DNA from: a virus
Taxonomy: Duplodnaviria; Caudoviricetes
Direction: 5' to 3' (one strand)
Length of the DNA stretch: 51,539 bases
IMG/VR virus record: IMGVR_UViG_3300025505_000001
Coordinates: 1-51,539 of that record
Shown: positions 1 to 51,539 of the stretch, in pieces
Numbering within the stretch: position 1 is the first letter of the stretch
How the letters are laid out: each line of letters begins with the position of its first letter
Notes under the pieces: generated by a model
What the model was told of the DNA's origin: nothing
Seen by the model: only the letters and a program-made list of their open reading frames with translations
Databases searched by the model: none
Program-made: the position numbers and the translations under genes

Positions 1-186
1 TATGTTCTTGCACCCCCGAGTGTGCATCCAGATGGTTCGGTCTACGACTGGGTCCTCCCGCTCGTCGACGAAGAAACAGGCGAGACCTACCTAGCCGACC
101 TTCCTGAATGGGTCATAGAGTTCTTTGCGGAGCAGAAGGGCCTTCTGGAGAGCACGTCCTACGGGGACGAGCGCCTCTGGAAACTG
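1..186 (+). repeat. Diverged terminal direct repeat, copy 1 (62 codons)
   Basis: Aligns without gaps to 51354-51539; 32 mismatches by manual count, 59/62 aa identical. Confidence 0.95.
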
Positions 187-1197
187 AATCTTCCTGGAGG
201 TCTCAAGGACGGCGAGGGCCGAAACAACACCGCCGCCTCAGTAGCGGGCATCCTGGTCGCGTCCCTTCCTGAGGAACTGTGGGAACTAGCCGGATGGGCA
301 GGGCTAAAGGATTGGAACTTCACCAACACTCCGCCGCTCGGCGATAAGGAGTTGAGGACGACCTTCGACTCTATCGCTAACAAGGAAAGGTCTAAGAGAC
401 GTGGACAGCAAATCGAAGTCTATACTCTCGCCGAACTCCAACACTCCCGGCCTGCGCCACCCGAATTTGTTATACCATATCTGTTGGCTGTTGGTCAAAC
501 ACTGCTCGTGGGCCATCCCAAGGCGGGAAAGTCCGCTTTCTGTTTGGGGCTGGGTCTGTCGGTGGCTACAGGATTACCCCCGTTCGCGAATACGGCAGAG
601 AGTCTTGCTCACTACGGGCACGGATTTGTTTCGAATAAGGCCGGAGTCCTATACCTGGCGCTTGAAGACAATCGTCATAGGTTCTACGAGCGGACAGCCC
701 AAATGTATCTGGGGTCTTCGGCTTGGCCATCGAACTTTTATATTACGCATAAATGGCCTGCGGCCAGCGACGGCGGCAATCAAGCAATTTCCAACTTTCT
801 GGACCAGCACCCAGAAGTCAAGTTGGTTATCATTGATACGCTTCTACCCTACATTAAGAAGGTAAGCCAGAAGGGCGATGTCTTCGCGGGACAGTACCAG
901 ATGATGGAGCCGACGTTCCAGTTGGCCCACGAGAAGGGTGTGTGTGTGCTCATCATCTATCACTCCAGGAAGGGCTACACGAAGGACCCGACTGATGCCG
1001 TCGCCGGAACGAACGGCATGAGCGCGGTGCCGGACACCGTCATCAACCTGGCACGTCAGGCCGGGAGCCCGGTCGCGGACCTCATCATGTCGTCGAGGGA
1101 CTTCCAAGGAGATACGATTCACTTGAGACAGCAAGGAAGCATCGGCTGGAAACTGGAAGTCCCCCAACCGGAGGAAGCCAATGCCAAATCTGTGTGA
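1..1197 (+). CDS. Primase-helicase, C-terminal part (end of Prim-Pol domain, PriCT-like region, RepA/AAA_25-type helicase); continues from 50961-51539
   Basis: Frame open from base 1 (YVLAPPSVHPDG); GEGRNN PriCT-like motif; Walker A GHPKAGKS; Walker B LVIIDT; IIYHSRK. Confidence 0.9.
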   Translation, partial: YVLAPPSVHPDGSVYDWVLPLVDEETGETYLADLPEWVIEFFAEQKGLLESTSYGDERLWKLNLPGGLKDGEGRNNTAASVAGILVASLPEELWELAGWAGLKDWNFTNTPPLGDKELRTTFDSIANKERSKRRGQQIEVYTLAELQHSRPAPPEFVIPYLLAVGQTLLVGHPKAGKSAFCLGLGLSVATGLPPFANTAESLAHYGHGFVSNKAGVLYLALEDNRHRFYERTAQMYLGSSAWPSNFYITHKWPAASDGGNQAISNFLDQHPEVKLVIIDTLLPYIKKVSQKGDVFAGQYQMMEPTFQLAHEKGVCVLIIYHSRKGYTKDPTDAVAGTNGMSAVPDTVINLARQAGSPVADLIMSSRDFQGDTIHLRQQGSIGWKLEVPQPEEANAKSV

Positions 1198-1309
1198 CCA
1201 ATGCGGCGAAGAATCGGAGGACCTACAGAAGGTCGTACTCAAGGTTGGGTTCGACCCGGACATGGAGGTGTCGCTTTGTCCCGATTGTCGGTCCATGAAT
1301 CGAAAATGA
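1181..1309 (+). CDS. Small zinc-ribbon protein (42 aa)
   Basis: GGAGG RBS; MPNLCDQCG...LCPDCRS with two CxxC; not in the ORF track. Confidence 0.7.
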   Translation: MPNLCDQCGEESEDLQKVVLKVGFDPDMEVSLCPDCRSMNRK

Positions 1310-1468
1310 TATCCATGATTATTAACATGGGTCGGGGGGGGTCGAGCGACCGCCCCCTCTCTGTATGTTCTCGCTTTAAGGTCCCGATTGATGGGACAAA
1401 TGTCCCGCAAAATTCTCCGATAATGAACTCAGGGCTACCCCGACACATGTAGTGGCTCATGGATATCA
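1307..1468 (+). ncRNA. Candidate rod-like structured RNA (or structured origin element)
   Basis: Perfect 12-bp inverted repeat TGATATCCATGA/TCATGGATATCA; nested ACATG/CATGT and GTCGGG/CCCGAC pairs; G-U pairs on + strand; apical GTCCC/GGGAC hairpin. Confidence 0.45.
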
Positions 1469-1486
1469 CTTTCCGCAAAGCGGGAC

Positions 1487-1516
1487 TTGACAGATGGGTT
1501 GTGTGTGTGCTATACT
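1487..1516 (+). promoter_or_regulatory. Sigma70-type promoter
   Basis: TTGACA-18 nt-TATACT with extended -10 TG. Confidence 0.75.
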
Positions 1517-1517
1517 T

Positions 1518-1655
1518 GGGGCGTAAGGCGAGACAGTATGCAACCTCTGTCGCAAGGCACGTTCTCTCGCTAAGCATTAGGGGCCCTGGTCCGGGTTTTC
1601 CTAGACGGCAGTCTAAATGACTGAGGTACATGGGTCCCTAAAGGTTTCAGCCTCC
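1518..1655 (+). ncRNA. Structured leader or small-RNA candidate
   Basis: TTAGGGGCCC/GGGTCCCTAA stem enclosing TAGAC-GGCA-GTCTA GNRA hairpin; lies between a promoter and a terminator-like hairpin. Confidence 0.4.
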
Positions 1656-1664
1656 TCGAAGAAG

Positions 1665-1715
1665 AAATAGCCCTTCAACCCTCGCTTCGCGGGGAACTTG
1701 AAGAGGCTATTTTTG
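1665..1715 (+). terminator. Terminator/attenuator hairpin that sequesters the RBS of gene 1717
   Basis: AAATAGCCCTTCAA...TTGAAGAGGCTATTT ending in a T run, 2 nt before the ATG. Confidence 0.6.
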
Positions 1716-1716
1716 C

Positions 1717-2724
1717 ATGAAGAGAACCCTACTTTCCCTCCTGATGGTGTTAGCGGTGCTGGCGTCCCATCCCGCGAGGGCTATAGCCGTTACGCCGAAG
1801 GCGACTCAAACCATTCAATGGAACATCTCGACCGATAAGTCGGGCCGCCTCGACCACCGATACATCGACCTCGTCTATATGTCGAAGGGAAAGATTGTTG
1901 GCTTCCAACCTCATATTGGCTCTAAGCCGAACGAACGATGGTTCGGGCTTTCAAACTCCGGCGGAGTAGCCCAATACTTTGTGTCGCCGGGGGGCTCCCC
2001 TCTGGGACCTGACATCAGCACAGTGATTGCGTCTTCGACGGGATGCGCCCCGGGATGTGTGAAGGTCGAGGACAACGGCGCAGTAGACGTAACTCTTGTC
2101 GGAGGTTCCATCTCCTTCTCTCTCCCCTTTAGCGGTCTCTCGGACCAGCAAGCCGGAACAACGGGAGCATCCATTGGCTTGATGGGCTACACCGGGGTCG
2201 ACAACTGCGGTTCAGGCTCATCGCCCTGCTTTGACCGACTCCAATCTTCTTCTGGGGCCCTGAACGTATCAGTGCAACAAGGAACATCCACGATTGGAGG
2301 CGTCAACTCGATACCGAAATACCAAGCCTACGGAGCCAAGACCCCTCTGGTCTCCCAAGCCGACTTTGCCGTCAACAACGCTTCCTGTACGGCGGTCGTC
2401 GACCCGGCCTCCTATACCGGAGGAGCCCCAAATACGGGACACTACTGCTGGAACTTCCTGGTCGGGCCCGGCACCATCTACGAGATAACCTACCAGTCCT
2501 TGTCAAACATGAATACCCTCGTGGCTGGAACCACGGTTCAATGCTTCGATAATGCCACGACCAACACAGGTGCAATCGTCTGGGAAGCGATGGCTGGCGC
2601 AGGAGGCTGGCGTCCCTTCGTAGCGCCTTACGGCAGGCCCGTCGTCAATGGCTTGACTTGCATAGCCAACCACGCCTTCGGTGTCGCCGCGAACGACTCT
2701 CTTGAGGTCATCCTGAAGAAATGA
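1717..2724 (+). CDS. Signal-peptide protein with virion-like beta-rich C-terminal domain
   Basis: MKRTLLSLLMVLAVLASHPARA Sec signal (AxA); 8 Cys; beta-rich. Confidence 0.75.
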   Translation: MKRTLLSLLMVLAVLASHPARAIAVTPKATQTIQWNISTDKSGRLDHRYIDLVYMSKGKIVGFQPHIGSKPNERWFGLSNSGGVAQYFVSPGGSPLGPDISTVIASSTGCAPGCVKVEDNGAVDVTLVGGSISFSLPFSGLSDQQAGTTGASIGLMGYTGVDNCGSGSSPCFDRLQSSSGALNVSVQQGTSTIGGVNSIPKYQAYGAKTPLVSQADFAVNNASCTAVVDPASYTGGAPNTGHYCWNFLVGPGTIYEITYQSLSNMNTLVAGTTVQCFDNATTNTGAIVWEAMAGAGGWRPFVAPYGRPVVNGLTCIANHAFGVAANDSLEVILKK

Positions 2725-3812
2725 TTAAACGCTTTGCTTTCTTAGGCCTCGTCGTCCTGGCCGTAGCCGGGTTCGTCCTCAATCCTCTCGGGGGTCCTCC
2801 CCTTCGGGGAAGCCTAGCCCAAGCCGCCGACAGTTGGACCAACACGGGTGTCGCCTTCGACCCTATATCCCTGGCTACGACCGGGTCTGCTCCTCCGGCT
2901 ATCTCCCTGACGGGAGCCACCCCCTTCATCGGTACGACCTCAACGACAGCGGCCCTCGGTGTCTTCTCCGGGGCAACGACGGCTGACGTAGGCGGAGTCC
3001 AGTTCACTTGTGTGGGGTGCACAGCGTCTACGACGGCGGTCACGCACACCGGAGTCCTTGCCATCGTACAGCCTGCCGGAGCCAATACATATAGCCTGGC
3101 CTTCCTCGCCCCGGGAACGGCCTGCACCGGAACGACCGAATGCTTCTCGGCTGTCGCCGTCACGACGAACGGCGGCGTAACCTGGAGCATCAATACAGCC
3201 ACAGCGACCGATGGCATCAACTTCAACCATGCCGTGACGACCAACGGCGGCATCGGCATATGCACCGGACCCAACTCGATTGTCGGCTTCCAGAACGATG
3301 GCTCGAACCGAGGCTCCGTAACCTGCGCGGGTGACTGGAAGTACGGTGGCACATCGACCGGAAATCTTCTGGGGAACGCCAACTCAGGAGGCAAGGGCGA
3401 AATAGCCTCGGGAGGCGCTTCCGCTCTCGGGTCGGCAACTGCCAACACCGGAGACATCATCATCGGGGGGTCGTCCTCGGTCGCTCCTTGCGGAGCCTCC
3501 AACACTTGCGGCGGCCACCTGCATCAACCTGCCAACTTCACTTGTGCAGTAACCCTCGCGGCTGGTGTGTGTGCTACTGGAGTCCCTGAAGCGGTCCATG
3601 TGACCACGTCCACGAACGCCCTCACGACTCTTCAAGTGAACTTCTTGCAAGCGTTCACGAACGCTCCGCTCTGTCATATCCAGGACGAAACGACCAACAT
3701 CACCGGATGGCACGTCGTCATCAACAGCACGACCCAAGTCACCTTTAGCATCGCAGGAGCGGCCATCAACGATACGTTTGACGCGGGTTGCTTCTTGGGA
3801 AACGGAGCCTAA
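2721..3812 (+). CDS. Tail-fibre-like protein with N-terminal signal peptide
   Basis: MIKRFAFLGLVVLAVAG hydrophobic leader; G/T/A-rich; C-terminal VNFLQAFTNAP...STTQVTF...FLG resembles tail-fibre tip domains; 12 Cys. Confidence 0.7.
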   Translation: MIKRFAFLGLVVLAVAGFVLNPLGGPPLRGSLAQAADSWTNTGVAFDPISLATTGSAPPAISLTGATPFIGTTSTTAALGVFSGATTADVGGVQFTCVGCTASTTAVTHTGVLAIVQPAGANTYSLAFLAPGTACTGTTECFSAVAVTTNGGVTWSINTATATDGINFNHAVTTNGGIGICTGPNSIVGFQNDGSNRGSVTCAGDWKYGGTSTGNLLGNANSGGKGEIASGGASALGSATANTGDIIIGGSSSVAPCGASNTCGGHLHQPANFTCAVTLAAGVCATGVPEAVHVTTSTNALTTLQVNFLQAFTNAPLCHIQDETTNITGWHVVINSTTQVTFSIAGAAINDTFDAGCFLGNGA

Positions 3813-6041
3813 ATGCGAAGCGTTGTTAGCCTCTTCGTAGCCTCGGTCCTCTTCGCTGGCATCATGGCCTTTGGGTGTGGCTCTGACCCTTGGAGCAATC
3901 GAGGGTCTTCGTCCTGCTATTCAAACGCTCAAGGCGTCATTGTGTGTTCCGTTTCTCCGCCTCCGGCTCCGAGCCCGCCTGCGGCTTCTCCGGGACTTCC
4001 TTGTACTTACTCCGGAGGGGTCTTCACTCAATCGGGCCTGACTGCCCCCTCTATCACTCAGACGTGTGCGCCTTTTGTGCCCCCCATGCAAACTTCATGG
4101 GGTAAGTCCGGCTCAAAGACCATGCAAGATGCCACCATGAACAAGTTCTTCGTGCTCTGCCGAGACGACAGTGCCGCTATGAACGTCACGGACGCGGCGA
4201 ACTCCGAAAAGTCCTGGGCTCATGCGGTCGGGCGCATCGGCAAGGCCGGATGCTGGGCTCAATACTACACCAACCTGGCTCTAGGCGCAGACTACGTCGA
4301 CGTAGGCTGTACGGGCGTCAACCGCAACGACCATCCTCGGATGGACAACTATGACGTTGCCGCGACCCAAGGCGACTCGACCTTCACGGGCCTCAATATG
4401 TTCCAGCACGACCCGTCGCTCCATCCGTCGCCCCCGACGCCGACTCCCTCTTCGAGCAACCGAAACGGAACCGGAAACGCCGCAGGCTCAAACTGTACTC
4501 GGACGAGCGACGGCGCAATCGAGCACCCCGACCTCGAACAACTCGTCCTCAATCGGACTCCCTACGTCTTCTATTCGGCGCAACTGCGTTGGGGAACCCT
4601 CCTCAACGACGGGGGCATCCTGGCCGCAAACTACAAATGGACTAACACTCCTGCTCCCGGTGAGGCCCCGACGCCATCGCCCATCAACGGAGTCGGCTGT
4701 ACCCTCGTCTCGACGACCGGAGCCTTGACGCCCGATTGTTACTACTCGATTTACGAGGACCAATTCTCTTGCGGAAACGGTCGCGGTGGGGGCGGCGGCT
4801 TGTTCCCTGCCAGCGGACCTCCGGCTTCGATGGAACTCGACCCTACGATGTATGGCTTTGACGGCTACACCGGATGCTTCCCGGGAGTCGAGGCCGACTC
4901 AGCGGCCTTTATGTCGGTGTGGGCACACGCCAAAAGTTGTTGCCCCTTGGGTTCTGGAACCATAGCCCCGTTTTATGTGTGGTATAACGGCATTTCTACC
5001 CTTCTCGACAATACGCCTATCTCGCTGTCGTCGCCGACCGACAACACCACGGGTCACGGCGTCACATGTTCGACCACAATGGTCGGTCCATCAAACGTCA
5101 TGGGAGGAGGCATCGAAGGCGTCTTCCTACACTTTGCTCAGCCTGCGTCAGGCTCTTCCAAACGCGGAGCCAACATCGACACCGCTCCCCAAGCAATAAA
5201 TTGTGTGTCCGACATGGCGGCCCTCGGCAAGGCTACGATTCTCGAATCGTATGACCGCAACACTATCGGCGACCACGAAGACTGGAGAGTCTACGTCGAA
5301 GCGGCCTACCAGGTCGCCTGCGGAGACCTCTTTCAATACTGCGTGTTCGGAGACGACCTCTACGACGGCTCCCAGAATTGTGTCCTCTGCGGCGGCAACA
5401 ACACCGCCGAAGTCCATCCCGAGAATGGCCTCGTAGCCCTCAGTGCCCCCCTGGCGGGCGTCCGTGTAGCCTTCACCGAAGGCGGCGTTTACCCGACATA
5501 CCAAGGAAATGGGTCCTTCTGTCCTTCAGCCGGAGGAGCCTCGGGCGGAGGAGCCGAGTTCGTCGTCCGATGCGGCACCGACATTCAAGGCAATCCGGCC
5601 CCGCTCGACCTCGTCGAGTATTCCTCGTGCTCATACTTCGGAGTCATCATCGGGCCTTGTGGCTTCCTGATAAATCTGACGGACCAAAACCAGACGATTG
5701 TCGGGCTCTCCTTCGGACAGACCTACGCCCATATCGTCGACTGCAACCAAATCATCACGAACGGAAGCACTCAGCCTCAGTGCAATCCCCCGTATTACTC
5801 GGGAAGCACTCCGGCTACGCCCGCTCCTATCGGAACCGACCATTCATTCTTCGACGGAACGGCCAACGGACAGACGGGAGCAGTCATCAACTTCGGAGAC
5901 GGCACTGGCGCTGGCGGCTCTATGTGTTCAACGGCGTCGGCCCCTCATCCCTACGGGAATGTGCCTGCGGCCTGCCCGACCTGGAATCCCTCGTATGTCC
6001 TACCGAAGGACGGCGGTGCCCTCTTCATGTTCCATAACTAG
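3813..6041 (+). CDS. Cys-rich lipoprotein/secreted protein, possible glycoside hydrolase-like depolymerase
   Basis: Hydrophobic leader ending AFGC (lipobox-like); P/S/T linkers; ~29 Cys; spaced acidic motifs (IYEDQF, WYNG, GIEGVF). Confidence 0.7.
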   Translation: MRSVVSLFVASVLFAGIMAFGCGSDPWSNRGSSSCYSNAQGVIVCSVSPPPAPSPPAASPGLPCTYSGGVFTQSGLTAPSITQTCAPFVPPMQTSWGKSGSKTMQDATMNKFFVLCRDDSAAMNVTDAANSEKSWAHAVGRIGKAGCWAQYYTNLALGADYVDVGCTGVNRNDHPRMDNYDVAATQGDSTFTGLNMFQHDPSLHPSPPTPTPSSSNRNGTGNAAGSNCTRTSDGAIEHPDLEQLVLNRTPYVFYSAQLRWGTLLNDGGILAANYKWTNTPAPGEAPTPSPINGVGCTLVSTTGALTPDCYYSIYEDQFSCGNGRGGGGGLFPASGPPASMELDPTMYGFDGYTGCFPGVEADSAAFMSVWAHAKSCCPLGSGTIAPFYVWYNGISTLLDNTPISLSSPTDNTTGHGVTCSTTMVGPSNVMGGGIEGVFLHFAQPASGSSKRGANIDTAPQAINCVSDMAALGKATILESYDRNTIGDHEDWRVYVEAAYQVACGDLFQYCVFGDDLYDGSQNCVLCGGNNTAEVHPENGLVALSAPLAGVRVAFTEGGVYPTYQGNGSFCPSAGGASGGGAEFVVRCGTDIQGNPAPLDLVEYSSCSYFGVIIGPCGFLINLTDQNQTIVGLSFGQTYAHIVDCNQIITNGSTQPQCNPPYYSGSTPATPAPIGTDHSFFDGTANGQTGAVINFGDGTGAGGSMCSTASAPHPYGNVPAACPTWNPSYVLPKDGGALFMFHN

Positions 6042-6481
6042 GGGCGGTCCAGGATGGCGCGGACCTCTTCGAGGGAAGCGCCCTGCGTTTCAAGAACGTG
6101 CCTTAACGACCTGGCGCAAGAGGCGTTCTTTTCCTGTAAAGCGTCACGCTCGGCAAGCAACGTGTCGTAGTGCCCGCCGTACCAATCATCGGCGTGTTTA
6201 ATCTCGGCTTCCAACTCCGCGATCCGTTGCGCGTCAGAGGAGAGAGCGTCGCGGACTTTATAGAGCGTGTCTTGCAGGTCGAGGTTTTTGTAGGCGAGGT
6301 GATGTCCAATCCAAAACGTGACGCGGTTTTCGAGGTCCCCCCGCCCCGACGAAGGCTCCAAGTCCGGTTCCTCGTTGAGTTGAATACCGCCAACGCCTCT
6401 CGGACGCTTTGGGGAGTCGGTGGTGCCCTGGTCGGTCGGCTCGGGCCTGCGTATGAAAGTGCGTTTTTGGTGGATGCTCAT
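6038..6481 (-). CDS. Hypothetical coiled-coil protein
   Basis: ATGA overlap with upstream gene; AQRIAELEAEI heptads. Confidence 0.7.
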   Translation of the reverse strand: MSIHQKRTFIRRPEPTDQGTTDSPKRPRGVGGIQLNEEPDLEPSSGRGDLENRVTFWIGHHLAYKNLDLQDTLYKVRDALSSDAQRIAELEAEIKHADDWYGGHYDTLLAERDALQEKNASCARSLRHVLETQGASLEEVRAILDRP

Positions 6482-6681
6482 TTCTCGCCGTCCTTTTCGG
6501 GTAGGACCCCGCAATTCGCGAATGGGTCATCGAAGCATATCTTGTGCCGGATGACGTGGCGTAACTGCTTCCAGATAGTTTTCGCGGGCGCGAATGGGAA
6601 CGCGGTTCCGCTCCAAAGCAAGGCGTCCGCTTCTTCAGAACATGACGCACCAGCCGCGATTGCTAATTCCGTCCAAGTCAT
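6478..6681 (-). CDS. Hypothetical protein
   Basis: Coupled by 4-nt overlaps on both sides. Confidence 0.7.
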   Translation of the reverse strand: MTWTELAIAAGASCSEEADALLWSGTAFPFAPAKTIWKQLRHVIRHKICFDDPFANCGVLPEKDGEK

Positions 6682-6857
6682 TTACTGCTCTCCTCATGGG
6701 GTAGGACCGGGGCCTCGATAAAGTGCCATCCGCGTCCATTGCAAGACGGGCACACCTTGTCTTGGTCGGCCAAGATAACCCAACGCCAAAAACTCTGGTC
6801 GCGCATCCATCCGCTACCGTGACAAATACGGCAAGTCTCGCGTGTCGGCTTACTCAT
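6678..6857 (-). CDS. DnaJ-type zinc-finger small protein
   Basis: CRICHGSG and CPSCNGRG (CxxCxGxG) motifs. Confidence 0.7.
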   Translation of the reverse strand: MSKPTRETCRICHGSGWMRDQSFWRWVILADQDKVCPSCNGRGWHFIEAPVLPHEESSK

Positions 6858-6875
6858 GGGGTAGGACCGGGGCCT
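6693..6875. repeat. 23-bp perfect direct repeat (6693-6715 and 6853-6875)
   Basis: CTCATGGGGTAGGACCGGGGCCT twice, 160 bp apart. Confidence 0.9.
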
Positions 6876-6978
6876 TGGGTTTGTAGCCTTCACATTCGCG
6901 GCAGAGGTGGTGGCCGTCCGTTATCGTGCCCCACTCGCGACAACCGGGGCAGAGGCCGTATCCCGGCTTGCCGTTCAT
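6850..6978 (-). CDS. Small zinc-binding protein (42 aa)
   Basis: CPGC...CREC; ATGA overlap with upstream gene. Confidence 0.6.
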   Translation of the reverse strand: MNGKPGYGLCPGCREWGTITDGHHLCRECEGYKPKAPVLPHE

Positions 6979-7274
6979 TTGTCGTCCTCCTGGGTACGGC
7001 CCTGAACGACAGCAAGAACGGCGTCCACGACCGCACCCCATACGTCGTCGTTAGAGTCGCCGTTCGGCAGGTAGTATTTATCGCACCATGCCTCACTCGC
7101 AGCGGTTGCCGCCCGCTCTCTGCTCTCTTGGTCGGGCTTCGGCAAGGCGGAGAGATAGGCTTCTACCATTCGTTGAGCAGTATCGTCTACTGACCCAATG
7201 TCGCACGGGTCCACATCATGTTCAAGAACATTGACGGCCGCTTGGAGCGCCGTGGGGTCAAGCCTTGTAGTCAT
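6975..7274 (-). CDS. Hypothetical protein
   Basis: ATGA-coupled ORF starting MTTRLDP. Confidence 0.65.
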   Translation of the reverse strand: MTTRLDPTALQAAVNVLEHDVDPCDIGSVDDTAQRMVEAYLSALPKPDQESRERAATAASEAWCDKYYLPNGDSNDDVWGAVVDAVLAVVQGRTQEDDK

Positions 7275-7591
7275 CTGGTTCTTCCTCCGGTCCCCGGCGA
7301 GTTCTCTCGAAGAGCGTTGGAGCAACATCCGTCGCATCCATGCTGAGTGTCGTGGTCGCCTTGCGAAGCACGGTATGCCGCGTCATCTGGGTCAGGATGT
7401 CCGACGCCATGACCGCAGATTCGCTCCATGATTTGACGGTCCTCTCTCCAGTTCGTTGGGAAGTTCGCTAAGCGATGGAGGCTCGGTGCGTGAATCACGC
7501 AGGTCCGCTCTGCGCAGAGCAGAGGGGAATGAACTCCGTACAGCACTTGTCCCGTTCCTGTGATGTAATCGCCATCACCGAAGGTGGTCAT
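7271..7591 (-). CDS. Hypothetical Cys/His-rich metal-binding phage protein
   Basis: CVIH, MERICGHGVGHPDPD, HGCDGCC motifs. Confidence 0.75.
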   Translation of the reverse strand: MTTFGDGDYITGTGQVLYGVHSPLLCAERTCVIHAPSLHRLANFPTNWREDRQIMERICGHGVGHPDPDDAAYRASQGDHDTQHGCDGCCSNALRENSPGTGGRTR

Positions 7592-7842
7592 TTGACTATC
7601 TCGATTTTCCCTACCCCTCGGGGAGGAGAGATTTGCTTGACGCAGACGTTTGCGTCGTACCGGGCTCCGGTCTTCACATCGTAATACTTGTCCTCTGTGC
7701 AGATGCGACCAGAGTTATCGACCTTCTGCGCCTTCGGCGGAGACTGGTGGAGGCTTGGATAAGCCCCCACCCTCACACCGACCAGGAAGGCGGCCATCAC
7801 GCAGAGGACTGCGATGAGGACGTACAATCCTGGGCCGCGCAT
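7588..7842 (-). CDS. Membrane-anchored hypothetical protein
   Basis: N-terminal TM LYVLIAVLCVMAAFLVGV; TAATG coupling. Confidence 0.65.
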   Translation of the reverse strand: MRGPGLYVLIAVLCVMAAFLVGVRVGAYPSLHQSPPKAQKVDNSGRICTEDKYYDVKTGARYDANVCVKQISPPRGVGKIEIVK

Positions 7843-8513
7843 TAGAAGTGTATCGTCGCGGAGACGCCGTATCCCAGTTTGCCGAAGCCTGGCTTCTGGA
7901 ACGTCTCGGTCTTGTAGAGCCATCCAGCCTGGGCGTTCAGCCCTGTATGCGAGATGGGAAAGGAGAGTGTAGCGACCGGAAGGGTCTGTAGATACGGCAG
8001 AGCCGAATCATCGTGACGGACCCGAGAGGTCTCCGAATGACCGGAGAAGCGTTCATCTCCGGCGATGCCGACGCCTGCTCGTAGACCTCCGAAGAGGGCT
8101 ACGTTGTATGTCGCTGTAGCGTTGAATCTGGAGAGCAAGCCCAACTGGAAATTGGGTCCTCGTTCGTTCGGCTTCGCCGAAGGAGCCGTCGCCAGCGTTG
8201 TCGGAGCATCCATCTGGATTGCCTGCGTAGCAGGGAGCGTGCCCTCAGCCGTGTCGAGGTCCTCGCATCGGACGCCTGACAGAAGCAGCCAGTTCGCGAG
8301 TTGTGCTTTCGGGACAACGTGAACGGACATCGGGGCGATGCGGCCTATCGGCGAAGCCGAGTTGTTGACGATGGTTGTGATGCCTGTGTTGGCGTCGATG
8401 TCGCAATCGACAGCCGGAAGAGGCGCGGCCTGGACGACGGTATGCCACGAGGCTACCATCGCCATGACTACGAGGGCTTCAGCGACAGCCCGAATGACGG
8501 TTCTCTTTTTCAT
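7842..8513 (-). CDS. Outer-membrane beta-barrel protein candidate
   Basis: Signal peptide; amphipathic beta strands; C-terminal beta-signal YGVSATIHF ending in Phe. Confidence 0.65.
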   Translation of the reverse strand: MKKRTVIRAVAEALVVMAMVASWHTVVQAAPLPAVDCDIDANTGITTIVNNSASPIGRIAPMSVHVVPKAQLANWLLLSGVRCEDLDTAEGTLPATQAIQMDAPTTLATAPSAKPNERGPNFQLGLLSRFNATATYNVALFGGLRAGVGIAGDERFSGHSETSRVRHDDSALPYLQTLPVATLSFPISHTGLNAQAGWLYKTETFQKPGFGKLGYGVSATIHF

Positions 8514-8633
8514 TTAGTGCTTCTTTCTTGCTATGACCGCATTTCTAGCGGCAACGATTAGGTACAAGGGGATTATCACGGCCATGATACCACGAATCTG
8601 GTCAGCCGTCAAGCCCTGGGTCTCTAGGTTCAC
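8514..8633 (-). CDS. Small single-TM protein (39 aa)
   Basis: GTG start; IMAVIIPLYLIVAA; fills the gap between neighbours exactly. Confidence 0.55.
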   Translation of the reverse strand: MNLETQGLTADQIRGIMAVIIPLYLIVAARNAVIARKKH

Positions 8634-8794
8634 TTGGTTCCTTTCGGCACCGGATGGGCACATTCCTCACACAAAAACATGAAGATTGTGCTCTTGAGGT
8701 ACGACCGTTTGAGAGTTGCGGGGTTCTTGCATTTGGGACGCTCGCATTGGTATACGTCCGAGTCTATGGGGGTCTCGTAGACGGAGGTAGGCAT
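8630..8794 (-). CDS. Small zinc-finger protein
   Basis: CERPKC...LCEECA; TAATG coupling. Confidence 0.65.
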   Translation of the reverse strand: MPTSVYETPIDSDVYQCERPKCKNPATLKRSYLKSTIFMFLCEECAHPVPKGTK

Positions 8795-9252
8795 TACTCG
8801 TACACCCAGTAGGTAACGCCTGTCCCAGGATGGATGGCCTCGAAGCCTCCTCCGATTGAGCGGTCGCAATCCTTCTTACGGACGGCGGCCCCCTTGAGGA
8901 AGACGTTGTACTTGTTCTGTCGGTTCGTGTTCTTCTCTCGGTCTCGCATCTTCACTAGGGTTGCTTTCTGCTGAGGAGTGATGCAAGACTGGCCGCAGAT
9001 GTGCGAACATCGGATGTCGTAGTCCTTGAGGTCTACTCGTATCCAGCCCCACTTCTCCAGCAGGACAGAGCCGGACGCCTTGATTTGGGTGCAGATGTGG
9101 TATGCCTTAAACTCGTGGCCGTTGCCTCCTTTGCGGAAGGGCGGGTCGACCCTGTAGTAGCGACCATCAGGGGCGAGCCAGCCCATCTCCATCTGACCGA
9201 AGCGGACCGAAGGCTTGAGGGGTTTGTCGTAAGCGCTCATGGGGAATCTCAA
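8794..9252 (-). CDS. Hypothetical protein, paralog of 11130-11624
   Basis: GWLAPDG...H...GWIRVD...HICG motifs. Confidence 0.75.
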   Translation of the reverse strand: MRFPMSAYDKPLKPSVRFGQMEMGWLAPDGRYYRVDPPFRKGGNGHEFKAYHICTQIKASGSVLLEKWGWIRVDLKDYDIRCSHICGQSCITPQQKATLVKMRDREKNTNRQNKYNVFLKGAAVRKKDCDRSIGGGFEAIHPGTGVTYWVYE

Positions 9253-9431
9253 AGCCTACCTCCATTAAGGCTGTTCCTACGGAAGACCGTAGGGCTGAAC
9301 TTGGGGTCGCGCTCTGCAAAGAGAGCGCAAAGGTGATTGACGAGGGCTACTCGGTACATCCTCTGCATCACCTCGACAGAGGGGACGTTCTTGATTGCCT
9401 GAGCGATGGCCCGATACTCGGCCCTAGTCAC
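9249..9431 (-). CDS. Hypothetical early phage protein
   Basis: MTRAEYRAIAQAI...FAERDPKF; coupled to neighbours. Confidence 0.65.
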   Translation of the reverse strand: MTRAEYRAIAQAIKNVPSVEVMQRMYRVALVNHLCALFAERDPKFSPTVFRRNSLNGGRL

Positions 9432-9624
9432 TTGGTTCGGTCTCCTCGCCTAAGGCGTCTTCCTCTTCCGAGGCCTCTTGTTCTTCTTCTTGGTCGAGTC
9501 CGTAGGCGAAGAATCTACGGACGATTTCTTCTTCGGGCAATTTGTCGATGTAGTCCGCGAGAAAGTCTGTCTCGGCATCGAGGACGAGTTCTCGCATCTC
9601 TTCCATGTCATCAGGTGGTGGCAT
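9424..9624 (-). CDS. Highly acidic small protein
   Basis: AGGAG RBS; very D/E-rich 66 aa. Confidence 0.7.
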   Translation of the reverse strand: MPPPDDMEEMRELVLDAETDFLADYIDKLPEEEIVRRFFAYGLDQEEEQEASEEEDALGEETEPSD

Positions 9625-9634
9625 GTCGGTGCTC

Positions 9635-9724
9635 CTAATCTATGTCAATGACGCGCTTGCGACCGCATCGACGGCAGTTGAACTCGTTGTCGTCCCAATC
9701 GTAGTACTCGACGTGACTACTCAT
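9635..9724 (-). CDS. Very small hypothetical protein (29 aa)
   Basis: MSSHVEYYDWDDNEFNCRRCG; overlaps neighbour. Confidence 0.45.
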   Translation of the reverse strand: MSSHVEYYDWDDNEFNCRRCGRKRVIDID

Positions 9725-9854
9725 AAGCCAACAGATAATGCTCAGCAAAGGTATTGACTGCGTCCTCCATCGTGAGTACGGTTGCTCTCCACTCGCACGA
9801 GCAGGTGATGAATACCCGGTCGGTATCGATGATTGATATGCACTTGTGATGCAT
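9717..9854 (-). CDS. Small hypothetical protein
   Basis: GGAGG RBS; H...CSC...H motif. Confidence 0.55.
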   Translation of the reverse strand: MHHKCISIIDTDRVFITCSCEWRATVLTMEDAVNTFAEHYLLAYE

Positions 9855-9955
9855 CGAAGATGAATCCTCCAGCCCCCTGCCCCTCCAGAGGAGAGGCAAG
9901 AGGCTTGACGTTTGGCTGAGCCTAGCCGGGAGGACCTAGGGGTCTGGAGCGAGAC

Positions 9956-10282
9956 CTAGAGAGAGGCGACCAACGCCTTCAGACCAGCGACCAACTTGGC
10001 GTACTTCGCCGAGTCACCGTTCGAGGAGTCGGCCTTCGGCTGGACCTTGTAGTCCGACGCGTCGAACTTGGAGCCGTTGTGCCCCTTGAAGCGGAGCGAA
10101 CCGTCCGTCTTCGAGATGCAGGTGACTTCCTGCGGGCCGTTGACGGGACGCCCGTTGACGGAGTCGATGGTGCGCCCCTTCTTCTCGATGACGATGTCGC
10201 CTTCGGCGGGCGTTCCGCCGCCGTTGTAGTTGGACTCGAAAGTCCCTGCTGCCTTACACATAATGGATAGGTACCTTTCCAT
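9956..10282 (-). CDS. Hypothetical protein
   Basis: GGAGG RBS; strongly biased codon usage. Confidence 0.75.
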   Translation of the reverse strand: MERYLSIMCKAAGTFESNYNGGGTPAEGDIVIEKKGRTIDSVNGRPVNGPQEVTCISKTDGSLRFKGHNGSKFDASDYKVQPKADSSNGDSAKYAKLVAGLKALVASL

Positions 10283-10404
10283 GAGACTACCTCCGAAACC
10301 CCGGAGGGGGGAATGGGTCATGCTCCGGACTTGGGACCGGACGCTGGCACATTACACCCCTTCCCGAAAGGGGAAGGAAGGGGTGCCCTCTGTGAGAGGC
10401 TGGT

Positions 10405-11133
10405 TCAATCTCCTTCGTGCTGATGCAGATGGTAGGGGTACCCGATGGCCGGGTCCCGATGGTGGTCGCCCATACCGGAACGCTCCCAGGCTCCGTCATC
10501 GAGAAGCGGATTGTCCAGGCGCTCCGAATGAAGCCGAAGCAACTGCCCTCCTCCGGAGGAAGAAGGCTGAGGTCTCGCAGAGACCGGAAGTCTCCAGGAC
10601 TCCAGACCTGGCTCTTGGTCTTCAGGGCCGTCCCATTCGACTACATCGTCCGGAAGCATGATGTAGCCAGGCTTGAGAGCCTTGCTTCCCCATGTCGCCA
10701 GTTTGATGGAGCCCCGACCGACCTTGAAGAGCGTCGGTTGCCAAGCCGCGACAACCGGAGTCGGATAGAAGTCCTCGAAGCACTTGACCTTGGTGTCCTC
10801 GAAGTCTGCCATCGCCAAGACGAATTGCATCTTCGCGGCGGCTCCCTTCGTCGTCGAATGTAGATGGACCGGAGTTTCGTGGTAGTATTTGCCGAGGCAC
10901 CCCAGGGCATGCGCGACATAATCGCCGTTCACGTCCTTGAAGCCCATGTGGAAGTCGAGCCATATCTCCTCGAAGAATGGCCGGGCTCCGGCTTCGGAGG
11001 TGTCGGTGACGGACTGACCTAGGAGGATGATGGCATCGACCGGGGTCGAAGCCCACACGACCTCGTCGTCCGGACGAGCCGCCTTCATGCGCTTCATCCG
11101 GTCTTCGCGGTCGTCAACGAGTAAGACTATCAT
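10405..11133 (-). CDS. Cyclic-phosphate-processing receiver-like domain protein
   Basis: LLVDDR, EIWLDFHMG, NGDYV, VHLHS motifs typical of this phage receiver family. Confidence 0.65.
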   Translation of the reverse strand: MIVLLVDDREDRMKRMKAARPDDEVVWASTPVDAIILLGQSVTDTSEAGARPFFEEIWLDFHMGFKDVNGDYVAHALGCLGKYYHETPVHLHSTTKGAAAKMQFVLAMADFEDTKVKCFEDFYPTPVVAAWQPTLFKVGRGSIKLATWGSKALKPGYIMLPDDVVEWDGPEDQEPGLESWRLPVSARPQPSSSGGGQLLRLHSERLDNPLLDDGAWERSGMGDHHRDPAIGYPYHLHQHEGD

Positions 11134-11624
11134 ACTGATGCTCTCACTTTCCAACCGAGGTCACTCGGCTCCATGTACGCAGTAACCAAGACTCCCTGTC
11201 CCTTCTCTTCGCACTCGTTGGAATCGGTGTCTCGGATGTCGGCTTGGGCGACGAGGTCGCGAAACACTCTTCGGTGCTTCACGACCTTTTTGCCATCGGC
11301 GGTCGTATCCGTCTCGCTGTACTCCAGACGAGCATAGACCGTCTTGAGGAAGTCATGCTGAGCCTGAGTCATGCAGTACCGATTGCCGCAGATATGCAGA
11401 GCACGGATATCGGCTTTGTCGACTCGAATCCAGCCCATCTTCTCCATGACGGTCGAGGATGCTATGCGAAACATCTCGCATATCTTGAGGGCGACTACGT
11501 CGTGCTGACCTCCGCTTGATGGGACGAACCAGAGTTCGCCCTGAGGAGAGAGCCAGCCCCATTCGGTTCCGCCGATGTCCTTGCGAGTCTTCTTGACGAG
11601 GCGGAATGTCGGTTGTTTTGGCAT
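11130..11624 (-). CDS. Hypothetical protein, paralog of 8794-9252
   Basis: GWLSPQG...H...GWIRVD...HICG motifs. Confidence 0.75.
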   Translation of the reverse strand: MPKQPTFRLVKKTRKDIGGTEWGWLSPQGELWFVPSSGGQHDVVALKICEMFRIASSTVMEKMGWIRVDKADIRALHICGNRYCMTQAQHDFLKTVYARLEYSETDTTADGKKVVKHRRVFRDLVAQADIRDTDSNECEEKGQGVLVTAYMEPSDLGWKVRASV

Positions 11625-13066
11625 TAGAACGTATCCCTCGTCGGGACGATGGGGTTGCCCAAGTCGTCGACGACCTTGCCGTCGAAGTTACGCCATTCGA
11701 TGCCGCCCCAATCGCTGGTGTAGTCCACGAGTTGAGCGTCGATGGGGAACAGCCGGGCAGTTTCGAGGGCACCCCAACCGTAGGCGGGGTCTTCATGCTT
11801 GTACTGTCGGGCACTCGTGCCGAAGCACAGTTTGTAGCGGTCGAGCAGAGTCTGGGCGACACACCACTGGCTCATACCTGTGGTCGGGTTCGTCTGGGTT
11901 TCGACGACTTCACCTGTGACTTTGCGGATGTAATGGCCGTCTCGGCTGACGAAGATTTCCGTCGAGTCGAGCCAGACGCGCTCCGGCCTTTTGGTCTTCT
12001 CGGCTTTGTCGGTCACACTGTCCTTCAGGGCCTTCTTCGTGCGGTCCAACTCGACAGAGAGGTACTGCTTCGATTCAAGGGTGCCGCCCTTGTCTCGCGT
12101 CAGTTGAATCACGTCTCGATATCCCAAGCGATTGAGATAGTCGATGGCGTCTTCCTGAGAGTCCACGTCCTTGACGTAGCAGGTCCCCGTCATCTGCCAT
12201 TGGACTTTGTAACGGGGCGATTGGTTCTCCGACAAGAAGGTCTGAAGCACTTTGACTTGGTTCTCGATGTCTCCGTGAACGGAGAGTTCGTAGGGGTCGT
12301 CGTCGTACTCGGGGTTCGGCTTCCCGAAAATCTTCTGTAGGAGGGCTGTTACCTCGGAGTCGGGCAGGGCCTTGCCCTTCGGGGTGCCCGAGACGTAGGC
12401 TTGGAAACGGGTGCTCTTCTCTCTGTCGTAAGGGATTTTGACTGCCCAAAGTCCCTCACCGTTGAACATCCCGGTGATAGCCGCGAGACCGTAAAGGTCT
12501 CCGACAACACCAGGACCTGAACTGCTTCCAGCCGCAACGCGGTAGTTTGCCTGGGTGCTGAAGTTGTAGAGTTTGCAGAATGAATCGAGATTCTTGGACA
12601 AGAAGACCAGTTTCTCGACGTTTGCTTTCTGTTGGTCGGTCATGTGGTGCTCGCTCCTTCCCGCCGCATTTGCGGCGTCCCAGATATTATCGCATTTTTT
12701 TTCCGCGCTGTCAACAAAAATCGTTTTTTCGGCAGTCTGTCCGTATCTGTAGCCATACGCAACCCATTCGAACGGCTTGTCTGCTGGAACTCGCTTCAGA
12801 CCGTCGCTCCCTAGATACCAACACACGTTGTCTTGTTCGAGGAAGACAGGAGGGTCGACGAGGTTGCCATCCTCGTCCTCCTGCGGAGGCTCGGGCTCGT
12901 CGTAGATGATTTTGTGGGAGAGGTGGTAAGGTGTGTAGGTCCATGAATAGATTGATTGGCGGGTTTGGGGGCTCCAAACAGGGGCGATGGGTATGTTGTT
13001 TAGAAGGGGGACGCCAGCGGCGGAGCCCCCGGGCCAAGGCCAGGACGACTTACCAGTCGGAGATAT
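11624..13066 (-). CDS. Hypothetical protein (400 aa from GTG 12826; frame open to a possible ATA start at 13066)
   Basis: Long ORF; 80 further sense codons upstream of the GTG; AAGGAG 10 nt before the ATA. Confidence 0.7.
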   Translation of the reverse strand: MSPTGKSSWPWPGGSAAGVPLLNNIPIAPVWSPQTRQSIYSWTYTPYHLSHKIIYDEPEPPQEDEDGNLVDPPVFLEQDNVCWYLGSDGLKRVPADKPFEWVAYGYRYGQTAEKTIFVDSAEKKCDNIWDAANAAGRSEHHMTDQQKANVEKLVFLSKNLDSFCKLYNFSTQANYRVAAGSSSGPGVVGDLYGLAAITGMFNGEGLWAVKIPYDREKSTRFQAYVSGTPKGKALPDSEVTALLQKIFGKPNPEYDDDPYELSVHGDIENQVKVLQTFLSENQSPRYKVQWQMTGTCYVKDVDSQEDAIDYLNRLGYRDVIQLTRDKGGTLESKQYLSVELDRTKKALKDSVTDKAEKTKRPERVWLDSTEIFVSRDGHYIRKVTGEVVETQTNPTTGMSQWCVAQTLLDRYKLCFGTSARQYKHEDPAYGWGALETARLFPIDAQLVDYTSDWGGIEWRNFDGKVVDDLGNPIVPTRDTF

Positions 13067-13220
13067 CTTTGGTTATCTCCTTGGCGTGGGCTAACGCTCC
13101 TTGTAGGCTCTTCCGAAGTGAGATGAGCCGGAGTCTGTTCTCGACCAGCCATTTCTGGAGGTCGTTCTGCACCGTAGTCTCGTTGCCGAACTCGTCTCGA
13201 ATCAGGAGGATGTACTTCAT
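13050..13220 (-). CDS. Hypothetical protein (56 aa)
   Basis: GGAG RBS; ATGA overlap. Confidence 0.6.
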   Translation of the reverse strand: MKYILLIRDEFGNETTVQNDLQKWLVENRLRLISLRKSLQGALAHAKEITKDISDW

Positions 13221-13378
13221 CGTCTCTCCACCGCTTTCGCGATACGGTCGAGGTAATACCATATACCCCAACCGAACCCGTAGCCAGCAAACACACAGAA
13301 CTGGAAGTCTTGGTGTGTGAAGGCAAAGTAGATAGAGGCGGTAAACGCACAGCCTGAGTAGAACGCCCATTGGCTCAT
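13217..13378 (-). CDS. Small two-TM membrane protein (53 aa)
   Basis: MSQWAFYSGCAFTASIYFAF...FGWGIWYYL; ATGA overlaps on both sides. Confidence 0.6.
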   Translation of the reverse strand: MSQWAFYSGCAFTASIYFAFTHQDFQFCVFAGYGFGWGIWYYLDRIAKAVERR

Positions 13379-13707
13379 TGAGCCACCTCGGCTCGCCGAA
13401 TGGCGTGGGCCGTCTTCGCACCTAGCGACCGAATCCGACCGAGGATGCGTCCTCGGTCAACCCCAAAGACTCCCCGGAGGGAGTGCGAGGGGCGGTGGGC
13501 GCACCCAGGGCAAGACTTCTCAGCATCGACGGCGGCTGAGTAGATGATGACCCAACCGCAGTTGTTGCAGGTGTAGGTCGTCTCGACCAAGCACGTCTTG
13601 GTGTAGGGGGCCGGAATGTCGAGGCCGTAGAACTTGGCGTGGCCCTTCCACTCGGCTTCGGTGAATCCTGAGACCAGTTTCTCGTGGGTCTTGGTACGTT
13701 GCTTCAT
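13375..13707 (-). CDS. Zinc-ribbon hypothetical protein
   Basis: YTCNNCG...CPGC. Confidence 0.7.
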   Translation of the reverse strand: MKQRTKTHEKLVSGFTEAEWKGHAKFYGLDIPAPYTKTCLVETTYTCNNCGWVIIYSAAVDAEKSCPGCAHRPSHSLRGVFGVDRGRILGRIRSLGAKTAHAIRRAEVAQ

Positions 13708-13709
13708 GG

Positions 13710-13895
13710 CTATACGTCCTTCCAGGATTCATCTACAGCGCCGATGGAATGGGGCATTGTCTCCAGATGGTCACGCACGTCCTCGGACTGAACGTGAGTG
13801 AGAATGGCCTTGATGTCGTCGAGGATGAGAATGGCAGGCCGCCCCTTCTCATGCTGAGCCATCAGGTCCGTGATGAGTTGGGCGTCAATCATCAT
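13710..13895 (-). CDS. Hypothetical protein
   Basis: GGAGG RBS; in operon. Confidence 0.6.
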   Translation of the reverse strand: MMIDAQLITDLMAQHEKGRPAILILDDIKAILTHVQSEDVRDHLETMPHSIGAVDESWKDV

Positions 13896-14022
13896 CGTAG
13901 TCCTCCCAATCGTCGGGGCTGTGGCCCCCTGCCAAGCAGAGGAACACGAGCAGTGCTACGAAGGCCATCCCGCAGAAGAAGCCAAGGGCCCAGGCGTTGT
14001 AGGTTAGGTCATGGCAGGGCAT
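13885..14022 (-). CDS. Small single-TM protein with acidic tail
   Basis: WALGFFCGMAFVALLVFLCLA then DDWEDYDDD. Confidence 0.6.
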   Translation of the reverse strand: MPCHDLTYNAWALGFFCGMAFVALLVFLCLAGGHSPDDWEDYDDD

Positions 14023-14219
14023 CAGCGTACCTCCCCTGGGAAGACGAAGTTGAGGTCCATCGGGATTAGGTCCTCGATAGGATTGCCACCGAAGACCGGA
14101 TAGGACTCCGTAGGAGGGGCTACCTTGTCCCACGCACAGGCCACGACGATTCGGGCCTTCTCTGTGATGGTTGTAGGGCCGAAGGCATCGTAGTATTCCT
14201 CGGCGTCTCCACGGGGCAT
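14022..14219 (-). CDS. Hypothetical protein
   Basis: GGAGG RBS; coupled. Confidence 0.6.
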   Translation of the reverse strand: MPRGDAEEYYDAFGPTTITEKARIVVACAWDKVAPPTESYPVFGGNPIEDLIPMDLNFVFPGEVR

Positions 14220-14369
14220 CTAGATGCCCTCCAGTCCGACTTGGTGGACGGGGTAACAGGGATTGGTGTGGTTGCCGATGGCCTCTCCGCAGTAGGCGCA
14301 TTGGCTCGCCATCTCTTCGATGTGGGCCTCGCCTGCTTCGGTGAGGTAGAACCGTGTAGAGTCGTCCAT
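14220..14369 (-). CDS. Small zinc-binding protein
   Basis: AGGAG RBS; CAYCG...H...C. Confidence 0.55.
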   Translation of the reverse strand: MDDSTRFYLTEAGEAHIEEMASQCAYCGEAIGNHTNPCYPVHQVGLEGI

Positions 14370-14371
14370 GA

Positions 14372-14536
14372 TTACCACGCTCCTGTTCTCTTGCGGTTGT
14401 ACTGCTCTTCGCGTTTCGTCCACGCCAAGAGCATGGCATCCCGAGCATCCTGGGTTCTGACGAGGTGGACTACGGGGCTGTTGAGCATCAACCCCGGGTT
14501 GCTGTACGGCGAAGCCGGAGTCAGGTTTCGAGTCAT
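14372..14536 (-). CDS. Hypothetical protein (54 aa)
   Basis: GAGG RBS; fills the gap in the operon. Confidence 0.5.
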   Translation of the reverse strand: MTRNLTPASPYSNPGLMLNSPVVHLVRTQDARDAMLLAWTKREEQYNRKRTGAW

Positions 14537-14540
14537 TGGG

Positions 14541-14759
14541 TTATTCCTCTGCTAAGATGATAGTGCGTATCTGTGCAAGAGCGGCGAGAGACGGGATGCG
14601 TGGATTGTCCACGATGTCCAGCACTTGCTGGAAGCGTCTCCATGAGTCTGCTCGCTCGAACTCTATGCACAGGCAACCGACTGAGTGCTCCCGGCACCCT
14701 CGAACTTCACGAGGGGCGAGACGCATGGTTCGTTTGTGCCGCTCCCCTCGCATACTCAT
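14541..14759 (-). CDS. Hypothetical protein, first gene of the leftward early operon
   Basis: AAGGAG RBS directly downstream of a promoter. Confidence 0.6.
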   Translation of the reverse strand: MSMRGERHKRTMRLAPREVRGCREHSVGCLCIEFERADSWRRFQQVLDIVDNPRIPSLAALAQIRTIILAEE

Positions 14760-14801
14760 TGGGTTTCTCCTTGATGACTTGGGGTGTTTAGAACTGCCTC
14801 A

Positions 14802-14831
14802 ATTATCTCACACTTAAAGAATTAGGTGCAA
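14802..14831 (-). promoter_or_regulatory. Leftward early promoter
   Basis: TTGCAC-18 nt-GATAAT with extended TG. Confidence 0.55.
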
Positions 14832-15088
14832 TCCCGGAAATCAGGGTAATTTTGTGAGGCAGACTGTGTCTGTTTGTGCTTGTGTGCTTGGGGCAGACTG
14901 AGGGAGAGATAGGCGCCGGCTGGTCCCGCAAAACGGAACAGGGCCGGCCCGGGGCCAAAAGTCCTATAAAAATTAGGACCAAAGACCCATATACAGCCGC
15001 CCGGCAAACGTGCTAAGATGACGGCGTCGACCGAACGAAAAACGGCGACACGCCGCTCCTAGACGGAGCATGAAAGGCAAGACTAACC

Positions 15089-15457
15089 ATGTCGATTCAG
15101 AACGCTTTCACAAGCATTTACGCAACAGCCCCGGTTGCCAAGGCAAAGGGTGACCTCCCGCCGTTCGTTCGTTGGAGCGAAGCGAAGGGAATTGACCTCA
15201 CGTTCACCGGGATTCGGCTCATGGAGAAGACCCGATTCGGACCCCAATGGTTCCTCGATGTCACAATCGACGGTAAGTTGGTCACGCTGGCTATCAGCCA
15301 AAACGCCAACCGGGTCTTGGAGGCCCAATGCTTGGCGCTTCAAGAGGACAAGACGGCGGTTGGTGCGGTCCTGCAGGTCGCCGATGGCGACGCCGTCTGC
15401 CCTGTCAAGCACCTGGCGATTATCGCACCGAAGACAGGAGGCAAGGGGAGCAAGTAG
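15089..15457 (+). CDS. Isolated hypothetical protein (possible OB-fold)
   Basis: 122-aa ORF; upstream TGCTAAGAT extended -10 at 15011-15019; own terminator. Confidence 0.7.
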   Translation: MSIQNAFTSIYATAPVAKAKGDLPPFVRWSEAKGIDLTFTGIRLMEKTRFGPQWFLDVTIDGKLVTLAISQNANRVLEAQCLALQEDKTAVGAVLQVADGDAVCPVKHLAIIAPKTGGKGSK

Positions 15458-15501
15458 GCTCCCCCTACCCATCGTCGACGCCGAAAGGCGAGTCTGACCC
15501 T

Positions 15502-15544
15502 GCCAGGGTCTCGGGACACCCCCCGGGACCTTGGCTTTTCCTTT
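15502..15544 (+). terminator. Intrinsic terminator
   Basis: GCCAGGGTCTCGG...CCGGGACCTTGGC followed by TTTTCCTTT. Confidence 0.75.
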
Positions 15545-15725
15545 GCCCGCGCGCGGGAGGGGGGGATGGGCGTCCGCGCCGTGCGCGTCGCGGGGAGGGG
15601 CCCCATATCGACTGTGCGTAAAAAATTGGGTCGGGCAAACCTCGTACCGCTACGCGGAACCAATGCTTGATAAGCCAAGCGTTCTCCCGACTGAACGCTC
15701 GTCTCGTTGCGGCCTTCGGCCCGAC

Positions 15726-15754
15726 TTGACGCCTGCGGCGACGTGTGCTATACT
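15726..15754 (+). promoter_or_regulatory. Sigma70-type promoter
   Basis: TTGACG-17 nt-TATACT; shares GACTTGAC and GTGTGCTATACTT with the 1487 promoter. Confidence 0.8.
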
Positions 15755-15798
15755 TCAGTTGCAGGATATTCGGATAGCATCCCACGAAGCAAGAGGCC

Positions 15799-15975
15799 AT
15801 GACATCACCTAAAGCCAGATGGTCCATCGACGCTCCTCAAGCCCTCGATGATGCCGTCACCCGCAAAGCCGCAGAACTCGGCTACAGCCGGACGAAGTTC
15901 GTCCTCAAAGCCGTCGAGTGGGCGCTTTCCCTTGAGGTCGAGAAGACGAGGACGTTCAATGCGAGCCACGATTGA
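15799..15975 (+). CDS. Ribbon-helix-helix (CopG/Arc-like) regulator, 58 aa
   Basis: RWSIDAPQALDDAVTRKAAELGYSRTKFVLKAV; first gene after the promoter; not in the ORF track. Confidence 0.75.
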   Translation: MTSPKARWSIDAPQALDDAVTRKAAELGYSRTKFVLKAVEWALSLEVEKTRTFNASHD

Positions 15976-16198
15976 AGTCGAGGCCGATGGCCCCATACTC
16001 CCCGACGTATTCCACCGCTGGCTCCAGGAGTTTTGCGGAGCGTTCTACTCTCCCTATAACCCCCTCGAAGGGGGAGTTGTCCATATCAAGTGTATGACCT
16101 TCCACGACGATGCCCCCGTCTCGCTGCGAATGACCGACACAGAATGGGCCGCTATGGCTAAGAAGTATGGCCGTTCCAAGGAGACCCCCAATGGCTAA
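15959..16198 (+). CDS. Hypothetical protein
   Basis: GAGG RBS; overlaps neighbours. Confidence 0.65.
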   Translation: MRATIEVEADGPILPDVFHRWLQEFCGAFYSPYNPLEGGVVHIKCMTFHDDAPVSLRMTDTEWAAMAKKYGRSKETPNG

Positions 16199-16400
16199 AG
16201 GCAAACTCCGAGTCGCCCGCTCCCTCCGGTTCCCGGCCACGCTCGACAACCGAGTCATCCAGAGGGCGACCGAGGCTGGCCGCTCCATCTCCGCTCAGTA
16301 CGAGTTCTATGCCGACCAAGGCGAGAAACTCGATAGGCTCCTCCAGGCGATTCGCGCCAAAGGAGAAGCCGTCCCGCAGGAGGTCCGCAACTTTGGCTAA
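16191..16400 (+). CDS. Arc-like RHH repressor
   Basis: AAGGAG RBS; RSLRFPATLDNRVIQRATEAGRSISAQ. Confidence 0.75.
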   Translation: MAKGKLRVARSLRFPATLDNRVIQRATEAGRSISAQYEFYADQGEKLDRLLQAIRAKGEAVPQEVRNFG

Positions 16401-16560
16401 GCCCCTCCCCCCGGCTTCGCCGGAAACCCCGCCCCCTCCGACCGATGACTTCGACTGGGACATCGACGACCCCGACTGGGACATCTCCGATGACTTCTTC
16501 GAACCCTTAATCATAGCCAAGCCAGCATACGACCGTATGCTAGAAGAACGAGACGACTAA
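16393..16560 (+). CDS. Small acidic Pro-rich protein
   Basis: AGGAGG RBS; TTG start; DDFDWDIDDPDWDISDDFF. Confidence 0.6.
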   Translation: MAKPLPPASPETPPPPTDDFDWDIDDPDWDISDDFFEPLIIAKPAYDRMLEERDD

Positions 16561-16727
16561 TGTCATCCATATGGTTCTCAGCCTCCACCTGCCAAGACCC
16601 AGCCTGCGGCTGGAAAGAGCCCTGGTCCGTTGAACTGGCCCGCGTCGCCGACAACACCAAGGAGCACCGCGCCACGACCGGACACGTCGTCCTCATCGAG
16701 GACCGAAAGAAAGAAACCATTGGCTAA
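16560..16727 (+). CDS. Small zinc-binding protein
   Basis: TAATG coupling; CQDPACGW...H...GH. Confidence 0.6.
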   Translation: MSSIWFSASTCQDPACGWKEPWSVELARVADNTKEHRATTGHVVLIEDRKKETIG

Positions 16728-17031
16728 CACCTACATCCCCTACGGGAGCCGGGTCGTCGTTCGGTCCGACCCCCCTGCGGATAAATCTACGGGAGGAATC
16801 TACATCCCCGATTACGCAGTAGAGAAGGCCTCCTCTCGGGGAACCGTTATGGCTGTTGGCCTAGGGGAACTTCGGGAGGATGGTACCCGCGACCCGATGC
16901 CCTTCGCCGATGGCGACGTGGTCTTCTTCCAGAAGGGCGTTGGCATGGGCTTGGTCGAGGGTGACTCCAAGACCCTCATCCTCGACGTTAAGGAAATCGT
17001 AGGGATAGATGAAGCCAGCCTGGCCGGGTAG
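16720..17031 (+). CDS. groES: GroES-like co-chaperonin 1
   Basis: PYGSRVVV, KSTGGIYIP mobile loop, GTVMAVGLG, GDVVFF. Confidence 0.9.
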   Translation: MANTYIPYGSRVVVRSDPPADKSTGGIYIPDYAVEKASSRGTVMAVGLGELREDGTRDPMPFADGDVVFFQKGVGMGLVEGDSKTLILDVKEIVGIDEASLAG

Positions 17032-17344
17032 AGTCGTCCTAGAAATCCTCCCTGTCGGAGGCACCAAGGGCGGCATCTACGTCAACAAGAACGAGAAGAA
17101 GCCTCACGTCAAAGGCATCGTAGCCCTCGTCGGACACGGCGTCCGCGAGGACATCCAGGTCGATGACTGGGTCATCTTCTCCCGATACTCCGGACTTCCG
17201 TTCGACTTCGCCGACGACGACAAAGAGTACCTAATCTTCAATGAAAAGGATATCTGGGTGAGAGTAGAACCACCGACCTGCCCTCATGGGGTAGACCTCA
17301 AACTAGAGTGCCCCGACTGCACTCACGGAGACGAGAATGCCTGA
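17009..17344 (+). CDS. groES: GroES-like co-chaperonin 2 with C-terminal Cys/His tail
   Basis: TKGGIYV, GIVALVGHG, VIFSRYSG, EYLIFNEKDI; tail CPH...CPDC. Confidence 0.9.
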   Translation: MKPAWPGRVVLEILPVGGTKGGIYVNKNEKKPHVKGIVALVGHGVREDIQVDDWVIFSRYSGLPFDFADDDKEYLIFNEKDIWVRVEPPTCPHGVDLKLECPDCTHGDENA

Positions 17345-17630
17345 CGTAGCCTGCGGTCCCGGCGTCGCGTCCCCCAAAGGCCCCGAGTTGATGGCCGGGA
17401 AAGCCACCGTCAACCTGGTCTTCGACGGCCCCACAATCCTCGGAACGAAGGGAGCCTCGATGGAGTTGAGCGTCACTTGGGGAAAAGACATCAAGCCGAC
17501 CGACCTCGACAAGACTTGCCGGATGCTGGCTCAGTCCATCTACTCGACCTACAAAATCGTCCTGGGCCTCCCTCCCTTCCACGGAAGCACCCCGGAGCAA
17601 CGTCTCCGGATTCTCGGAGTCGGCAAGTGA
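17337..17630 (+). CDS. Hypothetical protein
   Basis: Coupled ORF with GGAG RBS. Confidence 0.6.
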   Translation: MPDVACGPGVASPKGPELMAGKATVNLVFDGPTILGTKGASMELSVTWGKDIKPTDLDKTCRMLAQSIYSTYKIVLGLPPFHGSTPEQRLRILGVGK

Positions 17631-17806
17631 AGGGGCGTCAGTACCGAGCCTACCAACGCGAACAAGCCTGGACCCTCGTCGCCTGGGGCATCCTCACTGT
17701 GGTCGCATTGACTATCGTTATCAAGATTTGTGGGCAGATTGGATGGGTCCCCTCCCTCATTGTTGGGGCCGTCCTCTGGGCACTCTTCCGGGTTATCAGT
17801 GCCTAG
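17627..17806 (+). CDS. Small two-TM membrane protein
   Basis: GTGA overlap; two hydrophobic segments. Confidence 0.6.
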   Translation: MKGRQYRAYQREQAWTLVAWGILTVVALTIVIKICGQIGWVPSLIVGAVLWALFRVISA

Positions 17807-18110
17807 AGAAGAAGGCTGGATAGGAGTAGACTTCGATGCCACTCTCGCTCGCTCCGACAACGGAGAACCCATCTTCCCTATGGTCAAGAAGGTTCGGCGC
17901 TGGCTGGACCAGGGCGCGGACGTTCGGATATTCACTGCTCGAATGGATATGGGAAAAGATTCTACGCAGGTGGCTGAGGTCAAGGAGTTTTGCCTTCGGC
18001 ACTTTGGCCGGAGCCTGCCCGTAACTAACGTGAAAGACAAAAAGATGTTCGTCCTCTATGACGACCGAGCCCGCCAGGTCGTCCGCAACACAGGAGAAGT
18101 AGTATCGTGA
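17799..18110 (+). CDS. HAD-superfamily phosphatase (PNK-3'-phosphatase-like, capless)
   Basis: WIGVDFDATL (DxD), IFTAR, VTNVK, LYDDRA. Confidence 0.85.
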   Translation: MPREEGWIGVDFDATLARSDNGEPIFPMVKKVRRWLDQGADVRIFTARMDMGKDSTQVAEVKEFCLRHFGRSLPVTNVKDKKMFVLYDDRARQVVRNTGEVVS

Positions 18111-18436
18111 CCAAGCCCAAAGCCAAGAAGGCCACAGAACCTCAGCCCGTCGAACCAGTCGAGGACCCCTTCGCGCCCGAAGACCCCTTCGCCGACGAAG
18201 GCGAGAGCGGCTCACTGGCCCTCTACTTCGTCTACGAGAAGGAAGGTCAAGCCCAGAAGCCCCTCGCCCGCCTGGCCTACACCCACGCTGGCTCAGAGAA
18301 GGCCTCCAAGAAACTCTCCCACGAGATAGCCCAGTTGCTGACTTCAATCTTCGCCAAGATGGAATCCATGAAGACCGGGGGGGAACCCCTCGTCGTTCTG
18401 CCCGCTGGAGAGATGGATTGGAAGAAGGACGCTTAG
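18107..18436 (+). CDS. Hypothetical protein
   Basis: AGGAG RBS; coupled. Confidence 0.65.
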   Translation: MTKPKAKKATEPQPVEPVEDPFAPEDPFADEGESGSLALYFVYEKEGQAQKPLARLAYTHAGSEKASKKLSHEIAQLLTSIFAKMESMKTGGEPLVVLPAGEMDWKKDA

Positions 18437-18437
18437 C

Positions 18438-18896
18438 ATGAGCATGGACGCCCGTCTCGAAATCGTCGAGAGCCCCCTCAACGTGTTGACCTCCTCCCAG
18501 AGGTGCGACCTTCTCGACCCGGCCAAGACCAACTCGGAACTGATTGCCCTCATCCAATACCTCAACGCCGGGGGCTTCACGATAGGCTTCACAGCCATCA
18601 ACTCCGACCACCACTACGACGGGCCGACCGAGCATTCGGCTGGCCTAGCCTTCGACGGCTGGCCCAAGAACCTCGCAACTGGAGGCGGCTGGCTCGATGA
18701 CATCGCCCCCTACCTGGCCCACCTCGGCAAGTTCCCTAGGCTTAGGAACGTCGGGCTGGCTGGCTCAGCCTACACCCCAGGCAACCTCAAGGCCCTGGGA
18801 CTTCTATGGACACCCTACCCCGAGAACCCTCCCTTCCCGGTCGCCTTCCACGATAACGGCGGGGACCATATCCACCATAACGTCCTCTACGCCTAA
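18438..18896 (+). CDS. Endolysin candidate, M15/Hedgehog-DD-type Zn peptidase
   Basis: HSAGLAFD (HxxxxxxD) and C-terminal DHIH; followed by small membrane genes. Confidence 0.75.
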   Translation: MSMDARLEIVESPLNVLTSSQRCDLLDPAKTNSELIALIQYLNAGGFTIGFTAINSDHHYDGPTEHSAGLAFDGWPKNLATGGGWLDDIAPYLAHLGKFPRLRNVGLAGSAYTPGNLKALGLLWTPYPENPPFPVAFHDNGGDHIHHNVLYA

Positions 18897-18972
18897 AAAG
18901 GGCCAGCCCCCCTGGGCGTAGAAGACATACTTATAGGGGCAAAATCCCCTCACTTGCAAGTCAGGAGAACCC

Positions 18973-19140
18973 ATGAACAACTTCTTCACCGCCGTCTCGA
19001 TTGCTCTGGCCTTCGTGGGCCAAATCGGCGCGGCTCTCGCGGCCATCAAGGCGCACCAGGCCGTGAGCATCCCCCCGTTCAATACCTACATCGAGGGCGC
19101 GCACGTCTCAATCGGTCCGATTCCGATTAACCCTCTGTAA
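18973..19140 (+). CDS. Small hydrophobic protein (lysis accessory?)
   Basis: AGGAG RBS; FFTAVSIALAFVGQIGAALAAI. Confidence 0.65.
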   Translation: MNNFFTAVSIALAFVGQIGAALAAIKAHQAVSIPPFNTYIEGAHVSIGPIPINPL

Positions 19141-19144
19141 TAGT

Positions 19145-19225
19145 ATGGACCTACTCGTTGCGCTCCTTGGCTTCGTTATCGCGATGTCCGGGGGCGGGGT
19201 CCATGTCGGCCCCTCTCACCACTAG
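19145..19225 (+). CDS. Possible 26-aa membrane peptide
   Basis: MDLLVALLGFVIAMSGGG; weak RBS. Confidence 0.35.
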   Translation: MDLLVALLGFVIAMSGGGVHVGPSHH

Positions 19226-19239
19226 ATAAGGAAAAACGA

Positions 19240-19410
19240 ATGACTCTCCAAGTTTGGTTCTGGGCCATCTACGTCTTGAGCATCCTCTTTGGTGGATATC
19301 GTGCCGTCAGCGACCCCAGTTCCCGCTCCTACTGGCTCAACACCGTGGTCTTCTATGTCCTAGTCGGCCTGCTGGGGCTGGCTACCTTCGGTGGCCCCTT
19401 AAAGGGCTAA
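19240..19410 (+). CDS. Two-TM holin candidate (56 aa)
   Basis: AAGGA RBS; two TM helices; downstream of the endolysin. Confidence 0.6.
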   Translation: MTLQVWFWAIYVLSILFGGYRAVSDPSSRSYWLNTVVFYVLVGLLGLATFGGPLKG

Positions 19411-19469
19411 GCCTCTCGCTTCGCGAAGACACCCGAGTCGACACTCCTTTTCTATAGAAAGGCCCTCTC

Positions 19470-20033
19470 ATGTCAACAGTTATCAACGCCGATGGCACCA
19501 TCACCGAAGCCCCCGTCCCGGGTTCGACCGTCGCTGGCCCTTCCTACAATCCCGGCCAGGGTACCTCCCAGAATTACCCCGCAGGCGACCCTCGTGGTAA
19601 CGTAGGCCCAGTCTCGGTTCCCGGTCCTCAGGCTCCTGCTCCCGCAGGTTCTCCTGGCTATCCGGCAGGTGGGGCCTATACTCCGAACGCTGGTCTCGGC
19701 TTCGTCAACCCCACGGACTCTAGCAAGGCCTACGATACACTCTGCAAGGCTTGCGCGGCCATCTCGCTTGATGTACTTTTCGCGAGAGACCGGATGTCCA
19801 ACGGCAACCTCCCGGAGACTGCGCTTCGGCTGACTGAGGTCATCAACAACCTGCGGTCATCCCTGCCAGCCAACTACCAGGTGGCCCTGAACCAAGGTCT
19901 GTACGGTACGGCTCCTTCCGGCAAGACCAACGCGGACGGTAGCCCAAATGCGGGATTCACCAACGCGGACGGCTCCCACAATACGGGCACGAGAAACGCG
20001 GCAGGTCAAGTGACCCCTGCACCTAAGGTCTAG
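19470..20033 (+). CDS. Pro/Gly-rich hypothetical protein
   Basis: 187-aa ORF; 11-aa C-terminal repeats (TNADGS). Confidence 0.7.
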   Translation: MSTVINADGTITEAPVPGSTVAGPSYNPGQGTSQNYPAGDPRGNVGPVSVPGPQAPAPAGSPGYPAGGAYTPNAGLGFVNPTDSSKAYDTLCKACAAISLDVLFARDRMSNGNLPETALRLTEVINNLRSSLPANYQVALNQGLYGTAPSGKTNADGSPNAGFTNADGSHNTGTRNAAGQVTPAPKV

Positions 20034-20038
20034 GCCTT

Positions 20039-20305
20039 ATGTGGTGGGACCTGGAATCAGACGAAGTTCTACTCCAAAAAATCTATCGAAGGATGGGAAA
20101 AATAATGTCACAACTCGACACACTCAACCAGGGCTTCGTTGACGCCAGTGCCAGCGTTTCGATTCTGAGCACGGACGTAGCGGCCTATATCGCCAAGGGT
20201 GGCGGAGGCACGGTTGACTTAACGGGCGCGATTCAAAACGTCGGCGCTCTCAAGGCCCAGGTCGATACTCTCGACGCTACAATCAAGGCCGCTCTCGGAG
20301 CATAA
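20039..20305 (+). CDS. Coiled-coil hypothetical protein
   Basis: Amphipathic heptads; alternative start MSQLDTL. Confidence 0.65.
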   Translation: MWWDLESDEVLLQKIYRRMGKIMSQLDTLNQGFVDASASVSILSTDVAAYIAKGGGGTVDLTGAIQNVGALKAQVDTLDATIKAALGA

Positions 20306-20453
20306 CCTAGATGAGGAAGGGCGGCGATGTCCAGTCGGGGGTACTGTCACCAGTAACTTCGTCGGCATCGTCAGCCGCTTCTTCAAAATCAAACTCGTCC
20401 ATCCCTACCCTTTAAGCGGGACAGGGAACCCCCCCTCGGAGTAATCTGATTTA

Positions 20454-20606
20454 ATGTGTCCCACAGAACGGGAACCTTACGAAGCCTACGACCCCGCCCT
20501 CGGCGAATGGGTCGTTTTACCTTGGCGAGGTCCGGCGGCTGATGCCGACGAAGACAACGACGGCGAGTTTCACGGGACAGCCGATGAAATCTACGAAGAG
20601 AACTGA
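20454..20606 (+). CDS. Small acidic protein (50 aa)
   Basis: TGATG coupling to the next gene; D/E-rich. Confidence 0.5.
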   Translation: MCPTEREPYEAYDPALGEWVVLPWRGPAADADEDNDGEFHGTADEIYEEN

Positions 20607-21274
20607 TGCTCGTTCCTGGAAAGACCCTCACCGATGAACAGTTTGCCGCCTGGTTTGGAGCCATCGAGCCCGCCGACAAGTCTGACTTCTTCTATGCTAA
20701 TGGAGGTAGTCCAGATTTGGCACGGTTCGTCTGCGCCCTCGATTTATTGCTGGTGGCGGGGGCGAGACGAGGAGCCCGGAGAGGAACCGAGATTGAGGCC
20801 TACGCGATGGCTTACGGTTGTTCCCTCGAAGAAGCCAAACGAAAATACAGGGACGCCTTAAACCATGACGCAGTTGCCGGACTTCTGGACCGTCTTAGCA
20901 TTAGGGAGCGTATTCTTGCCTGGCTTGGAATCGAGTCGCATTACACTCGCCTGGTCCACGGCCTCCTTGAGCAAGCGAACGACTGGGTCGAAGACGGCCA
21001 CGACCTTACGAAGAACGAGGTCGCACTGGTAAGTGCCGCCTTGAAGGGTGCCTCGGACTTGCAGAAAGGCATCAAGATTGAACAAATCGAAGAGCGTATT
21101 GAGCGAAGCAAGAAGGGTGCCGAGAACGGCAGAGCCGCCGCGCTCGCGGCAATCAGCATTGATGGCGAAGGGGCCAAGGGGCTCCTGGAATGGTTGAAGA
21201 GCAAAGTTGGACCAGACTTCGATAAACTCGTGGCTTCAATCGGCGAAGGCTCACCAGAGGGCCCAAGAGTCTAG
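20606..21274 (+). CDS. Terminase small subunit candidate
   Basis: Helical protein immediately upstream of and overlapping TerL. Confidence 0.55.
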   Translation: MLVPGKTLTDEQFAAWFGAIEPADKSDFFYANGGSPDLARFVCALDLLLVAGARRGARRGTEIEAYAMAYGCSLEEAKRKYRDALNHDAVAGLLDRLSIRERILAWLGIESHYTRLVHGLLEQANDWVEDGHDLTKNEVALVSAALKGASDLQKGIKIEQIEERIERSKKGAENGRAAALAAISIDGEGAKGLLEWLKSKVGPDFDKLVASIGEGSPEGPRV

Positions 21275-22874
21275 GAACCTCTTTGTCTTCTGCAACGACG
21301 GCCTAGAGTTCAGAAAGCAGAACGGCGGTCTCCAGGTCCTACCCCATGTCGCCATGTGCAACTGGCTCGAAGACTTGTTCTTCCCTCTCTACCGAGAGGA
21401 CGACACAGGCGTACAGCGCCGAGGTCTGCAACTCGAACCTCGATACTCCTACAAGTCATCCATCGCCTCGAAGGGTTTGCCCCTCCTCCTCCTCGAAAAA
21501 TACCCGGACTCCGCTGGCCTGATTGACTCCCATTCATGGGACAGGTCCAAAGTTTTGCTTCGAGGTTGCAAGGACATCATTGAGAAAGATAAGCATTTTA
21601 GGGATGTCTTCGGAGACTGGGCTAAGGACGCTCCTTACTGGACTGAGTCCGGCATCATCATCAACCGAAGGACTTCCGCCGGAAGACCTGAGCCCAGTAT
21701 TGACACGACTGGCGTTGATAAAGGAATGGCCGGGGGTCACTACGATTGGATTATCGCGGACGACCTCCATGACGAACAGAATTACGAATCCCCGCGTATG
21801 CGGGAGAAGGTGAAGGGTCACATTGAAAACCTCTATCCCCTCCTCGCTCCCGGAGGTGCCCTACTACTTATTGGAACAAGATGGCACTACCAAGACTCTT
21901 ATGGAAAAATCCTACGAGACGTGGCTAATGCCGCTGAGATTGGAGGCCGAACTCCTTGGGTCACTCGAATCAAGGCCGTCGAAGACGAATTCGGAGAACT
22001 CTATTTCCCTCACAGATTGACCCGTGAGTTCATCGAGCAACAGCGTATTGACCTCAGCCCCAACAAGTTCTCGGTCTGGTACTACAACAAGCCCATCGAA
22101 GAGGGCTCCAAGACCTTCCAGAAGTCCTACATCCAAATGTTCGAAGGAGATTTCGACTATGACTGGCAACCAATCCTCAGACCCAAGACCCAGCCCGAGG
22201 GGCGTATCCCACTCCGAACAACCTTCTCCTGGGACACCGCAGGCGTCCACCCCGGAGAAGCCACGTCCTACCACGGACTCACCGTCGTCGGAACGGACGT
22301 TAAGGGCAACTGGGTCGTCCTCGTCGCCGAAGGCCTCAAGGGGACTCCTACGGAGGTTATCTCTCGGGTTGCATATCTTATCGCAGAGTACGGGATAGAA
22401 GAAGCCTCCATCGAGGACGTTCCCAACTCCCTGCTCTGGCTCGACAAACTCCAACGCTACATGGCCGACAAGGGAGCCCCCTGTCCCACTTTCAAGGCTA
22501 TCGTCCCCTCTTCGAGGATGAGGAAGACGACTCGCATCGAGACGGCCCTAGAGATGCGCTTCCGCAGACGGCAGGTCTGGATACTGGCGGGGCCCCAAGC
22601 CCGAGACGTCCTGGCCGAATTGGACCAGTTCCCCCAGGGGCCCAAACTTGATATCCTGGACGCCCTGGCCCAGCAAGACCAGATTACTCAAAATGCTACG
22701 GATGTGGCCGACGACGAGTTCTTTCAGGAGCAAAGTTGGCAGGAGCGACACCCGGAGAGGGTGAAATCTCTATCTGCACAACAAACCAGTGGGTCCTGGG
22801 TTGGCCTAGGCACCCCGCAAGGAGCAAAGAATGTCAGCAGTTTCTCGGGCCCGCAATTTGGCGGGCGAATCTAG
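21207..22874 (+). CDS. terL: Terminase large subunit
   Basis: Deviant Walker A PRYSYKS; Walker B GHYDWIIADD; IGTRWH; nuclease SWDTA and DILDAL. Confidence 0.92.
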   Translation: MDQTSINSWLQSAKAHQRAQESRNLFVFCNDGLEFRKQNGGLQVLPHVAMCNWLEDLFFPLYREDDTGVQRRGLQLEPRYSYKSSIASKGLPLLLLEKYPDSAGLIDSHSWDRSKVLLRGCKDIIEKDKHFRDVFGDWAKDAPYWTESGIIINRRTSAGRPEPSIDTTGVDKGMAGGHYDWIIADDLHDEQNYESPRMREKVKGHIENLYPLLAPGGALLLIGTRWHYQDSYGKILRDVANAAEIGGRTPWVTRIKAVEDEFGELYFPHRLTREFIEQQRIDLSPNKFSVWYYNKPIEEGSKTFQKSYIQMFEGDFDYDWQPILRPKTQPEGRIPLRTTFSWDTAGVHPGEATSYHGLTVVGTDVKGNWVVLVAEGLKGTPTEVISRVAYLIAEYGIEEASIEDVPNSLLWLDKLQRYMADKGAPCPTFKAIVPSSRMRKTTRIETALEMRFRRRQVWILAGPQARDVLAELDQFPQGPKLDILDALAQQDQITQNATDVADDEFFQEQSWQERHPERVKSLSAQQTSGSWVGLGTPQGAKNVSSFSGPQFGGRI

Positions 22875-23031
22875 ACCCAAGCGTTCGATGGGTTCGGAGA
22901 TGGGTCAGTCCCCGAATGTCTCTGCCAAGCAGACTCCTACTGGCGGGATGGGCCAGTCTATGGGACAGTCCTCGGCTGTTCATGTGGCCGCGAACACCCC
23001 AAAAACTATGGGCAAAAGGATGGGTCAGTAA
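22831..23031 (+). CDS. Small basic low-complexity protein
   Basis: AAGGAG RBS; repeated MGQ/MGS motifs. Confidence 0.55.
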   Translation: MSAVSRARNLAGESRPKRSMGSEMGQSPNVSAKQTPTGGMGQSMGQSSAVHVAANTPKTMGKRMGQ

Positions 23032-23400
23032 GTGGGCCCAGCCCTTCCGCAACCGGGAGCCCAAGGCAAGGGGAAGGCTCCTAAGGAGCCCAAGAACCCC
23101 ATCGTCCCCGGAGTGAACGACCCGCAGACCCTAGTCCAAGCCTTCCAGGCCGCGCAGAAGCAAGGTACCCAAGTTCTCTACCTGAAGCATCTTCAAGCGA
23201 CGGACCCCGAGGCTTTGGTTCGGCTTCTTCAAGTTCTCCACATGCTTCAGTCCCAACAGGGACAGCAAGGTCAATCCCCAGGCGGGCAGGGTGGTCAGCC
23301 ACCCTCTGCTCCTGGTGGAGGTCCTCCGGGAGGAGCCGCAGGAGGCCAGCCCCAAGGCGGCATGGGCGGAATGAGTCCTGGCGGTATGCCGGGTGGCTAA
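23032..23400 (+). CDS. Gly/Gln/Pro-rich hypothetical protein
   Basis: ORF between TerL and portal; coupled to portal. Confidence 0.65.
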   Translation: MGPALPQPGAQGKGKAPKEPKNPIVPGVNDPQTLVQAFQAAQKQGTQVLYLKHLQATDPEALVRLLQVLHMLQSQQGQQGQSPGGQGGQPPSAPGGGPPGGAAGGQPQGGMGGMSPGGMPGG

Positions 23401-25435
23401 GGAAGAATCTCTCCTCACCCCAGTCCCACCTTCGGACCTCGACCCGCCGAAGGTCAAACTCTCTAAGGCTCAGCGCCTCAAGATTGGCGAGAGCCTTTAC
23501 TCTTCTTTGATTTCGGCTCAGGCTGACCGCAAGGGTCTGACCAGGCAAATCCAAGATTGGAACAAACTCTGGGAAGGTCAAGTCGACGAGCGGGCGTTCC
23601 CGTGGCCGGGATGCGCCAACATCTACGTTCCTGTCGTCCAGACTCAAGTTCAGATGCTCACGGCAGAACTCTCTACCGTCATCTACCAGGACCGCTTCTA
23701 CACCGTTCAGGGCAATACGCCTACGGCACTATCATCGGCTCCCCAGGTCGAGAAGTTCTACAACAAAGAATACAACGACAAGAAATGGGACAAGGCCCAT
23801 TACGATTGGGCTCAATCCGGAATCCTTGACGGCGCTTGCTTCATGCAGGTCCTGTGGCGGAAAGAGACTCGCAAGCGCAACAAACTCGTCTACCAGCAAA
23901 CCAATGACGAGGGGGGCGTTCCCGTCCCTGATGGCTCGGCTTCGCCGGATGAGAAGGGCGTCGTCCCGCCTCTCGAAGAAGAGCAAGTCATCTCCATCGA
24001 CCAGGACATCTGGAACGGCGTCGAACTCAAGCCCGTTCGCTTACGCGACTTCTACATGTTTCCGGCGTGGAACCCCGAGAATCTCGACGAGCCCCAGGCC
24101 GTGGCCGTTCGCGAATGGCTCGACGAGAACATGCTCAAGAAGATGGTTCGCTCCGGTATCCTCTACAAGGATGCCGTCAAGCGAGCCATAGCCTACGCGA
24201 CCGAAACTCGCTCCGAGCGGAACCTCTCCGAGGATGGGACCGATGACATCGACGTAGGGTCTTCCATCAACATCGGCGCAGAGCAAGGCTCCCTCGATTC
24301 AGAACTCAACCCCCAGAAGGGCCAGTTGGAGGTCTTCCGCTTCCACTCTCGTCAGTTCGACCTCGACAAAGACGATGAGCCGGAAGAGAACATCTATTGG
24401 TTCTCTCGTAACTCCCGAGAACTCCTAGGTGTAGTGGCCTATCCCTATTGGGCCCCCAAGCGTCCGTTCTTCGATTGGGCTCCGATTCCGAGACCAGGCA
24501 AGGTCATCGGCTTCAGCCTCGTCGGCCTATTGGCTGGCCTCGCCAACGAGATTATGGCGATTCACAACCAGCGCAGAGACTGGACCGACCTCATCACTTC
24601 GCCGCCGCTCCTTGAGAAGCAAGGTGCTAAACTCGATACTCGGAACTATTCGTGGGGTCCTGCGGCCAAGTGGAAGGTCTCGTCTCCTGACGACGTATCT
24701 ATCCTGAAGTTGCCGGACGCGCCTGCGTCCTCGATTCAAGAGGAAGGGCTCCTCACAGGCTACGCCAAAGAACTGGCTGGAGCCGAAGACATTCAGCAAA
24801 CTGGTCAACGTCAAACCAAGGCCCAAGTCATGGCCTCTCAGTTCAAGGTCGGCATCCGGACCGCCCTGATTGCCGAGAGATTCCGAGACGCCTCCAGGGA
24901 GATTGTCAAGTTCGTCAACGAACTGAACATCCAATATGGTCCGAAGGACCAGGAAGTTCTGACCCGCAACAAGCAAGGTGCCCCCGAGACTTTCATCCTG
25001 CCCAAGAAGTCCCTCGTTGAAGACTACACCTGGGACATCAATGGCGCGGGCGGCCCCATCGACAAACAGCAGAAACTCTCTGAGTGTCTCGTCGCCTACA
25101 AGATGTTGCTTAGCAACCCCTTGGTTGCGACCGACATGCCCAAGATATACAACGTCACTCGTTGGGTCCTCGAACAGATGGATGTCCCCTCGGTCGAAGA
25201 CCTCATCGGAACCGAGAAGGATGCTCAGGCTAAGCAGAAACAAATGGAACAACAGCAGGCCCAGCAAGCGCAGATGCAATTAGCAGGAATGGCCCCCCAG
25301 GACGGTCAGCCCAATCCGGGCACTTCCGGTTCATCCGGGACCGATAACCAGGGGGGTCAACCACCCGACCCCACCTCTGGCGGAGACCCCTCCGGAGGAG
25401 ACCCCTCCGGGGGGATGGGAGGCTTAGGTGGCTAA
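23393..25435 (+). CDS. Portal protein
   Basis: Position after TerL; 680 aa; FPWPGCANI motif; Q-rich C-terminal helix as in podovirus portals. Confidence 0.88.
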   Translation: MAKEESLLTPVPPSDLDPPKVKLSKAQRLKIGESLYSSLISAQADRKGLTRQIQDWNKLWEGQVDERAFPWPGCANIYVPVVQTQVQMLTAELSTVIYQDRFYTVQGNTPTALSSAPQVEKFYNKEYNDKKWDKAHYDWAQSGILDGACFMQVLWRKETRKRNKLVYQQTNDEGGVPVPDGSASPDEKGVVPPLEEEQVISIDQDIWNGVELKPVRLRDFYMFPAWNPENLDEPQAVAVREWLDENMLKKMVRSGILYKDAVKRAIAYATETRSERNLSEDGTDDIDVGSSINIGAEQGSLDSELNPQKGQLEVFRFHSRQFDLDKDDEPEENIYWFSRNSRELLGVVAYPYWAPKRPFFDWAPIPRPGKVIGFSLVGLLAGLANEIMAIHNQRRDWTDLITSPPLLEKQGAKLDTRNYSWGPAAKWKVSSPDDVSILKLPDAPASSIQEEGLLTGYAKELAGAEDIQQTGQRQTKAQVMASQFKVGIRTALIAERFRDASREIVKFVNELNIQYGPKDQEVLTRNKQGAPETFILPKKSLVEDYTWDINGAGGPIDKQQKLSECLVAYKMLLSNPLVATDMPKIYNVTRWVLEQMDVPSVEDLIGTEKDAQAKQKQMEQQQAQQAQMQLAGMAPQDGQPNPGTSGSSGTDNQGGQPPDPTSGGDPSGGDPSGGMGGLGG

Positions 25436-25718
25436 CGTCAAACCCGCAACGGCGGAACAAACTCAGGAAGACCGGGAGCGAATAGCCGACTACCAGGGCC
25501 TCACCAACAGCCGGGGCTTTCAGCGGCTCGTCGAAAAAGAGATTAAGCCCCGTATCCGGGACGCAGTCTCTGAATTGGTGTGGGGAAAAAATCCCGAACC
25601 CGAGACCCTGAAGACCCAGGCCAAGGTTCTCTATCTGATTCTAAAGACCGTCTACGACGGAGCCGCTCTTCCCATTCCAAAAGAAATTCAAGAACTGGGC
25701 AAGCGCCAGGAGGATTAG
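25428..25718 (+). CDS. Hypothetical protein following portal
   Basis: Coupled ORF; LTNSRGFQRLV. Confidence 0.7.
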   Translation: MANVKPATAEQTQEDRERIADYQGLTNSRGFQRLVEKEIKPRIRDAVSELVWGKNPEPETLKTQAKVLYLILKTVYDGAALPIPKEIQELGKRQED

Positions 25719-25769
25719 GGCTACATTCATTGAATGTCTGAGTATATCACTCTGACATGAGGAATTAGC

Positions 25770-26618
25770 ATGGCGCTCGAACCCTCCCTCCTCGGTACCG
25801 CAGACGAATTTGACTTCGAGAGGATTCTCGGAGGCGACCCGGAACCGATTGTTCCCCCAGCACCCAAGACTCCAGACCCCGCTAAGCCCACTTTAGAGTC
25901 CCTTCAATCCGAACTAGCCACGGCCCAAGCGGCTATGGAAAAGTTCAAGGGCCTTGATGGCTTAGACCCCGACGACATCCGGCTGGCAATCGCCAATACC
26001 CGGGCCCAAATCAACCGACCTACCCCGGAACCCCGGGCTGAGGAAAACCGCACTGGCCTAGAGTCTCTGACTCCGGAGCAGATGCAATCCCTCATCGAGA
26101 GCACCGACCAACAGATGAAGACGGGCTCGCCCAGCAAGGTCATGTACGGGGCCCTGGCCCAAGTCGTGACCTCGCTTCGTCAAGAGATGCGGGACCTCAA
26201 CGCTTCCAGCCCTGTCGGAGCCCAAGTCGCCGAGGCCGCTATGCGGGACTTCAAGAAAGAAGCCTCGTCTGACCCCTACACTGGCAAACTCTTTCAGGCG
26301 GGCGAGAAGCGGTTCGACGAACTGATGTCCCAGTATGACCCTAGAGTCCTGGCTACGGCAACCCCCGCTCAACTAACGGCTACTCGGCAGGCTTGTCGGG
26401 AAGCGGCGATTGGCTACGCCTCGACCTTGAGCGTGAGGTCCGCGATGGAGAAACGGGGAAAGGCCGTTATCCCCGGAAGGGTGGCTCCGCACTTGAGCGG
26501 ACGCTCCACAGGAGACTCCTCAGGCTCAGATTCCCAGATGGCCCAACTTATTACCATCCTCGGTAAGGGCTCGCACCTCACCGACGATGAAATCGCTGAA
26601 CTCATCGCGGAGGACTAA
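25770..26618 (+). CDS. Scaffolding protein candidate
   Basis: Helical, charged, between portal and capsid; LTDDEIAE tail. Confidence 0.65.
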   Translation: MALEPSLLGTADEFDFERILGGDPEPIVPPAPKTPDPAKPTLESLQSELATAQAAMEKFKGLDGLDPDDIRLAIANTRAQINRPTPEPRAEENRTGLESLTPEQMQSLIESTDQQMKTGSPSKVMYGALAQVVTSLRQEMRDLNASSPVGAQVAEAAMRDFKKEASSDPYTGKLFQAGEKRFDELMSQYDPRVLATATPAQLTATRQACREAAIGYASTLSVRSAMEKRGKAVIPGRVAPHLSGRSTGDSSGSDSQMAQLITILGKGSHLTDDEIAELIAED

Positions 26619-26623
26619 TCTAG

Positions 26624-27361
26624 ATGCCCCGTACTCGTAAGCAAAAAGGCCCCGGAGATTACCCTCCGATTGTCCCGAAGGGGGCCGACCAGCCCGTTCC
26701 TATCTCTCATGCTACCCCTGCGTCCAACCCTACTCCCCAGACCCTCGATATCCCGCCTCCGAAGGACTACGAGGTCGAGCAAGAGGCCGTCCGGCAGAGC
26801 CAACGAGCCTCAAGGAAGCGTGGACCCCGTATCACCTCCGTCTACGGAAAGCAACGTCCCGCAGAGGAGTACATCGACATCCGGAACGAGTACAAAGACA
26901 ACTGGTTCATGGAATTGGACGACGTAGTCTACAAGGACGAGTATGGCCGCGAACAGACCCGGCCTCACCCCAACATCGCTCGCTTGCTCAAGGACCCGAA
27001 GCCAGGCTTCCACTACGCCTGGCCTGCGGTCACGGGCGAGGGCAACATCGGGATGCGACACCGCCAGAACTACGCCGCCAAGAAGTCAATGGGCATCTAT
27101 GTCCCGGTTCATCGAGACCGCCTCAATGAGGGGGCCGGGGCCGGGCTCATCACCTATGAGGGCCAGGACACCGGGATTTACTGGTTCATGCACCAACTCG
27201 TCGAAGTGTCCCCGGCGGCCTGGAAGAAGTATTTTACGAACCCAGCCAAGGCAGGCTTAGGAATGTTGGCCCGCAGGGAGGAATCGTACCTAGAGGAGGT
27301 CGAACAAGGTTCACAAGGCCTTGCCACCGGGACGCTGGAAAAACACGGAGTTAATCTCTAG
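26624..27361 (+). CDS. Head-module hypothetical protein
   Basis: 245-aa ORF; PKPGFHYAW motif. Confidence 0.7.
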   Translation: MPRTRKQKGPGDYPPIVPKGADQPVPISHATPASNPTPQTLDIPPPKDYEVEQEAVRQSQRASRKRGPRITSVYGKQRPAEEYIDIRNEYKDNWFMELDDVVYKDEYGREQTRPHPNIARLLKDPKPGFHYAWPAVTGEGNIGMRHRQNYAAKKSMGIYVPVHRDRLNEGAGAGLITYEGQDTGIYWFMHQLVEVSPAAWKKYFTNPAKAGLGMLARREESYLEEVEQGSQGLATGTLEKHGVNL

Positions 27362-27395
27362 CGCAGAGGATGGGGGGGCTAAAGAGGATTTCTAA

Positions 27396-28010
27396 ATGGC
27401 CGCTCTCGCCCTCCAACCTCCCAAACTTTATATGCCGGGTCAGGGCAAAGAGCCCGACATTTTCCCTTATGGCATTACGACTGCCGCACTCCCCGCCCCG
27501 AATACGGGCGTGGCTCCTGCCGCTGGCGACCTGACTACCCTCGATAGCGCGGGCAACGCGCAAGCCTCTCTCGGTACAGCCGCCGTCAACTGGACCTCCG
27601 CCGTATCTGGCTTTATCATCGGTATCGCTCAGCACGGCTCTCTCGATATTCCCTACACGGGACAGGGTGGTAACGTCGCCATCACAGAGACGGCGTTGTT
27701 CGGTGCTTCTCCGATGCCTGCTAACTCAGGCGACTTCAATGATGTCCACGTCATCCAAGGCCATAACGGGCAACCCTTCGTCTTCTCGCTCGTAGAGGCT
27801 TGGGCCGCGAACCTCGTCGGCACGACCACCTACATCAAGAAGGATGCCACGACTGGCTTCTGGGTCTTGACTACGACCATCGGTGGTGGCGGAACGAAGG
27901 CCGTCCAGATTACTGGCAAAGTCCTCGGCGTCAACGCAAACGTCGGTACGATTGGTGATACCGGGTCTCTTGTCTACGGTTCGTTCTTACCTGCCGTGTT
28001 GGCAAACTAA
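27396..28010 (+). CDS. Capsid decoration/cement protein candidate
   Basis: G/A/T-rich beta protein directly upstream of the major capsid gene. Confidence 0.6.
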   Translation: MAALALQPPKLYMPGQGKEPDIFPYGITTAALPAPNTGVAPAAGDLTTLDSAGNAQASLGTAAVNWTSAVSGFIIGIAQHGSLDIPYTGQGGNVAITETALFGASPMPANSGDFNDVHVIQGHNGQPFVFSLVEAWAANLVGTTTYIKKDATTGFWVLTTTIGGGGTKAVQITGKVLGVNANVGTIGDTGSLVYGSFLPAVLAN

Positions 28011-28031
28011 TAGGGAGCATAGCAAAAACTA

Positions 28032-29003
28032 ATGCCTAACGTCGCAGGCGCAAGCGGAGTAGTCGGCTCAGATACATTTTTCCAAGCCGCTACGAAGATT
28101 GTCAACAAAACGTATCTCAAGAACCAGATTAAGGCACCGTCTTTCTACCCGAGAATCTTCTCGGTCGTAGGAAACGACAAGAGCCGTGGATTTATGACCT
28201 TCCTCCCCATCGTGGAGTTGGGCCTCTTCCCGGTTCGCCCTGAGTTCGCGGGACCCGCGTTCGATAACCCGGGTGAAGGATTGGCGACGACCTACAACTT
28301 CGTCTGCTACTCTCTTGCGTACAAAATCTCCAAAGAGGGACTCCGTCGAGACCCGATGGGCCTTATCCGAAAGATGCCAGCCATGCTGTCGTTCTCGGAA
28401 CAGGTCACGAAGGACGAGTTGTTCATCCAGATGTTGAACCTCGGCTTCACGAACTTCGCCGGAGGCGGGTACAACCTGGCTGACGGCCAGCCGCTCTTCT
28501 CTTCGAGCCATCCTCTTGGGGGCGGAACGATTGCCCAATACGGCACTCAGTCCAACCTCGTGGGCGCGGCTTCCATCTCGCCCGAGTCTATCAACCAAGT
28601 TGATATTCTCTACCAGACCCTTCTCAGCGACCGTGGGAACCCGTCGTTCCGCACCCCGCGTAAGATGATTGCTCCTCCGCAACAGCGGAAGATTGCCGAG
28701 GAAACTCTCGGCTCGTCTCACGCACCGGACAGCAACGACAACCGAATCAACACGGCCTTCGAAGCGTATGAACTCATCATCTGCCGATACCTCACGTCTA
28801 CGACGGCTTGGTTCGTCACTTCGGCCAACGGCGGAGAGGACCTCGAAACCGATACCCACTCGATGATTGTCTCCTTCCAATGGCAGAATGAGACCACGAC
28901 CTGGAGCGACCCAGGTACGGGCAACTTCAACCAGAAGGCAGAGTTCTGTTGCACCTACGGCCCTGCGGACTTCCGTGGAGCAGTCGGGTCACTGGGAGCA
29001 TAA
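28032..29003 (+). CDS. Major capsid protein (HK97 fold, Mu gpT-like family)
   Basis: 323 aa; LADGQPLFSSSHP, PRKMIAPP, YLTSTTAWF, DFRGAVGS motifs. Confidence 0.9.
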   Translation: MPNVAGASGVVGSDTFFQAATKIVNKTYLKNQIKAPSFYPRIFSVVGNDKSRGFMTFLPIVELGLFPVRPEFAGPAFDNPGEGLATTYNFVCYSLAYKISKEGLRRDPMGLIRKMPAMLSFSEQVTKDELFIQMLNLGFTNFAGGGYNLADGQPLFSSSHPLGGGTIAQYGTQSNLVGAASISPESINQVDILYQTLLSDRGNPSFRTPRKMIAPPQQRKIAEETLGSSHAPDSNDNRINTAFEAYELIICRYLTSTTAWFVTSANGGEDLETDTHSMIVSFQWQNETTTWSDPGTGNFNQKAEFCCTYGPADFRGAVGSLGA

Positions 29004-29531
29004 ATGGCACTCACCGTTCCGAGCAAGACCAAGAACAAAAGCCACGACACCCATTCGGTGCAGTACGACGCGGCCTTTACTCTCCAGTTTGGCAACTTCG
29101 CTACACCGACCGGAGTCATCGCGAGTACGGCTATCCAGGCCCAGTATCTCTTGGGTTACTCCACGAAGATTCTGGCCGTCAAGGTCAACGCTGATTCCAT
29201 CACCAATGCCGCTGGTACCTTCGCCTTCAACGTAGCCGCAGGACTCGTTGCAGAGACGGGCGTCTCGCCCCTCAACGATGCGATTGCAACAGCGGGCCAG
29301 AGCATCTTTGCGGCAGACCAAATCATCGCCGTACAGGTTGCCAACGCTACACAGACCTTCGTTCCAGACCAACCGGACGCAATCTGGCTGGGCGGAACGC
29401 GGCTGACTCTACGATTCACGGTCGGAGCCGGAGGCTCAGGAGCGAACGTCACCGTAGCCTTGCTCTGCAAGACCTGGGACAACAAGGGTTCAATCAGCGT
29501 ACCAATCAACTTCGCGACAGACCTGGCATAA
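29004..29531 (+). CDS. Virion structural protein
   Basis: Beta-rich ORF after the capsid gene. Confidence 0.65.
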   Translation: MALTVPSKTKNKSHDTHSVQYDAAFTLQFGNFATPTGVIASTAIQAQYLLGYSTKILAVKVNADSITNAAGTFAFNVAAGLVAETGVSPLNDAIATAGQSIFAADQIIAVQVANATQTFVPDQPDAIWLGGTRLTLRFTVGAGGSGANVTVALLCKTWDNKGSISVPINFATDLA

Positions 29532-29534
29532 CCG

Positions 29535-30020
29535 ATGGGTCGTGCAAGTGGCGCAGGGGTACTCCGAGTCCCGAATACAGGGCCCCTGTATCTACTCAAG
29601 CAGGTCGCAACGAACGTCACCATCGGAGGTGCCGTTCAGCCCGTCGTGCTGATGAAGGACGCTCGGGGCTTTAGCCACTGGACGTTCCAACTTGACCCCG
29701 AAGGAACGACGGTCAATGCTACCATCAACGTCTACGGCTCCAACGACATACGTCTTTGGGGTGGACCGCTTCGGACGACAATGCAGAGTGGTGGAACTGG
29801 AAACGCCCTCCAAGATAGCATCGACTCCGGCTTGGCCTTCAGCACCCAAAACATTCCTCCCGCAGGACTGAACGTCGACACCTTAGCGAACTGGACCGTC
29901 AATGGAACGGGTCCGTTCCAGACCATCGTTTTCCTGGGGCCTCTCGTCGGAGTCTATGCTACAATCACTAACTGGGTTAGTGGAACCATCTCAGTAACAG
30001 GAATGGCCGTCCCCTCCTAG
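29535..30020 (+). CDS. Virion structural protein
   Basis: Beta-rich ORF in the head module. Confidence 0.65.
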   Translation: MGRASGAGVLRVPNTGPLYLLKQVATNVTIGGAVQPVVLMKDARGFSHWTFQLDPEGTTVNATINVYGSNDIRLWGGPLRTTMQSGGTGNALQDSIDSGLAFSTQNIPPAGLNVDTLANWTVNGTGPFQTIVFLGPLVGVYATITNWVSGTISVTGMAVPS

Positions 30021-30053
30021 GTCCTCGCCTCGGTGGGCTAGAATAGGAGAGGT

Positions 30054-30866
30054 ATGGCATCCACAAACGTCACCACCGCATACGTCCTGGCTACCCTCCG
30101 TAATGCTCTCGCTGAGCAGAACTCCACAGGCCGTTGGACAGACCCTCTTCTCCTGAACTGGGTTGACCGTGCCCACAAGGCTCTCGTGAAGAGAGTCTTA
30201 TGGCCGTCTACAACGAACTTGATTTCCTTACAAAACGGGATAGCCACTTACGATATGTCAAGTGACACATTCTTTCCGGCTGGGATACCGCTTCGTATCC
30301 TTCGCATTACAGTGGGTGGGCAAGTCTTGGTTCCCACGACAATCGACATCATGGAGGGAACCCAGACCGATACCTTCGATGATTCCTTTACCCCGACGAT
30401 GGGCACCCAATGGGAAGCCCAAACCCCGCAAACCTATCCCGTGATAACGAACTCGGGAGACGGCCCCATTCCCCAAACGATATGGTCCGCGAACAACGGC
30501 CTTCAACGGCCTCGCTACTACATCCAAGGGCCGCTCTTGGGTATCATCCCCACCCCATCGGGGACCCCGCTCGCCCGCATCTGGAATGTTCCCTCTCCGG
30601 TTACGCTGACGAATGGAGCGTCCGAGACCCTGTTGTTCCCCGACATCGCGACGGACTATGTCGTAGCCAAGGCTCTTGAATTCGCCTATAGAAGCGACGG
30701 AGACAACGACACCGCCAACAACCAACGCTCGATTGCCAAAGAAGAAGAGAGCGAAGTTCGAGAATGGATTCAAGGTCTCCAAGGCGACTTCGGAGAGAGG
30801 CCCCACCCCTGGACGTATCGTAACGGTTTCCAAGGCGGAAGACCCTATCAACGTGGGGGCTGGTAA
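30054..30866 (+). CDS. Head-tail adaptor protein
   Basis: RWTDPLLLNWVDRAH; LGIIPTP; YVVAKALEFAY pattern of podovirus adaptors. Confidence 0.75.
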   Translation: MASTNVTTAYVLATLRNALAEQNSTGRWTDPLLLNWVDRAHKALVKRVLWPSTTNLISLQNGIATYDMSSDTFFPAGIPLRILRITVGGQVLVPTTIDIMEGTQTDTFDDSFTPTMGTQWEAQTPQTYPVITNSGDGPIPQTIWSANNGLQRPRYYIQGPLLGIIPTPSGTPLARIWNVPSPVTLTNGASETLLFPDIATDYVVAKALEFAYRSDGDNDTANNQRSIAKEEESEVREWIQGLQGDFGERPHPWTYRNGFQGGRPYQRGGW

Positions 30867-32782
30867 TGGCTAGTCGTACCCGCCAATCGGAACTTTCTGA
30901 TAATCAACTGCTTCTCCAGATAGGTCCGGTCGTTGGCGTCGACAACACGACCGACCCCTTTCTGCTGGATGAGCAAAGTCGCCCCATTAATGCTAGTGTC
31001 GTTGACATGTCGAACTTCGTTCCCAATAGGACGTATGGGTCCTTGACGACCGGGCAGGGGCGAACTGCCGCCTTGGCGAGTGCCATCCCCAACTGCTCGC
31101 AAGTCCTGGCTATTACGAGGTTCTTCACCGGGACGGGAACTCCGAAACTTCTGTTCGCAATCAAGACGACGGGCAACCAACTGGCCGTCTACAAGGCCGT
31201 ACCCGCAGGAGCCCCCGCACTACTCTTCTCGATAGGAACTGGAGGATTGCCCCCGACTAGAGCGCGGTTTGAAATCTACCAGAATAATTGCTATCTGTCC
31301 TACGGCCCCACGAACGGTGGATTCTCGGGGACAGGACCTCTTCGGATTGATACTTCCTTAGTCCAAAACAACTGGCAAATCGGCGCTCCCCTCAATGTCC
31401 TAGTCTTCCCCGTTCAAACGGGCGGGGGAAACCTAACGGGGGACTACTACTGGCGCTACACGTTCTCCAGCGCCGAACAAGAATCCAGCCCGACTGATTT
31501 CTTGGGAGCCGTCACGTTCGCTGGACAGTTCGCGGCTCTTACACTTCCGACCGCCTCAGCCGACCCACAAGTTTTACACATCAATATATACCGAATGGGA
31601 GGCTCCTCGTCCTCCTGGCTTCAGGTCGCCCAAGTTGCAAACGGGACGGCCACTTTCAACGACAACGTAGCCGACAACAAAATCGGAAATGGGACTCCGC
31701 TAGGCAACACTGGACAGACCCTTGTCGTCCATCGTGACGTACCTCCGTCCTTCAGGGACATGGAGATTTTCCAGGAGAGGCTTTGGGGCTGGACCGATAG
31801 CGTCGACAACGGTGGTATTCCTCCGGGGACCCCCTCGTCCCAATCGTCCTTATGGCAATCCAATCAGTTCGAATCTTGGGGATTCGACAACGTCGATAAC
31901 ATCGAACCTATCTCCGATAACCCAGGCTCTGCCAACACCAACCCCCCTGGAGACGTCGGCATAGCCCTGGCAAAAGTTGGCGGCATGATGGTCGCCTTCA
32001 AACTCAAGAGCACCTGGGCCGTTATCGGTAGTTCTCCGGAAGACACGACGTATCAGCGGCTGTTTGATATCGGTTGCATCTCGACGACCGCCGTCACCAA
32101 GGGTGGCGGGGGGCTGGTCTTCTGGCTCTCCAAGCAAGGTGGGTTCTCGTTCGACGGGACCGACGCTCCTTCAGAGACGACTAAAGACATCAAGACATTC
32201 ATCGACTCTCTAGCGGTGGCCGACTTCCAGGCCGCCGTGGGATTCTTCAGGGACCAGATTTGGTACCTCAGTTTTCCTAATCAGGGAGTGACTTGGGGTT
32301 ACCTCCTCAAAACTCAGAAGTGGCATAAACTCCCGTATGCCCTAGACGCGGTGTACTTCGATGCTGAGACCTTCGAAGTATTCGGTAGCGTTCCGGGCAC
32401 AGGCACCATAAACTCCTGGTTTCAAGCCGAGACGGACCTCGGCAATCCAATCGTCTCGACCTTGACTAGCAAAATCGAAGATAGCGGAAATCCCGAATTC
32501 GCTAAGGACTACAACTTCCTTCTCATCGAGGCTCCTGTTCAAACGGGCACTCTCTCCGTCACGATTGCTCCAGACCCTGGGAGGGCTGGCGGGCCCGCGT
32601 CCACAACACTCAACGTCGATTTGTCCTTGGGGCCGAGACAACTTCTGTCCTTGCCATCGACAATGGTCGGGACCTCGGTTCAACTTAGCCTCTCGATGAC
32701 CTCGTCCGCCAAGACAACGATTAGCAAGGTCCGTCTCTACGGTACTATCAAGAGAGAGTTCATCGGAGTGGGGCCAGGCTAA
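30866..32782 (+). CDS. Tail nozzle / stabilisation protein (P22 gp10- or T7 gp12-like)
   Basis: 638-aa beta-propeller-like; FQERLW, DIGCIS, VFWLSKQG motifs; follows the adaptor. Confidence 0.8.
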   Translation: MASRTRQSELSDNQLLLQIGPVVGVDNTTDPFLLDEQSRPINASVVDMSNFVPNRTYGSLTTGQGRTAALASAIPNCSQVLAITRFFTGTGTPKLLFAIKTTGNQLAVYKAVPAGAPALLFSIGTGGLPPTRARFEIYQNNCYLSYGPTNGGFSGTGPLRIDTSLVQNNWQIGAPLNVLVFPVQTGGGNLTGDYYWRYTFSSAEQESSPTDFLGAVTFAGQFAALTLPTASADPQVLHINIYRMGGSSSSWLQVAQVANGTATFNDNVADNKIGNGTPLGNTGQTLVVHRDVPPSFRDMEIFQERLWGWTDSVDNGGIPPGTPSSQSSLWQSNQFESWGFDNVDNIEPISDNPGSANTNPPGDVGIALAKVGGMMVAFKLKSTWAVIGSSPEDTTYQRLFDIGCISTTAVTKGGGGLVFWLSKQGGFSFDGTDAPSETTKDIKTFIDSLAVADFQAAVGFFRDQIWYLSFPNQGVTWGYLLKTQKWHKLPYALDAVYFDAETFEVFGSVPGTGTINSWFQAETDLGNPIVSTLTSKIEDSGNPEFAKDYNFLLIEAPVQTGTLSVTIAPDPGRAGGPASTTLNVDLSLGPRQLLSLPSTMVGTSVQLSLSMTSSAKTTISKVRLYGTIKREFIGVGPG

Positions 32783-33348
32783 TGGCAATTCTTCCTCATA
32801 TCGAGAACCCGCCTCCCGGAAGAAGTCTTCGTATCTGGACTCCTGGAAAGGGCTGGACGACAGCAAACGTCTCGGGCTTCGCCACGAATCCTACGGTTGC
32901 CGGGAACCAACCTCAGCCTCGTCCCGTCATTGGGAACGACGTGCAGACCGTGACCATCCATATTGCGGCCATCGCGGGTAGTTCAGGACAGCAGTTTACG
33001 GGGAGTGTCACGTTCCCTAACATTCCTCCGTTCAAGCCCAATCATCAGGACCAGGCTCTCTTTCATGTCTACCCAGTTCATCATCCTCAACTCCCGGCTG
33101 GCGTTGCCTACCAGGGGTTGGAGATACGCCCCAGGGCTTCTCAGAACTTGGGCGGTCCGTCGCTGACGGGAGGCTTTACCAGCCCGAGCGCCCCGTTGGA
33201 CCTTGTGGGGGGGCTATCCCCCGGGATAACATACCAGGGATTTTCTGCTGATATCATAGTTACAGGGCTAAACACACAACTTGTCAACTCCATAGGAACA
33301 GACGTGGTCTTCGTTTTTGGGGCCCACATCATCAACCGAACAGGTTAG
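32782..33348 (+). CDS. Tail-associated hypothetical protein
   Basis: TAATG-coupled to the nozzle gene. Confidence 0.65.
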   Translation: MAILPHIENPPPGRSLRIWTPGKGWTTANVSGFATNPTVAGNQPQPRPVIGNDVQTVTIHIAAIAGSSGQQFTGSVTFPNIPPFKPNHQDQALFHVYPVHHPQLPAGVAYQGLEIRPRASQNLGGPSLTGGFTSPSAPLDLVGGLSPGITYQGFSADIIVTGLNTQLVNSIGTDVVFVFGAHIINRTG

Positions 33349-33377
33349 CCGCTCCTTCGGAGCGAAGAGAAGGAAAT

Positions 33378-33677
33378 ATGAACCCGCAACTTCTGATGAT
33401 GCTGATGCAGAACCCACAACTCTTGAGGATGCTCATGCAGCATTTTCAAGGTATGGGAGGCATGGGACGCTTGGGCACAGACATGGGTCAACCCGTCACG
33501 ATGGGCGGCAACCCTCCCAAAGCCGGAGGTATCCCCGAGATGGGTGGTCCCTTCGGACTCCTCGGAGGCCACCAAGGCTTCCTCGGCGGAGACAACAGAT
33601 TGAACAGCCTAACCAAGGGCGGCTCTAAGGGCCTCGGTATGTCAGGTCCCTTCCCCGGCCAGATTGGGGCATACTAA
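33378..33677 (+). CDS. Gly/Met-rich low-complexity protein (ejection-protein candidate)
   Basis: AAGGA RBS; NPQLLxMLMQ duplicated. Confidence 0.65.
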   Translation: MNPQLLMMLMQNPQLLRMLMQHFQGMGGMGRLGTDMGQPVTMGGNPPKAGGIPEMGGPFGLLGGHQGFLGGDNRLNSLTKGGSKGLGMSGPFPGQIGAY

Positions 33678-34348
33678 TGGACCCGGAGACTATTGCGGCT
33701 ATCGTCTCAGCCCTCGGCGGTATCCTCGGACAGGGCCAGCAGAACCGTGAGATAAACGCGGCTGAGGGCGGCCTCAACTATTGGGACCAGCGCATCACTC
33801 AGTTCCTCTCCTATATCAACTCGCCCAAGTTCCTCAACACCATCACTGGCCCCCTCAACCAGCAGTCTGACCTCGCCTTGAAGGACGTGATGAACAAAAT
33901 GGGCGGGGGCATCGTCAACCCTCAGGGCATGATTAACGACTGGCGCGACAAGGCGGCGAGCAACGACGTAACCGCCATAGACTCAGCCAAGTCCTGGATT
34001 GCCTCGACGACTGGCTCTATGGAGCAAAATCAAGCGGGGCAGTACCAGCAGTTGCTCAACACCATCATGGGTCAGGGTAGTCCCCTCGCCGCAGGATTGA
34101 TGGGCGTAGCCAACTCTGGAGCGCTAGAGAAACTCTTCGGCAAGAAGCCCGGCGCAACGGGCGACCCCTCCGGGATGGGGACGAATACCCCGCCGATTGC
34201 TCCTTACAATCCGGCTCCGTCTTTGCCACCCTTCGGGTCTGTCGGGCTTCCGGCGGTCAACCCGACAGCCGTGGGCGGAAGCGGATACTTCGGCGGCGGC
34301 AACGGATACGCAGGGTCGAACTACCCCAACTACTCGACGGCGGCTTAA
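33677..34348 (+). CDS. Internal virion (ejection) protein candidate
   Basis: MDPETIAAIVSALGGILG hydrophobic Gly/Ala start typical of ejection proteins. Confidence 0.7.
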   Translation: MDPETIAAIVSALGGILGQGQQNREINAAEGGLNYWDQRITQFLSYINSPKFLNTITGPLNQQSDLALKDVMNKMGGGIVNPQGMINDWRDKAASNDVTAIDSAKSWIASTTGSMEQNQAGQYQQLLNTIMGQGSPLAAGLMGVANSGALEKLFGKKPGATGDPSGMGTNTPPIAPYNPAPSLPPFGSVGLPAVNPTAVGGSGYFGGGNGYAGSNYPNYSTAA

Positions 34349-34351
34349 CTC

Positions 34352-35734
34352 GTGGCTGACTCTACGCCAGAGCAAGCAGGATGGGGCGATGTCTGGAACA
34401 CAATTACCCAGGCTATTAAACACGCCGAAGGCACCGTCGACCACGCCCTTCAAGGGCATCATGTAGACTCCCTCTTCAAGAACTCTGACATCTACGGCCC
34501 CTCTTTGAGAGCGGCCTTGCCTCGGCACACCACGATGGGCCCTCAGCCTTCGGCTGATTACGGGCTGACGGGCCTTCCTGGCCCGAAGGCCAAGGGCTCG
34601 ATACCCGGAGCGGCAGGGCTTCTCGGTGACGCGGCCTCGATGATTCCCGGGGGACCCGGCCCGGAGTTCGAGGCCCCTCGAATCATCGCAAGCACCGAGG
34701 ACTGGCTGAAGCACGTCGCCAATCTGAAGAAGCAGTTGGGCACACGAGACCTTCTCCCGGGCTCAACTGGTTCGATGCAGGCTATCATAAATCACATCTC
34801 TAATACCCGAGACCCGGGTACCAATGTAGGAGGCATGAATGCATTTCTTAGCCAGGCTATGAGACTCGTCAACCAAACTAAAGCCCACATGGAAAACGTC
34901 CTCCGAACAACCCCCAACCGGGCTAGAATCTTGATTGAAGATTTGGAGACGGCCCTCCCCGTGATAGCCAAGACCAAGAAGTCTCTGCCTAAAGTCACGA
35001 CCGCTACAGGAGCCTTCAAACTCCTCCAAAAGGCGGGCTCGGATTTGGACCCGGTCCTTCACGCACAAATTATGGCTAAGAACGCCCTCCTGGGGTCAGT
35101 CGGTAAGGACGCCGCCAAGCAAGGGGCCGCTAATCTGGACTTCGCTCTCGACGAGAGGGCCCGAGCCAAGGCGGCTCTGACAAAGGCAACGGACGCCTCA
35201 GAGTTGGTCCCCTTCATCGAATCGACGCGCCGTGCTCCGTACCCGGGGGGGCAAGAGAATATCCTCGACCCTGAACTGCACGAAGCCTTGCTCAAGAAGT
35301 TTGATTTGCTAAGTGAGGTCGGTGAGCACCAAGGGAAGGCTTTCGCGAAGAACTTAGACAGTGCGCTCCTCACTCGGGCTCGGGCGCTGGAGCACTTGCG
35401 GAAACCTGCAAGCACTCCGGACCAATGGAGGACTGTAAGCGGCAACCTCAAACACTTGGACCCAGATGTCTACAACGCTTGGCGGCAACATGAAGCGATG
35501 GGACATTCCAACAATAATTTCCTGACTCCCGGCGAGTTCTCTCGAAGCCGTAACCCGTTCGAAGCATTCTCGACGACGGAGTGGCCCCCGTATTCTGAAG
35601 AGGCGGGGATAGGGATGCCCAAAGATGTATGGCATCATGGCCTAGAAGAGCGAACTCAAATGGACCTGATGAGACTCCTCCAGCAAATCTCCGCTAAGCA
35701 AGGCCTCAAGGACCTCCCCGGAGGCGGCCTCTAA
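34352..35734 (+). CDS. Internal virion protein candidate
   Basis: 460-aa helical ORF in the ejection module. Confidence 0.65.
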   Translation: MADSTPEQAGWGDVWNTITQAIKHAEGTVDHALQGHHVDSLFKNSDIYGPSLRAALPRHTTMGPQPSADYGLTGLPGPKAKGSIPGAAGLLGDAASMIPGGPGPEFEAPRIIASTEDWLKHVANLKKQLGTRDLLPGSTGSMQAIINHISNTRDPGTNVGGMNAFLSQAMRLVNQTKAHMENVLRTTPNRARILIEDLETALPVIAKTKKSLPKVTTATGAFKLLQKAGSDLDPVLHAQIMAKNALLGSVGKDAAKQGAANLDFALDERARAKAALTKATDASELVPFIESTRRAPYPGGQENILDPELHEALLKKFDLLSEVGEHQGKAFAKNLDSALLTRARALEHLRKPASTPDQWRTVSGNLKHLDPDVYNAWRQHEAMGHSNNNFLTPGEFSRSRNPFEAFSTTEWPPYSEEAGIGMPKDVWHHGLEERTQMDLMRLLQQISAKQGLKDLPGGGL

Positions 35735-37056
35735 TGCGCTTTGCTTTCTACTGCACCGAGGGCTACAGCCTCTGCCTCTGGAATCGTCTTCTCGAAGAGG
35801 GCTTCGAGGTCTTGGTCTACATCGAGGCGCAGGACTACAAAGAAGTCGGAGACGGCATAGTCGAGAAAGCCGGGACCTTCGACGAATTGAAGAAATGGGC
35901 CGGAGACGATGCTGTCTGGGTCTTCGACGGAAACGGTGCGGCAGACAAGGCTGACGCCTTAAGGGCGCAGGGCCGACTGGTTATCAACGACGGCTCCTTC
36001 TCGAAGAGACTAGAGAGCGATAGAATGTGGGGAGAAGAACTTGCCAAGACCTACGGGATATCCGCTCCCGAGACCAAACGATTCAAGACGCTTGACGAGG
36101 CTATGGGCTTCCTGGAAAAGGTCGATGGCGAAGATTATTGGTACTTTAAGAGCGACAAGTACCTGGAGGGCTCTGCCACCTTCGGTACTGAAGCGGAGCA
36201 CCTTGTTCCCTACCTCACTCATCTCAAGTCTCGATTTGGAAATAGCCGCCCTTGCATCCTCCAGAAGCAACTCGAAGGGGTCGCCATCTCTACCAATGCT
36301 TGGTTTAACGGAAGCATCTTCGTTCCGCCGTTCGGCGGGACCATCGAGCATAAGAAGTTTCTCGAAGGAGACAAGGGCCCCCACACCGGATGCCAGATAA
36401 ATCTAGGGTGGCACTACGAGGATGTTCCGACGATTGCCAAGGAGTTGCACTTCGAAGAGATGGCCTCCTTCTTCCGCAAGATGAAAGCGGGTCCTGGGGT
36501 CTATGACATCAACGCCCTCATCTCGTCCGAGGACGAGAAGCCGTACTTCCTTGAGTGGACGCCCCGCTTCGGGTACGACTCCGAGGCCTCGGCCTTCAAT
36601 CGAATCAAGGGGACCCTCGGAGAGTTCCTGTACGCCCTCGCCTCGGGGACTCTCGCAGAGGCTCCGTTCGACACGGGGACCCTCGACGTATCGACCCGTT
36701 TGAGCATTCCGCCCTATCCCTGGGAACACATCGACAAGAACCCTGTAGAGCGGAAGAAGCATACCGGAACTCCCGTAGGGGGAACCGATACCCTGTCGGG
36801 GCCGCCCTTCGCGGCTTACGGGCTGGCTCGGGACGAGGAGGGCCTGTACGTTGCGGACCCCTATGGCTTAGTCGGAATAGCCTGCGCCGTAGGCACCAAT
36901 CTGGGGGCTCTCTGCGAGGAAATCAACGAGACCGCCGAGAAGATAGCCGTAGGAACCCCCAACCTCCAATGGCGAGCGGACGCCCTGGAGACCCTTCAGG
37001 GAGACCTAGATATGCTCCAGGAACTCGGATACCTGACCCATGAGGCGCTAGACTAA
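35734..37056 (+). CDS. PurD (GAR synthetase)-like ATP-grasp ligase
   Basis: ADALRAQG...RLESDR...YGISAP, ILQKQLEGVAIS, EHKK, GPHTG, FLEWTPRFGYD; lacks PurD GSGGREH. Confidence 0.8.
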   Translation: MRFAFYCTEGYSLCLWNRLLEEGFEVLVYIEAQDYKEVGDGIVEKAGTFDELKKWAGDDAVWVFDGNGAADKADALRAQGRLVINDGSFSKRLESDRMWGEELAKTYGISAPETKRFKTLDEAMGFLEKVDGEDYWYFKSDKYLEGSATFGTEAEHLVPYLTHLKSRFGNSRPCILQKQLEGVAISTNAWFNGSIFVPPFGGTIEHKKFLEGDKGPHTGCQINLGWHYEDVPTIAKELHFEEMASFFRKMKAGPGVYDINALISSEDEKPYFLEWTPRFGYDSEASAFNRIKGTLGEFLYALASGTLAEAPFDTGTLDVSTRLSIPPYPWEHIDKNPVERKKHTGTPVGGTDTLSGPPFAAYGLARDEEGLYVADPYGLVGIACAVGTNLGALCEEINETAEKIAVGTPNLQWRADALETLQGDLDMLQELGYLTHEALD

Positions 37057-38402
37057 TGGCTGGACTTCCCTTCCCTGGCGGGGGCGCGCCCGCTATCCAG
37101 ATGGCTAACCCCTGGGGCCAAGTAGCCCAGGCGGCTTCTCAGTTTGGACCAGCCCACGAGCAGTTCCTTCAGCAGAAGGCTCAGACCGCTGACATGCAGA
37201 TGACGGTCAACCTCAAGAAGTTGACGATGCTTCAGCAGTTGCTGAAGACGGCTCCTGCTTCGGAGGATGGCGACCCTAAACTCATAGCGACCGCGAGGGA
37301 CCTCTACTCCTCGATTGGCATGAGCCTGCCCATGAAGGGCAATATGCTCGACCGCGAAGCGATGGGCATACACGCCCCTTGGCAAGATTTGCTCTCGTCG
37401 GACTCCGCGACCTACAACTACTTCTCGGCCCTCGATGGCGGGAAGAAGGGTGATGTCGGGACCCAGCGGGACAACTGGCTCATCGCGCACAACATTGACC
37501 CCGCGTCGCTTCCGGACAGCATCCGATATGCTCCGGCTTATCAAGTCACGTCTCCGGCTGAAGCCACGACGATGTTCGACAAGGCCCAAGCCAGCATCGA
37601 AGACCTCGCTAAGGGAATTGGAGACCCTACAAACATCCAGAACGACTTACTCCATCTGGCGCTTCCAGTCGACCGTATCCTAGGTCCAGGAACTATGGAG
37701 TCCCTGGCGTCCAAATTGAGCGCCCAGATAGGGCCCTGGGTCTCGGCGAAGATTGCTCAAGCCTATAACACGGGCCAACTGGATAACTCCAAGATTCAAG
37801 AGATTGGGGCACGAATCAAGAATCTCGATTCGATAACGAACCTAGACAAGAAGAAAGCCGCCGCACAGGACATCATCAACGAGTACCTTCCGCAAACGAC
37901 TATGTCTCGGATTGCCTCGAACTACGCAAGAGTCTCGGAAGCGAGTGCCGCCGTCACCCGGGCCAATAGTTATGCCGACCAAGTCCAGAGCAACATCACG
38001 ATGGCATCTCGGATGGTTCCGAACTCAAAGCCCTGGCTGGCCGCCGTCAAGTCCCTTGATTCCGAAACGGCCAACCTTACCAAGGCACAGACCGACGCTC
38101 GGAACAAGATGTATGCGTTGGGAAACCTCGCGAATCCTACTCCCCAAGACACGGCCCATCTCGCTGTTGCTCGACAAACGGTTGCCGACCTAGGGACTCG
38201 CATCCACAGTCTTCAGGTCCAGGGAGATACTCTGAGGTCGGGGTCCGGAGTTCCTACCGCTCCTGCCTTGCCCGATACGAGTTCGTTCAGCCGACAGAAT
38301 CCTCCGGAGGACCTACAGCAAGGAACCCACGACGGGCACACCTACACTTGGGACCCCCACGCGACCGCACCTGACGGAAGCCAGGGTGCATGGACACCGT
38401 AA
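37056..38402 (+). CDS. Internal virion (ejection) protein candidate
   Basis: 448-aa A/Q-rich helical protein. Confidence 0.65.
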   Translation: MAGLPFPGGGAPAIQMANPWGQVAQAASQFGPAHEQFLQQKAQTADMQMTVNLKKLTMLQQLLKTAPASEDGDPKLIATARDLYSSIGMSLPMKGNMLDREAMGIHAPWQDLLSSDSATYNYFSALDGGKKGDVGTQRDNWLIAHNIDPASLPDSIRYAPAYQVTSPAEATTMFDKAQASIEDLAKGIGDPTNIQNDLLHLALPVDRILGPGTMESLASKLSAQIGPWVSAKIAQAYNTGQLDNSKIQEIGARIKNLDSITNLDKKKAAAQDIINEYLPQTTMSRIASNYARVSEASAAVTRANSYADQVQSNITMASRMVPNSKPWLAAVKSLDSETANLTKAQTDARNKMYALGNLANPTPQDTAHLAVARQTVADLGTRIHSLQVQGDTLRSGSGVPTAPALPDTSSFSRQNPPEDLQQGTHDGHTYTWDPHATAPDGSQGAWTP

Positions 38403-41400
38403 ACGCGGCTCCGTTGCCTCTGGGCGAGGGGAATCTACAACCGCTTCCTCTTGCGGAGTCTCCATCGACGCCTTCGCCTACTCCTAAGCCGAAGAAGCCG
38501 GGGGTTCCTAAAGCCACCCCTGCTCCTAACCTGAGTCCCAAGTCCCACCCGACTGGTAAACCTGTCCCGGGGGCGCTCCCCCTGGCGGACTCTTCGCCTA
38601 TCCAACTTCAGCCGAACGCTACGGCTGGTGGTCCCCTTGGGGCTGGCGTGGACTTCGCAACTGCCGCAATCGGAGACATCGCCCAGGCGGGTGAGGCCGC
38701 GACCATTGGGGTCGGAGAGACCATTTTTCATACCGCCGTAGGGCTCGCCAACTCCCTGAATGAACACGCAGATATCGCTCCACAAGGTTCTCTTCAACAG
38801 GGCGTTCCCGCCGCCGCTAACGCCTATTGGAAACTCAGCCGAAGTTTCCCCGTTCCGGGGATGGACGGAGGCCTAGGCAAGTCCTTCACTCAGGAGGACG
38901 CCCAGAATCTTCTGGCCGAAGGCCATTACACGGGCGACGCAATTCAATCTCTCATCGAGACGGCCAGGACGCACCCCGGCACTGTAGCGGGACACGTCGC
39001 GGCTCAGGCCCTGATGACGTTCTTCCCTTATACGAGCGTTGCGAACTGGGCGGCCAAGGGTGCCGAGGCTGCTAAGGCCGCACACGCCGCCGCGTTCGGA
39101 ACCCGAATGGCTACTGACGCGGCTTTCAGCGGAGAGACCATCGAGGCCGCCGCCAATGCTCACGAGACCATGCTCGCCAGGGCGACAGGTCGAGGCTCAG
39201 CACGTCCAGGAAGCCCTGGGAAGATTTGGGCTATCGACCCGAAGTTTGACCCGAACGTCTCAGGAAGCGTAAAGCCCAAACTCTTCAATCGTTCGCGCGA
39301 TGAGGGCAAGTTCCGGAAGAAGCCCGTCGTCGCTTCGATTCGGTTGGTCCCGGGAGCAGGGGGGTCTCCTCCGCATGGAGCGGTCGGAACCCACGGAACT
39401 ACTTTCAAGTTCGGAGACCCGGTCAACGCTACTCGTCTTATCCATCAAGACGGCCACTTCGTCAATGTCTCGGGGCCGCTCTCTCAAGCCCTTAACGGCG
39501 CGGGCATTATCCTACGGGAACCCATCAAACTCGAAGACGGAACTCTCATCAAGCAACCGCTCATCTCGGCGGCGTTCGGGATGTTCGATATGTCGAAGGG
39601 CTCGACAGACCCTATCGTGGCCGCCGAACAGATGAAGTCGGTCCTCCTCGGGAAGCCCATGAGAGATATTCAGGTCTTTCATCCTGACCCGGTCATGCAA
39701 GAGATTTGGCAGAGGGCCTTTGGAATCATCCACGGTATCGACTCCCCGGCTTACGCCGTAGACCCGGACATCCTCGCCTTGGGCAAGATGGACATAAACC
39801 AGGCCGAGATAGCCGCTGGCCTGGAGTCGGTCGACCGATATAACTCTGAGAAGACCATGCAGAACCTGATGCGGGGCGAACTCGAAGCGGGCATCAAGAA
39901 GCAAGTCACGGACCACAAGACAACGCCCTCAGCGGTCGGACAGTTTACTCACGACCACGGTCGAGACTCTACGCAGGTCGTCCCGGAAGCCGCCGCCGCC
40001 AGGATGGTCGGCGCATCCTTCGATGTGATGTTTGGCTTCATGCGAAGCCTGGGGATGAAGGTCGACCTTCGTACCGACTACGTTCCGATGATGGTTGAGG
40101 AAGGCCACGCAAGCGTCAACCAGGCTCTCGACATCGCTCGCCTCATCAAGGGCGGACCACACCTCAGAGGTATCCTCATTGAGGCCGGAGTCCCTGCGGA
40201 GCATCTTCCGGACGGGTCGGCCAACAAGATGCCCGGCGCGGGTCAACGAGGCTACATCCAGTTCGGGGGACACCACGGACCCATCGACGATGAGACGGAC
40301 CTCCCGAGTCTTCTGCACTACAAACGGGGGGATGACTACCAAGACCCCTGGATGGCTAAGGGGGGCGATACTCCCATCCTCGATGCACACGGTCGTCTAC
40401 AGGACGAGGGAGAAGACGCCAAGGCCAAGTTCGTATATGACCACAAGACGGGGAAGGTTCACTTCTTTTCCCCTGCCCGGTACCATTCCGAATACGCTGG
40501 CTCTAACGGGATGGGAACCACCCACGATTACAGCACGGGGGGTATCCACGACAATACGGCCCTAGTGTATTATCACGGGACCGAGGCCTACCGCAAACCC
40601 CAAGAAGAGGGCACAGGAACATTTTGGGATTCCAACAAGGGTAAGATTCCACCGTATGCTCAAATCACTACAAAGACATTAACAGAAAAAGCCCAACGAG
40701 AGTGGAACGCCAACGGGATGTCCCCCGACGCAAACATCTCGAAACTAAAGAAGAAGGGCCAGAGGGGCTTCATCTCCACGAGGAAAGAACCTCCGAGCGC
40801 GACCAACAAGCATGACCTCCGAGGCGACCCCAAGCGCGTAATCGCTAGGGTGCTCAAGGCGGCTCGACCTGACATGGAGCCGACCGCGCTGGCTCAGTTG
40901 ATTAGCGAGACCCAGACGGCTTTGCAGGCTAAGGTTGATGAGTCCTACTTCGAAAAGGCCATCAAGATGCAACGCACTCAGGGTGTCGCAAAGGGCGGGA
41001 ACTACGGTATGACCTTGACGTTTGACCACGTCATGCACCAGGGGTCGACCTGGGAAGGCATCGAGCAACTCAGCAAAGATACGGGCGTCCCGCTCACCCC
41101 CATCCGAGAAGTGGATAGGCTTATCGGGCGACAGTTTATGAACATCGCGGACAACGTCCGGAAGGTCCGTCTGGTCAACGCACTTCGCGGAGCAAGAGTC
41201 GTTCAAGAAAAGGACGGGCCGGGGCTCGACAGAGTTGAGGTCGGAACCGATGCTATCTATCTGCCGTCGAAGGTAGCCGAGTTCGTCAAGCGGGTGATTC
41301 CTCCGCAGGAAAACTTCCAATGGTTCAAGTCCTTTCTTCGAGGAGCATCCGCCTGGTCGAAGGAGGGTACGGTAAACTGGAACCTCGCTATCCACGCGAA

Positions 41401-42568
41401 GACCCTGACGACGGGAACCCTCGCGGGTCTCGACTGGAGTGACCTCCTCAATTCTGGGGAGGACTTCATCAACGCCGTCAAAGCGGTCAAGGAGTACGGC
41501 CCCATTCTCTATGAGATGGCTCAGGCCGGAAGCAACGTCGACCACATGGTTTCGCAGTATGGTTCCATCTTCAAGCAAGCCGGAGAATACATTGAATCCC
41601 ACGCGGGCCCGCTCGGCATTACTGGCAAGCCCTTGGTGGCCTTGGGCAAGTACCAGGACACCGTTCATAAGGTTCTGTTCGATGAGTACGCTCGGTACCT
41701 CGTCGCCACGACCTATATGGGATTGAAGCGTGAGTACGGCAAGAAAGGAATGTCTGAGGCCTTCGCTCAGCGGGCGGCGGCCAAGATGTCGAACGACATT
41801 CTGGGTATCCCTTCGGACGTAGACGTAAACACCTGGCTCCCCAAGTATGGCTACCTCTTCATGTTCGCCCCGCTCTTCAAGGCCGGGTCCTTCCGCGCGA
41901 TGGGTCGGATGGCCGGAGGCTTCATCCCGGCGGCGGCCTCTCCGGCTGAACGTCAGGTTATGATGCAGAGCGCAATCAACATCAATCTGAAGGCCATGTT
42001 CATCCAGATTGTCGTGACGAACCTTCTGCAACACGCCTTGACGGGAACCTACTCTTGGCAGAACCAGCCCGGGCATCAACTCGACATCGACACCGGAATG
42101 AAGGGAGTGACCCCCTCAGGGAAGGGCGAGCACGTCTTCGTCAGGCTGAAGGACTTCAATACGGACCCCGAGGTCTTCATCATTAAGTTCTTAGCGGCTC
42201 AGGAAGAAGCGGCGGCGGCAGGCAAGAAGCCTGACCTATCGCCTATCGTATCCGAGGGCACGTCCTTGGGCGGACCCATCGAGAAGGTCATTCTGGACGT
42301 GACCGAGGCCGCCGCTCAGAAGAAACTCGACACAGACTTTGCAACGACCGAGGAACTAGAGTTCGCCACTCCCGGCTGGATACAGGGTGGGCTCAAGCCC
42401 TTCGGGGCCTTCCCTCTGCGTAGCACCGAAGCCAAGTTGCCGCCGGAAGCCTTGCTCTGGGTGGCCTTCGGCTTTAGCCCCTTCGGGGTAGCCCCTCCAA
42501 AACAGGCCTCAGGGGGTCTCGGCCTAGGAGGATTGGGCACCATGAATCCAAAAGGACCTAAACTGTAA
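38390..42568 (+). CDS. Large internal virion protein (1392 aa)
   Basis: Largest ORF at end of the ejection module; helical C-terminal region with hydrophobic segments. Confidence 0.75.
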   Translation: MDTVNAAPLPLGEGNLQPLPLAESPSTPSPTPKPKKPGVPKATPAPNLSPKSHPTGKPVPGALPLADSSPIQLQPNATAGGPLGAGVDFATAAIGDIAQAGEAATIGVGETIFHTAVGLANSLNEHADIAPQGSLQQGVPAAANAYWKLSRSFPVPGMDGGLGKSFTQEDAQNLLAEGHYTGDAIQSLIETARTHPGTVAGHVAAQALMTFFPYTSVANWAAKGAEAAKAAHAAAFGTRMATDAAFSGETIEAAANAHETMLARATGRGSARPGSPGKIWAIDPKFDPNVSGSVKPKLFNRSRDEGKFRKKPVVASIRLVPGAGGSPPHGAVGTHGTTFKFGDPVNATRLIHQDGHFVNVSGPLSQALNGAGIILREPIKLEDGTLIKQPLISAAFGMFDMSKGSTDPIVAAEQMKSVLLGKPMRDIQVFHPDPVMQEIWQRAFGIIHGIDSPAYAVDPDILALGKMDINQAEIAAGLESVDRYNSEKTMQNLMRGELEAGIKKQVTDHKTTPSAVGQFTHDHGRDSTQVVPEAAAARMVGASFDVMFGFMRSLGMKVDLRTDYVPMMVEEGHASVNQALDIARLIKGGPHLRGILIEAGVPAEHLPDGSANKMPGAGQRGYIQFGGHHGPIDDETDLPSLLHYKRGDDYQDPWMAKGGDTPILDAHGRLQDEGEDAKAKFVYDHKTGKVHFFSPARYHSEYAGSNGMGTTHDYSTGGIHDNTALVYYHGTEAYRKPQEEGTGTFWDSNKGKIPPYAQITTKTLTEKAQREWNANGMSPDANISKLKKKGQRGFISTRKEPPSATNKHDLRGDPKRVIARVLKAARPDMEPTALAQLISETQTALQAKVDESYFEKAIKMQRTQGVAKGGNYGMTLTFDHVMHQGSTWEGIEQLSKDTGVPLTPIREVDRLIGRQFMNIADNVRKVRLVNALRGARVVQEKDGPGLDRVEVGTDAIYLPSKVAEFVKRVIPPQENFQWFKSFLRGASAWSKEGTVNWNLAIHAKTLTTGTLAGLDWSDLLNSGEDFINAVKAVKEYGPILYEMAQAGSNVDHMVSQYGSIFKQAGEYIESHAGPLGITGKPLVALGKYQDTVHKVLFDEYARYLVATTYMGLKREYGKKGMSEAFAQRAAAKMSNDILGIPSDVDVNTWLPKYGYLFMFAPLFKAGSFRAMGRMAGGFIPAAASPAERQVMMQSAININLKAMFIQIVVTNLLQHALTGTYSWQNQPGHQLDIDTGMKGVTPSGKGEHVFVRLKDFNTDPEVFIIKFLAAQEEAAAAGKKPDLSPIVSEGTSLGGPIEKVILDVTEAAAQKKLDTDFATTEELEFATPGWIQGGLKPFGAFPLRSTEAKLPPEALLWVAFGFSPFGVAPPKQASGGLGLGGLGTMNPKGPKL

Positions 42569-42930
42569 TGTTTCACTTGACAGCAATTGCGGCTTTGCTT
42601 ACGGCTACGACCGCGACCTACACCGAGAGTATCCCTTCGGGGTTCTCCCCGCTGGTGAGCACTCTGCTGGCGGTTGCGGCGGTGCTCACGTCCCTGGGGT
42701 CCTGCATCGCGGGTATCGCATCTGTGATGGGCTACTTCAAGAGCAAGGACAACCACACCTTGGCCCTCGATACCCACGCGATGGTCGACGGTCAGCGGTC
42801 GTCTATGGTGGCTCTCGTGGATAACCTGAAAGCGACTGTCTCCCAGCAAAAGGAAGATGCCGCTGTCATCGCGGCAGGCACCTTGAAGGACGCTCAGGCG
42901 TTCGTCCCGGCTCCCCCCCCGAAGGGGTAG
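42568..42930 (+). CDS. Membrane protein (holin/spanin-like candidate)
   Basis: Hydrophobic N-terminal segments followed by coiled coil. Confidence 0.6.
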   Translation: MFHLTAIAALLTATTATYTESIPSGFSPLVSTLLAVAAVLTSLGSCIAGIASVMGYFKSKDNHTLALDTHAMVDGQRSSMVALVDNLKATVSQQKEDAAVIAAGTLKDAQAFVPAPPPKG

Positions 42931-42966
42931 GCCCAGGGGGAAAGGGTAAGGCCCTGAGCCTATATC

Positions 42967-43037
42967 TTTGAGTGGAGGGAATTGAACCCCCGACTGATGG
43001 TCCCAGGCCACCCGCGTTACCACTACGCCACACCCAA
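42967..43037 (-). tRNA. tRNA-Pro(UGG)-like, atypical, no encoded CCA
   Basis: Cloverleaf: TTGGGTG/CACTCAA acceptor; GCGT/ACGC D arm; GGTGG-CCTGGGA-CCATC anticodon arm; GGGGG-TTCAATT-CCCTC T arm. Confidence 0.8.
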
Positions 43038-43211
43038 TCAGTGACGCGAAGAGTTCGCCCTGATGGTCTGCTCGACCTCCCGCACGTCGTAGTACCAAGA
43101 GTTCGATAGGCGGTATCCGACTATCCAGCCTCGCTGACGCCATCTCGTGATAGTGCCTGCGGAGACGTTTAGCAGGACGGCCAGTTCCTTCGAGCGATAG
43201 AGAGTCCGCAT
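43038..43211 (-). CDS. Excisionase/MerR-like HTH DNA-binding protein
   Basis: AAGGAGG RBS; SKELAVLLNVSAGTITRWRQRG. Confidence 0.8.
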   Translation of the reverse strand: MRTLYRSKELAVLLNVSAGTITRWRQRGWIVGYRLSNSWYYDVREVEQTIRANSSRH

Positions 43212-43263
43212 GGGTTGGCCCTCCTTCGGAGAGATACCCATGTGGACTTTGTAGGTGTCGGGA

Positions 43264-43470
43264 TTAGAGGTCGATGTAGGGGGCATCTTGCGGCCAGCCT
43301 TTGGAGGCTTTCGGATTGAGGGCCAGGTCGCCGTCGACCTCGACTTCGGTGACATCTAGGTAGGGCATCCCCAGTGCTACGATTTTGTCTAGGGCCGCTT
43401 CCTTCGTTGAGAAGATGCCGTAGAGGTTAACGAAGTACATATCGGAGTTGCAGACTAGATAGACTTTCAA
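43264..43470 (-). CDS. Hypothetical protein
   Basis: TTG start overlapping the upstream stop; KVYLV...GIFSTKEAA. Confidence 0.65.
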   Translation of the reverse strand: MKVYLVCNSDMYFVNLYGIFSTKEAALDKIVALGMPYLDVTEVEVDGDLALNPKASKGWPQDAPYIDL

Positions 43471-44300
43471 GATAGCACCTTCGCCGTCAGGCGTTCCCTC
43501 TCTCCTGTTGAGTATTTGTGGCACTTGGGATTGATGCACCAGTATTGGCGGAGCCGATAGGTCTTCAGGTTCTTGAAGCCGCGCTTCTGGGTTTTGCTTC
43601 CGCAGACGGGGCATCGAAGAGACTGGTTTGTATCCAGGGTGATGTTGGGGTGGGTGTCATCCCACGCTCTGATTCGGTCATAGAACTTCTCCGATAGGAT
43701 TACATCCTTGGCGTTGTACTTCTTCAGCAAGGCCCAGGACTTCGGGTCGCCTCGCATACAGCCCAACCACAACTCAAAGCCGTAGTGCTTGACTTTCTGG
43801 CCGATGCCGAGGGCCTTGCAGAGGTCATCTAGTTTGTTGGAGTTGAATGCGAAAACCTTCTTGATGAGTTTGAGAGTGTCGACTGTCTTGTAGGGGGAAG
43901 GGGGTGTTAGGCCATGCAGGAGGAACTGAGCATTGATGCGCTTGAGGTCGAACTTGTCGATGTTGTGGCCTACGATGAGGTCCGCTCCATCCAAGACATG
44001 CCAGAGGGCCTCCACGAGAACTTTGTCGCTGAATGGGTAATTCTTGTAGAGCGAGAAGTCCGGCAAGGCCCAGGTGACTGGGCGCTTGCCTCGCTCCTTG
44101 GACGAGAAGGAGAGCATGTATCTCTCCCTCTCGAAGGCGATGACGTTTTGCTCCCACTTGTCCCAGGTGTATCCTAGGTTGGGGGCCGTCTCGATGTCAA
44201 GGAATACGACCTTGTATCTAGGCGAAGGGATTACTGGAAGCCCCGCCGCCTGAGCCGCCTGTTGAGGCGAAGGCTTGGCCTGCCTTGAAGGTGACTTCAT
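43467..44300 (-). CDS. DEDD 3'-5' exonuclease (RNase H-like) with C-terminal zinc ribbon; start uncertain
   Basis: FLDIET, VGHNIDKFD, YNAKDV; CPVCG...C. Confidence 0.88.
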   Translation of the reverse strand: MKSPSRQAKPSPQQAAQAAGLPVIPSPRYKVVFLDIETAPNLGYTWDKWEQNVIAFERERYMLSFSSKERGKRPVTWALPDFSLYKNYPFSDKVLVEALWHVLDGADLIVGHNIDKFDLKRINAQFLLHGLTPPSPYKTVDTLKLIKKVFAFNSNKLDDLCKALGIGQKVKHYGFELWLGCMRGDPKSWALLKKYNAKDVILSEKFYDRIRAWDDTHPNITLDTNQSLRCPVCGSKTQKRGFKNLKTYRLRQYWCINPKCHKYSTGERERLTAKVLS

Positions 44301-44688
44301 TGTTGTAGTCTCCCGTCTTCTTGTCTTTCTTCTCAGCCAAGAAGCAAGGCACGTCCTTACCCTCGATGAGCGGGTCGAAGAAGGCCTTCCAGGCTTCGAC
44401 TGCCTGTGTAGAGTCGTTCCTCAGCGTCGGGAAGGTTGCCGCTTTATCGCCGCCGAGCCCAATGTAGTACCGTCCTACGATGTGGCCCGCTTTCGGAGAG
44501 GGGACGACACGGACGGTATATTGCTTCGAGTCAAGGTCGCCACCCTTGAAGAGGCCCGGATACGCGATGAAGTATGTACCCGGCGTAGATTTGGATTCGA
44601 CGATTTCGCCCGGCCCGAAAGAGATTGTGTAATTCCCTTCAGGATAGGTGCTCTTTACGAGGTCGCCAATGGTTTGTGGTGCAGTCAT
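44218..44688 (-). CDS. ssDNA-binding protein candidate
   Basis: Follows the Sak4-like gene; beta-rich; Gly/Ser linker and NPFA tail. Confidence 0.6.
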   Translation of the reverse strand: MTAPQTIGDLVKSTYPEGNYTISFGPGEIVESKSTPGTYFIAYPGLFKGGDLDSKQYTVRVVPSPKAGHIVGRYYIGLGGDKAATFPTLRNDSTQAVEAWKAFFDPLIEGKDVPCFLAEKKDKKTGDYNNEVTFKAGQAFASTGGSGGGASSNPFA

Positions 44689-45461
44689 GCTTTCTCCTTA
44701 GTTACGTTTAGTGAGGTTGCAAACCTTGTTTTGCCCACGCCTGCGGGGCCGTACACAACGATTCTTTTGGGGATGGTTCCGCCGAAGGTACGCTTGATGT
44801 CTTCGATGGTTGGGTCCGGATAGATAAACGGGACAGGCTCTACGTTCTCTGGGAAGCGTCCCTTGGCTCGGTACACCGAGTTGTCGGCGCATCCTATCAT
44901 GCGGGTGCCTTCGGGGATGACGCCTCCAGCCCACTTGATGTCTTGCGGGGCCTTCATCATGTGAAGCAGGGCGTCCGTGAGGTACTCAAACGTCTCCTGC
45001 AACGCAGGATTCATGCTGACCCGAAGGGGCGTCTCCTTGGTGTCCTCGCCTGCCGTGAAGATTGTGGGGATGTCCAGCGACCTGATATAACGATAGACCT
45101 GCTTCACTAGGTTGGTAGTCTTGTTATACATGTGTCGGGCATCCCCGAACTCGTCCACGAGAGACCACGTCGTTTTGCCTGCGGTGTAGGCCTCCTTGAA
45201 TCCGATATCGAGGAAGGTGTTGTTGACCCATGCCGCCGTTGAGTCAAGGGCCATCAGGGCTACGTCCGTCAGGTCGGCTTCGTAGGTCTCGCCCGCTTGG
45301 TTCTTGCAACCCTCCAAGGGCTTGCCCTTCTTGAGCGCCCAGAAGGCCCTCTCTACGTCGTCATGGCCGTTGGCGGGGAACCAGATGACATCGCCTGATG
45401 CGATGCGACCCTGGATGGAATCGGTGCCTCGTTCAAGGTCGATGAGAAGTGTCTTACTCAT
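44685..45461 (-). CDS. Sak4/AAA_24-like ATPase, circularly permuted
   Basis: N-terminal LLIDLERG; Walker B MALDS; YRAKGR; Walker A VYGPAGVGKT at the extreme C-terminus. Confidence 0.85.
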   Translation of the reverse strand: MSKTLLIDLERGTDSIQGRIASGDVIWFPANGHDDVERAFWALKKGKPLEGCKNQAGETYEADLTDVALMALDSTAAWVNNTFLDIGFKEAYTAGKTTWSLVDEFGDARHMYNKTTNLVKQVYRYIRSLDIPTIFTAGEDTKETPLRVSMNPALQETFEYLTDALLHMMKAPQDIKWAGGVIPEGTRMIGCADNSVYRAKGRFPENVEPVPFIYPDPTIEDIKRTFGGTIPKRIVVYGPAGVGKTRFATSLNVTKEKA

Positions 45462-45633
45462 GCCCCTTTCTCCCGTCTCGCACCCTAGTCAATAGGTCAA
45501 TAGCCGCGTCGATGGGGCTCTTACCCGACCCTCCATTCGTAACATAGAAATCATCACAGAAGGCGCGAAAGCCCGCATCGCCTTTGTTGGGCGCGTAGTC
45601 TTCTACATAGGTAAACTGGATTTCGATTTTCAT
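45454..45633 (-). CDS. Hypothetical protein (59 aa), probably leaderless
   Basis: ATG 7 nt after the -10 of a consensus promoter. Confidence 0.6.
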   Translation of the reverse strand: MKIEIQFTYVEDYAPNKGDAGFRAFCDDFYVTNGGSGKSPIDAAIDLLTRVRDGRKGHE

Positions 45634-45639
45634 AAATTG

Positions 45640-45668
45640 ATTATATCATCCTTTCAATTTTTTGTCAA
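45640..45668 (-). promoter_or_regulatory. Consensus sigma70 promoter
   Basis: TTGACA-17 nt-TATAAT with extended TG. Confidence 0.85.
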
Positions 45669-45881
45669 GTCGGCTTCGCCGAAAAATCCTTCACCACTCA
45701 TGTGGCTGAATCGAAACTCCCAACAGACACAGTGCTTGTGCTCATCGAGAATTTCGGAGTGGTAACGACAGGGACGATTTACCTTGAACCCAATCCCGAA
45801 TATCCAAAGGTATCCATCCCCCTGGTGCCAAGACGAACCATGTCCGCATCGGCACCTCGGATACGGTCCTCGGGGAATCAC
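45654..45881 (-). CDS. Small Cys/His-rich protein
   Basis: CRCGH...H...C...CVCWEF. Confidence 0.6.
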   Translation of the reverse strand: MIPRGPYPRCRCGHGSSWHQGDGYLWIFGIGFKVNRPCRYHSEILDEHKHCVCWEFRFSHMSGEGFFGEADLTKN

Positions 45882-46789
45882 GAGGCTCTCCGGTCGAACA
45901 TCACGTTGAGGACTTCGTCGCTAAGGACGTTTCCATAGTATTCAGCAACGCAAACATCCTTGTAAGGGCATCCACCACAAGACTGACCTCCTGTTCGGAT
46001 TTCAGTTCGAGTGTAATAGCCCCTCTTATCAGCCCACTCCACCGTGGCGAGGAGATTGATAAGTTCAGATTCAAAGGTGGCGAGTTCTGCCACAGTCTTA
46101 GCAGGAACCGGGATGCGCTGGAGGTAGTCTTCAACGGCGGTCGAGGCGTTGTTAGCGGCGGGGACTCCTTTCTTGGTGAGCCTAACCTCTCGATGACCGA
46201 AGCCCGGTGGGACTTCTCGGCGTACCCGGTCGAGCATGAAGTCGACAGGTTCACCAAAGACTCTCCATCCAATGTATTGATAGAGCCAGTGTTGGAAGTC
46301 GAGGGGAAGCCAGTCGGTCTCGTCCTTGACGGAGTCGCAGGTTTTTTTGTCCACAACGAGGAGATGCCCCTCATCGCGGACCAAAGCGTCAAACGTCCCC
46401 CGGACGGTCCAGTCTCCGATTTGAACATAGATGGGCTCCTCTACTTTCAGTATCTCGTAACGGTCCTGCATTCCCTTGTGCTGGTACCAAAAATCTAACA
46501 TATCCTCCATCAGGTAGCGGTCTTCATGTGAGAAGGATTCGGGCGGATAATCTTTGTCGTGGTCGTTAAACCCTTTTCCCCAACATTGGATTAGTTCATT
46601 CTGCATGGTCCTTAGAGCAACGTCGGGGTGGGTGCGATACCCAGCCGCCCAAGCCCGGTGCATGACCGTTCCAATCAGCATCTTCCGGTTGATTGCACGG
46701 GTCTCTAGGCCTCGGACCCTCTGGTTGAACGAGCGGTACTGGCAACGCTTGAAGGTCAAGAGGTCGGACATCGAGATATCTTTAGTCAT
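45878..46789 (-). CDS. PD-(D/E)XK Cas4/RecB-like exonuclease
   Basis: ISMS...FKRC; GTVMH; GTFDAL; VVDKKT; CGGCPYKDVC. Confidence 0.88.
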   Translation of the reverse strand: MTKDISMSDLLTFKRCQYRSFNQRVRGLETRAINRKMLIGTVMHRAWAAGYRTHPDVALRTMQNELIQCWGKGFNDHDKDYPPESFSHEDRYLMEDMLDFWYQHKGMQDRYEILKVEEPIYVQIGDWTVRGTFDALVRDEGHLLVVDKKTCDSVKDETDWLPLDFQHWLYQYIGWRVFGEPVDFMLDRVRREVPPGFGHREVRLTKKGVPAANNASTAVEDYLQRIPVPAKTVAELATFESELINLLATVEWADKRGYYTRTEIRTGGQSCGGCPYKDVCVAEYYGNVLSDEVLNVMFDRRAS

Positions 46790-47067
46790 CCTAGAGGGTT
46801 CCTTACATAGCGTTCAATCTGATGTTGTTGCTCCTCGGTTATGCCGACCAATCGGTGACCCCACCAAGCAACCTCTAACTCCGAATCTGTAGTCCAATTC
46901 ATAAACTCCGGGAAGAACATCTCCTTCCATTGAAGCACTTTGACTCCTAGCCCCTGGACGTAGTTCCACAAGTGAGGAGTGATAAAAACATATCTCAGAT
47001 TGGGATTGGGTATCAAGACATGTTCTCTTGGAGACCCCAAGATGTCATTCCAGGAGGTCCTAGCCAT
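46786..47067 (-). CDS. Hypothetical protein
   Basis: Coupled ORF. Confidence 0.6.
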   Translation of the reverse strand: MARTSWNDILGSPREHVLIPNPNLRYVFITPHLWNYVQGLGVKVLQWKEMFFPEFMNWTTDSELEVAWWGHRLVGITEEQQHQIERYVRNPLG

Positions 47068-47290
47068 TGATGTAGACCCGTTTCTGTTCGTCGATGACTA
47101 CGTCTTCCCACTTGAGGAGATACGGCCAGTCTTTGCCAGAGACTCTACGACGTGCTTGGCGAGCGGGCTCCAGAATCTCCTCGACGCCCTTGACCTCTCC
47201 CGTGCATCCACAGCAGGAGGACGAGACCATGACTTCGAGCCCTTGGTTCTCGACTTGCTGTAAGCAACAGATTAGTTCAATGACAGTCAC
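47060..47290 (-). CDS. Hypothetical protein
   Basis: MTVIELICCLQ start; coupled. Confidence 0.6.
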   Translation of the reverse strand: MTVIELICCLQQVENQGLEVMVSSSCCGCTGEVKGVEEILEPARQARRRVSGKDWPYLLKWEDVVIDEQKRVYING

Positions 47291-47639
47291 TGAGAAACTC
47301 CTCGAACGTCTCGACAGGGATATGCCAGAGGGTCGCCCATATCTTCTCGATGTTGGCTCCCTTGGATTTCTCCCAGCCGGGAAGCATCAAGACGATATCG
47401 CAGGTTGATATCTCGCGCAACTCGATGAGCATAATCTCCTGGACTAGCCGCGTTGGAATGTCCTTCGAGTCCTCGTAGCCAGTGATACCGAACTGTCGGT
47501 CGAGTTGGGCCGGGCTACAGACCTCCAGGCCCATCTCTCGGAGAGTTGCCGCACCTTCATCGAAGGCCGCGAAGTTATGCTGGGGGAGCCCCGTCATCGG
47601 GCCAGCGAGGTAGGCCCTATGAATCTTTGGGATTGACAT
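47277..47639 (-). CDS. DUF4406 / nucleoside 2-deoxyribosyltransferase-like protein
   Basis: AYLAGPMTG...NF...CDIVLMLPGWEKSKGANIE. Confidence 0.85.
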   Translation of the reverse strand: MSIPKIHRAYLAGPMTGLPQHNFAAFDEGAATLREMGLEVCSPAQLDRQFGITGYEDSKDIPTRLVQEIMLIELREISTCDIVLMLPGWEKSKGANIEKIWATLWHIPVETFEEFLSDCH

Positions 47640-48090
47640 AATCGTCCAGCCACTTCGCTAAGGTCATCCGGTAGTTGATGGCGTCGAGATGGCTGTCTTC
47701 CTTGTAGTCGCCAATCATCCGAGAGTCTTTCACGTCGCAGAGAGCGGCGACGAGGATGAGACGCTTCTCTTCTTTGCAGATACCGTCCATCCCGATGACC
47801 TTCAGGACATGGTCGAGCATCGTCGTGACTTGGTTCTCAAGGGCCCAAGTGTCCTTGTACTCGCCCTCGCGTTGAGCGAAGACGGCTGAGCACTTGTCCA
47901 TCGTGGCTCGGGCGGCAGAGGGGAAGGCAGGCTCAGGCTCCGCCTCTTTGGTGACGTTGTAGGCGTCTGATTCGATGGTCTCTCCCCATGAAGAAACAGG
48001 GCGCATGATTGCACATCCCATTATACTGCAATAGATATCGTGTTGGGAGTTGTTTGCGAAGACGCAATCCTTGTCGTGTATTAATGCCAT
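47617..48090 (-). CDS. Helical nucleotide-modification-associated (DUF6378/MazG-like) protein
   Basis: QREGEY...KDSR...EDSHLDAINY. Confidence 0.6.
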   Translation of the reverse strand: MALIHDKDCVFANNSQHDIYCSIMGCAIMRPVSSWGETIESDAYNVTKEAEPEPAFPSAARATMDKCSAVFAQREGEYKDTWALENQVTTMLDHVLKVIGMDGICKEEKRLILVAALCDVKDSRMIGDYKEDSHLDAINYRMTLAKWLDDYVNPKDS

Positions 48091-50411
48091 TCTGGTGTTA
48101 CCTCAATGTCGGCGATGATGGGTACGTCAAGCGTGGCCCCAAAGAGTTTTTCGAGTTGAGCGGGAACGTATTGTTCCATCGTTGCTTTGATTATAGCAGA
48201 TACTGTCAAGTCGTTTTCTGGAAGGATTTCTACTCCCAGGGAATCGTGGACCTCGAAGACGATAGCCGCTCGGTACTCCTCATGGAGTCTATTGATTGCC
48301 AGCATAAGCATATCTGAAGCCACCGGGGACACTTTTGCGTTGATGGCTTGACGAAGAGCTTCTTCCCGCTCGCGAGCACCGTTGGCGTATATGTTGGGTA
48401 ATCGTCGGATTCGTCCAAGGCGGCTGACCACTCGACCCGTTGCCTTGAGTTCATCGTTAACGTGACTGTACCAGGGAAAAAACCCGGGCCATCTACGGTG
48501 GAAACTCTCATAGTAATCGTTTGCTTCCTTTTCACTTAGTCGTATGTTGTGCTCAATGAGGGCTTGCTTCCTGAAGGTGTACGGGGTGCCCCCGTAGAGG
48601 AACGCGAAGTTGCTAACCTTCGCACGGGACCGTTCCTCTTTGGTGACTTCCTCGGGGGCCTTACCCGTGATGTCTGCGGCCATCAAGAGATGAACGTCTT
48701 GTCCTTCTTGGTAGGCCTGAAGCATCCGGGTCTCTCTGGCTTCGAACGCCGCAAGCCTGAGTTCGATTTGGCTGTAGTCAGCGATGACAAGAGTCTTCCC
48801 AGGTCCCGCAGTAACGAGACGGCGGATTCTTGGGTCCCGTGGAAGTTGTTGGAGATTTGGACCTCGACAGGAGGTGCGTCCAGTAACTGTGTAGGTAACT
48901 GAATATGAAGGATGAATCCGCCCGTCACCGCCCCTAAGTTTACTGTAAGGCGTGAGGTAGGTCGTGAGGAGTTTGTTTTGCTTCCTGTATTCGAGGAGTG
49001 TATCGAGGACGGGCTCGTCGACGATGCCTTGGAGTTTTTTGAGTTGTTCTTCATCGGTCGATGCTAAGTCCTTGTCGGTCTTGCCTTGAGGAGGGAGTCC
49101 TAGTTTGTCAAATAGGAGTTTTCGGACGTGGGGATGGGAGTTGGGGTTGAACTTTGTGATGCCGAGAAGTAGTGCTTTCGATGTAAGTTCTCCACGCAGT
49201 TCCTCAACTCTTCCAGAAACAACTCGTCCCGCATCTGCAAGGTTGGGCTCCGAGATATAGACACCTCGACGCTGTATCTCGCGAAGAGCACGGCTGGCCG
49301 GAAGCATGACGTAAGAGTATATGTTTCGCGATTTTGGGTCCATCTCTGACCAAAACTTATTAGCAAGCAGGCGAGTGTAACGGCAATCGCGAGCGAGATA
49401 GGTAGCCAGTTCATCTTCCGTGGTTCCTTCCATGTTGTCCCAGTCAATCTCTTTCCAGGGCTTGACGCCTAGATGAGTCGTCGCTAGGATTTCGAGGTTT
49501 CGTTTGCCCTCTTCGTTGAGCAAGAACGACATGAGCATGGTATCGTCAAAGTGGAAATCAATGCCGAAGTGATGACGAAGCACAATACGGTCAAAGAAAG
49601 TAGCGTTGTGTCCCACCAGACGGCGGCCCATCTTCTGTAGCAATACGCACCGCTTAATTGCTTCTCGTAGATGCAATTCATCGTAGACTGTAACGAGTCC
49701 CTCGCCCTCGTCAATGCCGATAAGACGAATGTCGGACGAGTCTCCGAGGCCTCGGGTCTCGATGTCAACTGCCACGAAACCGTCCGGGCACCCCAGTTCA
49801 ACCCAGTCCACCGGACCATTGACCCAGGGGGTTCGGATGTCTTGGTAGCCATCGGTCAGTGCGGCTTTGAACTTGAGGATGTCCTCGAAAATGGACTGGG
49901 TGTATCGAGGGCTTCGAAGGGCCGCCGCAGGATGGATAGTTGGGATAACGCGGCTGAGTGAGCCCTCTCCATATACCTTATGTAAGTCATGCAACTGTCC
50001 ACGATACTTCGAAACCCCGCTCTTCCCCGTGAGGCTTCGTAGGGCAACATTCCCAAGGGAGAGAATGACTTTAGGGCGGACATCTTTTATCTCCTCGATG
50101 AGGTATGGCTTGCAGGCATTGGTCTCTTTGATGCTGGGTTCTCTCTGGGCTCGGCCAACCATAGGTGGCATACATCTAGTGGCATTAGTGAAATATAATT
50201 CATCAGGTTTAAGACCAGCGCGGGAGAGTAGGCTTCGAAGCAGGTCTCCAGTTGGTCCAACAAAGGGACGCCCAAACTTAGCCTCCTGCCAGCCAGGGCC
50301 CTGACCGACGACCATTCCCTTTGCCCCAGAGGGGCCTACGCCCCATACACAGACCGATTGCTTGGCCGAGAGATGCAAGGGACATAGGGCGCACGATGAG
50401 TTACGAGGCAT
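48081..50411 (-). CDS. polA: Family A DNA polymerase with N-terminal family-4 UDG-like domain and 3'-5' exonuclease
   Basis: CxxC, GQGPG, RPFVG, RCMPP, HPAA (UDG); DIET, GHN (exo); TGRTS, PNLQQLP, DYSQIELR, RxxAKxxNF, VHDS (PolA). Confidence 0.95.
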   Translation of the reverse strand: MPRNSSCALCPLHLSAKQSVCVWGVGPSGAKGMVVGQGPGWQEAKFGRPFVGPTGDLLRSLLSRAGLKPDELYFTNATRCMPPMVGRAQREPSIKETNACKPYLIEEIKDVRPKVILSLGNVALRSLTGKSGVSKYRGQLHDLHKVYGEGSLSRVIPTIHPAAALRSPRYTQSIFEDILKFKAALTDGYQDIRTPWVNGPVDWVELGCPDGFVAVDIETRGLGDSSDIRLIGIDEGEGLVTVYDELHLREAIKRCVLLQKMGRRLVGHNATFFDRIVLRHHFGIDFHFDDTMLMSFLLNEEGKRNLEILATTHLGVKPWKEIDWDNMEGTTEDELATYLARDCRYTRLLANKFWSEMDPKSRNIYSYVMLPASRALREIQRRGVYISEPNLADAGRVVSGRVEELRGELTSKALLLGITKFNPNSHPHVRKLLFDKLGLPPQGKTDKDLASTDEEQLKKLQGIVDEPVLDTLLEYRKQNKLLTTYLTPYSKLRGGDGRIHPSYSVTYTVTGRTSCRGPNLQQLPRDPRIRRLVTAGPGKTLVIADYSQIELRLAAFEARETRMLQAYQEGQDVHLLMAADITGKAPEEVTKEERSRAKVSNFAFLYGGTPYTFRKQALIEHNIRLSEKEANDYYESFHRRWPGFFPWYSHVNDELKATGRVVSRLGRIRRLPNIYANGAREREEALRQAINAKVSPVASDMLMLAINRLHEEYRAAIVFEVHDSLGVEILPENDLTVSAIIKATMEQYVPAQLEKLFGATLDVPIIADIEVTPEWH

Positions 50412-50592
50412 GTTGCTCCACGATAGCGGAGACGATGGGGTTCCACCAACGGTCCATTGGGGGGAGACAGTCCTCCGTTACCGTGCCGTCCTGATGGTGA
50501 TGCACGGGCGCGCACTGTCCCGATTCACAACAGCAGGGGCCGTTGAGGGCCCTGATTAAGAGACCCAGCCCGGTTTCATTTAAGTCAAACAT
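50401..50592 (-). CDS. Small Cys/His-rich protein
   Basis: GGAG RBS; CCCESGQC...HHH. Confidence 0.55.
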   Translation of the reverse strand: MFDLNETGLGLLIRALNGPCCCESGQCAPVHHHQDGTVTEDCLPPMDRWWNPIVSAIVEQHAS

Positions 50593-50884
50593 GTTTCTCC
50601 AAATATCTAATAGCACTTCGCAGTATAAGTTTATTGTCCCTGAGGTGCCCAAGGCCTAAATTACACGATGAGCACAGTAGCCCTCGCACCTTCCGAGTCT
50701 TGTGGTCATGGTCTACATGTGCCTTGCTTGTCAAGTCCAAAGGGCGAAAGCAAATGGCGCACTGGTAAGCCTGTCTAAGGAGTAACTCCTTGTACTCGTT
50801 CTTGGTTATCCCGTATAGATGCTTCAAGTGCCTCCATCGGTCCAAGTTTCGTTCGCGTTCGGTTTGACATTTTTTTGGTTTCAT
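50585..50884 (-). CDS. Endonuclease VII family (HNH) nuclease
   Basis: YGIT...QCAIC...HVDHDH...VRGLLCSSCNLGLG. Confidence 0.92.
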   Translation of the reverse strand: MKPKKCQTERERNLDRWRHLKHLYGITKNEYKELLLRQAYQCAICFRPLDLTSKAHVDHDHKTRKVRGLLCSSCNLGLGHLRDNKLILRSAIRYLEKHV

Positions 50885-50892
50885 GCTATACT
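50864..50892 (+). promoter_or_regulatory. Rightward promoter for primase-helicase
   Basis: TTGACA-17 nt-TATACT with extended TG. Confidence 0.8.
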
Positions 50893-50893
50893 C

Positions 50894-50922
50894 ACTATAC
50901 CACAAGTTCGATTTTTTGTCAA
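50894..50922 (-). promoter_or_regulatory. Leftward promoter for the endoVII-polymerase operon
   Basis: TTGACA-17 nt-TATAGT with extended TG. Confidence 0.8.
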
Positions 50923-50960
50923 GCGGCAAAAAAAACGCGGTATATATAGAAGGAAAAATT

Positions 50961-51539
50961 TTGGCGAATTTCGCTTCGCATCAGTTCAACTACTACCGAG
51001 AGTTCGGGCTGACTGTCATACCCGTCCAGGCTGACTCGAAGAAACCCCCGGAATCCTTGAAGTGGAAGAAATTTCTGGGAGGAGATAAGCCGACCGAGGC
51101 CATGTACGCTTGGTGGGCCAAGCAGTGGCCGTCTTGTAACTTTGGAGTCCTGACGGGCTCCTGCAATCGCCTGTTGGTGATAGATGTAGATGAGGCCACC
51201 GATGAAAACCAAGCCTTCATTTCCAAACTCCCTAGAACTAGTGTTGCCAAAACTTCCAAAGGGTACCACTATTACTTCCGTCTACCGGAGGGGCTTGCCC
51301 TCGAAACTAAGATTCGATTTCTCAAAGGCGTTGACTGCAAAGCAGAAGGAGGCTATGTACTGGCACCTCCTAGCATTCACCCAGACGGTTCGGTATATGA
51401 CTGGGTCCTCCCCCTTGTTGACGAAGAGACTGGAGAGACCTATCTAGCCGACTTGCCCGAGTGGGTGATGGAGTTCTTTGCTTCGCAGAAGGGCCTTCTG
51501 GAGTCAACCTCCTACGGGGACGAGCGACTCTGGAAACTG
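50961..51539 (+). CDS. Primase-helicase, N-terminal Prim-Pol (AEP) domain; runs off the window end
   Basis: TTG start after GAAGGA; NFGVLTG, VIDVD, GYHYYF, GVDCK, GGYVLAPPS motifs; absent from the ORF track because it has no stop. Confidence 0.9.
   Translation, partial: MANFASHQFNYYREFGLTVIPVQADSKKPPESLKWKKFLGGDKPTEAMYAWWAKQWPSCNFGVLTGSCNRLLVIDVDEATDENQAFISKLPRTSVAKTSKGYHYYFRLPEGLALETKIRFLKGVDCKAEGGYVLAPPSIHPDGSVYDWVLPLVDEETGETYLADLPEWVMEFFASQKGLLESTSYGDERLWKL
51354..51539 (+). repeat. Diverged terminal direct repeat, copy 2
   Basis: Codon-for-codon counterpart of 1-186. Confidence 0.95.

Follow-up and report, generated by a model that had tools for sequence, protein, structure and literature searches.

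The window analysed here, a stretch of 51,539 nucleotides, corresponds to the complete genome of an uncultured phage from peat or soil, and its map is circular. Three co-directional ORFs (g1, g2 and g3), preceded by a promoter-like site and a structured leader, form a self-contained operon that adjoins the replication genes, next to the Prim-Pol/helicase gene, and lies outside the structural block. The features are as follows:

1487-1516, plus strand: sigma-70-type promoter-like site, TTGACA-18-TATACT with an extended -10 TG, 11 of 12 matches
1517-1716, plus strand: structured 5' leader, with a hairpin (1663-1712) directly before g1
1717-2724, plus strand: g1, 335 aa, predicted to be exported; Sec-type signal of MKR plus 17 uncharged residues, ARA at 20-22; 8 Cys
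2721-3812, plus strand: g2, 363 aa, predicted to be exported or membrane-anchored; MIKR plus hydrophobic core, AQA site; 12 Cys
3813-6041, plus strand: g3, 742 aa, predicted lipoprotein; Cys22 in MAFGC, Pro-rich tether; 28 further Cys

An earlier note on this DNA had described three coupled genes at 1717-6041, and the ORFs were found exactly there, with g1 and g2 overlapping in an ATGA and the TAA stop of g2 directly abutting the ATG of g3, an arrangement that points to translational coupling. The residues Gly, Ser, Thr, Ala and Asn make up 45-57% of the three proteins and charged residues 5.5-11%, in such a way that g2 reaches 57% of the former and only 5.5% of the latter. When features of a moron were looked for, a promoter-like site was present, the GC and GC3 contents were typical, being the same as in the rest of the genome, and no integrase or resolvase was found in six frames.

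Nine sites with at least 10 of 12 promoter matches were detected in the window, eight of them with the TG, and seven of these eight precede co-oriented genes, a count to be read knowing that such sites were overall not enriched with respect to shuffled sequence (7 vs. 6.0, 3 vs. 5.7, and 8 vs. 6.1). The one at 1487-1516 is among the seven that head transcription units and belongs to the same class as those at the replication units, and no site with at least 10 matches was found on the plus strand of the structural block (20-42 kb). The separate operon proposed in the earlier note thus has a promoter-like site of its own. Downstream of it, the leader is predicted to be strongly folded, with a minimum free energy of -78.6 kcal/mol for positions 1523-1725 (z = -3.86, 1 of 200 shuffles being equally stable) and of -28.3 kcal/mol for the hairpin region 1655-1722 (z = -4.58, none of 200 shuffles being as stable), and a search against Rfam returned nothing at E ≤ 1. 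The hairpin at 1663-1712 is flanked by an A-tract on its 5' side and a U-tract on its 3' side, covers a Shine-Dalgarno-like motif (GAAGAGG), and ends 5 nt before the ATG of g1. Being terminator-like, this hairpin may regulate read-through into g1-g3, or it may instead just mask the ribosome-binding site. Its position before g1 could also mean late, antitermination-dependent expression, and, if so, the picture of an early accessory operon would be weakened.

The three genes were found together only in this phage and in one close relative, where the encoded proteins are 98%, 93% and 98% identical to g1, g2 and g3, respectively. Around 47 residue changes were counted in the mature proteins versus 185 nucleotide differences in 1801-6075, and by this measure g1-g3 are under purifying selection in the relative. 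No other stretch is as well conserved between these two phages as the operon, which has an identity of 95.7% compared to 89.2% for the neighbouring helicase gene. The alignment to the relative breaks at 1516 and 6075, which are the edges of the operon, the last base of the aligned block 1-1516 coinciding with the -10 hexamer; within the leader, 1637-1723 aligns and 1516-1637 does not (80% likeness). Other phage-sized contigs carry members of the g1 family, and no homologue of g3 was detectable in them in a collection of 1.84 billion representatives.

Export signals were judged by a heuristic that requires a basic n-region followed by a hydrophobic h-region. All three N-termini contain one or two Lys/Arg and then 17-24 uncharged residues that form a hydrophobic stretch, and a signal-type N-terminus was present in the 12 sequences examined (seven of the g1 family, two of g2 and three of the g3 family), as the earlier note had claimed for the three proteins. 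The type I pattern, which in g1 consists of MKR and 17 uncharged residues and in g2 of MIKR and 24, was detected in all nine g1- and g2-family sequences. A small-x-small (AXA) cleavage site is normally found 3-7 residues past the h-region. The ARA of g1 is at a typical position for cleavage; the AQA of g2 is around 15 residues past the hydrophobic core, so that g2 may be anchored to the membrane rather than cleaved. Regarding the lipobox, whose strict pattern is [LVI][ASTVI][GAS]C, the AFGC of g3 and the ILAC of its 41%-identical homologue P0009 fit a permissive PROSITE-type pattern but not the strict one. Both proteins have this Cys at position 22, with a tether rich in Gly/Ser and Pro after it. 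Among the other genes, as roughly called, only one, 7842-8513 on the minus strand, encodes a basic N-terminus that runs straight into a hydrophobic stretch. Compared with the close relative, 19 of the first 28 residues of g1 differ while the character of the signal peptide is kept, and residues 29-335 differ at only seven positions. These data strongly indicate, from the sequences, that g1-g3 pass the inner membrane through the Sec route.

The earlier note had counted 8, 12 and about 28 cysteines plus a lipobox Cys, often closely paired, and the numbers obtained were 8 in g1, 12 in g2 and 29 in g3 (28 plus Cys22), with mostly short spacings between consecutive partners (4, 7, 20 and 39 in g1; 3, 6, 21, 6, 9 and 39 in g2). 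The 49 Cys in the 1,440 residues of g1-g3 contrast with 22 in the 6,684 residues of 16 structural-module proteins, which is an approximately tenfold enrichment (odds ratio 10.7, Fisher p = 1.6e-21). Moreover, the number of Cys in the mature protein is even in every sequence of the three families: 8, 8, 4, 4, 2, 6 and 6 in the seven of the g1 family, both of g2 (12 in g2 itself), and 28, 28 and 26 in the three of the g3 family. The pairs 110/114, 164/171 and 276/315 of the g1 family, as well as 503/510, 523/526 and 376/377 of the g3 family, are gained or lost jointly. Signals, even counts and paired gain and loss support the export and the disulfide folding outside the cytoplasm that had been proposed, and the acquisition of disulfide bonds by g1-g3 in that location is strongly indicated by these sequence patterns.

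In order to assign the proteins to families, g1-g3 were compared with Pfam, PHROGs and NCBIfam, and no match was found; profile searches against the PDB were empty or insignificant, tblastn found no match among 50,697 phage records, and no homologues were detected in one genome per species of 185,579 species. Structure prediction, a check proposed in the earlier note, gave AlphaFold2 models with no usable fold or confidence (pLDDT of 28.1 for g3 and 35.2 for g1). Members of the g1 family vary in their N-terminal half, and what they conserve is the all-beta C-terminal domain (around 203-335 in g1); in a low-confidence model, this domain looks like uncharacterised Caudovirales proteins of small size (TM by target 0.5-0.59). 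For g2, the nearest neighbours of the low-confidence Atlas model were tail-fibre and Peptidase_S74 proteins, with TM values of 0.36-0.41, all below the bar of the tool. The labels of tail-fibre, decoration and depolymerase-like domains that the operon had received thus find no backing in any family, solved structure or confident fold. For g3, a language-model lead pointed to the GHL15 (PF14885) TIM-barrel glycosidases: of its 30 nearest Atlas clusters, 28 carry this family, the top score being 0.92, a value to be read knowing that 4-10 out of 100 shuffled proteins also attain 0.9. The low-confidence Atlas model of g3 (pLDDT 0.31) gave TM values by target of 0.66-0.68 with GHL15/TIM-barrel proteins. 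Members of GHL15 are often exported or lipoproteins, as is predicted for g3, including several from Chloroflexota; by contrast, g3 is around twice as long and Cys-rich. The PF14885 HMM (27-bit cut-off) did not match g3 or P0009 at E ≤ 1-5, nor any of the six frames at E ≤ 10. With hhalign, aligning the g3 family to nine GHL15 proteins yielded a probability of 1.15% and an E of 0.046 (1.2% for the g1 family used as control), a score of 24.3 compared to 15.5 for the reversed GHL15 alignment, and a greedy alignment that is colinear across 389 columns. Membership of g3 in GHL15 thus found no support in HMM or profile-profile tests. According to PMC5765458, the GHL families except GHL1 were uncharacterised in 2017. 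Going by their sequences, g1-g3 are large exported proteins with disulfide bonds that match no known family.

The rest of the genome was also inspected for tail, lysis and lifestyle genes. The tail is SU10-like, since the portal and the adaptor match SU10 Pfam families and a nozzle-like gene directly follows the adaptor gene. Its terminase shares no more than 22-24% identity with those of cultured phages. No structural ORF matched fibre families of PHROGs or Pfam, in agreement with the earlier note, which had recognised no tail fibre in the structural module. In SU10 (Kuravirus), according to PMC9509320, the genes of the long and short fibres (gp12, gp13 and gp16) are between the adaptor gp11 and the nozzle gp17, and the fibres dock on both proteins; this phage has nothing between the two genes. 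The phage encodes its own replication set (DNA polymerase, exonuclease, annealing protein and Prim-Pol/helicase). GH24 lysozyme, SLT, Amidase_2 and GH19 domains were absent from the six frames of the whole genome, and no endolysin-like ORF was found among those scanned with Pfam or PHROGs. A holin-like gene (42568-42930) is around 12 kb from the operon along the circular map.

Taken together, the most likely target of g1-g3 is the host cell envelope. Our preferred explanation, a tentative one to which we give somewhat less than an even chance, is that the operon is an accessory, non-virion cassette directed at surface glycans or receptors of the host and active in its periplasm or outer membrane. 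In such a model, g1 would be soluble, g2 soluble or anchored through its N-terminus, and g3 acylated at Cys22 and held by its Pro-rich linker. The three would have a common target on the surface of the infected cell and act on it jointly, g3 as a tethered glycan-cutting enzyme of TIM-barrel type and g1 and g2 as beta-rich binding partners, in such a way that a surface polysaccharide or receptor would be stripped or masked. If this were true, superinfection would be prevented, the progeny would not be re-adsorbed to debris, and escape from the matrix would be eased.

A different reading is that g1-g3 constitute an exported receptor-binding apparatus, oxidised in the periplasm and joining fibre-less SU10-like particles at lysis. 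We consider it unlikely; a virion role keeps some probability because of the SU10-like tail without identifiable fibres, and the fibre-like composition of the three proteins, the sub-threshold neighbours of the g2 model and the similarity of the g1 C-terminal domain to small Caudovirales proteins go in the same direction. However, no family match and no confident trimeric fibre fold were obtained, and the operon is neither located in nor co-regulated with the tail module, its host-type promoter-like site being common to replication units. A lipid anchor would tether g3 to a membrane, and homologues of g1 are present where none of g3 could be detected. The g1 family is conserved at its C-terminus and varies in its N-terminal and middle parts, which is the reverse of the usual fibre layout, and host-range genes are usually the most variable between related phages, not the best conserved as here. 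In addition, four small, low-charge, Cys-free ORFs of the structural block (27396-28010, 29004-29531, 29535-30020 and 32782-33348) are candidate fibres, and no export-then-attach route was found for tailed phages in the literature searched. Remodelling or masking of the host surface fits better than a receptor-binding role in the virion, both being equally unproven from the sequence.

Two further readings keep the proteins off the virion. In one of them, g3 would be a lipoprotein cell-wall hydrolase that waits in the envelope for the lysis trigger, assisted or regulated by g1 and g2, and the lack of GH24, SLT, Amidase_2 and GH19, the four domain types searched in six frames, makes it worth weighing, as does the disulfide control of Lyz in phage P1. 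To our knowledge, no known exported endolysin resembles a protein of 742 aa with 28 Cys, the holin-like gene is distant, and the glycosidase assignment of g3 is itself unproven, so that we regard this role as quite improbable. Exported endolysins do exist, as described in PMC7143992 and 10.1101/2025.11.12.688109, and the GHL10 domain of Cwp19, a glycoside hydrolase of the cell surface, is one example of a GHL-type TIM-barrel enzyme (PMC5765458). The other is auxiliary, moron-type cargo, a secreted polysaccharide-degrading and -binding set that would feed the infected cell or alter how it adheres, without taking part directly in the infection cycle. The promoter-like site, the discrete boundaries of the cassette and the peat or soil source suit such cargo, and glycoside hydrolases are reported in soil viruses. 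Against this, GC and GC3 do not depart from those of the genome, no homologues appeared across the 185,579 species (one genome each), and a preprint abstract argues that most CAZyme annotations of soil viruses are entry or lysis functions and not metabolism. The lack of integrase and resolvase together with the full replication set leaves no prophage stage where a moron would pay, and we hold cargo of this kind to be decidedly unlikely.

The preferred reading, an envelope-acting cassette, can be compared with known systems. The leader resembles the lambda PR'-tR' region, where the 6S RNA is made and Q acts by antitermination, in having a strong promoter of constitutive type, around 200 nt of leader and a terminator-like hairpin immediately before the operon; it differs in that no Q-like gene was identified in the phage and termination at its hairpin is only predicted. 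Tailspikes and capsule or EPS depolymerases share with g1-g3 the presumed surface-glycan target and the low-charge composition rich in Gly, Ser, Thr and Asn, whereas they are cytoplasmic trimeric beta-helices, normally with no signal peptide, encoded in the tail module, and g1-g3 are predicted to be exported and lie outside it. Exported (Sec/SAR) endolysins and spanin lipoproteins also use the Sec and lipoprotein pathways of the host and act in the periplasm, but they are small and belong to known families and lysis cassettes, whereas g1-g3 match none and are far from the holin-like gene. In two-component spanins, as presented in PMC6139136, the gene of a small o-spanin lipoprotein is embedded in or next to that of the i-spanin within the lysis cassette, and g1-g3 do not fit them in size, gene layout or position. 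Another parallel would be the superinfection-exclusion lipoproteins. Llp is a single small lipoprotein of less than 10 kDa, and g3, with 742 aa, does not belong to the Llp/Cor type; g1-g3 are three proteins, all of them large (335-742 aa) and with 8-28 Cys, and have no sequence relation to those lipoproteins. Llp of T5 and Cor of phi80 and N15 are exported lipoproteins made early by the phage that block its own receptor from the periplasm, according to 10.64898/2026.03.26.714494 and PMC9586334. A function resembling superinfection exclusion is conceivable for g1-g3, of which g3 would likewise be a phage-encoded exported lipoprotein acting on the outer membrane of the host.

The earlier note had proposed three coupled open reading frames, whose coordinates proved to be exact, and which form an operon of 4.3 kb that takes up 8% of the genome:

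1717-2724, + strand, g1, 335 aa
2721-3812, + strand, g2, 363 aa
3813-6041, + strand, g3, 742 aa

The genes g1 and g2 overlap at ATGA, and g2 is joined to g3 by TAA-ATG. All three proteins begin with 1-2 basic residues and an uncharged hydrophobic stretch of 17-24 residues, which is followed by ARA in g1 and, about 15 residues further on, by AQA in g2, while g3 shows the motif MAFGC, with the cysteine at position 22, and then a Gly/Ser- and Pro-rich stretch. This signal-type design was found in 12 of the 12 family members examined, and in a g3 homologue (P0009, 904 aa, 41% identity) the lipobox cysteine is likewise residue 22. The cysteine counts anticipated for the mature and lipobox positions were also correct (8 in g1, 12 in g2 and 29 in g3); g1-g3 hold 49 cysteines in 1,440 residues, whereas 16 proteins of the structural module hold 22 in 6,684 (odds ratio 10.7, p 1.6e-21), with five of these 16, including a protein of 1,392 aa, being cysteine-free.

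Proteins oxidised outside the cytoplasm are expected to have even numbers of cysteines, and to gain and lose them in pairs. In an alignment of seven g1-family sequences the mature cysteines number 8, 8, 4, 4, 2, 6 and 6; C224 and C244 are invariant, C110/C114 are jointly present in three sequences and jointly missing elsewhere, and C164/C171 are jointly present in two. Another two, C276 and C315, are both substituted in one member of the family (P0005), and a further member (P0006) has its own additional close pair. The g3 family shows 28, 28 and 26 cysteines beyond the lipid-modified one, those specific to the window being paired (376/377, 503/510 and 523/526), and the pair 606/616 corresponding to 600/619 in P0009. 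Both the even counts and the changes by pairs thus agree with extracytoplasmic oxidation, and g1-g3 are very probably exported and disulfide-bonded, as far as their sequences tell. The only other clear signal peptide was seen in this gene:

7842-8513, - strand, exported OMP-like gene, 223 aa, 2 Cys

Its product resembles beta-barrel strands in the C-terminal half, with ...TIHF as the last residues, and may thus be a phage-encoded outer-membrane protein; it had no family match.

The operon was compared with that of a related phage, of which a contig in run X2 is colinear with the window. Identity was 89.2% over positions 1-1516 (164 differences) and 95.7% over 1801-6075 (185 differences and 2 gaps); at 80% likeness, 1516-1637 and 1723-1801 did not align to the relative, and beyond 6075 the downstream alignment is mosaic, with segments replaced. 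The conserved block stops at the operon's own edges. The g1-g3 proteins of the relative are intact. Its g1 differs in 26 residues, 19 of them inside the first 28, and the g1 signal peptide appears free to change yet stays a signal peptide; its g2 differs in 27, with 23 between residues 67 and 253; and its g3 differs in 16 of 742, with all 29 cysteines retained. In mature g1-g3 there are about 47 residue changes versus 185 nucleotide differences, so most changes are silent, and by this comparison g1-g3 are real genes under purifying selection. One X2 contig has a 1-nt deletion at 4964, within g3, and an intact 742-aa g3 (P0012, 98% identical), possibly from another strain, is encoded on a 34,437-bp contig. 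Downstream of the operon, the minus strand at 6478-7041 holds three tandem small ORFs with a repeated 31-nt junction element (68-74% identity), two of them ending alike in ...VLPHE and two with CxxC-type motifs; in the related contig this segment is mosaic or has been replaced.

Regarding the phage itself, CheckV scored the 51,539-bp record, which is the whole window, as 100% complete. Its ends (1-186 and 51354-51539) form a direct repeat of 83% identity, a Prim-Pol domain ORF exits at the 3' end and a helicase-like ORF enters from the 5' end; because of the end repeat and the ORFs crossing both ends, the genome is circularly closed or terminally redundant. The assembly is a chimera of two strains at the junction, which lies inside the Prim-Pol/helicase gene. 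Replication genes encode a DNA polymerase A, exonucleases and a Sak4-like annealing protein, and the structural module comprises a terminase, an SU10-type portal, a capsid protein, an SU10-type adaptor, a nozzle or "stabilization protein"-like gene and a block of large ejection-type proteins, one of which is an ATP-grasp protein. No tyrosine or serine recombinase was found in six frames of the genome, and the phage is probably virulent. Other features of the genome were the following:

10325-10394, - strand, twister-P5 ribozyme (RF02684; 52.3 bits, gathering score 37.6), between ORF 9956-10321 and a cREC_REC-like ORF at 10405-11154
16630-17031, + strand, Cpn10 (GroES-type) gene, E 2e-17
17009-17344, + strand, second Cpn10 gene in tandem, E 1e-11
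35734-37056, + strand, ATP-grasp (GARS_A-like, E 6.8e-8), in the middle of the ejection-protein block
42967-43037, tRNA-Pro, one in the genome
43038-43355, - strand, HTH_17/MerR-type DNA-binding protein, 105 aa, beside tRNA-Pro, starting the leftward replication unit

Identity between the phage Cpn10 proteins and those of ten bacterial genomes, spread over different phyla, is 30-40%, values that do not discriminate a host. The terminase is only 22-24% identical to any among 50,697 deposited phages. DNA of the window is present in a peat metagenome run, a possible source, and 46% of its words in a soil metagenome run; no relative was confirmed when IMG/VR was scanned with g1-g3 and with the helicase and terminase, nor in a scan of metagenome contigs and one of genome contigs.

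In SU10 (PMC9509320), the adaptor gp11 and the nozzle gp17 are separated by genes for the long fibres (gp12 and gp13) and for the short ones (gp16), and the fibres dock on adaptor and nozzle. Here, in contrast, the nozzle-like gene (30866-32782) starts at the last base of the adaptor gene (30054-30866). No ORF after the nozzle-like gene matched a fibre family, and the 1,392-aa protein had no match at all. The claim that the structural module has no recognisable tail fibre therefore held, given the empty adaptor-nozzle position and the lack of fibre-family matches. An empty position is no proof that g1-g3 serve as fibres: the structural block has small ORFs of low charge that are still fibre candidates, and the fibres of so divergent a phage may simply be unrecognisable.

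Putative promoters were searched as sigma-70 consensus matches of at least 10/12. Nine sites were found in the window, eight with an extended -10 TG, and seven of these eight stand upstream of co-oriented genes (the eighth is listed last):

1487, + strand, g1-g3
8612-8584, - strand, TTGACG-17-TATCAT, the exported OMP-like gene 7842-8513
12714, - strand
15726, + strand, the long rightward unit entering the structural genes
45668, - strand, replication genes
50864, + strand, Prim-Pol
50922, - strand, replication genes
28105, eighth TG site, antisense within the capsid gene

The seven near-consensus sites share TTGAC[AG]-N17/18 with TGnTATNNT. Taken together, promoter-like sites are no commoner in the window than in its shuffles, and the case is therefore based on how good the seven are and where they lie; as predicted promoters, these seven define transcription units. 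No site of at least 10/12 matches lies on the plus strand in 20-42 kb, and no RNA polymerase gene was recognisable among the ORFs scanned.

The leader between the promoter and g1 is more stable than its shuffles (z -3.86). Its last element, at 1663-1712, is a 22-pair hairpin (-28.3 kcal/mol, z -4.58, 0/200 shuffles) flanked by an A-tract upstream and a U-tract downstream, which ends 5 nt upstream of the g1 ATG and contains the sole Shine-Dalgarno-like motif. This hairpin looks like a terminator or a mask of the ribosome site, and access to the operon is therefore probably under regulation. The arrangement recalls the lambda PR'-tR' leader. No Rfam family matched the leader, and the operon was not found in RNA datasets by sequence look-up. 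Scanned for stable hairpins, the whole plus strand had 67 windows of -24 kcal/mol or lower, so many that no terminators could be defined from them.

The three families are almost without relatives among 15 billion proteins. Pfam, PHROGs and NCBIfam gave no family match for g1-g3 and five homologues, with the lone exception of a BNR/Asp-box in g2 (E 0.13), and tblastn against 50,697 phage records gave none for g1, g2 or g3. A HMMER search with g3 against 1.84 billion representatives yielded P0009, a 202-aa fragment and the query itself, and nothing else; six relatives were detected for g1, their contigs measuring 3.7-56 kb; and g2 has only a 93% twin by a word-indexed protein search and tblastn on phages, which perhaps missed distant relatives. 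The three families are mutually unrelated, with hhalign probabilities of 0.2-0.9%. A motif shared by g1 and g2 (C-x2-3-D-x-TTN-x-TG), with the same spacing of 39 between the last two cysteines, was rejected as a sign of kinship (Smith-Waterman z 0.37; 661 of 2,000 shuffles score as high).

Profile searches of the PDB with the operon proteins were empty or insignificant. AlphaFold2 reached a pLDDT of 28.1 for g3 (3-row alignment) and 35.2 for g1 (7-row alignment), where only residues 242-334, at 50-60, were modelled, as a low-confidence C-terminal beta-sandwich. With this poor g1 model, Foldseek gave no PDB match at E<=0.001, the best being generic beta-sandwiches, and four BFVD matches at that threshold, two of them collagen-like in the disordered part and the compact ones small uncharacterised phage proteins; none of these matches carries firm weight. 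Prediction of the g1 C-terminal domain as a trimer gave no usable answer (score 0.04, with the mark set at 0.42). The neighbours of g2 in the ESM Atlas, which combines language-model clusters with its own models, were phage fibre and tail proteins, all below the tool's bar.

For g3, 28 of the 30 nearest Atlas clusters carry PF14885 (GHL15, a hypothetical TIM-barrel glycoside hydrolase family; top score 0.92), and the low-confidence Atlas model can be aligned with TIM-barrel proteins, those of GHL15 included. The PF14885 HMM found nothing in six frames at E<=10, and a profile built from nine GHL15 proteins, which came from genomes of Chloroflexota and Actinomycetota, matched the g3 family with a probability of 1.15%, no better than the unrelated g1 family. 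A greedy alignment of g3 and GHL15 was colinear, with several short motifs in register, and not significant. Given the failed HMM and profile tests, that g3 may be a TIM-barrel glycan hydrolase is treated as roughly an even bet and not as a finding.

Unlike export and disulfide bonding, the site of action of g1-g3 is something that we infer. The reading that we prefer, although it falls a little short of an even chance, is a non-virion cassette acting on the envelope. The earlier note had suggested a receptor-binding apparatus instead. In our form of that reading, which we hold to be improbable, fibre-less SU10-like podophage particles would be built in the cytoplasm, while their set for host recognition, made up of g1, g2 and g3 as a lipoprotein, was exported by Sec and disulfide-bonded in the periplasm; particles and set would not come together until lysis opens the envelope. 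Although the vacant fibre position, the fibre-like composition of g1-g3 and the weak structural neighbours would suit exported fibres, the operon has a separate host-type promoter, common to the replication units, g3 is predicted to be lipid-anchored, the conservation pattern of g1 is reversed, g1 homologues occur without a detectable g3 homologue, and the block is highly conserved between relatives. A full-text literature search surfaced no account of Sec-exported tailed-phage fibres in the texts it reached, a coverage that falls short of proof.

The absence of GH24, SLT, Amidase_2 and GH19 from the entire genome would agree with g3 being an exported wall hydrolase, which is nevertheless rather unlikely; that g1-g3 are auxiliary cargo is similarly doubtful.

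If the envelope cassette stripped or masked glycans of the cell surface, working from the periplasm or the outer membrane, soil phages in polysaccharide matrices would have a new way of destroying receptors or of exclusion. If g1-g3 were the missing SU10-like fibres, tailed-phage assembly would gain an extracytoplasmic branch, a route not known to have been described for them. For structure determination, the operon offers three new protein families as well. Few phage proteins, most of them small, are known to rely on the export machinery of the host: exclusion lipoproteins, spanins and exported endolysins. Here, three large proteins, probably exported and disulfide-rich, are encoded in a discrete cassette with its own predicted promoter, in a probably virulent phage.

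Follow-up and report, generated by a model that had tools for sequence, protein, structure and literature searches.

A putative ATP-grasp ligase of PurD fold, probably not a GAR synthetase, in the late operon of an uncultured podophage

The complete genome of an uncultured podophage (51.5 kb, analyzed whole and referred to here as the window) encodes within its late operon a 440-aa protein, P0001, that appears from its modeled structure to descend from PurD and to keep the four-domain fold of that enzyme. The catalytic residues of the ATP-grasp core do not vary among 136 relatives, and P0001 is therefore very likely an active carboxylate-amine ligase distinct from PurD, with an acceptor other than phosphoribosylamine (PRA). 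We propose more tentatively, and with confidence that stops somewhat short of even, that this PurD-derived, non-GAR ligase makes a product most likely needed for the phage particle. In full-text literature searches we came across no account of a PurD-like ligase within a phage virion module.

The ligase and its predicted fold

The reading frame is genuine, with homologues and a confident AF2 model (pLDDT 93.5, pTM 0.91). Among the relatives listed, which include 105 cluster representatives, the closest is 49% identical. The only Pfam match of P0001 is GARS_A (residues 96-241, 6.8e-8); more distant relatives also reach GARS_C. When the model was compared with solved structures in Foldseek, the 15 best rows were all PurD (TMq 0.70-0.76, 15-20% identity, 424-456 alignment columns), followed in the ranking by biotin carboxylase, PurK, and PylC, which places the four-domain N-B-A-C architecture of PurD in the phage protein. 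A viral structure library held no full-length PurD-like match to the model (best TMq 0.44). The features of the protein are as follows, with domain limits that are approximate and taken from the secondary structure of the AF2 model.

35734..36009, + strand: N domain (~aa 1-92) without the PurD G-x-G-G-R-E-H loop (alignment with true PurD, Pfam)
36010..36669, + strand: ATP-grasp B and A domains (~aa 93-312), aligned to PurD chains over residues 72-312
36346..36357, + strand: EHKK motif (aa 205-208), corresponding to D-H-K-R of PurD
36376..36390, + strand: GPHTG loop (aa 215-219) (motif search, column counts)
36502..36513, + strand: Y-D-I-N (aa 257-260), containing the D-x-N pair (column counts)
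36553..36573, + strand: EWTPRFG (aa 274-280), the family signature (alignment, column counts)
36670..37053, + strand: C domain (~aa 313-440) with PPYPWE and W-R-A-D (alignment, column counts)

The EHKK, GPHTG, and EWTPRFG motifs, singled out in an earlier reading of the sequence alone, are thus all present. We counted residue conservation over 136 PurD-like rows, viral and cellular, whose identity to P0001 goes down to ~25%. Invariant in all 136 are E94, K139, E205, G215, D258, N260, E274, T276, R278, G280, R414, and D416, while R97 and K207 are invariant in 135. The catalytic residues of the B and A domains (E94, R97, K139, E205, K207, D258, N260, E274, T276, and R278) include those typical of the ATP-grasp superfamily, namely an ATP-binding Lys, acidic metal ligands, and an acyl-phosphate Arg (K139, E205, K207, D258, E274, and R278). 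R278 appears by alignment to correspond to the Arg of PurD that serves the acyl-phosphate and glycine. In the D-H-K-R motif of PurD, excerpts of two structural papers (PMC8880213 and PMC2978367) have the acid contacting glycine and the Lys contacting ATP. The D-x-N pair (D258 and N260) occurs at positions where PurD has Y and Q/E/G, and it is a probable, if still putative, pair of Mg ligands. E22, G23, and G41 of the N domain are further near-invariants specific to the PurD-like family.

Position in the late operon

The ligase gene belongs fully to the phage late operon, to which overlapping junctions couple it, and the surrounding features are these.

30054..30866, + strand: SU10-type adaptor (Pfam SU10_adaptor, 3e-16)
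30866..32782, + strand: g638, with similarity to phrog_511 "internal virion protein" confined to residues 169-280 (1.2e-13)
34352..35734, + strand: orphan gene g460, upstream neighbor, no family match, Ala/Leu/Gly-rich
35732..35736, + strand: TAATG overlap of the g460 stop and the ligase start (sequence)
35734..37056, + strand: PurD-fold ATP-grasp ligase gene (P0001, 440 aa), ATG start (ORF, Pfam, AF2, Foldseek)
37054..37058, + strand: TAATG overlap of the ligase stop and the g448 start (sequence)
37056..38402, + strand: orphan gene g448, downstream neighbor, no family match
38390..42568, + strand: giant orphan gene g1392, no family match

One-base TAA/ATG overlaps therefore flank the gene on both sides, just as the sequence-only reading had it. 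Six of the 18 consecutive junctions between 21207 and 42930 take this TAATG form, so the overlap is the house style of the operon and signals no special tie of the ligase to its neighbors. No terminator-like or promoter-like site was found on the + strand between about 29000 and 43500. The replication genes begin ~6 kb downstream of the ligase on the opposite strand (43038 onward). The capsid protein is encoded at 28032-29003. The adaptor and g638 precede the ligase on its own strand, joined by overlapping junctions, and both are syntenic with the ligase in the loci of one group of viral relatives (group A); together they anchor the ligase in the tail/late part of the operon. A place in the late operon beyond the adaptor and nozzle genes is one expected of an ejection protein.

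The identity of the immediate neighbors is another matter. That internal-virion genes stand on both sides of the ligase was a claim that we could not uphold, because g460, g448, and g1392 match no family and their ejection-protein label is a guess. None of the three has a Pfam, PHROG, NCBIfam, or PDB sequence match, or a relative in 81 loci searched with tblastn and phmmer, and neither they nor P0001 hit any PHROGs family or show sequence or profile similarity to known ejection proteins. For g1392 we found one relative only (83%). Its Atlas matches are viral hypothetical clusters, together with an LPD38 polyvalent-protein-domain cluster at 0.94 for which the shared features fall below the tool's bar, making a polyvalent-protein link a weak lead; g448 gave nothing usable in the Atlas. 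In the position of g448, 10 of the 11 loci of group A have a gene of 396-529 aa after the ligase; in the group A locus L012, it comes after one 60-aa ORF on the opposite strand.

Viral and cellular relatives

The PurD-like family is large: IMG/VR has 273 loci and the species-representative genomes have 285, and there are 1,052 representative clusters at E ≤ 1e-30. P0001 carries its signature, LE-[WFY]-T-P-R-[FLC]-G-[YW], and the D-x-N pair, has no GARS_N, and stands apart from true PurD. No cultured phage was found to have the gene when P0001 and two distant viral members were searched by tblastn against 50,697 phage records, in which the only full-length relative was a metagenomic genome, MW202796.1. 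Other matches in those records proved to be bacterial purD in contaminated or mislabeled entries and were set aside. Relatives of 749-1123 aa carry inteins and are not fusions, and a weak search among proteins of 799-2280 aa found no fused form of the ligase.

Neighborhoods were counted in the best 80 of the 273 viral loci, so these figures are biased towards the query. In 68 of these 80, the ligase has a hallmark cluster (terminase, portal, capsid, adaptor, structural, or fibre) on its own strand at a distance of at most 8 ORFs, which bears out the linkage of homologues to virion and packaging genes. In 63 of the same best 80, both of the neighbors of at least 100 aa share the strand of the ligase, and just 1 has a replication-type cluster on that strand no more than 3 ORFs away. 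The place within the operon varies: in groups D, E, and F the ligase stands between the terminase and portal genes, in group C it follows the capsid gene, and in group B it precedes the tail spikes. No neighbor cluster accompanies it across lineages. A small neighbor, c13, was found in 11 loci and is missing from the window; c13, c37, and c38 are mutually unrelated by HMM, and g120 of the window matches none of them.

A FastTree phylogeny of the 136 PurD-like rows and four true PurD rows places P0001 in a 12-row viral clade with support of 100, and the root branch has support of 88. The tree follows genome architecture, with local support of 100 for groups A and E and of 98 for groups D and F. 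Viral relatives keep to the packaging/virion operon and follow the lineage of the phage. The four true PurD rows fall outside the PurD-like rows, and P0001 is not nested in cellular PurD.

The tree also contains a cellular sister clade, new here, of 50 genes from haloarchaea, Bdellovibrio, and archaeal MAGs, which lie in ordinary chromosomal context with no virion context. Its members have the same invariant residues as the viral ones, including E22, G23, and G41 of the N domain, and 27 of its rows are haloarchaeal with the family signature. True PurD coexists with the PurD-like relative in all 3 haloarchaeal genomes tested, and 2 of 5 cellular genomes with a relative (one Bdellovibrio and one archaeal) have no purD, purM, or purF over the cut-off. 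Excerpts of Brown et al. 2011 (PMC3261824) flag the haloarchaeal proteins Hlac_1553 and rrnAC0307 as "extra" PurD-like proteins that are not GAR synthetases. They are described there as having no GARS_N, a divergent N-terminal loop, and a signature Asp that is not conserved, the same defects as in P0001; they differ from it in being cellular and in ordinary chromosomal context, at ~25-30% identity to P0001. We infer from this published description that both are members of the cellular clade.

Proposed function

In the reaction that we propose, the small carboxylate phosphorylated by ATP would probably be an amino acid. The glycine-site positions of PurD seem to survive as E205 and R278, with D282 added in most viral members. 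The acyl-phosphate would then be attacked by an amine other than phosphoribosylamine. The enzyme is made with the virion proteins and not beside the replication genes, so its product is most likely needed for the particle; we lean towards a role tied to the particle, with confidence a little under even. During assembly, a virion or ejection component might receive an amide; alternatively, the enzyme or its product might be packaged and delivered. A sharper version, in which a particle-directed ligase in several uncultured podophage lineages aminoacylates virion or ejection proteins, loads an amide product, or is delivered to the next host, we regard as unlikely. The sequence-only reading had proposed a virion-associated amide ligase acting on ejection proteins, by modification or cross-linking, or else an effector that is injected. 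Its broad part, that this is not a purine gene and that it is linked to virion genes, stands, but the narrow part sits poorly with the varying place of the gene in the operon and with a cellular clade that has no virion context. The strong acidity of P0001 (71 D+E versus 42 K+R) also counts against our explanation.

The alternative that survives best is an enzyme made late but with no function for the particle. It would make a small-molecule amide or modify a common cellular substrate, for example a polyamine-type amine, a cell-envelope precursor, or some other metabolite, with a possible role in lysis, exclusion, or host shut-down, and its place in the late operon would be a matter of timing only. 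We consider this possible, though on balance doubtful. Small molecules are the substrates of PurD and its nearest relatives, the varying place in the late operon fits a late enzyme better than a partner of one virion protein, and the cellular clade, by having the same invariant residues, suggests a substrate common to cells rather than a phage-specific protein. No endolysin was recognized in the window, and 13 of the best 80 of 273 loci have a gene for a peptidoglycan hydrolase or holin (Tlde1-domain, Hydrolase_2, Phage_lysozyme, Peptidase_M15_3, Peptidase_M15_4, or GTA_holin_3TM) within 4 ORFs of the ligase. However, we judge this adjacency to be no more than chance, by an estimate rather than a computed control, given one endolysin in a phage of roughly 70 genes. 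Haloarchaea and Nitrososphaerota have no murein, which excludes a murein precursor as the substrate of the whole family.

No decarboxylase, racemase, GNAT, or C39/S51 peptidase occurs among the 178 neighbor cluster representatives scanned (48, plus the 130 of 143 that are no longer than 900 aa); a GNAT is annotated in GenBank four genes upstream of the ligase in MW202796.1. Phage metabolic genes usually lie in a replication or nucleotide module, yet here the gene is outside it, in keeping with the near absence of replication-type neighbors in the best 80 of 273 loci.

Less likely alternatives

A structural or ejection protein that re-uses the PurD fold with catalysis lost would suit a late-operon place between large orphan genes, and phages do recruit enzyme folds as structural parts. 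We consider it very improbable for P0001. The ATP-grasp catalytic positions are invariant over the 136 rows in spite of identities as low as ~25%, and the cellular relatives carry the same residues. In addition, inteins in relatives are inserted exactly in the catalytic motifs, namely between T and R of LE-x-T/R-F-G in four relatives and also after D-L-N, with one relative having an intein beside the GP-x-TG loop.

Least likely of all is a genuine auxiliary purD, that is, a divergent GAR synthetase that raises purine supply for phage DNA synthesis. PurD is the top match of P0001 in Pfam, NCBIfam, PDB sequences, and PDB folds, and JGI names many relatives "phosphoribosylamine--glycine ligase." Against the purD equivalog model TIGR00877, with its curated cut-off of 288 bits, P0001 nevertheless scores 49.9 bits and covers only model positions 82-355 of 425, while a true PurD (P0105) scores 438.8 bits. 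Pfam finds no GARS_N domain in P0001. The stretch aligned with the GGREH loop is unrelated to that of P0105, and throughout the PurD-like family it is unrelated to PurD and not conserved; in human GARS, Arg13 and Glu14 of this loop are proposed, in an excerpt of PMC2978367, to hold the acyl-phosphate and the PRA ribose. The E-x-N of PurD is replaced by E-x-T in 136 of 136 PurD-like rows. Where PurD reads R-[LF]-G-D-P-E, P0001 reads R-F-G-Y-D-S-E, with an aromatic residue at the aligned Asp place; an Asp stands one residue after that place in 66 of 86 viral rows.

Pathway context points the same way. No pur gene was found among the 63 phage ORFs scanned with Pfam, purF included, and PRA is described as very short-lived in an excerpt of PMC2978367. 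Some cellular relatives come from genomes that have neither purF nor purM, and others coexist with a true PurD; the phage gene is transcribed together with late rather than replication genes. The earlier claim that this is not a purine auxiliary gene therefore gains support from the PurD alignment, the TIGR00877 score, and the survey of pur genes in cellular genomes.

Significance and comparison with known systems

The annotation of relatives that pipelines name "phosphoribosylamine--glycine ligase" can be corrected, as these are probably not purine genes. What is delimited here is a large ligase family without an assigned substrate that, in phages, is fixed in the morphogenesis operon. Haloarchaea (Haloferax-type) and Bdellovibrio offer a genetically tractable route to the reaction, which could then inform the question in phages. 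Should the particle be the target or the carrier of the enzyme, ATP-dependent amide ligation would be an added way of finishing or arming virions, and if the particle-directed reading is true, virion maturation or host takeover would include an ATP-dependent step that has so far gone undescribed.

Among known systems, PurD itself (EC 6.3.4.13; TIGR00877; PDB 2qk4, 2yw2, 2ys6, and 1gso) is the closest in structure, sharing the full-length four-domain fold at the TMq values given above. The two proteins have in common E94, K139, K207, the GP-x-TG loop, E274, R278, P329, and, in the C domain, R414 and D416, so that ATP-grasp chemistry is to be expected of P0001 as judged by its residues. P0001 differs from PurD in its low identity (15-23%), its new invariant D-x-N pair, and its lack of purine pathway context.

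The viral "purD/GART" genes of virome surveys carry the same automatic label that JGI gives to many P0001 relatives, and we liken them by label alone. In excerpts of PMC11360552 and PMC11097641, such genes are counted as viral auxiliary genes and treated as purine metabolism, and an excerpt of one of the two (PMC11360552 or PMC11097641) has viral copies outnumbering cellular ones. Virome surveys probably mislabel the PurD-like ligase family as a purine gene.

Other ATP-grasp ligases are known from viruses. LUZ24-like phages have an early cassette of amidoligase, glutamine amidotransferase, and ATP-grasp genes (excerpts of PMC3890496 and PMC6209634), and jumbo and giant viruses have RimK-, TTL-, and R2K-type ligases (excerpt of PMC7824862). 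As presented in these excerpts, they share with P0001 the ATP-grasp superfamily and a presumed amide-forming chemistry in a virus, but belong to other ATP-grasp families, lie in early or metabolic modules, and are ~270-300 aa long.

Enzymes do occur among podovirus ejection or internal proteins and their like, as in the transglycosylase domain of T7 gp16, the N4 virion RNA polymerase, and T4 Alt, and to our knowledge no ATP-dependent ligase has been described among them. P0001 has no homology to these three (0 PHROGs families). It resembles ejection-protein enzymes in its setting, as its gene follows adaptor/nozzle-like genes in a late operon and has that of a very large orphan protein close by, a likeness that here is one of genes alone.

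Fold of the ligase and its similarity to PurD

Our data show the ligase (P0001) to be a PurD-fold protein of the late operon in which the ATP-grasp core is intact and the phosphoribosylamine (PRA) site is missing. Its nearest sequence neighbor is PurD, though weakly: Pfam recognizes GARS_A only (6.8e-8, residues 96 to 241) and neither GARS_N nor GARS_C, sequence matches among solved structures are limited to PurD chains (top 2yrw, 1.1e-10, over residues 72 to 312), and the NCBIfam purD equivalog model, which gives a true PurD (P0105) 438.8 bits, scores the ligase far below its curated cutoff. An AlphaFold2 model built from 34 relatives (pLDDT 93.5, pTM 0.91) has PurD for all of its top 15 PDB matches, each full-length (TMq 0.70 to 0.76, 15 to 20% identity), followed by biotin carboxylase, PurK and PylC, which on the model indicates a complete PurD-fold protein of four domains. 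A viral structure library gave no PurD-like match for the model. The three motifs quoted in the sequence-only reading are all found in the ligase:

35734 to 37056, plus strand: ligase ORF, 440 residues
Ligase residues 205 to 208: EHKK motif
Ligase residues 215 to 219: GPHTG motif
Ligase residues 274 to 280: EWTPRFG motif

Residues kept and lost

We aligned 4 true PurDs with 136 PurD-like proteins, namely 81 from viral loci (window included; viral rows are the best 80 of 273 IMG/VR loci), 5 from MAG contigs placed within viral clades, and 50 cellular proteins drawn from the best 80 of 285. Residues E94, K139, E205, G215, D258, N260, E274, T276, R278, G280, R414 and D416 are invariant in all 136 rows, and R97 and K207 in 135. 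Published contacts are Lys103, Lys143, Glu185, Glu192 and Lys214 for ATP and Asp212, Arg287 and Glu292 for glycine in Aquifex PurD (PMC8880213), with Asp217, Arg292, Asp295 and Glu297 contacting glycine in human GARS (PMC2978367); by alignment, the published PurD substrate contacts correspond to R97, K139, K207, E205 and R278 of the ligase. The G-x-G-G-R-E-H loop, whose Arg13 in human GARS contributes to holding the acyl-phosphate or phosphate and whose Glu14 is proposed to orient the ribose (PMC2978367), is replaced by unconserved sequence in the PurD-like rows, bearing out its reported absence from the ligase. The Asp of the PurD R-[LF]-G-D-P-E motif aligns with an aromatic residue, with an Asp at the next position in 66 of 86 viral-type rows; the Asn of E-x-N is Thr in 136/136; and a D-x-N pair (258, 260), new relative to PurD, is invariant. 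These patterns suggest that the ATP/acyl-phosphate machinery and small-carboxylate site of the ligase are intact, that its metal ligands are probably re-wired relative to PurD, and that the acceptor site for PRA is likely gone.

Inteins tend to insert where genes that matter are best conserved. Relatives of 749 to 1123 aa carry Hint and LAGLIDADG inserts, located exactly between the T and R of the signature motif in four proteins, directly after the D-L-N motif in one and beside the GP-x-TG loop in another, which independently supports the importance of these motifs. The intein-bearing relatives are P0134, P0137, P0174, P0218, P0179, P0236 and P0158, with three different active-site motifs hit, and one 1123-aa relative seems to have two inserts.

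Genome and operon context

The window record is an entire IMG/VR virus with a CheckV completeness of 100%. Its primase-polymerase/helicase gene is split by the record ends (50883 to 51539, Prim-Pol, at the right; 1 to 1197, PriCT_1 and AAA_25, at the left) and reads on in frame across them (219 + 398 codons), which identifies the record as complete and circularly permuted. The plus-strand late block, 21207 to 42930, includes:

21207 to 22874: large terminase (phrog_38, 9.3e-53)
23393 to 25435: portal, SU10-type
28032 to 29003: capsid protein
30054 to 30866: adaptor, SU10-type
30866 to 32782: g638, with a partial match to a PHROG named "internal virion protein"

After g638 come small Gly-rich genes, g460, the ligase, g448, g1392 and a 120-aa protein. 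The ligase gene overlaps its neighbors at both ends, its start with the stop of the upstream ORF (34352 to 35734) and its stop with the start of the downstream ORF (37056 to 38402), each time as TAATG. The overlaps emphasized in the sequence-only reading are thus present on both sides, yet they are typical of the block, occurring at 6 of its 18 consecutive junctions. Since TAATG is common and a consensus scan found no plus-strand terminator-like or promoter-like site from ~29000 to 43500, the gene is an ordinary, integral part of a long late operon. From 43038 onward come the replication genes, mostly on the opposite strand; among them are a PolA fusion with a UDG domain, exonucleases, a Sak4-like protein and endonuclease VII. 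Pfam found no pur genes among the 63 window ORFs scanned, as had been claimed.

Several other features of the window were observed. No endolysin, holin or spanin was recognized among the scanned ORFs with Pfam and PHROGs; the 120-aa protein (42568 to 42930), last in the late operon, has a single long hydrophobic stretch (residues 22 to 55), making it a possible holin. The early or middle region carries two GroES-type (Cpn10) co-chaperonin genes in overlapping tandem (16630 to 17031, 2e-17; 17009 to 17344, 1.1e-11). The minus-strand gene at 48081 to 50411 encodes a 776-aa family A DNA polymerase that also has an N-terminal uracil-DNA-glycosylase-superfamily domain and a 3'-5' exonuclease domain. 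No tail fiber or spike was identified in the window; outside the late block, three consecutive plus-strand orphans (1717 to 6041; 335, 363 and 742 aa), rich in Gly, Ser, Thr and Ala and each with an N-terminal hydrophobic stretch, could be fiber, receptor-binding or secreted proteins.

Viral distribution and gene neighborhood

A word-index search returned 105 cluster representatives with 25 to 49% identity to the ligase, many on contigs of 42 to 58 kb; JGI often names such relatives "phosphoribosylamine--glycine ligase." Profile search of 1.84 billion representatives gave 7978 matches at E ≤ 1e-3, 4618 at 1e-10 and 1052 at 1e-30, the weaker of which will include true PurD. IMG/VR yielded 273 confirmed loci; the analysis used the best 80. 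The 50,697 GenBank phage records contained one full-length relative, from a metagenomic genome, and no cultured phage with the gene. In metagenomic phage MW202796.1 (L001, 27167 to 43832), the ligase ORF (record 42167 to 43441) is unannotated; four genes upstream of it, that tail and late operon also encodes a GNAT acetyltransferase.

ORFs at each locus were called and clustered by BLASTP, with one representative per cluster annotated using Pfam and PHROGs. We counted 80 viral loci with a clustered ligase ORF (L001 to L081 minus L067; best 80 of 273, window excluded). In 68 of these, a hallmark cluster (terminase, portal, capsid, adaptor, "virion structural protein" or tail fiber) lies within 8 ORFs of the ligase on the same strand (62 upstream, 30 downstream, 24 both), so the linkage of homologs to virion genes was borne out; the 12 others are mostly truncated or from lineages with unannotated neighbors. 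Both neighbors of at least 100 aa share the ligase strand in 63/80, and a replication-type cluster lies within 3 ORFs on the same strand in 1/80. Decarboxylase, racemase, GNAT, and C39 or S51 peptidase partners were sought among 178 neighbor cluster representatives from these loci, and the GNAT annotated in MW202796.1 was the sole find.

Gene order around the ligase in viral lineages
Group A (window and L002 to L012): capsid, adaptor, g638-like, small genes, ligase, 396-529 aa gene, 800-1400 aa gene
Group B: structural protein, adaptor, two large genes, ligase, tail spikes
Group C: portal, capsid, small genes, ligase, structural proteins, adaptor
Groups D, E and F: terminase, small genes, ligase, portal

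In L012 a 60-aa opposite-strand ORF separates the ligase from the 396-529 aa gene; group B spikes bear GDSL, pectate-lyase-like or K1-lyase domains, and the group E portal is T7-type. The ligase tree tracks these groups (local support 100 for A and E, 98 for D and F), and the gene has therefore long been inherited within phage lineages. No locus examined has a detectable relative of the genes that flank the ligase in the window, which are rich in Ala, Gly, Leu and Gln; their description as internal-virion genes finds an echo in composition, from which we would guess at fast-evolving internal proteins, but none in homology.

Two small genes adjoin the ligase elsewhere. The c13 cluster (~125 aa), absent from the window, directly adjoins it in 11 of the best 80 of 273 viral loci, across three genome architectures (L056:6009-6392, L052:9561-9947, L036:9533-9997, L014:11209-11598 and 7 more). 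Its invariant motifs are H-x(3)-R-Y-x-T-x-G-D, H-E-x-x-E and A-P-Y-x(3)-H, and it has no match in Pfam, PHROG or PDB sequences; the weak top fold matches of its AlphaFold2 model (pLDDT 91.4) are all zincin-like metallohydrolases (YbeY-like, Z 5.4; selecase, 5.3; PprI; SPRTN; abylysin), and it may be a mini metallopeptidase-like partner of the ligase. In five viral loci (L028:9621-9995, L047, L051, L014, L022) the ligase adjoins a 125-aa protein in which Pfam detects Tlde1 (1.1e-14), an L,D-transpeptidase-like type VI effector domain; this protein is probably a cell-wall enzyme of those phages.

Cellular relatives

Species-representative genomes contain 285 relatives; we kept the best 80, then left out 20 without a clustered ligase ORF (crude gene calling) and, from the tree, 5 more outside 380 to 560 aa. 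Five contigs from MAGs (Acidobacteriaceae, Terracidiphilus and others) group inside viral clades and resemble phage contigs. The remaining 50 of these best 80 (27 haloarchaea, 6 Bdellovibrio, 10 other archaea, 7 other MAGs) form one clade with support of 99, sister to phage MW202796.1; the family is therefore not virus-only. Members of this cellular clade sit among ordinary genes of the chromosome, on mixed strands (catalase-peroxidase, P-type ATPase, carotenoid genes, peptide transporter, aminotransferase, M1 peptidase, sensor kinase), with no conserved partner around the cellular loci. The Bdellovibrio paralog adjoins a solute-binding protein gene in three of five genomes (among L093, L098, L103, L109 and L114), followed in two of those (L098, L103) by a glutamate-synthase-domain gene.

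All three haloarchaeal genomes tested encode both a true PurD (385 to 402 bits) and the paralog (89 to 100 bits). One Bdellovibrio chromosome (G002) has the paralog only, with no purD, purM or purF over curated cutoffs, as does one 1.7-Mb archaeal MAG, with no purM or purF over cutoff. In Brown et al. 2011, two "extra" haloarchaeal PurD-like proteins without GARS_N and the signature Asp are judged not to be glycinamide ribonucleotide (GAR) synthetases (PMC3261824). The cellular clade argues strongly for a family function outside purine synthesis.

Role of the ligase

We propose that ATP would activate a small carboxylate, for which an amino acid, the case in PurD, is the simplest candidate, and that an amine other than PRA would attack the acyl-phosphate. 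A role linked to the particle is plausible, at somewhat less than even chances: the gene resides strictly in the late operon over at least 7 genome architectures, is absent from replication and nucleotide modules and, in the window, follows the adaptor and g638 and adjoins the giant orphan g1392, whose nearest named Atlas clusters carry polyvalent-protein domains, a weak lead. However, its place within the operon varies between lineages, there is no conserved virion partner, and the cellular clade shares the invariant N-domain residues E22, G23 and G41, which points to a substrate also present in cells. A late role away from the particle, whether through a small-molecule amide, in the envelope or lysis, or in host metabolism, has perhaps one chance in three. 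An inactive structural protein is very improbable and a true purD slightly more so; the remaining probability goes to none of these readings. With 49.9 bits against a cutoff of 288, the GGREH loop and GARS_N missing and no pur genes among the phage ORFs scanned, the earlier conclusion that this is not a purine auxiliary gene stands.

Comparison with known systems

The first half-reaction of the ligase is predicted from its residues to be like that of PurD, but the protein falls outside PurD by the membership tests applied. A full-text literature search found no description of a PurD-like ligase in phage virion modules. The ligase belongs to a PurD-like family that in print is the subject only of a comment about two haloarchaeal paralogs and that, likened by label, is probably the same as a mislabeled "purD/GART" auxiliary gene in virome surveys (PMC11360552, PMC11097641).
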